Source: Owenia fusiformis
Lineage: Eukaryota
Direction of reading: 5' to 3'
Length of the DNA stretch: 64,000 bases
Assembly: GCA_903813345.2 (NCBI GenBank)
Contig: CAIIXF020000001.1
Coordinates: 26,164,001-26,228,000 of the forward strand
This document shows positions 1 through 64,000 of this stretch, one piece after another. The translations under genes and the position numbers were made by a program. Position 1 is the first letter of the stretch, and the number at the start of each line of letters is the position of its first letter. The notes beneath the pieces are model-generated. The model was not told the DNA's origin. It worked only from the letters and a program-made list of their open reading frames with translations, and made no database searches.

Positions 1-744
1 AGAATGGTAATAGATGGGTTTGATACAAGACGAGAGAGAATGGTCATAGATGGGTTTGATGTAAGACTAGAGAGAATGGTAATAGATGGGTTTGATGTAA
101 GGCTAGAGAGAATGGTAATAGATGGGTTTTATGTAAGCCTAGAGAGAATGGTAATAGATGGGTTTGATACAAGACGAGAGAGAATGGTAATAGATGGGTT
201 TGATGTAAGACTAGAGAGAATGGTAATAGATGGGTTTGATGTAAGCTTAGAGAGAATGGTAATAGATGGGTTTGATACAAGATGAGAGAGAATGGTAATA
301 GATGGGTTTTATGTAAGCCTAGAGAGAATGGTAATAGATGGGTTTGATACAAGACGAGAGAGAATGGTCATAGATGGGTTTGATGTAAGACTAGAGAGAA
401 TGGTAATAGATGGGTTTGATGTAAGCTTAGAGAGAATGGTAATAGATGGGTTTGATACAAGATGAGAGAGAATGGTAATAGATGGGTTTGATGTAAGACT
501 AGAGAGAATGGTAATAGATGGGTTTGATGTAAGACAAGAGAGAATGGTAATAGATGGGTTTGATGTAAGACTAGAGAGAATAGTAATAGATGGGTTTGAT
601 GTAAGACTAGAGAGAATGGTAATAGATGGGTTTGATGTAAGCTTAGACAGAATGGTAATAGATGGGTTTGATACAAGATGAGAGAGAATGGTAATAGATG
701 GGTTTGATACAAGACGAGAGAGAATGGTAATAGATGGGTTTGAT
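1..744. repeat. 36-bp minisatellite, ~20.6 copies, truncated by the left window edge
   Basis: Unit AGAATGGTAATAGATGGGTTTGAT(G/A)(T/C)AAGAC(T/G)AGAG repeated head to tail. Positions 121-300 and 301-480 are almost identical (180-bp, 5-unit higher-order repeat). This explains the repetitive ORFs at 4-872. Confidence 0.97.
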
Positions 745-1989
745 ATGGATCCTTGAAACGTTTTTTTCTCGCCACACCCCTTCCCTTCGGACAGGCTTGG
801 ATTTTGAGCTCGGATGGGGCGATGTGTTGGTTTGCACAAGCCCCACAAACTCTCTCTATACCCATGCTGCATATGGTTGGGGGTTATATTTCAGTAGTTG
901 AGGTGGCTCGCTTTACAAACCCCTCTTGTACAAGCTAAGGAGTGTCTGATGTCCACACAACATTACCATTTTGGTGCACCTTTATTGATCCTTAAGCTAC
1001 TGTAGCCTCCTCCGAGGCCACCTCTGTATTCTAGAGACTTGAGTTACTGTAAAGTAGTGCTCTCCCCCCATTAGAATCACCGAGGCACAACATCTAAAGC
1101 ACTAAAATGCTCCTCTATTCAATTGCAGGTGCAGTGAGGCAATTGTTTCTACCAAGGAGGCAAATGTTTTCAATGAGGCAAATATCATTGTTGAGGCAAG
1201 GCTGCAAGGGGGGTGCAGCAAAACCTGTAGGGAGCCCTCGTGTTACGGCCATGTCCCATTTGATCATGGAGATATGCTTTTATGATTTCAGTGATTTCTA
1301 CAGGATTGTTTCTCAAGTGGGTGCAAAATTCTCAAAATATGTCATTTTTTCATAATTTTTCTCATTTTCAAGTGGGTGCAAATCACTTTTCAGGTGGGTG
1401 CAAGCCTTTTTTCAAAATCTCAAGTGGGTGCTGCACCCACTTGCTTTAATACTGGGGAGAACACTCTATTTGATGGAACTATCAGCTGTGTTTTCAGTCT
1501 TTTTTATTTTATGGGTAGGGGTGAGTTAAGATTAGAGTATCCTCCCTTTCTTCAAGCCAATCTTCCTATTTTAATTAAATCTAGGAGATCATTTCTTCAT
1601 CATCCTCGGTAAGACACTCTTTATGGAATGAGTTGGAATTTTTACCGAAACAATGTGGAAGAAACTACAGCAGTAAAAGACAACCTGTTGACAAGAAGGC
1701 TGACACTGCACGCAGAGAGGCTGCTACATGGATTTTACTGCCCTTTGTGGCTTCTGCCCATTGTGCAATGACAGTAAGTACATGTATTGAAGCCACTTCT
1801 TTTCTGCACTGATTTGTTGCTGTTGTTCTGTTTATTGATTTCAGCTTGAAATTATAATGGAAGATAACAAAAATACATCCTTATTTTCAAGAATAAAATA
1901 AGCTACCATATGTACTTTGTAGATGTCTAGCAAAACATGCTCATGTCATATATAACATGGGACGGTTACAAGGAATAATGATAGTATGC

Positions 1990-2193
1990 AGTGATCTCCC
2001 CAGCATTAAGCAAGTGGGCGCAGCACCCACCTGAGAATGGATTTTGGAAATAGGGTTGCACCCACCTCAAAATCCATTGCACCCACTTGAAAATGAGAAA
2101 GATGAAAAATGGGCATATTTTGACCAATTTTGGTTTGAACTGTGAAAATGAGAATGTTGCGCCCACTTGAGAAAAAATCCTGTGGAGATCACT
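1990..2193. mobile_element. Short non-autonomous DNA element (MITE), with an inverted relative at ~1290-1466
   Basis: Terminal inverted repeats CAGTGATCTCC...GGAGATCACTG and internal CAAGTGGGTGCA/GCACCCACTTG motifs shared with 1290-1466 in the opposite orientation. Confidence 0.6.
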
Positions 2194-3682
2194 GTTATGT
2201 TCTGTTCTCATAATTGCTGGGTTTAGAAACCAAATATATTATGTACATAGTGCTATGTATAGGTGCACTATAGTGATTTTATTTTAATACTCAAAATTGA
2301 ATAATTTTCCTCTAATGTTTACTTAACTTTATAGTCATTTTCCCAATTACAATATTTTGGCCTGGTATCCACTAGTCAGCTTTGTGTATGTGTTTACTAT
2401 TAGAAATAAATTATGAATAGGCTGAATGGACCAAATAATCAAAATAATATTGACATATTTTTCTAGATTAATGTTGGTGCCAGGTGTCCTGATCTAAGAA
2501 TGCACCAAGATGTCGTTAAGATACAAGACACTGGAGGTAATAATCATTACCCAGTTTCAACCATAGCAGAAGGCCCATGGTGAAGATATTTATGTTTACT
2601 AAGAGATGAACCCACTGGAAAATTATGTAAGTATGAATTATACATATTATGACAACAATTCTGATGGAAGTCTCGCATATTTTAGAAAATTTTCTTAATC
2701 AGTAGACCTACATATTTTCGACTTGAAATATAGCATTTGAGAATTATTCCATATTGAAAATAGTGCCAACGAAGCAGACAAACTCTTGAAAGGGTAAAGA
2801 CAGGATTTTTAGTTCTAAAAATTATTTTCCCTAGGATTTCTATTATGTTATGTAATGTTATTCATTGCTTTGTATAATTCTTGCTGTATCATTACAACAA
2901 TATTTCTTATGAACTTTTGCATAGTTGGACAATTTTCTGAATCAGTAAATATTTTCAAAATGACATTTGTAGTCAATAAGTTCAGAATAACAGGATCGTT
3001 TCTAACTTGATGTAATAGCATAGGTTGGGTTTTGTTATCCATTTCAAGTTGTTGATTTTCCCTTGGATATATTGATAAATGTTTAACTTTTAGGAAAACA
3101 AAAATAGTGAACAAAAGAACTTAAACTTGAAGTAGTCTCCTGGCACCATGTTTCCTTCCCTCAAGCAGAACTTAAAATTACAGTCCAAAATATATCCATA
3201 TTCCATGCATATTGAATTATTTATAAAGACTGGTCTTCATTTATACATGTCTCAACATATTTCAGCCATATTATAGCCATATTATAGCCACTGTTTTCTT
3301 GGTATTCAGCATCTGTAACAAATTGTTACGCTTTTGTAAATAGTAACTGGTTGTGAAATTTTCATTTTTTTCATGTAAACACCATGTTACAAATTAGGAA
3401 TCTTCTGCCCTCATATTGAATAAGAGTTATTTTACTGGCACCAAAATTTCAATTTTGGCCCTGTCATGTGAACAATATTTGGCATTTAGCCTAATTAGGT
3501 AAAAGAACTCATATTGTTCCCTTTTTGCTTTTCTTTAAAAAAATCTAGACAAGTCCAAAGTGGAAAGAAACCACAAACATGAATTTTAAATCTGGCTTCT
3601 CCATGCGTAATTTTTTCAAGACAGTGTCATCACTTTCAGTTTTTCAGTGTTCCCTCATTATTAATGCAGTAAAACCTGTGTA

Positions 3683-4265
3683 CAAGGGTTGTTCAAAAAG
3701 TTTTGCACAAATATATCTAATTTTGAAAATAATGAACCAATCTTGTTCATATTTGGTAGGTATGTACCCCCATTCCCTTACACTGCCAAGTTTTCATGTA
3801 TGTATGACTATTACTTAGCATTTTACGGTTACTATGGTAACCAAGGTTCATATCATTTTGTAAAATGAAAACCAGTAATATATAAAGCCCAATATCACAA
3901 CACATGTCCAAATTTAATTACATAAGCTATCAACTTACGTCTAAGCAACATCTAGTATTGTTCTTATGACAACAGTGGTAACATATTAACCTGACTAACT
4001 GTTCAAAGAACAAAGATTGGCCAAGCAATTTTAGCCTTTCAAGGCATTCACAAAATAAATTCAATTTAATAATGTCATATGGACCATGGGACCATTGGTT
4101 CAAATTTTAAAGTCAATATATCTCAGGAAGTACATTGTGTATGGTCCTGAAATTTAGATATGAATGTAAGATAGGTGAGACTATACCCGTTGGGAATTTT
4201 ATGTAAAAATTATAAAATCTCTTCTCTTGAGAAGCTTTCGTGCAAAACTTTTTGAACGACCCTTG
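3683..4265. mobile_element. Mariner-like MITE with TA target duplication, nested in a pogo/Tigger-like MITE (3667-4411)
   Basis: TA|CAAGGGTTGTTCAAAAAGTTTTGCAC...GTGCAAAACTTTTTGAACGACCCTTG|TA. Removing it rejoins CAGTAAAACCTGTG-TA-TATTGAACAC, matching the uninterrupted family member at ~12018. Confidence 0.8.
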
Positions 4266-7200
4266 TATATTGAACACTTTTTTGATGAGAAAAACTGTTC
4301 AGTGTTTGGAGATGTTCACTTAAGAGGATGATTTTTAGAGAAGTCAGGAGAGTATGTGCAGAGGAACAGTGTCTTCACTGGAGACGGGTCTTCACTAAGT
4401 CAGGTTTTATTGTATACCTCGTTATTCACATTGCTAATATATCGGGCAATGTATCAACTGGTGTTTCGAAATATATTCCTACAGAATTACAAAAACAGGC
4501 TTAGATTAAATAGTTCTGATCCCATGATATTTATTGGTCTGCCTTTAACAGTTCTAATGATTCTTTTCAGTCAAAGTGGGAACTGCTATGGAACAAGATA
4601 CAACTTAAAAAAGAATAGAAATGGTTTTGACAATGGTAAGTGGATTTTTACTATTTTAACAAAAAATAAAAAATGTGTTTGAACTTAACATTGAATTGAA
4701 TTCAAACATTCCAAATAATGTTTGAATTACTACCTGTAACCTCATTTTCTTTTGTAGTTTTATTTTAAAGAACTTTATTACGGCTATTACACTGAAACAT
4801 ATTACTCTAAAAAAGTTATGATGTGCTACTGAATAACTATGTCAATGGAAGTGTGTACCAAATGCAAACTTTCTTAATAGCTACATAAACATTCTATTTG
4901 TTCACTTGTTTGAAGCGTAAATATTGTTAGGTGGTTAGGGCCCAGCTACTGGGTGGAAGAGGTTAACTCCCAGGATTCATCACTTCAAATTAAAAAGTAC
5001 AAAGGTGTTTTTATTTACAAGTCATTTGTTTGCATTTTTGAAGCAAAGTAAATATGTTATGAACTGCACTATTAACCACAGGGCATCATTGACATTTCAC
5101 TGATATGTACAGTTGTTTAGATGGTTAGTTTAAAGTTTAAACATATCCAACAATGAACAAGTTTTGATTGAATTTTAATGAACCATTCGCATTAGGCTGG
5201 AATCTGTACATTTGGCTTTACTTTGAGGCTATAGGTCTATCAACAGGAGTGTGTTGACATAATAGTTGAGTGGGGGCGATGGGGGGATATTGGAGATGCG
5301 TACCCTTTGGGAGACATTATTGCGTCTCCTTGTCTGCCTCAAAAAACAAGAAATTAATTTTCATTTTTGTTGATTGTAAGGTCATTAATTCAAATTATTT
5401 ATTTAGTTATCCACATTTCATTTCTATTTGGATTATGGGTTTGGTCACCCTCCTTTGTTTTGGGCAGATATTCAAGGGTGTGATGGTTTACCCAGCCACT
5501 TTCCCAAGTAAATCAAGGCTAAGAATGTATCACGTTTTTCAAGGAGTATAACTAAATTGTAGGATTTCATGATTGGAGAACAACATATGACATATGGCAC
5601 CAAATATGTTGTTATTCATGAGTTGACAGTGTGCCAGACATAAACAATGCTCAATTATAAGCTACCAGGTTACCACTGCAGAATAGCATGCAGTGACAAC
5701 TTACAATTTCAGGAATAAAATATCTAACAATCTGACAATTCTAGCTGAATACTACTTTGGAGGATTATTTCCATTACTGGCTTCAGTTGTCATGAGCTAT
5801 GAATAAAACATGTACTGATGACACTCAATTTTTATGAGATAATTATTATTGATAAAATGAGAAGACTGAATGAGAGGACTGGATGTTTTAAACTTTAATT
5901 CTGGTAGATTACAAATGATGCATAAATCTAAAGGGAGCATAACAAATTTAACACAGGTTTGTGAATTTAATTCTTGTTTATTTCATAATAAATCGTATTT
6001 TTGTGCCATATAATTTATCTACCAGCTTCTACTGGCTAATTCGGGTCAAATAATATGGCAGATATAGGGAAAAGTTCCTCTAAGCTTCAATATTTAGTTG
6101 ATTTTCATATGATAATTATAAAATTGATAATATATTCAGTAATTACTAAAAGAAAATATCATCTGGCCAAGATATTTCACTTTCATGATTTTTAACATGG
6201 ACTCTATGGGGACCTACAAAAGTCACATTTTCAAAAGGAAACTGAAATTTCAAAGTTGACAAACACAATTTAAAACCACATTTTTAGAGATGTAATTATA
6301 CATGGAGATTTCAAATATCACATCACTTTGACAGAATTTTGAATATTTAACAACAAAAATCAAGATTATTTGTTCAGTACTTGCATCTAGTCTTTTGATG
6401 ATTTGAGGGATCTGGTAGGGTCCAGGTCTTGGTTTGTTTTCTGTTTCGGTAGTGTGATAAACCTTCAGCATTCTTATTGCATTAACTTTGTTTTTTTTTG
6501 CTTTTTTTGTTTTTTTCATAGATTCATTTGTTGTTTTGTCAAAGTAACATTCTGAAGTAAAGTTCAAATTACCACTAAGGCTCTGGCAGTGGAGGAAGAG
6601 CACTTGTTGATTGCAAACAATTGTTTTAGATTGTCATTGGTGTGATGAGTACATACAGCTTTAACTCAGAGGAATTCTGTGTTATTTCCCTTTGAATGTG
6701 TTTCAACTTTACATAAATTCATAATTTCATGGGTTTCTTAATTGTGTGTTTTGTTGATTATTGAATTGCTTATGACATACAGTAAACATTTTGATATAAA
6801 ATTTGATGCACATTTTAAACATATGTGTGAGACACTACAAATTAGCATCATTGTACAGTGTTTAAAAAACTAAAATGATCAATCCCCATAATATATTTTT
6901 GGTTCATATTTTATTTATACTGTACTTAAGACGCATTACAATGATCATGTGTCACGCTTTCTGCTTCCAAATAGAAGCTAATGTATTGCAACTCTACATG
7001 CAAAGGTCACCTCACTCACTTTGCCAAAATTCACAATCTATCGCCATATTGGAAGTGTCAGCTTGTGAAAAGGCTTCATACATAGAGATTGTTGGATGCA
7101 TCATAGTTAAAATCATATCTTACACTGGATAGTGAGATTTTTACGGACATCGCAAAATTAAGAAATCAGGTATTAGAGGTTATCATTTATTTCTGATTCA

Positions 7201-9737
7201 AACTTTTACATTGAAACAAATACACTTTACAATAATACTTTTCATTACTTCATAATAAATAAAATAATTTCACATTAGATAGTGTCAAGCTGTATAAATT
7301 TATATATTGAGTACACCTATATAATATTATATAAATACATTATGGTATACATGATGTAAATTAACATTTGTTTGGAGCATATCGTTAATTCGAATTTCAT
7401 TTTTATATTAGCTCTGTATATATGTAGAATTGAAACTTGTATCATAGTTTGAACTTTGGTATATCGATTGGTAAATCACTATATGAGGGGTATACGTTTA
7501 TTTTGTATTTGGTCTCGTTCATCTTTTCTGCAATGTTTTTAAGTTCTACATTTTAGAATTCAAAGCGACAAAAGATGTCTCTGAACTTTTATTTTAGGTA
7601 TACCAATATGAGCTGAATAAGTAATAAAATTCTACATGAATACAATGATACCACACACATACAATAATACTACACACTTACGATAATTCTACTCATATAC
7701 AATAATACCACATACAGTTATTGGATAGAATACTTTATTTAATCACGAACAGATTTCTAGAGAGATGAATTACATGTGTACATTGCCTGAGGTACTAATA
7801 TCATTTGATTGGTTTTTGTTACATAACGGATGATCGTTGTATTTTCAATTTAACTTTCATTCACAACTATTTATGCAGTAAGTATTGCAAAAATATTTAC
7901 TTTAATAAATAGCTTATGCAAATATTGGTAACATTTAATATGAATTTAAAGATTATCTATGTAACCAGTTTTCATAGACATGACATCTAAGGGTCCTTGA
8001 TCACATATGGTGATGTATTAACCAGTTTAATAAATGTTATTGATATGTCTACTAGTTTAATAAATGTTATTGATATGTCTACTACTGTATATTACGGATA
8101 TTAGGGAATATTTCAGTTCTCTGAGTTAAAAAAACAAAATATTTTGTTAAATGGAAAAATCTATTGCAAAGACTTTAAATGACCTTTTTGTAAAACATGA
8201 ACCAATTGTAGTCAGATGCTGTAGAATAAGCCTTTTTAGATCCACTCCATTTTTTAGAATCATTCCTCCAGAGGAAGGCCTATACTATGTATCTTGGACC
8301 CCATTTTGAGGGGTCAATTTTTGAATCTTCTCCCTTATTACAGAATGAGAAACATAGCAGGGATATTACGAATGAAAGAAGGTATTGCCCCCAATAGAAT
8401 GGAATATTCGTTTTATAATTAACTGTTATGCTTATTTGTACAATGTATGTTTTTACCCACCATAATATACCTTGGTTAAACATACACTGGCATGTAGCGG
8501 CCCTGATATCGATAAATTCTACACGCAATATAACCCGATTTTACACGAAAAAGCCTCGATATCCGGGCATTTACTCTTACACTGAACTGAAAATAGCATC
8601 GTCTAAACGTGTATGTGTTGGCTTCCGGGTAAGTTTATCAACATTTATACTCAATTGAAAGAGCAGTCGTGCTTATATCGTGTACCAGTTTGATTAATTT
8701 ATATGTGTGTGTATTTATAATATGATAGCCTAGTGATACCGTGTCGTTAGAACAACTGCTAGATATCGAACTGATGACCTGAAATTAGATTATTGGACTG
8801 ATCGCGCATCTGATATTAAATGATTAATTTGCATTGAATCTGATATTAACTTGCAACCCAATACCATGACTCTACATTTGAATGATAACACGGCCTCATA
8901 TTCTAATTCATTATACGTCCATTGCAGGCCAAAAATGTTTCAATGTGGATATTGTAATGCACACGAGAATACATTCGATTCGTATATTGATCATACATCA
9001 ATTGAACATAGAGATTTTCCTGTACACTTTTCCAAAACCTGTGGAATAGACTAGATGCGAGTAGAAATTATCTTGATTTATCCTATGCCAAGTTAGGTTT
9101 TAGGGAGATAAGTTGGTAAGATATATCCCGTATCCTGATTTTGAGGTTTCCATATCAAGAACCTCCATATCTCCCACCATATCTCTCGCTTCGGTGCATA
9201 TCTTCCCGCTTCGTGGCATATCTTCCCGCTTCCAAAAAAGTGGAAATGCAATAAAATGACTTTGCATATGAATGATTTGTTTATTTTTATCGCACCCTTA
9301 GGTGCTATATTGTAATCAGTTTGCCGGGCGGTTGGGCGGGCGTCCCGAATTATCTTGTCTACAGGTTTCCAGCCAAACCGTTTGAGGGATTCATTTGAAA
9401 TTCTCAGGGATGTTTCTACCAATGAAATTTTATAACTCATTTGTTTTTCGGCATTCTGGGCATATGTAAAGGTGGCCATTTTAGATTTTTCCATCCCGAA
9501 AAGTGTATTCTGTTCAAGGGTGCGATTCTGTTCACCGTGTGGCTTATTTACACCTTGTACTACTGAAAACTCTACTTGGTATAGGATAAAGCAGTTATGT
9601 ACGGTCGGTTTGGATATTGGGTTCATCCCTCGTGAGATATGCACATCTACTTTCGGTCCCTATGGTCCCTCAGGTAGATATGCATATCTACCTCTGGATA
9701 AACCCAATATCCAAAACCTCCCAGTACATAACCCTTA

Positions 9738-10761
9738 TTTATCCCATGGTTACAAGGATATAGATCGAATATCACGTGAAGATATAATTGATACGTGAAT
9801 GAAGATATCATATTTTAGCAAACAATTCCCAAATCATCGAATATCACTTTTGAAACCATCGAATATCACAATTTGAAAGGTGATATTCGATGGTTTCAAA
9901 AGTGATATTCGATGGTTTTGATTTTTTCAATTTTTTTTATTAATTCAGCAAAACGATTGTTTATATATTTTTAATTTTTTTGGATCTTGTTTTTACAGCG
10001 TTCGCATTAAATACAAACCACTCTGTTACGTCACGTATATGACGTTCGTTGAATTATCGCAATCAAAATGTCACTTATATCCACTCATGGATATCAGTAT
10101 CTTCACTCACTCGCTGCGCTCACTCGCGAAGATATCAATATCCACTCATGGATATAAGTGATATTTTTTCAAAGCCATAGGATATTCCTATATTATTCCA
10201 TAGTTAGCATGATATCCATAGGATAACATGTCAAAATAAAAACAGTATTTTTGAAATCAGTGGTAAAATATGATATTTTTGACAAATTTTCACTTAACCA
10301 TAGCATACGGTGTTTTAGCCATGACATACGGCGCCGTATGCCATGGTTTATGGATTTTTGCTACTTCAGATTCAAAACGAGGCTAAGTGTCAATATCGCC
10401 GTATCGTTTTGAAAATTCGTTTTAAATCACTTAATTCCCGACGATTCTGATGATGACTTTAACTATGGAATATAAAGAACATCCTATGATTTACTCGTGA
10501 TATGATTTTAATCCACTCATGGATGTTGATATCTGCACTCTCTCGCTACGCTCACTCGTGCAGATATCATATCCATTCGTGGATAAAAATCATATCACTC
10601 ATAAATCATAGGATATCCTCTACTTAAGATGTGATATTCGATAGTTTAAAAGTGATATTCGATAGTTTGTAAATTGTTTGCTAAAATATGATATCTTGAT
10701 CCACATATCAAATATATCATCATGTGATATTCGATCTATATCCTTGCAACCATGGGATAAA
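9738..10761. mobile_element. Foldback-type element with ~130-bp inverted arms and nested palindromes
   Basis: TTTATCCCATGGTTACAAGGATATAGATCGAATATCAC... is inverted at ...GTGATATTCGATCTATATCCTTGCAACCATGGGATAAA. Internal palindromes at ~10070-10190 and ~10480-10617 are centred on CTCGCT(G/A)CGCTCACTCG. Confidence 0.7.
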
Positions 10762-11106
10762 GCTTTACGTCCCGCTCCGAGCTACGTCATAATCGCCGCT
10801 CACATATTTGTTCATAATTTGTAACGTTCACGGAATGACTGTAAACGGCAATGGAGAAAACACAGACAATCGGGGTCTGTTTGAAGGAGCATCCACTTAA
10901 TCAATAAAAAATTCGAGAAAATAAATATGGGAATATTTGAGAGAACATTAAAATCCGCCCACGGCCAAGAAAACTGGACATGAATATTCTAAAATATTTC
11001 CACGATTTAACAATGTGAACCAGATGACCAAGATTGGTATGGGATAAACACATTATCCTATAGTCGGTTCAGGATATTGGGATTATCCCTTGGCTAATAT
11101 ATAGGG

Positions 11107-11244
11107 GTTATGCACTGGGAGCTTTTGGATACAGGGAATATCCCGAGGGATATACAATATATCTTCCTGAGGGACCGAAGGGACCAAGGGAAGATATATA
11201 TCCCTCGGGATATTCCCTGTATCCAAAACCTCCCAGTGCATAAC
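11107..11244. mobile_element. Short palindromic repeat element (relatives at 9594-9732, ~27540-27646 and 45466-45648)
   Basis: GTTATGCACTGGGAG...CTCCCAGTGCATAAC with long self-complementary arms around a GAGGGACCGAAGGGACC core. The same termini recur at the other positions. Confidence 0.75.
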
Positions 11245-12017
11245 TGTTGTATATAGTTTAGCATGATATGTACTTCTTTCTGTAACTGGAATACGATTCT
11301 AATATACAAGCAACACATACGTATTCCCGGGGAACCATAAATATTTTGTGTAGTGTGTGGACATTTTTCTGTTCATTTCTCTAAAATCAGATTATTCTCA
11401 TAAAATTCATACAAAGTTGGGCCTAAGCCTCTATTTTCGTATTCTGCATGTTAAGATATTTATAATGTAAAACCTAAGAGATAAATTCAATGTCTTCAGT
11501 TGAGAATAAGTATAAGGTAAATGTGTGAATTCTGCTTGTTGTTGCACTATTTTTATAATAAACAAGGTTCGATACACAACACTGAATAGACTGCACTCAT
11601 AGCTTAGTTGTAAAGAAAACAAAAGAAGTTGGGACGTGGTCATGCTTGAATACGATTTTAAATATATCGCTGTTTACATTTGTTGAAATCGGCCTGTATT
11701 AATTTCAACAGGTGATCGGTGTACAAGGGCATATATTTGAGTTATTGGTTTAATGATAAGTATGACCTATGAGTGGGTAATGTTTTACAAATGCATGAAA
11801 CAAATACTCCAATGGCCTAATCTCAATTTTCTTGCATAAACTATTACATTGAAATGGTGGTCATTTGCTCTCTAACTTCCGCACCGCATACGTAACTTCG
11901 TAACAATTCAATAAGCCAAGACAGGACCGCTATAATCGCTACATGCCAGTGAACATACATGTATACATTTTTTTGGCCAAATGTCACATTTTAGCATTAA
12001 CAGCATGAATTACATTT

Positions 12018-12180
12018 ACAGTCAAACTTATGTGTATTGAACATTTTTTGGCCAAGAAAGAATGTTCAGTGTTTCATAGGTGTTCACTACAGAGAGGATA
12101 ATTTATACAGATGTCAGTAGAGTATGTTTGGAGGAAAGGTGTCCACAAGAGGCAGGTGTTCACTAAGACAGGTTTTACTG
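12018..12180. mobile_element. pogo/Tigger-like MITE family (other copies ~3667-4411, 20675-20838, 21495-21652, 55360-55490)
   Basis: TA-CAGTCAAAC...CAGGTTTTACTG-TA termini and a shared internal GGTGTTCACTACAGAGAGG...AGAGTATGT motif. Confidence 0.7.
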
Positions 12181-12319
12181 TAATCTAGTTTAAGCCATTA
12201 CAAATCCTTGGATCATTTTGCAACCATAGTATTTACCTTAATTGAAACAATTTGTATTTTATTGTAGTGTCTATGGGGAATGTGACATCTGGAAGCTGAA
12301 TCTGAGATAAGTACCAGAT

Positions 12320-12389
12320 ATGGCATCTGTAGAATCCTGGGGGGCAGACAATACGACCCTTCAACACCTGAAAAATGATTCCAACTCAG
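12320..12389 (+). CDS. Candidate first coding exon A of the receptor PTP (MASVESWGADNTTLQHLKNDSNS-G, no signal peptide)
   Basis: Acceptor TTTTATTGTAG ending at 12267, in-frame TAA upstream of the ATG, and donor CAG|GTAAAC in phase 1 matching the TM exon at 14211. Two N-glycosylation sequons (NTT, NDS). Confidence 0.45.
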
Positions 12390-13588
12390 GTAAACCATTC
12401 ATAAAATAACTCAATTTTCTTTCAGTGTCCTTGGATTAGTGATCTATTAAAAACTTGACATTTGATTCTTTGATTATTGGTAAATGGGACCCTCGCAAAA
12501 AAGTTCAAATTACCCCTTACCATATTTTTCCTCTTCAGCTAATATATTGATATGGCAGATTAAAAAATAAATAGTTGAACATTAGATATGCACAGGAAAT
12601 CCTATGTATTTGTCAAAATATCAGCTTTAACTGTCCTTAATAAACTAGCCTTATATTCATTTGTTTTGTTAAACTTTTGAAAAGGGAAGACAAATATTGA
12701 GTTGCATCATAAGCCATTTAATCCAACATACACAGAGTGCTCAAAGATTACTGCATTCAGTAAATCTAAATCTCTAAAAATTGATATCACAATTTCTATA
12801 GATGAAGAGCCATTTCCTTCCTCGCTCCTTTATCGATTCACAATTCAATTTTCTGAGCTCAATTTCAGTGCCAATCATGTGTTAAATTGTCATAAGTTGT
12901 ATTGAATTTAACCTACCCTGATCTCATTAGCTAGAACACTACCCTCTTAATAAGACCAATTATTTTGCAGTTTTTCATTTAACCAATCAGACTAAACTTT
13001 TTAACTAAAAGACTCATTAATATTTTATTTTTCATTCATTTAGAATCAATGGAAATGATTTAGAGAATAATTATAGGGGATGACATGCTTTGATTGGCTC
13101 AGCTATTGCAGAGCTTATTTTGTAGTTAAAAGAGTGTAGATTTGATGACTGTTGTAAAGGGTACATTAGCCCCTACCCCATTAGTTGTAGGAGGGTTATT
13201 GACTTGGCTAAGGGTCAAGTTCTGGCTGACCGGAAAGATCATGTCCGATAGAGAATGTTCCTAGGATAGAGATAGAGCATTAAAATGATACACATTATGT
13301 AAAAAAATGAAGAAAAACTCTGACCGCATACAATTATGTTTGAGATTAAAATGGAATTGTTTATTTAAAATGCGGTTATTAAACAATCAAATGCTTGGCT
13401 GACACAAAAGAATTATGCAAGAAAGAAAAATATTTTAAAAATAACTATAAAAATGGAATTTTTTTAAAATTGACATGTAAAAGAATTTTAATACATTGCT
13501 TTGACATAATATGCATAATATTCCTATATATGGATTAAAAGAGTAGTTCAAGATGGTTTCATGAGATTTAAAAAGGAGCAAATAAAGA

Positions 13589-13685
13589 ATGGCAGGATGT
13601 ATGTCTTTGACTCTGGCATTAATGATAGCACTCACAGCACTATGTCAGTTAACATTCATGCTTTGGCTTCTCATTGACAATTCTG
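13589..13685 (+). CDS. Candidate first coding exon B of the receptor PTP (signal-peptide-like MAGCMSLTLALMIALTALCQLTFMLWLLIDNS-G)
   Basis: ATG preceded by an in-frame TAA, a strongly hydrophobic frame, and donor CTG|GTAAGC in phase 1 matching exon 14211. Confidence 0.5.
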
Positions 13686-14210
13686 GTAAGCTTTTTTATG
13701 TCTCCACCATATATTGTCTCCAACTTTCTTGTGAACTGTATTCGGCATTCAGCGGTTGGCATCTGTAAAAAATGGCAGGTGGGGACATTTTTAATGTTAA
13801 TGGCTTGTCATATTGATACATTATATACTGCCTCAATTGTCATATATGCCAGGGTGTAGTTAGCTTTCAGTCAGGGGGTGCGATTGTGGCATAAACAAGC
13901 CAAAAAAATAAGATTTATTTTGAATTTTACAAAAATTGATGCAACTTCCTTCAAAATGGAGCTAGAAGTTTCAAATAAGATATAAATCTTCTTCTTTGTC
14001 ATGATTTTATTTTCCACCCATCGCACCCCCCCCCCTGGCTACGCCAGTACGCCTATGAATGCGTACACATTCTCATACGATGTGTGTATGAATATAAAAT
14101 TACTGTCTTGCTTATTTGTGTTTTTACATTTGTTTTGTTAAATGTGATGACTGAAAAAATGTATATCCTCATCTTGAAATGTTATTATTTGATTTTAATT
14201 GCCATTTTAG

Positions 14211-17200
14211 GTCCATCTGTTGATGAAATAGAAGGGGACCCCCAGACAGAATTAGTATGGGCATTTCTATGTTCAGCGTTTACCATATTTGGACTTCTAC
14301 TTGCCACTCTTGTCTACTGCAGGTAAGTTTGCCCAGTTTCTGCTTCTTTATTAATATTTTATTTATTCATTCTTAATGATAGACAGACAAAAATAGGATA
14401 TCACAATCTAGTCTTGGGGAATTTATGTTTAGGAAGGTTTAAAATATTTTTCTTTTTCAGAAAAAGGTATCTTTCTCCAAACAATATTAGGAAGAGAAAA
14501 TTAAAGAGCATACAAGATAAGAAAGGTATGTTTTTACTGTGTTCAGTAAAGGTATATCATTTATAGAACTTGAAAACTGTGTAGTTCCTAAGTGAACCCT
14601 GGTATTGATGAATGTGCATAACTCAAAAATGTGTACTAAAGAAGAGAGAGCGGGCCTGTAGCCAGGGAAGTCAGGGATTCAGTTTTCACCATTCATGTGA
14701 TTTGGGGTCATAGTTGAGCCAAATGTGACCACCCTGGAATATTTTGAAAAGTGAACCAACCTTGGCAAAAACTGGATACTTGTCTGAAAAGTAAAAGTGA
14801 TAAAGTCTAGTACTGTATTGTTAATTGATTGTTGATGTATTTCACTAATTTTAAGGATGTTTAAACTTCGATGGTACTGAGATGAAATGATGATAAAATT
14901 ATGAAGAAAATAACTTCAAGTGAGTCATGACACAGGATTATAGGAGTCATTAAACAAAATTGCATAGAAATGAATTTGAAATTAAAGTAATTTGTCATAG
15001 ACTGTAAGAGCTCAAAATTTTCTAATATTAAATATTAAATCAATGTTATTGGTCATAATAATTTTGTATCAATAGCTATGGGCCGTCATGTCAGCCTTTG
15101 ATCTTCTAATCCATAAAATCACAATTTTTCATGTAAATAAATATATAAGAATTGAAAATCATAACCAATATGGTCTTAATTCACAGTTTGATTGTTGATC
15201 TCCAAGATATAAGACATGTGCCAAAAAAATCAGTCAGGGATTATTGTCTGAGTGAAAGCTTTATTTTAAGTGTCACCTGTGAATTGTTAATAGCAGATAC
15301 CATACAAGTTGTTTCTTCCACACTTGTAATCCTCGATTCTTATTGGTCAAGAGGTGGTCATTAATTGTAACAGTTGACTGCACACTGCATTGTCAACCTG
15401 TGGTATCAAATGGCAGTTTTGGGATATTTTTTAACAGTCAATCTCTGACATTTTAAAAAAAATCAGAAAGAAAAAACACTTTATTCTGGTGTATGAAAAT
15501 AAATCTTGATTGGGAAAATAGATGTCACTAGTAGACACTATTTGAGACTCGGCACTCAAACATAATGTCAACCTTTTCATGGAAATGTTATTGCATGTAT
15601 CTAAACTCACTGTTTGTCCAAAGCTAACATTTGCCAGATTTTGATAGTGAGTTATATTTACACAAGATCAATGATATGTGTGGAGAACAAATGTGTAGAT
15701 TGCTTCATGAAATAATTTGTTTTCTCTGATTTTTGGAAACAGCATTAGCATTAGTTCCACTTCAGTATACATTGCTTTAGTTAATCCAAAGTTTTTATCC
15801 TCCCTTTACCCTATTTGCATTGTGGCTTGATATACTGCCTGTCATTCGAGTATATAAAAATATCAAAATTTCATTGCTATGTTGACTTTAAATGATTCCT
15901 ACATTTTATTTACATTGTTTGGATAATTTCCCCTTGGTCTTATAGAATCCTAACAATTGCAACAAAAGATGCTTTATAATCAGTAACATTTGCTGAATTT
16001 TGTTTGCTTGTTTTTACAGGTTAAATGATTATTACAATCTTGTGCTCATAAACTGTTATGGAATGAAACAAATCAGAATATTCAAATTTTAGAATTTGAT
16101 TAAAACTTTCCAACAAACACAAATAACCAATAATAAAAACGATTTGTTTCTTTCTTTCTTTCTTTTCTTTGATTGAGATTTGAGATATTACGTCAATGTA
16201 AAACTAATATTAAATAAATGACATAATATTTACTCAATTCAATTTTATAAGTCATCTTATGGGTCAAAAAATTATTTAATGTTGACATTATGACCAAAAT
16301 GGTGAAACAAGATTATGCTGTAAAGAGATTATAAAATGTTACAGTTCAAAATGTAATATTGGTGTTTTTACCTGGACTTACTGCCTTGAAGCATTAGATT
16401 GTAAAGATTAACAGGTAAAGTTGTGCTAAGCCTACAAGTGTAAAGGCTTATAGCAGGACATAGGCTCGCTCAAGTTTTAATGTAACAGATTTAAGTGCCT
16501 ATTATAGAATGTATTGAATTATATTGAAGAACAACCTCATTCCAGCAAATACAGTCAAAATGACAGCGCGTGAGCTGAAAAAGCTTAAACCTAGATTTCT
16601 GGGTATACCTCAGACAAAATTTAAAGAACCATTTGAGTTTTCTTTCAAACTTGAAAAGGGATTTGATCGCAAGACGCGACTTTACTTCAGTGCAAAGCAG
16701 ACAGATTTCAGAATTCCTATGTACCCTGGGAAGAAATCAAATGTGAAGAAACTAACGATACTATGTTGTGGTCTTATAGCAAAGGAAGTGAAGCTGGTGG
16801 AGTCAGTAACTGGACATCCTGTGCCCATTGGGGAATTTGTCAGCCAGTATGCGTACAAGGCCAAGAAAAATCTAGTAGACATAGAATTCCAGGTAAGTGT
16901 TGTCTTATAGTTTGTCCCTAAAGAACACCATATACGGATTTCTGCTCAAAGAGAAACTTCATTTGTAGAAATTTTCAATTATTTATTGTGATATCTGATT
17001 ATTACAGATACATGTTGTCATCAGATATGTTCAATTGTAGGCTCTGGAGCTCAACCAAGAGACTGATCACAGCACCGGGTTTGCCAATCTGGAGGAGAAT
17101 CAGAAAAAGAATTCATATCCCGATGTCTTGCCATGTAAGTACATTATCCTAATATTGTATTATGATTGGTCCTTTGTAGGTAACTGTTTGCCCACGGTTT

Positions 17201-20200
17201 ATGAAAACCTACAAATTTAAAAACTCAACTTTTTTGTAAAAAGAACCTGACAGAAATTTTCATCTTTCTTGACAAGTTTGTGCTGAAGTTGAATTACCTC
17301 ACATGTCAGTGTAGATGAATATATTTAGATATCAATACCAGACTATAATTACTTTGACATGATTGAAATGAAGATAGATCAAACACAATGGCATTGCACA
17401 TTTACCATATTCTCTCTAATGGACGCACAACCTATTTTTCCGTGAAATTATCTGGTAACTTGAGTAAAAAATCAAGAGAAAAATGAAAAATTTGAAGTTG
17501 GGCAATGGTAGGGTTAATTGAATAATCCACTAACCATTGTCAATTAATAGGCCGTTTCTGTGCACAATGCTGTTACAGACGTGTCTCTGGAATCTTTAAA
17601 GTACATTGATAGCCTTAAAGTGATGAGTTAAAACCTACAATGAACCTAATATTCAGCCAGTCGATAATTGCATGAGAAAAACATCGAGGTATGACATTAT
17701 GTGATCTAGTCAGAGTGAGTCCACTCTTTAAGAGGAAAATCATGAAATACCCTTTTTAACCCTTTTTTAAAAATCCTGGGGATTTTGTAATTTGAGACAT
17801 CTCCTCGAGGAGAATTGGGTGATGCATTGTGCGTTTAATAAAGCGAATATGATAAATGTTTTATTATGAAAAAACTTTATTTTGGAGTCCACAGGAAGAT
17901 TATGGAGAGCAAAACTGGAGCCAATTGTGTTTTATTCTATGATGAATATATTTTAAGATGTAGCTTTGCTTGTGCCATTGCAAACCTCTGCTTTCAGATG
18001 ACTATAATAGGGTTTTGTTAGAGGAACCCAAAGATTATCCATTAACAGATTATATCAATGCCACATATTTGGATGTAAGTTTTGTATAGTATAATCTGCC
18101 ACTCTTGTTCTATAAATCAATGTCATGGTAGTCTGGCTGGTGTTTGTCTTCCTTTAACCCCCCCCCCCTTCTTGCATACCTCACCCCAACATGGTAAAGT
18201 CGATTTTTTGGGGGGGGTCCTTGATGTAAGACGAGGCTGATGTCATCAGTTGTGCAAGCAATTGTACATATGCTATTTTGGATATGTATGTGGAAATTAG
18301 TGGTCCAAATGTCACTGAGTCATTGTGGGATATCTTGCAGAAAAATGTTCATTTAAAAATGAATATTTATTTTATTGAATAAAATATGACCATCATGTCA
18401 CAATTGATGTCAAGTTTAATGGACATTATGCTTTTACAATATTCATTCCTTCGTTTTCTTTCCTTTGTAGTCTCTGGAAAAGTAGTCTTGTTGCGGCGTT
18501 GCCCCATGTTTTCTATATTTGTAGAAGTATTCAATTAATATACAGATGTACTGTGTAATAAAGCATTAACACTCTCAGCCAGAATAAAGGGACTTGTTTA
18601 CAATACAAGGGTACATACATCAATTAATTTTGCTTCATAAAATAGCCTCAACATATAAGATAAGAGGCTATTTTTATCAGATTTCTATGTTTGTGACTTA
18701 TTGAAAACAAATAATTTCCCAATGCAGTATTTAAGGAGGATGTACCCTTGATGTATTTCTGTTATTAGAATCAAGTACATGCAGAGTTGAAGTGATAGTC
18801 TTTGTACATCAGATTCCTAGAATGGAGCTGCTATACCTTCAATCCCTCATCAATGAATGAGCTCCAGGCCCATAGCCAGGATTTGCCAAGGGGGTTCACT
18901 TTTTGAAAAATTCCAAGGGGTTTCACTTGTGACAATTTTGGTCCAAAAATGGCCCAAATCACTTAAAAAGTGTTCAGAATGGTGAAAAACTGCATGATTT
19001 TGAAAGAATTTTGGGCCAGGGGGGTTCGGCTCAAACCCATCGAACCCCCCCCCCCCCCTGGCTACGGGCCTGAGCTCATTTACTGCAAAGGGGTAAAAGT
19101 ATCTGCTCTGTATGCTTCATTATTGGTACTGTAATTGTTTCCCAAGGCGTTTCTAATAAACAAGGCCCTTTAAATGGTGTTTAGATTAGATTTAAAGGGT
19201 TATGGCAGATTCCCTCTTTAATAATCTTTTAATTGATTTTTAATAACAACATGCACAGCGTACCTGCAGCAGTATATACACAGAGGCAAGGGATACCTGA
19301 CTTTACTAATACACCCAAAACTCTGAAAATGCATGCTACATCTTGTTAACTCTTTCCATTTTGTGTTATACTAATTATTTTCAGTTGACCATAACAGAGT
19401 GATCCTCCAGGAGGACACAGGGGATGATTACCCCACAGACTACATAAATGCTTCATATATTGATGTGAGTAGATCACTGAGTATATAAATGCTTCATATA
19501 TTGATGTGAGTAGATCACTGGGTATATAAATGGTTCATATATTGATGTGAGTAGATCAAAGAGTATATAAATGATTCATATATTGATGTGAGTAGATCAC
19601 TGGGTATATAAATGCTTCATATATTGATGTGAGTAGATCACTGGGTATATAAATGGTTCATATATTGATGTGAGTAGATCAAAGAGTATATAAATGATTC
19701 ATATATTGATGTGAGTAGATCACTGGGTATATAAATGAGTCATATATTGATGTGATTGCTTCATATATATTGATGTGAGTAGATCACTGGGTATATAAAT
19801 GATTCATATATTGATGTGAGTAGATCACTGGGTATATAAATGATTCATATATTGATGTGAGTGCTTCATATATATTGATGTGAGTAGATCACTGGGTATA
19901 TAAATGCTTCATATATATTGATGTGAGTAGATCACTGGGTATATAAATGCTTCATATATTGATGTGAGTTCTTCATACACACAAATTGACATTTGGATTA
20001 CATGCTTTGTTTTATAAATCATAAACTAAATTCTATTGATTAAAGTCAAATGTTTTGTCTTCTATCATGGATACCTAATAAAAGTTTTCATGTAAAGGTA
20101 ACATTTTAAAAAATTGAGCTTCGGAGGTATCTTAAATTGAATTTCTGTACATTTCAGGGATATAGCAAACCAAAGGCCTATATTGCAGCAATGGGTAAGT

Positions 20201-23200
20201 CATTATATTGTATTATTATTTGTCTGTGATATCTTTCAGAAAACTAAATCACGTTCTTTCCTTCTTGCACAAATAAGCATGATGTAAAAGTTGTGTAAAT
20301 ACTAAATTGTAATCCAGATTGTATGATTTTTTTGCAGGACCAAATAAAGACACAATGGGAGACTTTTGGCAGATGGTCTGGCAGGAAAATGTGCACTGCA
20401 TTGTTATGGCATCAAATCTGTTTGAACATGCTAGGGTAAGTCACAAATCAGTATAGCCTCCACAAATAGCTTTAAGGGTCAACATCTGTAAATGGAAGAT
20501 ACTCTCCAGGTTTTATATTGGAGAGCTTGCCAGTTCAGTCTGTCAACTGCAGCATTAAATACTTGGCAGAGTTTGGAAAAGCTCATGTAAAATTTTATCA
20601 AAGTCTGAGTGCAAAATTAAGGACACTCATTCTTTGTGCAAAGAGCATAGGCAGTCAACAGTGCTTAATAAGAGTAATACCTGTGTACAGTGAACATTGG
20701 AGCCAAACAATGTGTTCACTATAGGTAGGTGTTCACTACAGAGAGGCAATTGTTTACTCGGTGGAGTATGTGCTGAGAAGAGGTGTTCACCAAACACAGG
20801 TGTTAACTAGAGGTGCTCACTAAGGCATATTTTACTGTGCTTCTTATAAAGATGTGTAGTCTTGAAGGATCTCTTAATTACTTGGACTTATTGGTTACAT
20901 TTTTGTTTTCGTGTAGCAACAATGTGAGCGCTACTGGCATGGAACCCATGGTCGCTATGGTGACATCGAGGTGTGGCTCATGGAAACAGTTGTCACATCT
21001 GAATTTACTATAAGGATGTTCAAAGTAATGAGGGTATGTATCAGAGTCAAATGTAAAGAGAATATCTACATGTATAGAAAATGAACCACATTGTTCAAAA
21101 GCTTAAACACAAAAATAAACAACACTTGAACCACACGTTTTTTGTATACTAAGTTTACATTGCATATAATTGGACCAGAAATGCTTGACAATTTGACTCA
21201 TGATATCCCTATGCCAAACATATGTATACATTGATTTATTTCAGGAAGGCTATAAGGATGAGCGCTTTGTACAGCACTATCAGATCAGTAGTTGGAGTGA
21301 ACATGACTGCCCAGATGAGAGTGCAGTCTTGGAATATAGAAGGGTCATCAAGAGCTACATGGCCAATGTTCCCGGACCTGTCCTTGTGCACTGCAGGTAT
21401 ATTTACAATTGATGCCCCAGTTTTATCTCACTTTTTATGTCTCGGCATTTCCAACTACATAACTTCATGTACAATTGTGCAATGAAAGTATATTATAAAA
21501 CCTGTGTACGGTGAACACCCACAGAGCCACAAAAATGTGTTCACTGTAGGTTGGCGTTCACTACAGAGATGGAAATTTATACAGAAGTCAGTAGAGTATG
21601 TGTGGAGGCAGCTTGTCTACAAGAGAGGGGTGTTCACTAAGACAGGTTTTAGACTACATAACTTCATGTACGCCATAAATTGAGAAACAATCTGATATGT
21701 GATATTTCAGCTCGGGTGGTGGCAGGACAGGGGCATTTATAGCACTAGACATTATTCTCGAGAGGATTACGAGAGAAAAGAATGTCAGCATTTTTGACAC
21801 GGTGTTGTATCTACGAAACAGAAGACAGAATATGGTCAACAATGTGGTAAGCTGCATTTACTATTCCATGAAATAAAATGTGAAATCAAATCACCTGCAG
21901 TACATCTTTGTATGTCTTTTACTCTATCACCCCCATGAGCCTTTTCCAATTTTACAAGGTCTGTTGTGCTTTAAAACCATGTAACAGTGCCAAAAGTGAT
22001 TGATTGATAACCCATAGATTATCTAGAACAAACAGGATATAATATACAGTTTAAAATCTATTATGTCATTTAGTTAATGCATTTTTATCAATGAAATATA
22101 TATTCGCTTACAGAGATACAGCTCACAGCCAACCTCTTTAATCTACATCATATGTGTTTATTAATTTGTAGGAGCAATATGATTTTATATACAAGTGTGT
22201 TTGTATGTATGTGCAATGTGGAGTGACAGTCATACCTGCCTCTCAACTGCCCATGGTGGTGCAGAGCATGTCTCTTAAGGACAGGCAAACGAAGCTGAAT
22301 GGCTTTGAACGGGAATACCAGGTTGGTGATTTTTGTGTTTTTAATCATTTTACAAAAAAATATGTTACGGCTGTTAGTTTAAAGCAGAATGCAAATAGGT
22401 AAAATCAAGGTGTTAAAGATAATGACAACCATCTTTGACATGACGATTACAACAACAAAAAAATCATTATGTGTATTTCCAGACATTGAAGGATGTAGTA
22501 CCTAAGTTATCAGTTGGAGAATGTGCAGGGGGACATAGGCATGAGAACAGGAAGAAAAGTAGAGAAATTATGCTTCAACCACGTATGTAGACACATCTTA
22601 TTTATCCATTACACACCATTCTGGGCCAAACCCCACATTGAAAGATCAAGACAAAGGGGATGTGGTTATCAAGATGATTATTCTCCCATTTACAGAAGTA
22701 ATATTTACCTTTATCAGGATTTTCAGCATTCCAAATAGTACTTGGAATATTTACCATTAAGCAGCCTGGTGTTTTCGTGCCATATTCAAATATATTGCAA
22801 ACTATAAAATTGATGTTTGATTTCAGCTGAAAGGGCAAGGCCTTATCTGATGACACATGATAGTGCCACAAGCACAGATTACATCAATGCAGTTTATGTA
22901 GATGTAAGTAGTCATTACCATTACATATTATGGCCATGGCATGTATTATAGGAGGCTCAAATTAAATCTGATTGTCAATTATCTAACCTAATAAAATGTT
23001 CCTGTCTTATTAATTTATGCAAGTCTCGACCATTGAGTGATATTGGAATATGGCTTTATCACTGGGTTTAGATATGAAACATATCCTGAAGGATATAGTA
23101 TATATTAATTATATATATATCAGACAACATAACCAAAGTGTAACTTAAAAATCATTTTCCAAAACTATTTTCTGGTACATGTAATTCCTTGCTATGCTGA

Positions 23201-26200
23201 TTCTGTGTTTTATATTTATTTTCTACAGGGATTCAAGTACAAAAATGCATACATTGCTACCCAATGGCCATTGAAGAACACTCAGGCTGACCTATGGCGT
23301 CTCATATACGACTACAACGTTCATGCAGTGGTTGTTCTGAATGAGCCCACATCACCTGATATCATTAATGTAATGTAGTCTCTCTATTGTTATTTAAGAG
23401 AGTTAATGTTAATTAATTAATTTAAACCATTGTACAAGTATATATACATGTAATGTATTCAATACCATCAAGAATGTTTACCATTTTCAAGATTTCAACA
23501 ACAATTTTAAACATATTCATTTTATTTGAATTAAATATTTATAATTATGATGAACATTCCTTGATTTGTGACACTGATGAATGAACAAACAAAATTTTAG
23601 TTTTGAATGTTTGGATGATAGCAGCACTTTGATTTTTTATTTTAGAAATTCAAATTCTGGGAAGATTATGAAAAGTTCTGGCCAACAAAGGATGATAAAG
23701 ATGCACTTTATGGGCCATTAACTGTTTTCATGGAGCATGAGACAGACTATTCAAATATCACCACCAGGGACTTTCGTATTCGCAAGGTATTGTTCTGCTG
23801 CTGTCATAAGCTTTGCCATTAACCTCACAATACAGCATACATCATCTAAGAAGCATATTGCATTGAAGTATTTCCATGGGCTTTCAAGAGAAAAAAGCCC
23901 ATGATATTTCTAATATTAAAGGTCAGGTCAAAATCAATATCTGCGAAACATTGAACTTAACGAACTCCAAACCTCTCAAAGTGTATTTTGTATATACGGT
24001 ATTTGGTATTTTGACAAAAGTCAGTATTCTCACATGAACCAGGCCTTAACAATCTAAAACATAAAAGAACTTTAAATTTGAAATTGCTAAATTGGATAAT
24101 CATATTTTTCTGATTTATAGCCCAAGAAGTATGTGAATGTAATGAGTGATCTCTCAGAAGCTGGCGAGGTAGGTTTGATATTTCCATTTTAACATACAAT
24201 AGAAACAAGAGGGCATCAGTAGATAGTGGAAACATATCAAGATGTTTATAATTCTAGTTATCAAATATCAAATGAACACTTGCTATTAAGCTCGTCTTTA
24301 TATCTTATATGTTCCAAAATGTCAAAATAATATCCACAGGGCCGTAGCCAGGATTTGCCAAGGGGGGTTCACTTGTGACGATTTTGGTCTAAAAATGGCC
24401 AAAATCACTTCAAAAGTGCTCAGTATGAATGGTGAAAAACTGCATGATTTTGAAAGATTTTTTGGCCAGGGGGGTTCAACCCCCCCCCTGGCTAAGGGTC
24501 TTATCCATATACACATAAGTGGAAGCCATTTGTCCAAAACTGCAGTACATTGTGATTTTGTATGTAGATTTATGAATTAACTACATCTCATTCTGGTTGC
24601 ACTATCTACTCTTAACTCATCTCCCTTCCTTTATTGAATTCTTTATTGAATTCATCAGGTTATTCCAGTAATTACTTGGTCATCTACACATTGTGTATAA
24701 ATAACTATTAATATGATATACATAACTACCTGAAGATAATAATTGATACTCATACTGTATTATCAAAATGTTTCATACCACCGTATTTTCTTTATTCTTC
24801 CGATTCTACTACAGTAGGATAACACAGGTAAAATAGCAACCATTTGTAATTGTATTGTTGTTTCAATTTCAGTTTGCTTAGTAATAATTTAATATGCATG
24901 TCAAGTTTTTACTGCATGCAAGTGTACATAAAATAGCAATAGAATAACATGGTTTTAATTTGGAAAGATTAAAAAATCAGGATTGTTATCTTCAATGGAA
25001 TGGCCAATGAAAACAAGCTGAAATTCTTATGTATAATGTAATATGTAACGTATTGTATCACAAATCTTCATTTTTTGTCCAGCGTCTTTTTGGCATCAAC
25101 AGTGTAAGTGGTTAGGCTTTATATGCATGATCCCCAATTTTACCCATGCCTGATGCTATCATAATGGTACAAAAGCCATCATAATAGTGCCCATTTCCAC
25201 ACAATAGCTCCCATATCATCACAATGCTACTCAAGACATCACTGTACATGTAGTACCATGGCCTCTCAACATTTTTGAAAGCCCATTGTTGTACTCATGT
25301 CATAACAATAGCACACATACACATATTATCAGAACCTTTCTCATGTCATCACAATAGGTCTCACGGTGTTGCAATGGTACTCATGACATCACAGTAGAAA
25401 TCTAGTCAAGTCAATAAAACATATATTTTTCATAATAGTGCTCAAATCACCACAATAGTTCCCATGTTATTTAAATGGTACTTGGAACATCACAATAGCA
25501 CCCTACCCTTATCATCACATTAGTTCTACCCCCATGGGCTTCTCTTGATATCCCATAGCTATACCCATGTCATCACAATAGATCTCATCTCATTACAATG
25601 ATTCTCATGACATCACGGTAGCACTTATATGATATCCATTGTATTATATTCTCCCTTACTGTTTTACATCTAGCGTTTATTTGGTATACCTCTCTTCCCA
25701 AATGCTGTAAGTTCTCGAACAGTTTTATGTTGATTCTGTTTGAATAACATTAAACTCATTTTTTGAGTGTCATGTGACTTATTTCATTATTTAAGAGGTT
25801 ATTTGATAACTAACTAAACCTTTTCAACACCATAGGATGGGGAAAGGTTAAATAATTTGTTTTGGTGATGCATTGACACTTTTCCATTTTATTATGTCAC
25901 CACAAGAAGTGGTGACATATTGTGCTAATCTTCAGCGTTTTTGTTGCTGGTGTTTGATGGCTGGTGTATGGCATCCAGTGCTCAGCAGTTGGTGTTCGGT
26001 AGTCTGCTCCTCCTGTAACAAATGGCAAGTGGTGACATTTTGCATGTTAATGCCTTGTTTTATTTGCATCCATAACTCTGCATACAGTTGTTAGTATAGG
26101 GTAAAATATCTAACATTGGTCCTTTGCCAGAACTGCAAGTGTTTCATGAATACATTGACATTGAACTAGAGAGTGTAATATATTGCATTTGTACTACATT

Positions 26201-29200
26201 TTTTATTATTTATTTTGTTTTTTTATTTTTATTTATTTTTTATTTTTTGCATGATGTGACATCTTTATTTTCTTAAGTTTGTGTGTCTTGTAAAACAAAG
26301 TTGTTGCACAGTTTTGGTACAGTGTTAGTGTGTATTTAGAAATAAAAAACCACTTCTCTGATCTTGAGAGTTATTGCTAATTATTGGGTGTTGAACGATT
26401 TCAGTGATGCATGATTTATTTGAAAGTTACAAAGGGAAAGAAATAATTGTTTATCAAAGTTCTGCGATGATACCCAGACCTCAACGTACTGTATTGTAAT
26501 GTTGGCATTTTAGGATCTGCATTCATCCATGGGCTTTCAACTTTCTATGATTCCCATGATTCATTATACTGCCAAGTTCGCCAATACTTAGCATAGCACA
26601 GAATTATGAGATCTGGTTATTACCGAAAACCTGTGTAAGTTGAACATCATTGGTTAGATTTCCATTTGTGGTGTTCCACTTGTAGAGGTGGTACAATAAT
26701 TTGAAGTCATGGGACTTTGAAGTGTTCAACTTAAGATGTATTCCACTAGACAGGTTTTCTCGTATATGCAAAATAACTTTTTGCGAGGGTTAGATCTCTA
26801 CAGTATAGCTTTTTAATGATTGTCCATACTGCAAAAGGATCATGCAACACTCATTACATGCAAGTCTCAAAGATTGAAGAGATGCCTGTATTACATTAAT
26901 GATGTTAATCAGCACTAGTATATATTATACTAGTATATATAATTATATTTTTTGGTTTCTTCTAGATAGGTGGCTGGTTGTAGCTATGAAGCTATTCATC
27001 ATCGCACAGTAATGAGAATTTATATTTTATGTTTGAATGTTTTCTGTAGGCTGACCCCGCCACAAAACTCATGTTAGCAGATATGGTGAGAATCAGCTAG
27101 TTACCAATATATGCTTGCTTAGATAAGATATTGACATTTGAAATATTTGCTGAATCGTCTATATGTGTGTATTATATTACCAGCTAGCTAGGAGGTGTTA
27201 GGGAATTTAAAGGAATAGTCAAAATATGTTGCATCAGATATGTAACCAATTCAGTTATGCAATTGACCCTCCCACCCTCTGCAAAGCTTAATTTACAAAT
27301 ATTTTATGTATACACTTACACAATTAAACCTCTTTCTTAGTATTCATTTCAATACTAAATTATTCACAACTCAATGTGCAGACCATAACTTTTTAAATCA
27401 TTTTGGTTTTTTTATCAATGTACATGTAGTTAAATTTTTGATCCAACATCCATCTTTTGTCAGCTTCCTTTATTCAATGTAGAATTCTATATGTTTAATA
27501 TAAGTCAAATATTTCATTCTATTAAGGTGAATATGTAAGTGTTATGTACTGGGAGGTTTTGAATACATGGTTCATCTCGTGGGAAATATATGTACAAGTT
27601 GTATATCTCCTCAATGACAGGAGTTATAAACCCTGTATCCAAAACTGATTGGATAACAAGTGTATCCCATACCTAGTGTGGTTCTAGATCTAGTACCTTC
27701 TTAGAATTTGAATTTTTTTTGAAAATAAATAGTGAAAATTTTTTAAGTTTAAAATGAATTTGAAAAGATATAACTTAATGAAGCGAGGCCAGATTGGATC
27801 TAACTGGATGTCTGGATCCACAATTATCTATAACAGGAGAAATATCCATCCAGCTCTTTAGGTACACTATATATTCCTGCATGCTATATACCTAGCACTG
27901 CATAAAATGTATGTATGGGATACATGTTCAAATGTCAATGATTCTCACAAGACATGCTCACTGAAACAGATTGGGATGAGAAATACACTTTCAAATAAAA
28001 TGAAATATTTTTGACCAATTATTAAGTAGTAGATATGCCAGTGAAATATTATCCTTAATTTGCTACAAAGCTTTAATTGTTATAACATAGTTGCTTTTCT
28101 GTAAGACAGCCATTAGTCTTGCATCCAGTCTTTGGATCCCCCTACATACTTCCTTTATGGAGTCAAGGTAAAGGTATGAAGGGGGTAGAATACTACAAAT
28201 ACAAGACTTAATCTATTGACTGTACCACAATGTAAACACCTGCTTCTGGACTCAGAGATTTACTGCTTTACAGATTAACGGAAAGTGACAATATAATGAG
28301 TGATCATACAACTTGTTTGCCTACTCAATTTTGTTTATATTTCTCCCTAGATGATAGAGACATTTTGTAAAATAATTTTTGTTTTCAGATTTCTTTCTTT
28401 GGAATGAAACACAGAATCTCTTTTTAGAATAGTCTTAAATCTGAATTTGTAAATTATTATTTATGAAGTTTTATTGATTAATTGAAAATTTCAAAAGCCA
28501 CCAAAATGTGATTACATATACTTTGCTCAATGACTATACATACATGTATTATAGATTAATTGTTGTAACAAAAGACAGTATGAATAAAATAGAAATGTTA
28601 ACCATATGTAAATCACTCCAATATACCTTGTCTTTTTTACCTTCAATTGTTATTCACAGGCATTGATTCGTATGGACAACAAACCCAAATCAAGATCTGC
28701 AGAGGGAGAGAAACACTGCCGTATGTTCCATCTGCATTGCTGGCCAAATGGGCATAAAATTCCAACTTCGAATCTTGCCATGATAGAATTGTTTAACATG
28801 GTCAACCAGTGGCAGATGGACACCAATGAAAGTGGGCCTATATTGGTTGTATCTAAGTAAGTGCTTATGATTTAAAATCATGTTATAGGTCTATATATTT
28901 TTATATGAAACATTTACACATATTTAATATATAGTATCCCAATTGTACATAAGAAGATAAGAACACAACCAAAATCTGAATATCCTCTTATATGATGCAT
29001 TGTATTTTAACCCTTTATTTTGTCAAAAGCCTATTTATTGAAGTACAAAACACTTTCACCTGCCTCATATCATTATTAAAACTCCATTCTTCCCAGGCCC
29101 ATGGGGCTACAGTCGTTTTTGTATTTGATTATTTGTGAAATCCTTTTACAGAAATGGAGTCAATAGGTGTGGTGTTTTCTGTGCCCTGAATATTGCATGT

Positions 29201-29912
29201 GACAAACTCAACACTGAGGGAGAGATTGACATTTTCAAAGCAGTCAAGTGTGTAAAGATGAATCGACCTCAATTGGTCGATAGTATGGTGAGTTAGGGAC
29301 CAGATCAAAAAATCTTTTTCAATATACCATAACTTAACAAAGACTAAGACTTCTTGATCCAGTCATCTGTTTGTTAAACTTTGTTGTTAAAAGTTTGAGG
29401 ACACAAACTGACTACTTGTATCTGTATCCAGTCTAGTTCCAAATTAATGGGGGCCTCTCCTAAGAATCAAAGTTAAATGAATGCAAAGGGTACACATTGG
29501 GTTCCACCTTAATGTAATTAGTTTGCGACATGATGATGGTGATAATGAATGATGTTACCCCCAATGGTCATGTTGCATAATACATATCTGTTTATCATTA
29601 GGCTTCCTGCTGTAACATAGTGATAACTTGAGAACTAGTGATCAGATTAACATAACTCATAAATATGTCCAAAAATTAAATGGAATTATGTGTATTTCTT
29701 ACTACTTTCAGATGGAGTATATCTACTGCTACACCTTCATGGTGGTATTACTGGAGCTATTACAGAACAGTTATCTCCAAGGTATTATACCTAGGATTCT
29801 CGTTACAGAAGAGGAGAGACATGCCTTGGCCAACTCACCCTATATCTATGATAACCAAGCTTACACTGGACAAGGAGCTGAGCTTGAACCACATTCTAGT
29901 ACATATATTTAA
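14211..29912 (+). CDS. Receptor-type protein tyrosine phosphatase-like gene (TM + tandem D1/D2 PTP domains), spliced
   Basis: Phase-consistent AG/GT exons: 14211-14322 (TM LVWAFLCSAFTIFGLLLATLVYC), 14461-14525, 16546-16892, 17041-17134 (KNSYPDVLP), [17998-18074 or 19385-19464] (DYINA), 20158-20194 (YIAAMG), 20338-20435 (DFWQMVWQE), 20917-21033, 21245-21396 (WSEHDCP...VLVHCS), 21711-21846 (SGGGRTG), 22172-22321, 22483-22582, 22827-22903 (DYINAV), 23229-23369 (YIATQWP), 23646-23786, microexons at 24121-27085, 28660-28856 (WPNG...ILVVS), 29152-29287 (KNGVNRCG), 29712-29912 (stop after ...SSTYI). Confidence 0.95.
17998..18074 (+). CDS. PTP D1 mutually exclusive exon, variant A (YDYNRVLLEEPKDYPLTDYINATYLD)
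   Basis: CTTTCAG acceptor and GAT|GTAAGT donor, 77 nt, phase 1 to phase 0. Carries the DxxRVxL and DYINA motifs. Confidence 0.88.
18865..19072. mobile_element. MITE family with CAGG..C.TAGCCAGG/CCTGGCTACGG.CCTG ends (copy at 24337-24500; relatives ~13851-14047 and ~14650)
   Basis: Terminal inverted repeats and a near-identical interior in 18865-19072 and 24337-24500. Short flanking direct repeats (GAGCTC; TATCCA). Confidence 0.7.
19385..19464 (+). CDS. PTP D1 mutually exclusive exon, variant B (FDHNRVILQEDTGDDYPTDYINASYID)
   Basis: TTTTCAG acceptor and GAT|GTGAGT donor, 80 nt, phase 1 to phase 0. Paralogous to 17998-18074. Confidence 0.9.
19444..19975. repeat. 41-bp tandem array derived from the 3' end and donor site of PTP exon variant B
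   Basis: Unit ATAAATGCTTCATATATTGAT|GTGAGTAGATCACTGGGTAT, about 13 full or partial copies. The first copy overlaps the exon. Confidence 0.95.
24121..24168 (+). CDS. PTP D2 microexon, 48 nt (PKKYVNVMSDLSEAGE)
   Basis: TGATTTATAG acceptor and GAG|GTAGGT donor, phase 0-0, open frame. Confidence 0.7.
25083..25103 (+). CDS. PTP D2 microexon, 21 nt (RLFGINS)
   Basis: TTTTTTGTCCAG acceptor and AGT|GTAAGT donor, phase 0-0. The peptide start is shared with 25674-25706. Confidence 0.7.
25150..25625. repeat. Degenerate ~20-bp tandem repeat between the two RLFGI microexons
   Basis: Recurrent CATGTCATCACAATAG(C/T)AC-like units. Confidence 0.65.
25674..25706 (+). CDS. PTP D2 microexon, 33 nt (RLFGIPLFPNA)
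   Basis: GTTTTACATCTAG acceptor and GCT|GTAAGT donor, phase 0-0. Encodes the same RLFGI as 25083 using different codons. Confidence 0.7.
27050..27085 (+). CDS. PTP D2 microexon, 36 nt (ADPATKLMLADM)
   Basis: TTTTCTGTAG acceptor and ATG|GTGAGA donor, phase 0-0, open frame. Confidence 0.7.
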
Positions 29913-32900
29913 TGAGGTGGAGATCTTGTACATTGTAGTATATGGTAAAGCCTACATAGGATAGGAACATGCCTTTACATGGATGCATGCCTTAAAGCCT
30001 GTCTCTTACATGAGAGCATGCCTACAGTATGAGGCTCAAACACTGATCTGATAAAGAAACAAATAAGACAGAGTGAACATTCCAAATTATTGGATGGAGA
30101 ATCTAAAAATCTACCATTCACATTCACAAAATGTACTTGTTGGTTGAATTGATCAAAATTGGGAACAGAAAAATTGGGCACTGGAAATTTGCTGGTATGT
30201 CTAGAATATCAAACTATTTACATGTATTTGATACAGAATCAAGAACATTACATTTTATGTCAAAAATTGAAATTGAAAGCTTACTAATAATACAATATAT
30301 GTAGTTTTAGTATTGTTTTTAGTTTTGTATGTGCCTTAAAACTGCCAAATAGTTTTAAAATATATGTAATTACACATTAATATAATTAACTTCAGAGGTT
30401 TTGATAACATGGAGTCATTGAACAATCATGTAAATAGAAGCACAATAACTGTTTTGAAAGTGTGTGAAAATCTACTTTTCTACATACAATGAATTGTTAT
30501 TCTAAATCATCTAGGATGTTTTTTGTCGTTTTTGCATTTGGTCTTTTAAGTACAATTGTATGTTCAAAGGGTACATACTGCCCTGTTAGTACTATTCTAC
30601 AGTGTATTCTAAGCTCTTCGACATTTAAAAAGTCACTCAACTTTTTTTGTGATTATGAGTCAAAGAAAGCATTCTTGAGTTTCAAATTGACTTCTGTGGT
30701 AACTTGAAACCATCTTCTAATTTATTCCACTTACCTTTTATTGTTTCTCCAAATATATTCTTTGAAAATCGGATTTTAAAGGCGTTAATCAGGGCAATTC
30801 TCTGCCATTTTGATCAAAAATCTTGTTGCTACCTAGAAACGAGCAATTGTGATCTTGTTGTTTCCTAGGAACTAGCAACTGTGATGTCACGTCACACCAT
30901 GGGCTTTCAATTTCTAGTTGAAAGCCCATGGTCACACTCATGTGAATTCTGGAATCACATGGCAGCCATTTTGGAAATTTCAAAAAAGTTCCCAATTAAA
31001 AAGGCTAAATGCTGTTTACAAATTGGAAAAAACGATTGCAGAATCAACAAAAGGTTTGTGAAATAATTAGGATAAGGTTTCAAAATTATGCATATGACAA
31101 TATATGACTACTAAATGCAGGCAGGGACTTTTAATTGCCAAAAAGTTCAGTATCAAAAAGCATTGGTATCTACCTTAGTAAGGTACATGTACTCAGGTTC
31201 CTCAGATGGCGGCGTATTCTTTGGGTGCAGTTGCACCCCCTCTGAAATCTCAGAAAAATCCCTGAGGAAATAATGTCATAACAGCTATCAGTTCTTTATA
31301 TTTTGCTTAGTGTACAATGATCTTCTTAATTTTACGCTTTGCTTACTGCATTTTGTTTAATTAGGATGAAAATGGAAATTAAGCAATCATAATGGATCTA
31401 AACTCAATGTATGTCTGATGTCATATGACCATTTTCTGTAAAAAATTAGTTAATTAGTGTCTGATGGCCAGGCCTGATAGTGTACCTTTCAACCACTCTT
31501 ATACTATTTTAACATACTTTCAGATCCAATGTATGAATCACTTACAATTGTTTGTTTGTATATACATCTGTACATTTATGTGCAATAACATTCCATGTAT
31601 AAAATAATTTACATGTGAAAAATGTTCTAATACAACTGTATGAAATAGAATTGATAAATAAAAACAATTCAGTCTTTTGCATGTCCCATAAGCTGGTAAT
31701 TAGGTAATTATTGGTAATCATTAAACCAGACCTAGCAAAACAAATTAATATGGATGAATCGAAAGATTTTATCAAAATATGTATAAGTAATTACAGTTGA
31801 CAGGCAGAGAACAATGTGTTATCCAGGGGTTCATTAACAGGAATTCCTATATCAATTTATCGTAACCATGAATATAATGACCTGAATGATGTCACAGTGG
31901 TCAAGCAAAAAATTGTTTAATTTTTTCCAATGGAAATACTTTTTCCTCTGAAAGACAAGTCTCGGTTTGTTATATGTAAAAATATCAAAACTGTCCGAAG
32001 CAGGCGTAACGTGCAGTACATTGATTCAATAAAAGACAAGTCTCGATTTAGAGAAAGAAGTTTATCAGTCAGTCAGTGTACTGCGCTAATAATTTTTTTA
32101 TGAAACAGAAATATCACCCAAATTAAAGGGGCAACAAGGCCTGTAGAGAGAAAAATTTTAACTTTTTCTGAGCTATCAAGGCAACATTTGGCTTAACATC
32201 TTCTTTGATATAGCCTACCTATTTTCTTAAAATGTATGGATAAACTATCAATTTCAGCATTAAGAACTGTAAATTCAGTTCAAATGTTCAAAAGGGGAAA
32301 TCCACTTTTATATTTTTAAGATCCACCATGTTTCAAGAGGAATATCAGCTGAAATAATGTTTATCTATGGGGTTTCTAAAAATAAATGTAAGTCTTGATG
32401 AAATATCTAAACTTAAATATATTTTGACACTGGCACATGACCATTGAATAATTGGATCTCTGCACTAGGCCTAATCGTTGCACCTAAATTGGATATTCAA
32501 AAGAGGACATTTAAAATCTACAATATGTAAAAATATCAAAATTGTCCAAAGTAGGCTACAAAACTACTTTCAAACCATTCATGAACATGAATATAAAATA
32601 AACAGAACAACTACATGAACATAAAACTTAAACACTAACACTTTTTGGCATACCTGTACATACAGGTAGGTTAGATAATTACCTGGTGAAAATTATTGAA
32701 TGCAATTTGTCATCACATCCTCCTTCTCATCAACATGACCTTTTCGGTTTTGATATCAGTCTATCAATTTCAGTATTTTTAAATTCACTTCTGAACTAAA
32801 GGATCTAGTGCGCCCTCCATTATGATCTCCCCATGAACAAAAATAAATGCATCTGATTTTTCAAAATAAATATACTGCTTTTATTATTACATTTATATGT

Positions 32901-33050
32901 ACACTAGTATCTTGTTGTCCTATATTCAGCACTGTATTGATGGATGTGCCATTTGCTTGAACTTAGAATCAGTATGATATACAGGTACCTTGTAATTGTA
33001 ATGTGTCCATTTATAGAAAAACGTTACAATGCATTTTGTATTCAATGATA

Positions 33051-35610
33051 GATGTCAACCAACTAGACAAAATAACATCCTTGACTTAGTATTCACTACA
33101 TGCCCAAACCTCGCAGAAAGAATCTCGGTGGTTCCGGGCATGAGTGATCACGAGGCAGTCCTATGTGATATAAACCTAAAAATGAAAATTCAGAAAAAGA
33201 AGCCTCGTAAGGTCCACATATACAAGCGGGCAGAATGGACTGGACTTAAAGAGACTCTACGATCTAAGTTCAGCGAATTCAAAGAGAACTGTGAAAGTAG
33301 ATCAGTTGAAGACAACTGGTCCTCCTTCAAATCTACATTAATATCGTCAATCAATGAGCATATTCCAAGTAAAACTCTAAGTGGGAAATTCAAAGTACCC
33401 TGGATTACCACCAGGATACTGAGAATGATCCGACAGAAACAAAGACGATATAATGTTGCCAAACGTTCAAATGAACCTCATCATTGGCATAAATACAAAT
33501 CACTACGGAAATTAATCCATAGTGAAATTCGTAAAGAACATCAGCGCTACATCAACGATCTGCTTGACATTGATGAAAGCGAAATCATAAATGAGAATGT
33601 TCAGCACAAAGGCATTACCAAACGCTTCTGGAGCTACATAAAGTCTAAACGCAAAGATGCATCAGGTATCAGCGTGCTGCGTAACAAAGATGGCGACGAA
33701 ATAACAGACGCCGCCCAGAAAGCAAACATCCTCAATGACCAATACAATTCTGTATTCACAGATGAGGATGCCACTCTACCGACAATGGTACCTAGTCAAA
33801 TTCCTGAAATGCCAAATATCAAAATTTCGACAAAAGGAATTCACAAATTGCTAACTGGCCTAAATCCATCAAAAGCCACTGGACCCGATCTTATTCCGAC
33901 TAGGGTCCTGAAGGAATGCAGTGACAGCATATCACCATTCCTTCAAATAATTTTTCAACAGTCTATCGATGAAGGCTTAGTGCCTTTGGACTGGAAACAT
34001 GCCAATGTTACTGCTATCTACAAAAAGGGACGAAGAGATGAGGCTGTGAATTACAGGCCTGTATCTCTGACGTCAGTTCCATGTAAAATAATGGAACATA
34101 TTATATTCCATCATGTTATGGCCCACTTTGACCTCTATGAAATTCTAGTAAAATTCCAACATGGATTCAGGTCAAAGCACTCATGTGAAACACAACTTGT
34201 CAATACAATAGAGAATATAGCTCGGGCCCTCGACAACAATAAACAAACAGACATGTTGGTATTAGACTTTTCCAAAGCGTTTGACACGGTGGCTCACGAA
34301 CGCCTCTTGCTCAAACTCGACTATTATGGAATTCGCAATAATAACTTGAACTGGTTCAGATCCTGGCTTGTGGGAAGATCACAACAGGTAGTGCTCGATG
34401 GTGAATCAAGTTCAAAAACTCCAGTAAAATCAGGAGTTCCTCAAGGAACAGTTCTTGGACCACTCTGTTTCCTTGTGTATATCAATGATATGGGCAATAA
34501 CCTATCATCCTCAGCCAGTCTTAAGCTTTTTGCCGACGACAGCCTTTTATTCATGACAGTCGAAAGCAAGCAAGATGCATTAACACTACAGGAGAATCTT
34601 GATAAACTGGTCTCCTGGGCATCAACATGGCAAATGAAATTCCATCCATCAAAATGCTATGTGCTAAATATTCACAAAGGTAAATCCCCTATCATGCACA
34701 ATTACACCATGCTAGGGGAAAACCTTAAGTCGGTAACACACATCCCATACCTAGGAATTGACATCACAAATAACTTACGCTGGACTACACATATTCAAAC
34801 TATTGTATCCAAAGCCAATAAGGTGCTTGGATTTCTCAGGCGCAACCTCCATCAATGCCCTGAAAAAGTGAAGGCTCAGGCGTATAAGTCACTAGTCCGG
34901 CCTAATTTAGAGTATGCCAGCTCGGCATGGGATCCATACCGACAAAAAGATATTGATATGTTGGAACAGGTACAGAGAAGAGCAGCCAGGTTTGTAACCA
35001 AATGTCACTCAAGGGAACCAGGCTGCGTCACCAAAGCTCTTCAAGACCTACAGTAGGAGCCACTGAAGGAGCGTCGAGAGGCTGCTAGAGTTTTCCTTTT
35101 CTACAAAGGAAAGCAGAACCTAGCAGCCATCGACGTGCCTCCATACTTCCGCCAACAGATCAATACCAACACTAGGTTGTATCATCCTTCTAAGTTCATA
35201 CAACCATCAGCTAGAACGGATGCATACAAATTTAGCTATTTCCCTAGGACAATAGCTAAATGGAACACTCTACCTGGTGACATCTTAGACTGTGACAGTC
35301 TAAGTAGTTTTAAATCATCATATGCCTATGTCAATAACTGCAATTAAATAGGTGTGTTTTTAATATAGATCTATGTTTTAATGTAAAGGGTCCCCAGTGC
35401 ACAGCAACAAGCCTGCACTACTGGTAAAAGGGGGTGATGTCAACGCGGTAGCCTGACAGTCTCCCCAGGTAAAATGAGTTGTAAACCATAGATCTATTTT
35501 TAAATGTTAAGGTTTTAAATTATATTCTATTCAAATTCTATCACTGTTAAATTATATATCTGCTTTATATGGGCTTATTAGCCTTTTGCAGATTATTGAC
35601 ATAGACATAG
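33051..35610 (+). mobile_element. 5'-truncated non-LTR retrotransposon (CR1/L2-group LINE), copy A. ORF2 has the end of the APE domain plus RT and one premature stop.
   Basis: PTR..NILDLVFT (APE end), KATGPD, NYRPVSLTS, QHGFR, DFSKAFD, GVPQGTVLGP, LFADD. TAG at 35054-35056 where copy B has TGG; the frame continues to TAA at 35347. The 3' UTR ends in an (ACATAG)2 tail. Confidence 0.95.
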
Positions 35611-35698
35611 GCAAGTGAATATTAAAGTATTTTCGTTTCACCGTTGGCGTTAGTTTGGAGTTTAGACTGCATCCTTGAATATAGAATAATGTTAGAAG

Positions 35699-38600
35699 AT
35701 GAGTGAAGAAAAGCCCGTCAAATTACATCTTGATCGGGATATACCACCACGGTTACTTGCGAGAAGAGGTGCAATATCATTTGCCTCATACCCGAGGGAT
35801 ATTTGTAAGCCTAGATTTGAGGTAAGTCGGCGAATTTTCCTGATCAAATTTTGCATATTATTTAAAAATATTGATCACTGATTTTGAATTGATTCGATTC
35901 AATTTCAGATTTTATTATCTATGTGCTGATATTCTATCGATATGGTAATAGTGATGACGATTGTCGCATTGTGAAAAAATGTTCACACTTCTCGTCACAC
36001 ATTGATAGACTCATATTTTACAGTGGAGTCTTACTGTCTTATGTCTTATCGCATCCTACGACCCCTTTAGATTGTGGTCGTACGCGCGAATCATTGGTCA
36101 GTCAATGTTTTTACAAAGTTGGAGAAAATACTACGTATTGCACACCTAAATAACCTACCTCGATACATTCCTTAGTATTTTAGAATTCGTTTTATGTTGT
36201 TAGATCGCCAATATACCAATACGCGATAACATTTAGTTTTCGTTCAGTTTAGTTAACTCTCGTTTGAAGAGCTCTCATATACGGTACAACATCGTCTACA
36301 TCCGGGTTCTTTCCCATTGGATTACACAGGGGTGCTATTTTCAATGCCGCACTGCGACTTTATTAAACATTTATGTAGAGTTGCATTTGCAGAAATGAGA
36401 GGTATGTATGTAATTAAGATATATAACCAGGCTTTTTGAACTATAATCCCCAAATCCGAAGAAATCTGTAGTTGAAAATGCCGTCCAATTTCAGTGACGT
36501 CACTGATTTCCCAAATTGCTCAGACTTCATCGAAGATCGAAAAAATATCAATAATGTTACTTCGAATCTCCGATTATCTATCTGATTATTCAATAGCTTG
36601 GATCATATAACTATGCTTGAGGGCTGATGGAAGATCAGAAGCTGAGAAACGTTCAGAGTATAGACTCGTTCGGCGGGCCAATGAAAATTTGTCCCTTCCA
36701 AAGCGATGCATCATGGGAGATATTTATGTAAATTACCACCTGAACCCTTATCGCGAATAGGAGTATTGTATCGGTTTCTCTATGTCTATGTCAATAATCT
36801 GCAAAAGGCTAATAAGCCCATATAAAGCAGATATATAATTTAACAGTGATAGAATTTGAATAGAATATAATTTAACCTTAACATTTAAAAATAGATCTAT
36901 GGTTTACAACTATGTTGAATTACCCTGGGGCGACTGTCAGGCTACCGCATTGACATCACCCCTCTTTACCAGTAGTGCAGGCTTGTTGCTGTGCACTGGG
37001 GACCTTTTACATTAAAACATAGATCTATATTAAAAACACACCTATTTAATTGCAGTTATTGACATAGGCATAGTATGATGATTTAAAACTACTTAGACTG
37101 TCACAGTCTAAGATGTCACCAGGTAGAGTGTTCCATTTAGCTATTGTCCTAGGGAAATAGCTAAATTTGTATGCATCCGTTCTAGTTGATGGTTGTATGA
37201 ACTTAGAAGGATGGTACAACCTAGTGTTGGTATTGATCTGTAGGCGGAAGTATGGAGGCACGTGGATGGCTGCTAGGTTCTGCCTTCCTTTGTAGAAGAG
37301 GAAAACTCTAGCAGCCTCTCGACGCTCCTTCAGTGGCTCCCACTGTAGGTCTTGAAGAGCTTTGGTGACACAGCCTGGTTCCCTCGAGTGACATTTGGTT
37401 ACAAACCTAGCTGCTCTTCTCTGTACCTGTTCCAACATATCAATATCTTTTTGTCGGTATGGATCCCATGCCGAGCTGGCATACTCTAAATTAGGCCGGA
37501 CTAGTGACTTGTACGTCTGAGCCTTCACTTTTTCAGGGCATTGATGGAGGTTGCGCCTGAGGAATCCAAGCACCTTATTGGCTTTGGATACAATAGTTTG
37601 AATATGTGTAGTCCAGCGTAAGTTATTTGTGATGTCAATACCTAGGTATGGGATGTGTGTTATCGGCAGAACGAAGAGATTTTAGTTTTTACATCGGAAA
37701 TATGTCAGCAATTTTCAAAATGTCGGAAGGGGAATTCCCCAGGGATTTCCCTTATGACTGGTGCATGCCGGGAACTGAATGGAGGAATTTGATGGTTGAA
37801 ATAAGTTAAATATTACACGCAAATATTGCTATCAAAAACGAAAATCTCTTCGTTCTGCCGATAAACCCATACAATTGGCGATTCAACTACATAAAAAGAA
37901 TTCTAAAATACTAAGGAATGTATCGAGGTAGGTCATTTAGGTGTGCAATGCGTAGTATTTTCTCCAACTTTGTAAAAACATTGACTGACCAATGATTCGC
38001 GCGTACGACCACAATCTTAAGTGGTCGTAGAATTCGATAATCTATGTCTATGTCAATAATCTGCAAAAGGCTAATAAGCCCATGTAAAGCAGATATATAA
38101 TTTAACAGTAATAGAATTTGAATAGAATATAATTTAAGACCTTAACATTTAAAATAGATCTATGGTTTACAACTCATTTTAAGATTGAAAGGAACCTTCC
38201 TGGTTGGCCCCGGCCCCTGTACCCCCCTAGGAAGTGCCTTTATGTTGAAATACCCTGGGGCGACTGTCAGTCTACTGCGTTGACATCACCCCTTTTTACC
38301 AGTAGTGCAGGCTTGTTGCTGTGCACTGGGGACCTTTTACATAAAAAACATAGATCTCTATTAAAAACACACCTATTTAATTGCAGTTATTGAGATAGGC
38401 ATATGATGATTTAAAACTACTTAGACTGTCACAGTCTAAGATGTCATCAGGTAGAGTGTTCCATTTAGCTAAAGGACGATTCTCGGTTTGGAGAACAGTC
38501 TCCTGGGCTAATAATTTTTTTCATGAAAAATATTACCCAAATTAAACTATGAATATTCAAAAGAGGACATTTAAATCTACAAGATGTAAAAATAACAAAT

Positions 38601-41600
38601 TTTGGTCTGAAGCAGGGATAACGCTCAATTAGACCGATTCAATAAAATCCAAGTCTCGATTTGGGGAAAGAAGTTCATCAGTTTACTGCACTTATATTTT
38701 TTTGTGAAAAATCTAGAAATAATACCCAAATTTAATTATGACTATTCAAAAGAAGACATTTAAATCTATATTATGTAAAAAAAATCAAATTTGTCCGAAG
38801 CAGGGATAATGCTCATTTAGATTGATGAACTTCGTTCTCCAAACCTAAAATCGTCCTTTGTATGCATCCGTTCTAGTTGATGGTTGTATGAACTTAGAAG
38901 GATTATACAACCTAGTGTTGGTATTGATCTGTTGGCGGAAGTATGGAGGCACGTCGATGGCTGCTAGGTTCTGCTTTCCTTTGTAGAAAAGGAAAACTCT
39001 AGCAGCCTCTCGACACTCCTTCAGTGGCTCCCACTGTAGGTCTTGAAGAGCTTAGGTGATGCAGCCTAGTTTCCTTGATTGACATTTGGTTACAAACCTG
39101 GCTGCTCTTCTCTGTACCTGTTCCAACATATAAATATCTTTTTGTCGGTATGGATCCCATGCCGAACTGGTGTAATTGTGAATGATAGGGGATTTACCTT
39201 TGTGAATATTTAGCACATAGCATTTTTGATATAAACCAGGAAACAGAGTGGTCCAAGAACTGTTGTTGAGGAACTCCTGATTTTACTGGAGTTTTTTAAC
39301 TTGATTCACCATCGAGCACTACCTGTTGTGATCTTCCCACATGCCAGGATCTGAACCAGTTCAAGTTACATTACATGTTTGAATAAATGAATGTCCCCAG
39401 TCTAGCTTCTTCGAAAGTTATTTCTAGTGCAAAGGGTTTTACATTGACGTGTGGGGCTAGGTCAGAATGGGGTAACTTACTAACTTCAGCTCTTATTTGT
39501 GAGAAATTAGAATTTCCATTTCCCGTCATGTTTGATTTTGAAAAAATAAAAATCTCATGAGATCTCGATCCACACAAGTAAAATGCCTTCTACCTCGTAT
39601 ATTAGAGCAATTAAACAACAAAGTGTCAAAGTTACCTCGTATGTCAAAGTTACCCCAAATTGATACGAAATGGTGCTGACGTTACGTTATACCCCTTTGC
39701 CCTATATTCTGACCTTGACATGAAGCGTTATTTGTATTAATTTATTTATTATTTTACTTTAGATTTATTGCTATCAATGAACAGAATTATGATTTAGTAC
39801 AATAACGTCATTTTGAAGGACAATATAGTGGCCCTCGGTCCAATATTTCACTATATTGCCCGCAGAAATGACGTTATTAGTATTATTACCACCGTTAATG
39901 ATCAGGACTGAGACAGTAAGAAAATCAGACGTACTGAACGATATCTAATTTTATGGGGAAAATTGCCGGTCAAGAATTGCATTCTCGTCCGGCAGTATTG
40001 ACCGCCATTATGACGTCACATATTGCTCAGGTCGATTTTAACTTAAGCACTAAAACCCCTAGAACTGGCCCAGCAAGGTGGTAATAATAGACAACAGTGT
40101 CATGAGCCATAATTAGGCATGAGTACGCTAAAATGATATAATATTGGTAAATGGATCTTGTATTATGGGGGCATATTTCACATGCAATTACATGTGCAAG
40201 TAATGTTTGGTTGATTTGAGATTTTAATGGTACATTATTATAAAACAGACAAACATTAGTTGTGCCATAAGCTATCTGATTTAAGGTAACATTTTATCTA
40301 AATTCGAACTAATGCTTCATTTACACATGATATTCCAACATGCTTGCAAGAGAAGTAAAGTTATCTCCAAAACTTGTGCTAAAATTGATACTACAACATC
40401 AGGAGATCACCCCTCATACTTTCCCTATCAACACCTGTGAATTATCTCGCAATAAAGCAATATACTCATCATCACTGCCGCTTCCTTTATGGTGTTGGTA
40501 GATCTATGTGCTTAAAGCCTCTGGTCATATCTGTAGAATATACAGATGCTATCTAATAATGGAATAGAGTAACATTGGCTTGTATTATGTATAGACATGA
40601 GATACTTTGTTTTCAAAAAAATTTGAATTGTTCATTTTATTTGAGTTTTTTTATACTTGTTAAGCAGTATTCGAATCAAACATGGTTGGAATTTCATTAA
40701 ATGTCACAGTTTTAGCTTTTTAGATTCATTAGGTTTATTTGTTTTGACAGGATACATAATGTTTATCCTGTTGTATCTACAATCTACCTAATAAATAAGG
40801 TCCAATGTGGCATTTATGGAAAATTAACCAGGATTCTTTAATTTTTACATCTATTTTGACAGAAACATATGTTTCATTTCAAACAATTATGATGTTATGA
40901 GGATATAAGAAAAGTTACATTCATACTTAGGCTAGGCAAAGCTAATTACCTGGTTCTGATTCAATCAGTTATTCCATGGGCACTATTTTTCACCTTTGTT
41001 CTCTACCTAATCTATTGATCATTAGTTAAATTAGCTCATTGCTTAGATTAAAATCTCATTTGTTTCACAATCACAGAAACCAAGAAATGGTGTTCCGAAA
41101 TATTCAATTTCTTTTTATTCGTGTATGTCTAAAGTTTGCTGTTCATCTTAGTTAAAGGATGTATTTTTGTTTTTTCTACTATAGTAGTTAACAGTACATG
41201 TACTATTTTTGATATGTTATGAAAAAGAAGAGCATTTGAACCAAAATTTAACTTTCCTTAGCCTTTTCAAAAACAAAATACATGCAGATGCTAAACAATT
41301 CTAATTTTTTAAATCCTTACACTACCTCTTAGTAGCCTCTTTATTTCAAGAAGTCTGACATCTTGTTTATGTTTTTAAGAATTTAAATGTTTCTTCACCT
41401 AAAAATCTTTTATAACTTTCCCATTTTATAAGCAAGATATGTAAACCATAGAAATTTTCTGATATGAAATATATCATTTGGTTCACTCAATAAATTGATT
41501 TGAGTCTATCACCTCTCTATGATCTTCTCTATAATGAAATTCTCAACCCTTAGAGAGAACCTGGCTGCCTCATCGTGATATTGGTCTGTCTGATATTTAC

Positions 41601-44600
41601 TCACAATCAAAGCTGCATGTATTGCTATTGACATTTCTCTAAAATGGAGAAAAGTAAACATATCCAGCTAAGGTGTTTGATTAGAATTGTTAAAATCTAT
41701 ATAACAGCAAAAAGGGAGAAAAGTAAATACATCGAACTCATTTGTTCGATTAGACTTGTTAAAATCTAAATATCTGCATCAAAAAGTTCTATAAAATCGC
41801 CTGTAATAGTTGGAGGGCAATGTGACTAGTTAATGGAGATAAGGGTAAGATTGTTACATCTCACTTTGAGCTTGTATTATCTTGTCTTGTGTTTGTTGAA
41901 CAAACAGCAACATGTAAACTACAAGAACACATAATCTAATTAACACATCAAGGAGAATTCTTGATTATGTTTGCAATGATACCATTGATATGTACCTCCC
42001 ATTGATCCTGTTTGATCTACCCTAGTTATTCACCTTTCCTTAAAGTCGGCTCATGTATATTATAACCATCATGATAAACCATGCCATCTCAAATCTTCTC
42101 AGCCCTGAGATGCCATGATATAATGAGCTTGATTTGGCGATCCAGGAGAGCCCAAAATTGAGGATTTTTGAGATCTTTCATCCCAGCTCATATTTCATCT
42201 AATTGGGGTCATTAAACTTGTGTAACTGTGCCTGTTGTAATATCTGCTGTTAAATACAATGCCTATTATGTAGTGTATTGACACTAGGTTGATGATTACA
42301 TGATAACAATCACACTTATTGACAGTTATAACTTTTCCCATCTGATTTGCTCAGATCACAGAATATGCCTCATAATATCAGAGCATGTTTCAGGTGAAAC
42401 AGAAAGATGCTATGAGTATCAGAATGATTATAACGAGCAGCTTAAAAATCTGTGACGTCCGGTCAATGATTGAAACTTTTTCCGTGAAAGAACAAATGCA
42501 ATGTAAATACTCAGTTAATTGCTACAAATGGGTAAATTATCAGAAAGTTACTGACGATTTTTCATCAAACATCAACTTGACATATATTTACACCTTCTAC
42601 GGAATATGATTATTAGATTTCCGTGCAAAATTAGGAGAATATTGAAGAGATTCACTGTTGGTCAGTAACCAGTCAAGACGGTGACTCACTCATTTGCATA
42701 CAGCCAATCAGCGCAGCAGAAATTATCGATTTTCTTGACTTTGTGGAAAGGTGAATTACTCTTACCGTATTATCTCTATTAAACGCACACTCTCTAATAA
42801 ACGCACACCCGACTTTTTGTCCCAGGTTAGAAAGTCCTGTCCAGATAATATTGAGATCTGACGAAGCTCTAAATAAAAAAAACATTGTGGGCGATAATGG
42901 AGTATTTTCACCGTTCGTTAAAATAATGCATCATGATTCATGACGTCACGATTTCCCATCATGCAACGTAAGAAATTTCTTCAGGTGTTCGTGTAAATAA
43001 CACACAATAATGTATTTATATACTAAATTTGTCGTCTAGGAGCTCACAATTCAAGGTAAAAACATAACATATAGCATATTCTCTCTAATAAACGCACATA
43101 TCTACTATATTTGATCGATTTAAGGTATAGAAGTAAATTTTCACCTATTATCGCCCACCATCATAATTTTTTAGAATTCCCGGGGATTTAGCTGCTTGAA
43201 ACCTCTCCCCCACGGGAATTTGCTAAGCGCACTGTGCGTTTAATAGAGATAATACGGTATGTAATCTTCAACAAATCTAAAACAAAATGCTAACAAAAAG
43301 TGTACATGTACTATATATACTGTATGTGATATAAAAGAAGAGATGGAAAGCCAGAACTACATGTACGATTTATATTGAACCATAATGTTATCTTTGTTGT
43401 TTCAGAGACGAGGTGGTATATCATACGACCGAACAGATGAGAGGGCCATCTATGTCAGAATGTTAGGTTAGTCCTTTTAGCACTTATTTGTTATTTCTTA
43501 CCATTGTTGTAAAGTAACCTTTACCTACAACAGTTGCAGAAATACTTTTTATACTGCTATACCTAATGCACACTACTTGCTATTATATTATTTGGACCCA
43601 TTTCAATGCAAACTTGTATTGAGCTACTTTATTCAAAATGGTCACTCAAACAGCTTAGCATTGCAGGTATAGGAAAATATCCCATATACATGTATATTGA
43701 GAACATATGAATCTAGACAGAATATATAGTACAGTTCATACATGATGTATTATGCTTTTTAAGATTCCCCAGATTTTTAAGCAATCTAAATCACAAAATC
43801 TTGAATATATTTTCTTTTGAATTTGCAAAGAATACGAAAAAACCCTCAGTGCCACTCACCCAATGATTTCATGATGAACTAATTCTGTTGATCAACAGAT
43901 TCATATGCCCTATAGACTAGATGCGAGTAGAAATAATCTTGATTTGCGTCATTAAATATTCAAAATTCAGTCAAACTGATGTCATATTTGAAATCAGCAG
44001 TTTTCTAGTTTGGGGAGATTACCCATAGGCCCCATGTTATAAAATCACAAAAAGTGAAATATCTTTTCTTGTATTGGACGGATAGCATTTTCTTTTACAG
44101 GACATATTTTAATTTGCATAACTATTAGATACATAAGGGTATTTGTGTGACCTGAAAGTTCTATATTAAATTAATTACGCAATTTTGTTTTTATACCCAC
44201 ACGCTAAATAAAACAATGACACCATCAGAAGTATATTCGATCTTTGTCTTTGCTTTAATGGTCTTTAATATACTGAGTATAATCAAGAAAAGCTTGTACA
44301 ATTAACAATAAAATTCGGAAACGAGTACTATAGATTTGCTTTTGGACACTGAACCGATTGACCTTGATAATAGCGACATGTCTTCTTTGGTCAACTGTTT
44401 TCAACTTTACTCTATAATGTAATTTGAAGATGAGTAATTTTATTCTGTTGTTGCATCGATGTTGCAGTCTGTAGTGCGGTAAGATTGGAACGAAAATGTT
44501 GAAAGTCGATTGAAATTATTTTTTTTCAATATGGCGACTCATCAACTGATCATGTGACCTTTTCTTCTTAAAAAAAAATCTGTTATATAAAGATAAATAG

Positions 44601-47600
44601 GAGATCAATCATTTCTGATGATTTTTTCTGTACTCCTGTACAGGAATATGAACAAATATATCAATTGAAAAATAGGTGTGAAAATCCCCATGTTAAACCT
44701 ATGGGGGAAAACAAGGAAGTGTGAACTTTCTACTATACCCGCCATGCTATCTGACCTGAACAAGTCACCTGGTGGTGAAACTGGTAACTACCTACTTGCA
44801 TCCGAGTTTTATTGTATTATAGATCATACTTATTCATGTTATCTTGATAATTTGACCTACTTTTGCAATATGACCCATTTTTTCAACTTGACATATTTTT
44901 TAATTTTCCAACGAAATATGACAAAAAATGATGAACATGAAAAGATGTTTTCAAAAAGTATACCCTTCATCTGATGCATGAATAACCTTATTGAATCAAT
45001 AAGTAAATCCATTGAATGGTACCATTTTTCTAGTATAACTGCACAGTAAATGCTAGGATTGGACCCACGTTGCGATATATACAATTAAGCTGCTTTGTTT
45101 CATTTAATTTGATGACTGTGCTACTGTGCAGTCGTTCATTAACCTTGATTATTATTATGATATATGCTTCTTAATACTTATTAACCTACATATTTAATGT
45201 AATATCTCCATTCATTCCATAATACTACCATTTTTCCAGGGAAATATGAAGGAATATAAAATCATATTGAAACGTATTACACAAAAAATCATATTTCTTC
45301 GGGAAAAAAATTGTATTGGAGCGTATTACATGAAAAAATCATATTGTCCCCGGGAAAAAATCATATTGGAGCATATTAACCTATTTTGGTTTCCCTGTTA
45401 TTTTTTCCTGGTTATTTGCATTATCCAAATGTAGCATTTTAGAGGTGTGTATTATGGAATAAATAGGTTATTTCTGGTCGGGATTGAATATGGGTTTTAT
45501 TCATCGGAAAATATGATATTGACCTTGGGCTATATGATATTGACCGAGGGAGCGCAGCGACAGAGTGTCAATATCATATTACCCTTCAGTCAATATCATA
45601 TTGTCCCTCGGAATAAAACCCATATTCAATCCCTCCCAGTAAATAACCAATATATAAAGGTGTGATATGCATGATCCTTGAATGAAACCTGTTGTTTGAT
45701 TTTTCTTCTTTAAAGTCCCCGTCTAAAGTTTGAAAATATTTTTTTATCATTCATTTACTATTTGTCAGGATTTAAAAAGTGGTTTTAGAGATTTCTGAAC
45801 AAAACAAATTTTTGAAAAAAAAGTTGTGAGCATTTCATTTCTCAAATATTCAAATTTCCCGCCATTTTTCAAAAAAAGTTGAAATTTCTTAATCATCAAA
45901 TATTTCTTAATGCATTTCAAAAAAGATTATCTTTTTAACACCAATGCAAAGATTGAACAAAGGACACACTATTTCAATAATAAAATGCCATATTTAATGG
46001 GCCACTTCAATGTTTTAGCATATCAAAAATATTTTGAAACATTAGTGATGTCACTAAGGTACCAAAAACTTTTTGAAAAAAATTGAAATTTTTTTTTCGA
46101 TGTCAATCTTTTCCAAATATGTTAGACTTTCATAAAAAAACAATGTTGATTGTCTAACCAGGTCAAAAGGAAGAATAAATTATGTTTTAGATATCATTGT
46201 ACCATTGGTTTCTATGAGAACTAAAATTTTGAAATGCATTTTTCTCAGAACCATTTTCATGCACTGATAAGTTCATTTCTCGCTTATTTATGAACCGATT
46301 TTCTTAATTTTTTCGGCAAAAAACATGGGAGGATGAATGCTATACATTGGTATGAATTGTGGCTAATTAGAAGATATGAGTGACCTCTAAAAGTTGGTTT
46401 TGAATAAATTCACAAATTTTGGAACAAAAAGTCTATCAAAAATCACTTTTTGAAATTAAAAAAAAAAGTTTCACATATCACACTTTGATAACATTGGGTA
46501 AGACTACAATATAAGCCAAAGTGGTTTAAACTTTATATGGGGCCTTTAAAAGAAAGCTCTATATATCATGAAGGTGAAATTGGAGCGACCGAAACCTAAT
46601 ATGTCTCAAGATGTGATTGAGCTAGTCTTTTCTTTTTTACTATTACAAAAATCAAAAAAATGTCAGAAAATTTTGGTAATAGGATTGGGTTGGGCGAAAG
46701 ACAAGGAAAGTACATGTGTACTCAATGTTAAAGTATGAAGGTAGCTTTGATTGTTTTACTTTAATACTTAAAATGCTAAACTTAAACTACTGGATCACTA
46801 TTGTTACAGTGCAATCTTCAAAAGTGTCAATCAGCTCCTCAACAGTGGAGCGTTCTATACAAGAAAAATGCTAGCACCACTCAATTTTTTGATGAATGGT
46901 CCTCCTTGACACATCTTTAATCGCTATCATGTTGCTCTGCACCTGCATTTTGATTATAATTATGAGAGGATACAATAACTCTGATATTACTAACACTAGT
47001 TTTCCTTGTAATAATCAATTGTCCTTTGAGTTTTATTCTCTCAACTATGAAGCTGTATCTTTATTGATAATCAATCAGTTAATTGTTGTCAAGCCTCAGT
47101 TTACCTGTGCTAGTGTAGAGAAGAGAATGATAACATCTGTAGTGATGCGTAATAACAGGCCTCTAGCTTGCTCTAAGGATTACATTGCAGATATATTGCC
47201 ATCTTCAAGTAGTACAACTAATATTATTCATACAGTCTCTTTGTGTCTTCTCATTCTAATCACATCTCTAATTTATTTGTACATATTAAGGGACTATACC
47301 AATATGCCTTACAGATTGTTGTGTATGACGATATTATATAATTCATTTAGTGGCATATTGTTCAGTAATTTTCCACATCAGACAACAATAGGTAAGGTTA
47401 CCTAACTGTAATGAAGTCCAAAGATAAAATACCTGGGATTTAGAATCTCTTCTTTGATAATGGGGCATCAAAGTTCCATCAATGATCACTGTTGAATCCT
47501 GAAAATCTTGAAAGTAATGGGAATTGAGCGGGGGACATTGCACTTTTGTGTTTGAAAATTTTATGAAGAATTCAATGATGGTCTTACTTGAACAAAGATC

Positions 47601-50600
47601 AACAGTCAGCATGCAGGTATTCACCACATGCACTACTCGAAGTCTCAGGAGGTCATAGTGCATCATAGTTATGCTATGTCAGGGTCATGTTTAAAGGTCA
47701 AGGTCATAAGAAATGCCATAGGCATATACAGTATGAGAGTTATCACCATATTTTATGATATTAAATGAATGAAAGGTCAATGTCAGATTTATTAAGAGGT
47801 CTTATAAGTAAGTACAATAGAAGCCTAAAACGTGAGTTTATTGTACCCGGATTTTGGCCTCAATTGGCAACTTGAAAAATTTCTATCTTTCAAAATTGGG
47901 GTTTACCAAAATGGACATTGTAATATAAAATATAACACATGTACATGTCATTCAATACAGGGCAAAGGTTTTTATACTTAAGCTTAATATCTGTCACTTT
48001 AATGACCACTTAATAACTTTATCCTTCATGTTCTTATAGCAATTCATGCAGCAATTCAGCAGTTTTTGTATTTACTTTTTGCAAGTTTTCATTAACCTTT
48101 ATTAGCATGCTGACTTATTTCAGCAAATATATCCCACGCGACTGACTTATTTTTCAAAGAGTGCAAAAAATGATGTACCTAGACTTAATAATTAATATCT
48201 CAATAATTACTGAATGAATCTGGATAAAAAAATTTACAAAGGGAAGATACACTGGCCTGGCTCATGAAAAAAAATTTCTCATGAATTTTTTCGTATATAA
48301 ACACGACTGGGCATAAATATACCATGAATACTCCTCCGGAACCCGCCGCTTCACCGCTGGGGAGATTCAATGTCTGGTCAGAATCCAAAACTGAATTTGC
48401 AGCGATCGAATGTTCAGCTTTTCAGTTCAGAAAATCGCAATCCATTTCCTCCACATTTTCGTTGTGATCGTATTTGGCCGCCATTTTGTACGATTTATTC
48501 ACATACGACTAAAACACTGTTTAAATTGTTGAATTGAGAAATATTTTTCGAAAAATCGAAAATTCTAAGTCAACAGGAAGTCACGTAAGGACTGAATAAA
48601 TCGGGCAATCTAATTGGATCATAAGAATGGCGGGAAAAAGTAAATTTTTGGAAAGTTTAAACTGAGTCGACCAGAGTCGCCGGCAGTTGCCGGGGATCGT
48701 TAAGCATGGGCGACTCCTGTCGTCGGTAGCATGCTAAAGGTTAATGCATGCCTAAGGATTTGGAAATGATGATGAAGCTATCAGGGGAATCAAGAGAAAG
48801 CTTGCTTTAACTGCATTAAGCATATCGCTATAACCTTATAAATCCATTTGTGTTAAAGTAATCACATTTTCATATTTATCATATTATCGGCTGAATGAAT
48901 AATTGACATACAGTAGATTGTAGATGGTATTCAGTATTATTCTATATATTTTAATTATTCATGCATTGGTAAACAATCGGTGTATTAGTTGTAATAAGTT
49001 TTGTATGAGTGAGGTCCTGGAATCTATTGTTCTATAGATGAACAAATATAGCCAAGCAGCAGCTTGATATTAGAACACAATTCCCACATTGAGTCAACTT
49101 CAAGCTTAGTGCTTATCTATATAGTGTTCAGGAGGCAACAGTAAATAAATAATTTGTTTACATTCCAATATTTTTAAGATATGATTAACCTTTTAATTTA
49201 GTATTCCACATGACAAGATGGAAGAGCAAGCAGAACAGTTAATCAAGTACATGTATGAGGAGAAAACTGTTCATCCGTTTGATTTTTTTATCATATTGGT
49301 AAGGTTTTTGTTGTGTCAGATAAACTGGAAGGTGGTCATTTTGGATTTTTTCAATATTATCATCATGATATATGAAAGCCATATTCAAGACTCTTTGCCT
49401 TGTTCCTTCTTTTGCTCAAATATTCATGAAAAGATCAAGATGAATAAATGAGGAATCCTGTCTTTATTTCTAACTACTAACTAAATTATTCCATACATAA
49501 TTCCTTTTATTTCAAACTAATTTATTTCATATATAATTCCTCTTTATTTGAAACTACTGGTTGATTATTTCACATATAATTCAAACCAATAAGAAATGCT
49601 TGTACAGTGCTGATATATAATAATTAAGGGTGCGTTTTCAAACTAAACAGGGTGCTCCTACCAAAATGAATTTGCCTACATACCCCCGAGACTCTTATCT
49701 GATAGATAGAATGCACAAATAAAACAAAAGTTTTGCTATTATAGGTAAAAAGTTCTCTTGAAATTTCGAAGTGATTTTACCTGTTAATTCTGTCCATGGT
49801 CAGCCATTTTTGCGGAAGTTACACTGAAACGGAAACTCCATGAAACGAAACGAAATCACTAGAAAAAATATGGCACACATTGTGCGCATGTGCAGCAAAG
49901 TTTAAACCAATCATATTATTTGATTTTTTTGCGCACGTGAATTATTTGCTTCTGAGCACTTACAAGCTTACCACAATAAACAAACCTGGCAGAGACTACC
50001 CTTAGCCTACTTCATTTTGGGGAAATTTCAGCTCAAACTCGTGACAAATGCATAATGCATACGCTGGTGTGAAGCCTTGGAGACACTAATTTTGGTAAAT
50101 ATGATTTATGGTGTATACTTTTCTGCAGTTTGTGGGAGTTTGGGACATTAAATGTTAAAATTCAAGAAAATATGCCAATTAAACGACTGATCAATTAATA
50201 TATACCAGCACTGTAGTATGCATTCTTTTCAGTAGTAGAAAAGATCTAGCCTTTCATAAATAAGTGCAATTGGATGTTGAGCACTATTTAACTTTATTTG
50301 GCCTGATAATTTTTATGATACTCATATCAGAATAAATACACAAATAATCAGGATTATGTCATATATACTGAATATGTGTATAAATGCTTCGGGATCTGTA
50401 TTGATGTCAATTTGAAAAGGTTTTGAAAATCTTTAAAATTAAGTCAAAAGATAAATACATATATCTGAATTTGCTAGGTTAATAACAGCCAGTTCTTGCT
50501 CAGTCAGTATTTCGGTATATTAACTTGGCTCTGTTCTGCTCTCCTCTCTGATGGGTTGAATATGTTACCTTGATAGGTTTTAATGATTTATTGGTCAACC

Positions 50601-53600
50601 ATTTGTAGCGGGGGAGAGAGGATGTCAAATGAACTAAGCATATTTTCTTCTACATTCTAATATCAGGACTCATTGTTACTGCCACTTTTTTTATGACCCA
50701 CATTGGCTGTCGTTAAATGGTTCTGTAACAATTTCTATACTTTTGTGACTATTTGCAGGTTGTGATATTTTGTCATGTTATGCCTTGTTATATGCCGATG
50801 TAAAACGTACAGATTGTTATCAATTGGGTATTTGCATTACTTGAATAAATACTTTTTATGCCAACCAATGTATTATTGTCATAAATAAGCACATTGCAAA
50901 ATGATATATGCTCAGGAGTTGTGAAGTGGGGATGTTGACTTTTAATAAATGGGTATTGCACGTAAAGGAAACAGGTAAAATGTATTGCTTTGAAGGATGT
51001 GAACCCTCGTTTTATGTTCATGACGTCTTTTCTGACCTCAAGTCAAAGTTAACAAGCGTTCCTGAAAGGTTCTTAAACATGCTTCATAAAAAAGTATTTG
51101 ATTAGTTGTTGATGGGAAGTTTTTCAAAAATGCCCTTGGATGATTTATTGACTTGAGTTGTAGTTCAGGTGTATATGCAATTCAATGGAATCAGTAGCCA
51201 TATGTAGTGATTATTTTGATCTATTGATCTCAAGTCATGATTGAATACAAGTTCATGTTTAATTAGGTGAAATAAAAAAATGCGTGTATATTTTAAGTCA
51301 TCCTCATAAAGCATGTTTGTATTTCGTCAATATTGAACCCCTTGTTACTATTGAATTACCCCCTTGTTACTGTTAAATTATTTAGTTGTTACTGTTGAAT
51401 CTGTCTTGTTACTGTTAAATCACTCTTTTGATATTTCAATCAATAATTGAATCCCTCTTGTTACTGTTGAATCCTCTCTTCATATTTTTGTTGGTCTCTA
51501 CATTTATTAACACAAGTACATGTTGCGTTGTGTTTTGGTTTATGACATTTATGGCTGGCGGATATTGAAAGAAAGGGGCTAAGGGGGGTATGCCACCTCC
51601 TAGGTATGTTTTAGCCAATGACAAGTTTTGTATCATACTCATACTAAAAAAGTTAGATCTCATTTTTCTTTTTTGTTAAATTATATTTTAATTGTGCTTT
51701 CAGGAGATGTTAAACAAGGGCGACTACTCAAGAAACTAACACTGAAGGAACGTAGATGTTCATATTTTGAAGGAGACACAAAGATTCTCGATAGTAAGTC
51801 ATTTTGAAATATCAATGTGGTGAGTTTTTGCATGTTAATGCCTTGTTCGATTGTCAAGTATGGTAGACAAGGTTTCAAGGGAGGCAGAATAAGGCAGGAG
51901 TAAATAGTAGACTGCTGCTCCTAAAGTCCAGTCATCACCCTGAGGTGAATAAAAGCAATAGAGTTGTTATGAATAGTGGCTATCGGTCAGTGGTAAACAT
52001 ATAATAAACTTTGATGAACTGATGAATAAAATATTTTTTCTCTATGTTTGTGAAATGCTAAGGTGAAGTAGATCTTAAACATTAAGAAAAATCACTTAAA
52101 TAGATATATTTATGAATTATAAATATATGAACATACATGTGTTATTTGTAATTTGTTATTCATAACAAGATAAAAAAATTGTAAAATGTTGATGAGGTGT
52201 CAATGTCATAAAAAGTGCTCTAAAAGAAGTATATCATTAAATTACAATGCATGTCTTCTAAAAGAAGTACTTCATTAAGTTACAACGGAGTGCATGTCTT
52301 CTAAAAAAGTATGTAATTAAATTACAATGCATGTCTTCTAAAAGAAGTACATCATTAAATTAGAATGGGGTGCATGTCTTCTAAAAGAAGTACTTCATTA
52401 AATTACAATGGAGTGGATGTCTTCTAAAAAAGTATGTCATTAAATTAGAATGGGTTGCATGTCTTCTAAAAATTAGAATGGGGTGCATGTCTTCTAAAAG
52501 AAGTATATCATTAAATTACAATGCATGTCTTCTAAAAGAAGTACTTCATTAAATTAGAATGGGGTGCATGTCTTCTTAAAGAAGCATGTCATTAAATTAA
52601 GATGGAGTGGATGTCTTCTAAAAAAAGTATGTCATTAAGATAGAATAGGGTACATGTCTTCTAAAAGAAGTACTTCATTAAATTAGAATAGGGTGCATGT
52701 CTTTATTAAATTAGAATGGGGTGTTTGTCCTCTGACAGAAATACAATATTAAATTGAAATAGGGTGCATTTCCTCTAAAAAGTAGCAGATCATTAAGTTA
52801 AAATGGGGTGCATGCCCTCTAAACGTACATCATTAAATTGAAATGGGGTGCCTGCCCTCTAAAAGAAGGATGTCATTAAAATCATCAAATAGAATGTGAT
52901 TAATCTATAGCTTCCCATGAAGCTGTTCAGGGCAGGGGGCTATTGTGAGGATCTGAGCCATCTCCCTCCTGGTATATAATACAAGCAGGGGATTCATTTC
53001 ATTTTGAGGTAATTATTGAAGACGTAGGTTACTTAACATGACGCACTATTATTTATGACAATGTGGCTTTAATTGGATGAATTGGCATGCTGTGACCATA
53101 CTAAGAACATCTCTGTATATGTTAACCACACATAACAGAGAATGCGTCAGGAAGTAAGACACATATTCAGATACAGCTTGCTTTGTAAAAACAAGCTTCT
53201 TAAAATGGAGTTGGAAAGAAAAAAACATTTGAGAGGTATACAAATGAATATAAAGTCAGAAGATTTGTATTTTTATCTTCGGGAGAGGCTTCAACATAAT
53301 GGATTGATGTCTCAAAGCATGTTAAGTAACATGTAGTGTTAAGTAACATGTAAAGTTAAATATGAATATAGTATTTCAAAATGATTCTTGCCATTTCTTG
53401 CCACTTTGTGTTGAACATGTAGTTTACTTTGTATTTTCAGTGCTCAGTTTGGATAATTACACAGCACATTATGATGAGAAGTTTCACAGTTTACGAAGTG
53501 CCACGTTGAGGAAACGTACCTCACTTGATCAGTTGACATCTGAGACAAGCACTGTGGTCAATGATGGCTACAACAAACAAGCCAAGGTTAGTAATCGTCC

Positions 53601-56600
53601 TTTTTATGTCTCCATCACTATACTACACTGCTCTAAGATAAATGCCTCATCAGAATTCTATTCTCCTGTTTAATTACATTTAATGATTACCAGCTACATG
53701 CATTGTTATGTCACCACCAAAAAGTGGTGACATATTGTTATGGTCTCCATTTTTTGTGACAGTGGTTGGCAATTGGTGTTTTGTGGTTGGCGGTCGGCGA
53801 TTGGCGTCTGTAACAAATTCTTACAACTTCCAATAACTTAACAAATACTGTTTAAACTGACTTCAATGTTTTTCAAAATCATGTTCAAGTTTTCTGAAGT
53901 TCAAATCTGACTTAAAATTTAAGATTTGACTTTCAATGACCTTCTAAAGGTCAAAAAGTGTCAAAAAGGTTTCAACTTTCTTCACATTGACCAATTTTTT
54001 TTAAAAATCATTTTCAAGATCTCAGAATGTCAAATCTGACTTAAGATTGAACTAATAGGTGGATTTGGTGTCAAGACGTTTCACCCCCTGGACGTTTCAC
54101 CCCTAGACTGTTCACTCCTTAGACGTTTCACCCCCTAGACATTTCACCCCTTAGACGGTTCACCCCCTAGACATTTCACCCCCTGGACATTTCACCCCCT
54201 ATACATGTCTTAGGGGTGAAATGTCTAAGGGATGAAATGTCTAGGGGGTGAAACTTCTAGGGGTGAAACGTCTAGGGGATGAAATGTCTAAGGGATGAAA
54301 TGTCTAGGGGTGAAATGTCCAGGGGGTGAAATGTCTAAGGGGTGAAACATCCATGGGGTGAAACGTCCAGGGGTGAAACGTCTAGAAAGCGAACTAATAA
54401 TATTGTGAGCAACTAGGTAGTGACATTTTGTCATGTTAATGCCTTTTTTTGTGTGTGGCGATTCATTTTCAAATTACTATTTCAAAAATGAATTAGAATA
54501 CATTGGTAGAAAGTAAGTTATCAACCTGGTGGTGTTTTATAAAAGCCTGTCTTTTTATTTCACCACCACAGCATTTGATGTCTTATGGTCGGCATTCAGA
54601 GTTCGGCTGCATCTATAACAAATAACAGATGGTGACTTTTTGCATGTCAATGCCTTGTTAAAAAAAATTACATGCATTATCAAAACACCAACATAATATT
54701 TTAAACAAATTTTTCCTACTGTTAAAAAGAATGATCAAGTTTAAGTAGTAATTTTGCAACTTTTTTATAGTGTGCCTCTAACAGTAGGAGGTTTTATTTT
54801 TGCTTGAAATGTTTTGCCATGAATATCCTGAGGCTGTAAATAACATTTTTCTGGTGGAGTGCACATTGACATTGCATTCCTTTGAAAAGTGTGCCCTAAA
54901 GTTGAATTTAAACAATCTTTCAAATGATTATTCACACACCAAAAAAACTCTTGATTTCCTTTAGTCACATGCCAAGGAAGTGTGTAATTTTTATCGTTTT
55001 CACATTGGAAATTAGAAAACCTAGAGTGCACACATATTTTATTTGTTAAACATTATTGTTTGTTTTTAATAATCCTATCATTTCTAATGATAATGTTTAT
55101 TGGATTTTGAAAGGAAATTGTTTACGAGTTTGGTGCTTCAATTGCATGTAATGCAAACTTAAGAGCATGAATGATAATCTGATAAAGTCATAATCATGGT
55201 TCAAACTTCTATTTAATATTTCCAGTTATCTTGGTTATAAATTAATAACTTGTATTATTGTTTACTTTTACAGAATATGTTGTCCAGATTGGGGAGCTGG
55301 GACTTCAATATGTTCCATTTAGATAAGCTCACAAATGGTAAGATTCAAAATTTATGTACCATAAATCCTGTGTTTATTGAACATTTTTTGCCAAGAAAAA
55401 TGTTAAGCATCGGTAGGTGTTCACTTTAGAGAGGGTAATTTATACAGACGTCAATAGAGTATGTACAAAGGAATGGTGTCCACTAGAGGTTAGAAATTGG
55501 ATTAATTAATTGACATTAGGTCAATTCATTGAATTTCTCCAAAATTATTCCAATGTTGTTAATTTTATCTATTGAATGGAGTCTAGAAAAAAGTCTGTTT
55601 TATAGTGTTAAGGTTGTATTTGGTGATCTAAAAAATATAAACTTTTGTTTCTAAAATGATGGGAAATTCAAATATTTGAAAATTATGAGACAAATGACTT
55701 TTTTTTAGTCACTTTTTTCAAAAAATGTCTTAGATTCTTTTTCAGGTCATGAAAAGTAATATTTGAATAATGAGACTATACTTTTCATGGGGCCTTTATG
55801 TCCAATGCCAAGGTGATCTTTTTTAATGAACTTGAACTCCTGAAATACTAAGTGAATGTAAATTATTGAAAAGTCACTCTCAAGACCAGTTGAACTTCGA
55901 TCACAAAATATAAAACAAATTACGCACATTACCGGCAAATCTCCAATATTTGACTTTCAAACTTGAAGAATCACTTTTTAACACAAGGTTTTTATTTCGA
56001 TCAAACGTTACCTATTACCTTTAAAAACAACAGAGACATCTGTATTACTTTTTCAATATTCAATATTAATCCACATATGATTATTATGAAATTTGGGAGG
56101 TTTTCATAAAAGTACATTGCAACTGACATTCTAATTGGCTGCGATTAAATAATTTCTCCACTGAGATAATAGTTGTTATTGTAGGGAAAGTTAACCACAT
56201 ATTGCTTTGCATATTCACTGGTGATCCACTCGATTACGCTGGTTACCGAAACGGCTCATTACGGTAACAAAATGTCGGAACATCGAGGGTATATATTTGC
56301 GAACAAATTGTACAGAAGACAACAGAATTGTTGATTTAGTTCCTCACTTAAGTTACATAAATGGTATTTCGAAAAAATGTTAAGATGTGTTTTTGTGAGA
56401 AAAAATTTCGTGGGGATTCTGCCTACAAAGCGTGAAATAAGGGAAAAAGAAAAATCGTACCTCTGACGTTACGACATTTTGTTACCGAAACGAACCGTTT
56501 TTACGTCATTAGACATTCAAAATTTGGTCAACTTGATATCATATTTGAGGTCTACATGTAAAAGTATATCTAGAAATATGGTTTTTATTAATCATCTGAA

Positions 56601-59600
56601 ATTTTCTTTGAAAATTTGAATTCTATGTTGGATAGACTGTATATTCACCATATCACAAACTTTTTTTTGTGTTGGACTTTGTTGGAATACTTTCTTTTAT
56701 TGGATATATTTTCATTTGTATAATTATCAGACACAACTGCACAAGGGTTATATGAAAATTGATCTACTAAAACTAATGATTATTCAAGCTTAGGTAACTT
56801 TCTAATATCCTGCCATGTTATAAAGCTGTCATAATTTTACAATATTGTTAATTTTCCTCATAATGTGCATTGCCTATTTCTATGTCACCACTTTTTGGTG
56901 GTGACATAGAAATAGGCAATGCACATTATGAGGAAAATTATGGTCTCCATTTTTGTGGCGGCGGTTGGCAGTCAGCGGTTGGTGGTTGGCAGTTGGTGTC
57001 TGTAACAAATTCTTACAACTTCCAGTAACTTAACAAATACTGTTTAGACTAACTTCAATTTTTTCAAAATCAACTACAAGTTTTCAGAAGTTCAAATCTG
57101 ACTTAATATGTAAGATTTGACCTTCAATGGTCTTTTTAAGGTAAAAAAGGTCAAAAAGGTCTTTTTTCAACTTGCTTCAAATTGACCAAATTTTTTTCAG
57201 TATAATCTTCAAGTTATTAGAAGTTCAAATCTGACTTAAGATTTGAGATTTGACCTTCAATGACCTACTCAAGGTCAAAAAAGGTCATTTTTCAACTTGC
57301 TTCAAATTGACCTATTTTTTCAAAATCATCTACAAGTTCTCAGAAATTCAAATCTGACTTTAGCTTGAACTAATAATATTGTGAGCAACAAGGTGGTGAC
57401 ATTTTGTCATGTTGATGCCTTGTCTAAAACGTCCAACAGTTCTGATTCTGTTTCATGATAAGCCTGAAATAATTAAGGATATCTAGTAATAATTTTTAAA
57501 AACTGGACATTTTTAATTAATGAATTTTGAGATTTCTGCATCTTAAATCCCAGTAACTTCTGTATTGGATCAAATGTTTTTTTTCAGATAATGAAATAAT
57601 GAATGTGATTGAAACAATGTGGCATGATTTTTTTTAAGAATTACTTCAACATTATCCACTCCATTCTTTGCTATCACTAATTTTTGAAATGTAAAGTGCA
57701 GTAGAAGTAAAACTAACATCATTCACAGTATACCATTACCATTAGTCAACAAGTAATGCCACTAGTCAACACTTAATTCTATAGAAATACCACAAAATGA
57801 GAAGGCGCATCCAGTTATTGATTGTGTAGTAGACATTTTAGTATTGGCATTAAGTTTTTTTTACATATACACGTACGTGTAGAAATAAGTTCAAAGCACT
57901 TATATCTAAAAATGAAAGTTTACTTTACTCAAGTACTATTATAATATACCGTTTGCTATTCAGTTGAGATTATTGATGACCCAAGTTCTATATATTAACA
58001 CATGTCTTGGTGTGTATTAACACCATGGTCCTTTCAATTAGTTCAAAATGTTTGACAGGACAACTCTCAGAATATCCAGCTTGGGGGCATCCCAGAGTTC
58101 ATATATGATATATAATTGGTGATAGTGTCAAAGAACTCATCTTTTGATTACCAGTTTACCATTCAATAATAGTTACTAATAGATTTAAGGCAAAATGTTG
58201 ACTTTGACTGATTACTGTTTGGCATTCAGGATAAAAAAATCTATGAAGAAATTAAATGAATAATTTGTTGACAACTATAGCTACCTATTCGTGTTTGTGT
58301 CCTTGTATGGTGATTGGTTACACCTAGCATCTAGGAAATTTTATATTTTATCTTTCAAAATACATAAATTTTGTCTTTTCATCATCTATTGGTACACATG
58401 TATAAAGGAAACATCTGGATGTATTTCTTGAATTTCTGAGGATTGTTGGGAATGGTCTGAGTTACCAATCAAGTGCATCATGCCACCTATTGGTCAAAAA
58501 TGTACCATTAATATGTATTTTTATCTACCTGTATATTCCATCTACAAGTGTATGTATTTTTAAACACTGTATATTACATGGATCTTGTATAGTATAGTAT
58601 CTTGTACAGTCCAAGAGACTGGCATGATGGAGTCAATAAAACATATATAATGGTTATAATACACAGGCATTTCACAATAAAATAGAGAATCTCATGATGG
58701 GAACACCCCCAGGAACATCTTGCATGAATTACAATGATATCATTTTATAGTGAACAGTGGGAAAACAATCAATATTTTTGTTACAATTGAATTTTTTTTT
58801 TATTGCAGGTCAGTCACTGTATTATACAAGTCTGCAACTCTTTCAAGAATATGGACTCCTCAATGCCTTCAACATTGACATTATCAAGCTCATGAAATGT
58901 TTTTGTAAGTAGATTGTTCTTAATTAGTAAACAAGAAAATCTTTGAGTTCCAAGGTGAATTCTGGACCAGCTTAGCTATGACCATACCAAGGTTGTCTGT
59001 CTGAGCTAGGTTATTCATATTAGCCATTAAAATTTATTTTGAAATTTATTTTTGTTATTTCAAAATAAATCAAGATAATAAGACAATATATGATAAAGGA
59101 AGATTATTTTGTGTCTTGCGTTCTGCCTGAACCTAATTGTGCATGAGGTAATGTACAAACACTCACCAGGGGGAGACTTACAAACATGAGGTTCAAGGAC
59201 ATAAATATGATTTAGATATGTGCTTTATGGAAAGTATTGCTTTTTAGTGACTAAACTGTTTGCTTTTGTATTCTATTTGCCACATATGAGATAAGAAAAA
59301 TTCCAAAAATTGAAGTAAAAAGGAAAATATGGTAATGTGAAAGTCTAGACAAGTCAGTGTGAGTCTAGATATCTGGAGAAATAGTTTGATCACAGTCTTG
59401 ATTCGATACTTGAAATATTAAAGTTGTTTTAAAGAAAACATTTAAATCATATAAATTGCAATTGTCAGTATTTGTTTAGTAGTTATTTATTGAGCTTACA
59501 AATGTCAGATCTATGCCAAGGCTGAATTATTATTAGATGACTTGTTTCATTGTAAAAATCTTGAAACAAAGTCCTTATCTAGTTTCTCAAATAACCCACT

Positions 59601-62600
59601 TCCATTCAGATTATTTCACAATTTTGTCAAACCTTGAAGGAACTTCCTTATTGTCCTGTTTTAATTTGATCAAATCCCTGACCCATCTTATATTGATTAG
59701 GATTCTACAGGGTGGGTAGAATGGTTAGTAGTACATTTCTGTGCTAAGATCCTCATGATTATAGCAGAACTATGTGTGAATGAAATACCAATAGATAGAT
59801 GATCCAATTCCTCCTTAAAATTAAATGAAATGATTTTTTACTTTAGAACTAGGCATTTAACACAACATTTATGATGTTTGAAGTCTGGTTGTTAAGCAAA
59901 TTTTCTATGGTGCTTAGAAAATCATAAAATTAAAAAATGATGTGATGTATTATTTCATTGGAAATTAAATTACTTTTCCAATGGTATATCATTCATGCAT
60001 AGTTCTGCTATTATTAGGATATGATTAGGATATCCTGAATAAGAACTGTACTTCTTTTTTCTGACCTACCCTGTATATGTGCATACATATTAAAGTTATC
60101 ACTTGTTTCAAGGCAAAAGATTAAATCAACTTCCTCGAATAAGCAACTGAATAAATCATTGAGTATTATTTCAAACTTATTGTGAATATTGGAAACATGT
60201 CATTTTGCTCTACAAAATGAACATGGATGATCATCTGACATAGTTGCTCCATTATTGATATCAATTCATTGTTGCTTTTTCATGAATATTTCACTGGTCC
60301 TGCCTTTTCATAAATATTCTTTCATTTGTCCCCATACATTCTCAAAAGACACCATGAAAACGAAAGCATTTTTTCGATTTATTCAAAACAGGTTTTTTCC
60401 AACTGAGTAATATGAGGAATTACTACTCATAAGACATTTTGTATGACTTGAAAAGATTGGCAATTGGCGTGGGTATATATATATAGAGAAAATGATTCTT
60501 GTATCTTTCAGGTGTATTTAGATTCATTCTAAATGCTGTTATAATTGTTAAACTTCAATTAATTCGCAGTAGATTTCGATTGCTCCTTGACACTGGTGTT
60601 AGAGATAAGATTCTATGTGGCTTGAAGTACAATTCAATTTATCACTTGTTACAAGTGGAATTCACTACCTAAGTTTCATATCATCTCATCGAGTTAATTC
60701 AAATTTTTGCATGTATGTTAACTAGTGCTGCCATCTTTCAATGATGTACATAACTGAAATGGTAAATGTGTAATATTGTTCTTATTTTCTGAAATAGGGC
60801 AACAGTTCAGTGGTTTCTCATCCTTAATATATCAATATAACTCTGTGGAAGAGCATTTCTCCTGAAATGCAATGACCATAGTTTGATCCCTGGTTCATGG
60901 CAAAACTACTTTGGCTGTTGTGTTAAGTGATTAAAGGTGTTTCACAGAGATATCCACAGTTTGTGCAATTTGTATGTCCGTTTGTTACTTGCACATGGAA
61001 TAAGACAGGGCTCTTTGAGGAGAGATTTCTGTGTCTGTCCTTCTATGATTTTTGGAATCATTGTAGTAGCCTTCTATAAATTATTGTGAATCTTACAACT
61101 GCCTTGCAAAAATGATATACATTCATACATAAACCAGAATTGTAAAGTTCTGTGTGAACATACAATATCCCCAAACTAATTGTTATTCCAATCTTTATTG
61201 TAGCTTCGATTGAGACGGGTTACCATAGCAACCCATATCATAACTCTGTCCATGCGGCTGATGTTACTCAAGCTATGCATTGCTACCTCACTGAAGACAA
61301 GGTAAGAACCATTTATAGTGTATGAGAGACCATAAAGAGTGTACAAGGGACTGTAGTTGGGGAACTATAATAGATAGAGCGAAGCAACGTTTGATCCATT
61401 TAGATATGAGGGGATGGCCAGGACAGTGTTTATTATTGGTTGTTAGATGTTAAACTGTGACTTCTTAAAAATGTGCTTTGATATCCATGTAGGCTTTGTA
61501 GATGTAGATAGTGAAAGCAAATATATAATATAAATAAACCATACAAATACTTTGAAAAATTTTGAAACATATTTCCTTATCCAACCATCCAAGTTCCATT
61601 GTGCATGTAAAGTGTACTGCATCTGTATCTGAACTGTATATACTTAGCTGTATATGTGTCGTAGTCGACTGTTCACTTGACTCAAGACTATTAAACTGCT
61701 TTTCAATCAACAAATTAAAAATTATGATTCCAGGTAACCAGAATATATTGTATGCCATGTATAAGTGTGTACCATTGTTTTAGATGTGTTTTTACAGTCC
61801 ACTAGAGAAGATGGCAGCTCTAGTGGCAGCTATGACACATGATCTAGATCATCCATATATTATATGCCATGTATAAGTGTGTACCATTGTTTCAGATGTG
61901 TTCTTACAGTCCACTAGAGAAGATGACAGCTCTATTGGCAGCTATGACACATGATCTAGATCATCCATATATTATATGCCATGTATAAGTGTGTACCATT
62001 GTTTCAGATGCGTTCTTATAGTCCACTAGAGAAGATGACAGCTCTATTGGCAGCTATGACACATGATCTGAATCATCCATATATCATATGCCATGTATAA
62101 GTGTGTACCATTGTTTCAGATGTGTTCTTACAGTCCACTAGAGAAGATGACAGCTCTATTGGCAACTATGACACATGATCTGGATCATCCATATATTATA
62201 TGCCATGTATAAGTGTGTACCATTGTTTCAGATGTGTTCTTACAGTCCACTAGAAAAGATGACAGCTCTATTGGCAGCTATGACACATGATCTAGATCAT
62301 CCATATATTATATGCCATGTATAAGTGTGAACCATTGTTTCAGATGTGTTCTTACAGTCCACTAGAAAAGATGACAGCTCTATTGGCAGCTATGACACAT
62401 GATCTGGATCATCCATATATTATATGTCATGTATAAGTGTGTACCATTGTTTCAGATGTGTTCTTATAGTCCACTAGAGAAGATGACAGCTCTATTGGCA
62501 GCTATGACACATGATCTGGATCATCATATATTATATGCCATGTATAAGTGTGTACCATTGTTTCAGATGTGTTCTTACAGTCCACTAGAAAAGATGACAG

Positions 62601-63880
62601 CTCTATTGGCAGCTATTACACATGATCTGGATCATCCATATATTATATGCCATGTATAAGTGTGTACCATTGTTTCAGATGTGTTCTTACAGTCCACTAG
62701 AGAAGATGACAGCTCTATTGGCAGCTATGACACATGATCTGGATCATCCATATATTATATGCCATGTATAAGTGTGTACCATTGTTTCAGATGTGTTCTT
62801 ACAGTCCACTAGAGAAGATGACAGCTCTATTGGCAGCTATGACACATGATCTGGATCATCCATATATTATATGCCATGTATAAGTGTGTACCATTGTTTC
62901 AGATGTGTTCTTACAGTCCACTAGAGAAGATGACAGCTCTATTGGCAGCTATGACACATGATCTGGATCATCCATATATTATATGCCATGTATAAGTGTG
63001 TACCATTGTTTCAGATGTGTTCTTACAGTCCACTAGAGAAGATGACAGCTCTATTGGCAGCTATGACACATGATCTGGATCATCCATATATTATATGCCA
63101 TGTATAAGTGTGTACCATTGTTTCAGATGTGTTCTTACAGTCCACTAGAGAAGATGACAGCTCTATTGGCAGCTATGACACATGATCTGGATCATCCAGG
63201 TGTTAACCAATCATTCCTAATAGCCACCTCCAATCATCTGGCAGCTCTTTACAAGGTAGGGAACATTTTCCATAATACAGAACAGAGTATTTCATAATGA
63301 CCATCCCCCATCAACCACCAATCCTAAATAGATTGACGTGATGGGGGACAGCCATACGCCATGAAACACCCTGTAGTATGTACGTATATTACTTTAACTA
63401 TAGACAGAGTATATGGAATTTTGAACTTTATATACACGTATGTGGACTTCTTTGAAAACATGTTTGTGGTATAGTTGATAATTCAGTATATAATTCTTAC
63501 AAAAGTTGTTCACAATCCCACTTCTCTGATGGCTTTATCAAACACTAAATATATGCATGATGCATGCTACATCTATTCAAACATTAAGTCAATTTACAAG
63601 TAAAGGTTTCCATTGATTGGCTTCTTTGACAGATGATCTTTGAGGTCCAAACAAAATATAGTCTTGGAATGCATCAAGTTGGTAATATTACTTTGTTAAG
63701 TGCACAGCTATCTAAATCATTATTTGTTTTATATAATATATGTATTTCATGCATTGATTGTTGAATTATTTGATTCATTTTGTTTTAGAACCAGTCTGTG
63801 CTGGAGAATCACCATTGGCGTTCTGCTATTGCAGTGATACATGAGTCAGGGGTATTTGACCATCTTCAACCAGAACAATG
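35699..63880 (+). CDS. PDE7: cAMP-specific 3',5'-cyclic nucleotide phosphodiesterase, PDE7 family (spliced; 3' end beyond the window)
   Basis: Phase-consistent exons: 35699-35821 ([18 protein letters not shown]), 43406-43466 (RRGGISYD...IYVRMLG), 51704-51793, 53441-53586 (DGYNKQAK), 55274-55337 ([14 protein letters not shown]), 58809-58904, 61204-61301 ([20 protein letters not shown]), 63127-63255 ([15 protein letters not shown]), 63789-63880 ([11 protein letters not shown]). The twin RRG(A/G)IS motifs and catalytic motifs match what I recall of PDE7A. Confidence 0.95.
36780..37661 (-). mobile_element. LINE copy B (3' ~880 bp), inverted relative to copy A, in PDE7 intron 1
   Basis: Reverse complement of ~34733-35610. 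ORF 37046-37573 matches the C-terminus of copy A without the stop. Confidence 0.95.
37660..37864. mobile_element. MITE-like element with ~30-bp TIRs at the 5' break of LINE copy B
   Basis: TTATCGGCAGAACGAAGAGATTTT...AAAATCTCTTCGTTCTGCCGATAA. Confidence 0.75.
38041..39366 (-). mobile_element. LINE copy C (internally deleted, interrupted at ~38474-38856 by a TIR element)
   Basis: Matches the LINE tail/3' UTR (38041-38470) and ORF2 pieces (38857-39366). The insert is bounded by GGACGATT..GGTTTGGAGAAC/GTTCTCCAAACC..AATCGTCC and resembles sequence at ~31950-32550. Confidence 0.9.
42765..43257. mobile_element. Tc1/mariner-superfamily (pogo-like) non-autonomous element with TA TSD
   Basis: TA|CCGTATTATCTCTATTAAACGCACA...TGTGCGTTTAATAGAGATAATACGG|TA. 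Confidence 0.85.
45714..46545. mobile_element. TTAA-flanked non-autonomous DNA element (Kolobok-like AG...CT ends)
   Basis: TTAA|AGTCCCCGTCTAAAGTTTGAA...TTTAAACTTTATATGGGGCCT|TTAA. Confidence 0.65.
46896..47391 (+). CDS. Candidate alternative first coding exon of PDE7 encoding a 165-aa hydrophobic (TM-containing) N-terminus
   Basis: 496-nt stop-free frame from the ATG to a strong donor ATAG|GTAAGG in phase 1, which is the phase required by exon 51704 (G|GA = Gly-Asp-Val). Hydrophobic runs [16 protein letters not shown] and [18 protein letters not shown]. Confidence 0.6.
48096..48740. mobile_element. TTAA-flanked piggyBac-like non-autonomous element
   Basis: TTAA|CCTTT(ATT)AGCATGCT...AGCATGCTAAAGG|TTAA, with a CpG-rich interior unlike the flanks. 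Confidence 0.65.
52220..52880. repeat. ~38-43-bp degenerate minisatellite in PDE7 intron 3
   Basis: Unit TGCATGTCTTCTAAAAGAAGTACTTCATTAAATTAGAATGGGG, about 16 copies. Confidence 0.9.
53707..54449 (+). mobile_element. Helentron-associated (HINE/DINE-1-like) non-autonomous element; relatives at 56880-57423, 25890-26059, 13696-13808 and 54560-54659
   Basis: 5' hairpin TATGTCACCAC..GTGGTGACATA, a (GGTTGGC)n-like tract, internal ~120-bp repeats, and a 3' GTGACATTTTG.CATGTTAATGCCTT end, in T-rich sites. The family assignment rests on architecture only. Confidence 0.65.
54058..54390. mobile_element. Foldback MITE made of inverted arrays of a 15-17-bp unit, 9-bp TSD (MULE/foldback-like)
   Basis: (GAC(A/G)TTTCACCCCCTA)n followed by its reverse complement. 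GAACTAATA is duplicated at 54049-54057 and 54391-54399 and is single in the paralogous empty site at ~57367. Confidence 0.88.
56849..56940. repeat. Perfect inverted repeat, 43-bp arms, 6-nt loop
   Basis: TAATTTTCCTCATAATGTGCATTGCCTATTTCTATGTCACCAC-TTTTTG-GTGGTGACATAGAAATAGGCAATGCACATTATGAGGAAAATTA. Confidence 0.95.
61744..63198. repeat. 112-bp tandem array, 13 copies; unit = last 40 nt of the intron + first 72 nt of the PDE7 HD-motif exon
   Basis: AG|ATG junctions at 61784, 61896, 62008, 62120, 62232, 62344, 62456, 62567, 62679, 62791, 62903, 63015 and 63127. Only the last continues into GVNQSFLI and a donor. Confidence 0.97.
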
Positions 63881-64000
63881 GTATGCTTGCTATTTCTTCA
63901 AAGTAGAAATTTTGTATATTTAAACAAATAGTTTATGAGCACATTTAAAATGTCAAACCACCATCCATTTTCTCTGTTCTATAAAATTATGAAATCTTAG

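Follow-up and report, generated by a model that had tools for sequence, protein, structure and literature searches.

A receptor-type tyrosine phosphatase gene of Owenia fusiformis probably carries a pair of mutually exclusive exons inside its first catalytic domain (D1). The two exons, named here A and B, lie between the same two constant exons. Tandem duplication of one small exon would have supplied two alternative versions of one D1 segment, which begins with the residue after D-V-L-P and extends to the D-Y-I-N-A-x-Y-x-D strand. The evidence leads us, by a modest preference, to read the pair as an old tandem duplication in which B is the default exon and A is a minor or context-specific alternative. 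The analysis was performed on a window of 64,000 nucleotides of the Owenia genome, and all positions given below are positions in this window.

The phosphatase gene and its protein

The 51-residue peptide encoded by the exon at 21245-21397 matched a single deposited entry at 100% identity, the 766-aa Owenia fusiformis protein titled "unnamed protein product", which is the only member of its 90% cluster. A splice-aware search of the window with this protein rebuilt it exactly (2301 of 2301 coding bases) and gave a model of 21 GT-AG exons:

12320..29912, + strand: coding region, in full, for the receptor-type tyrosine phosphatase, rebuilt from the deposited protein

The spliced contigs of one sequencing run were compared with this model. 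The GT..AG joints listed for them matched 8 of the 20 model introns, either exactly or within a few bases, inside the cut offsets stated by the tool, and the matched introns span 21033/21245 to 29287/29712. The window consists of AT-rich animal DNA (GC 0.29-0.40 in 2-kb windows), and a search of positions 12000-30500 against Rfam found nothing at the gathering score.

The encoded protein has a short N-terminal ectodomain, one hydrophobic (transmembrane) stretch and two PTP domains, D1 and D2. The whole-domain match to the Pfam profile PF00102 reached 406.5 bits (E 4.7e-122), and the best matches by sequence among solved structures were the tandem domains of PTP sigma, LAR, epsilon and alpha. 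D1 carries the H-C-x5-R catalytic loop in the form H-C-S-S-G-G-G-R. It is without the canonical W-P-D and M-V-Q-T motifs, which we take to be the general-acid loop and the Q loop, respectively: it reads W-S-E-H-D-C-P at the former, and M-V-N-N replaces the latter. The spiralian orthologues are likewise without W-P-D in D1. D2 is a second PTP-like domain that has no catalytic cysteine and shows V-V-S-K-N-G-V-N-R at the position of the catalytic loop.

Two exons encode the same segment of D1

The deposited protein uses exon B as its sixth exon. Exon A is a paralogue that sits in the intron preceding exon B, at a distance of 1310 nt, and both are located between the constant exons 5 and 7. The four exons are as follows:

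17041..17134, + strand: constant exon 5, ending in D-V-L-P plus one base (phase 1)
17998..18074, + strand: exon A, 77 nt, unannotated paralogue of the sixth exon, entered in phase 1 and left in phase 0, TCAG acceptor, GTAAGT donor, open frame
19385..19464, + strand: exon B, 80 nt, sixth exon of the deposited protein, entered in phase 1 and left in phase 0, TCAG acceptor, GTGAGT donor, open frame
20158..20194, + strand: constant exon 7, entered in phase 0, encoding G-Y-S-K-P-K-A-Y-I-A-A-M-G

All coordinates, lengths, phases (1 to 0) and open frames that the initial annotation had assigned to the two exons were reproduced. Both exons encode D-x-N-R-V-x-L ... D-Y-I-N-A-x-Y-x-D, and the claim that they keep these motifs despite their divergence at the DNA level was confirmed. 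The same applies to the predicted switch of the residue after D-V-L-P, as the codon split across the border of exon 5 reads Y with exon A and F with exon B. This swap is conservative: Y holds 0.73 of the column weight among 84 distinct relatives, and F is present in some of them. Beyond the first residue, the peptides of A and B differ by Y/H in D-H-N, L/I, E/Q, the loop between the strands, T/S and a further L/I. The loop of A is two residues shorter than that of B in one place and one residue longer in another, and the length differences between the exons are whole codons (multiples of three).

The swapped segment corresponds to positions of about 9-38 of the PF00102 profile. Exon A matched positions 9-36 with 12.8 bits and exon B positions 13-38 with 22.9 bits, while the corresponding exon of D2 scored 13.5 bits. 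This D2 counterpart is exon 14 (22827-22903), which is likewise 77 nt long and of phase 1 to 0. We take the segment to comprise PTP motifs 2 and 3, that is, the D-x-x-R-V-x-L strand, a surface loop and the D-Y-I-N-A strand. These strands presumably pack under the phosphotyrosine-recognition loop encoded by the constant exon 5, whose peptide includes the counterpart of the phosphotyrosine-recognition (KNRY-type) motif. When the deposited protein was searched against the window by tblastn, exon A was found with an E-value of 5.6e-4; a third copy of the exon was absent from the window in this search, save for the D2 exon 14 and the partial copies in a tandem array described below.

As neither 77 nor 80 nt is a multiple of three, the reading frame is kept only when exactly one of the two exons is included. 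Inclusion of both A and B leads to a stop 6 codons into B, and inclusion of neither leads to a stop after 2 codons, in agreement with the frame break noted in the initial annotation. Both kinds of transcript would have an early stop with 14 further exon junctions downstream and would be expected to undergo nonsense-mediated decay, which may be what enforces exclusivity. The features of a mutually exclusive cluster found in A and B are a similar length, a shared phase, compatible splice sites, the absence of stops, peptide homology and the frame barrier.

Splice sites of exons A and B

The splice sites were scored using a small position weight matrix (PWM) built from the other sites of this same gene. 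This matrix, which penalises C, gave the donors of A and B scores of 9.2 and 7.4, which fall among those of the 19 other donors in the gene (4.2-13.3), and their acceptors scores of -3.6 and 5.3, both below all of the 19 other acceptors (7.9-16.8). The acceptor of exon A was equalled or bettered by 36% of the 961 AG sites scored in the region 12400-29900. Pyrimidines occupy 12 of the 18 positions from -22 to -5 in exon A (only 6 of them T) and 11 of 18 in exon B, and the constitutive exons have 9-14. Both exons had been credited with good splice sites. This description fits the donors and the pyrimidine counts, and it does not fit the PWM scores of the acceptors. Weak acceptors are compatible with regulated exons and prove nothing.

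Age of the pair and selection on exon A

The peptides of A and B are identical at 17 of the 25 aligned residues. Their global BLOSUM62 score was 88, a value that none of 5000 shuffles reached (mean -1.3, sd 7.9, maximum 36). Only 6 of the 17 codons for the same residue are identical codons, and the two exons disagree at 14 of the 25 third codon positions, as against 10 of the 50 first and second ones (hypergeometric P 0.002). By the Nei-Gojobori method, the synonymous divergence pS was 0.80 (11 synonymous differences on 13.8 sites), the non-synonymous pN was 0.21 and Ka was 0.25. As a pS of 0.80 lies beyond the Jukes-Cantor limit, the synonymous sites are saturated. Meanwhile, the 30-200 bases flanking A and B were no more alike than shuffled sequences (z at most 2.1), whereas the exons gave a z of 7.0. 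The earlier description of the pair as old is upheld by the saturated synonymous sites and the dissimilar intron flanks, in a relative sense of the word, given that the clusters of four relatives showed no second version.

For the examination of selection on exon A, a family profile was made from 84 distinct segments of 116 relatives among the 119 proteins searched, in which a column was regarded as strongly conserved if at least 0.8 of its weight was on one residue. Exon A keeps all 8 of the 8 strongly conserved columns. It scored 57.6 on the profile of the relatives and exon B scored 74.4. The neutral decays of B with 24 base changes had a mean score of 8.8 and a maximum of 42.8, and none of 20000 reached the score of exon A. 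We also let exon B drift neutrally and counted the trials that retained an open frame, the AG/GT dinucleotides and at least 17 identities. Out of 20000 trials, the fraction that did so was at most 0.00015 once drift amounted to 0.5 or more substitutions per site, and P for the three features together was 0.077 when it amounted to 0.25.

The excess of differences at third positions, the 8 of 8 conserved columns and the fit to the family above all 20000 neutral decays bear out the claim that the exon has been selected, and these comparisons show the signature of purifying selection on exon A at the protein level. We conclude from them that exon A was maintained as coding sequence through most of the period that followed the duplication. 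The intact conserved columns, splice sites and frame, together with length changes in whole codons, imply that any silent period was short compared with the age of the duplication. By the drift simulation, a neutral period of up to about 0.25 substitutions per site could be accommodated.

Exon A in related proteins

The closest named relatives of the Owenia protein are receptor phosphatases annotated as "epsilon-like", "kappa-like" or "mu-like", with 51% identity in the brachiopod Lingula anatina. Other named relatives come from oysters, scallops, mussels, gastropods, cephalopods, a bryozoan and flatworms, and include a partial Capitella model. Each of the named relatives shows one version of the exon 6 segment. 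A second version of the segment was absent from the annotated proteins of the orthologous 90% clusters, namely 12 of Lingula, 5 of oysters (4 Ostrea, 1 Saccostrea), 10 of the 11 aligning mussel proteins and 3 of the bryozoan. The eleventh mussel prediction is truncated where the segment ends, another mussel protein could be aligned by D2 only, and eleven short fragments and a 45-aa cluster member gave no alignment. The absence of a second version from these clusters counts against the reading of A and B as alternatives. The Lingula isoforms X1-X12 vary at this place: 11 of the 12 have a 7-residue insertion after V-V-P, and the remaining one has H instead. This variation falls at the exact start of the segment, and we count it in favour of the reading of A and B as alternatives.

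At E ≤ 0.001, an exhaustive phmmer search of 1.84 billion representatives with the frame of exon A returned 16 sequences. Of these, 13 are short frames from single exons and are 56-69% identical to the frame of exon A; the sources of 10 were looked up, and these are environmental contigs. All 13 end in V-S and most begin with S-D-D, which is what read-through from an AG|AT border and into a GTAAGT-type donor would give. Exon A shares 13-17 residues with these frames and exon B 15-18. Since the two are about equally close to them, the frames give no indication of which copy is the ancestral one or of whether both are present in other species. Judged by these identities, exon A does not appear to be clearly the faster-evolving copy, and the pair would be datable only to the saturation of synonymous sites.

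Evidence for the use of the two exons

Exon A is absent from the annotation. In a database of 5.8 billion proteins, no protein of 73-2000 aa shared three 5-residue words with the frame of exon A, which is weak evidence. The contigs of four sequencing runs were searched for splice joints, and among the 15 of 203 joints that are listed none fell at 17134, 17998, 18074, 19385, 19464 or 20158. The runs were also compared by depth, which was counted per contig. In the spliced run, the depth was 40.2 in the bin of exon B, close to the contribution expected from 80 exon bases at the depth of the neighbouring exons. The bin with most of exon A had a depth of 3.39, inside the range of intron-only bins (3-28); as the contigs drop rare variants, this value carries no weight for or against exon A. 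The three other runs cover the introns contiguously and are thus not spliced RNA. The mutually exclusive switch proposed in the initial annotation is borne out as far as the logic of the frame goes. The deposited protein shows the use of exon B, and present-day splicing of exon A is a prediction.

Repeats and motifs around the pair

Two repeats were found next to the exons:

18865..19072, strand not assigned: short repeated element with 16-nt terminal inverted repeats, in the intron between A and B; the inverted pair is 94% complementary
19444..19969, + strand: tandem array of a 41-nt unit, 12.7 copies, starting inside exon B

A copy related to the first element lies near 24340-24500, and the contig depth over the bin of the element at 18865-19072 was very high in all four sequencing runs. 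The 41-nt array contains copies of the final 21 bases of exon B and of the adjoining donor site, and the 9-mer across this donor is present in 13 exact copies; the 12 donor copies downstream of exon B lie at 19505-19963. The hexamer TGCATG, which we take to be an Rbfox-type site, occurs at 17669, 18991 and 19330; the total on the plus strand of the window is 41, about the background density. A search for pairing of the docking/selector kind found 20 inverted pairs in 17100-20200 and no convincing complementarity among them, a point against the reading of A and B as alternatives; the best pairs near the exons are 20-21 nt long, 76-80% complementary and AT-rich.

The array allows a more specific version of the proposed switch, in which both exons would be translated and the choice between them would be tuned by the 13-fold donor array. 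The gene would then be the earliest documented example of a mutually exclusive switch in the catalytic core of any classical tyrosine phosphatase. Its copies would act as decoy 5' splice sites that extend B into a stop and divert B transcripts to decay. We rate this elaborate version as improbable.

Explanations for the conservation of exon A

According to the reading that we prefer, that of a default exon B and an alternative exon A, the A form of the enzyme would keep the structural core residues of the segment and alter its first residue (Y for F), an H (to Y), the surface loop and, at its end, an S (to T) and an I (to L). The A and B forms are likely to differ in substrate or partner contacts, with the catalytic chemistry predicted to be unchanged.

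A different account, which we hold to be possible though rather doubtful, treats exon A as an unused relic, a once working alternative (or original) exon that is no longer spliced and fell silent too recently to have decayed. It agrees with the absence of A from the deposited protein and from the database proteins of 73-2000 aa covered by the word search. The base composition of exon A points in the same direction: its GC (0.308) and GC3 (0.308) are like those of introns (0.323), while exon B (GC 0.42, GC3 0.481) resembles the whole coding sequence (0.43 and 0.451). Exon A also fits the family less well than B, both on PF00102 (12.8 versus 22.9 bits) and on the relatives' profile (57.6 versus 74.4), and its acceptor has the lowest PWM score in the gene. 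Furthermore, neutral drift of about 0.25 substitutions per site leaves 7.7% of the trials open, with splice sites and at least 17 identities. Against this account, exon A has kept its frame, the splice dinucleotides on both sides and 8 of 8 conserved columns; its GTAAGT donor is perfect, and it differs from B in length by multiples of three.

Exon A could instead be mainly a "poison" exon, whose inclusion together with B leads to decay and tunes the amount of phosphatase without a second form of the protein. The stop that arises 6 codons into B when both exons are included would serve this purpose, and reads joining mutually exclusive exons (MXEs) are, according to Hatje et al. 2017 (PMC5740500), frequent in clusters whose members are incompatible in frame. 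A poison exon, however, needs no conservation at the protein level, and the 8 of 8 family residues and the third-position excess of exon A leave this explanation with little probability. That exon A stems from a different phosphatase gene, a piece of which was copied fairly recently into the intron so that the divergence of A and B reflects the age of two genes and not selection at this site, is the least credible of the explanations: receptor phosphatase genes have intron positions in common, and a foreign exon would fit the frame, as the 77-nt D2 exon 14 of phase 1 to 0 illustrates, but no protein of 73-2000 aa, deposited Owenia proteins included, shares three 5-residue words with A, the best matches among the 1.84 billion representatives are only 56-69% identical, and A is of the D1 type, unlike the D2 exon.

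Comparison with known mutually exclusive exons

The deposited annotation would be without one probable isoform of this gene, which belongs to a little-studied family of protostome receptor phosphatases with a non-canonical acid loop. Use of exon A would make the two forms a natural pair of D1 variants, alike except for the segment's first residue and the hairpin loop next to the phosphotyrosine-recognition motif. Such a pair would be useful for asking how the recognition-side surface shapes the choice of substrate. Among the papers listed by a literature search, no title or first lines of an abstract described alternative duplicated exons inside a tyrosine phosphatase domain.

MXEs are predicted from similar length, a shared reading frame, compatible splice sites, homology and the absence of in-frame stops, as described by Pillmann et al. 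2011 (PMC3228551) and Hatje et al. 2017 (PMC5740500). These papers state that joint inclusion of frame-incompatible MXEs shifts the frame and that decay of the transcript is then expected. The pair A/B has the sequence features of the clusters reported there; those clusters were validated by junction reads to the flanking exons, whereas the case made here is built from sequence. An MXE cluster in human PTPRS is mentioned by Hatje et al. 2017 (PMC5740500), in whose accessible text its position in the gene is not given.

Within the receptor phosphatases, the Lingula anatina orthologue resembles the Owenia gene in that its isoforms vary at the same exon boundary, after V-P, and that this variation changes the first residue of the segment. 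Unlike in Owenia, the difference consists of a 7-residue insertion that is present in 11 of 12 isoforms and missing in one, which is consistent with an alternative acceptor rather than with a second copy of the exon.

Among the MAP kinases, Mapk14 (p38 alpha CSBP1/2), Mapk9 and Mapk10 are described as having mutually exclusive exons within their catalytic domains (PMC1431701). The exons of these three genes appear to be the closest documented analogues of the Owenia pair. The Owenia enzyme differs from them in being a tyrosine phosphatase, and the use of its second exon is predicted, while the transcripts of the MAP kinases are documented. As in the MAP kinases, a homologous pair of exons would exchange part of a signalling enzyme's catalytic domain, and mutually exclusive exons of this kind are a compact route to two enzymes from one gene.

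The Exon B Donor Lies in a Tandem Array

The donor of exon B, the annotated member of the duplicated exon pair in the phosphatase domain D1, is embedded in repetitive DNA, the start of which falls within the exon itself:

19444-19969, + strand, 41-nt tandem array of 12.7 copies

The array shows higher-order periods of 105-146 nt at an identity of 84-96%, and its repeat contains the donor together with the 21 bases that end exon B. The 9-mer spanning this donor is present in the array in 13 exact copies, all having an identical donor score. If one of the 12 copies farther downstream served as the donor instead, exon B would be extended and meet a stop at its residue 34. The array may represent a minisatellite of recent origin, or else its donor copies may serve as decoys.

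Other Repeats in and around the Gene

Two introns of the phosphatase gene contain a short element bounded by terminal inverted repeats of 16 nt:

18865-19072, first copy
about 24340-24500, second copy, in another intron

The contig depth on this element reached tens of thousands in all four coded sequencing runs (X1, X2, X3, and X7), indicating a very high copy number in the genome or transcriptome. The following repeats lie outside the gene:

33017-35056, + strand, open frame of 679 codons that encodes a reverse transcriptase domain (PF00078, E 9.2e-34)
37046-37681, - strand, partial copy of the C-terminal part of this frame, in the opposite orientation
309-890, minisatellite translating on the - strand as the repeated peptide S-N-P-S-I-T-I-L-S

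The first two are remnants of a non-LTR retrotransposon downstream of the phosphatase gene. The weak Pfam matches in the minisatellite appear to be low-complexity artefacts.

Possible Enrichment Peaks Upstream of the Exon Pair

The contigs of runs X1-X3 are not spliced RNA. Contiguous contigs cover the first exon (12270-12970; X1 and X2) and the region from intron 3 to exon 5 (16375-17241; X1, X2, and X3) at a depth of 7-39, the runs comprising just 254-368 million letters each. They look like enrichment peaks, possibly marking a promoter and an intragenic regulatory region immediately upstream of the exon pair, the library type being a guess.

Non-Canonical Phosphatase Domains

Both phosphatase domains contain non-canonical stretches (residues 270-365 and 600-665 of the deposited protein P0004):

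21245-21397, 21711-21846, and 28660-29287, + strand

D1 carries W-S-E-H-D-C-P in place of the W-P-D of classical enzymes and M-V-N-N at the Q loop position; D2 has no catalytic cysteine. These departures are common to the spiralian orthologues; this phosphatase family is non-canonical.

The Same Segment in D2 and in Lingula anatina

The duplicated exon has a counterpart in D2:

22827-22903, + strand, exon 14, 77 nt, phase 1 to 0

Its length and phase match those of exon A; the positions of the introns bordering this segment are therefore probably older than the D1/D2 duplication. The orthologue of the brachiopod Lingula anatina (P0005, P0124-P0134) shows isoform variation at the exon boundary corresponding to the Owenia pair: 11 of its 12 annotated isoforms have a 7-residue insertion following V-V-P, whereas the remaining one has a single H. 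The splicing device in Lingula thus differs from that proposed for Owenia, although its position is the same.
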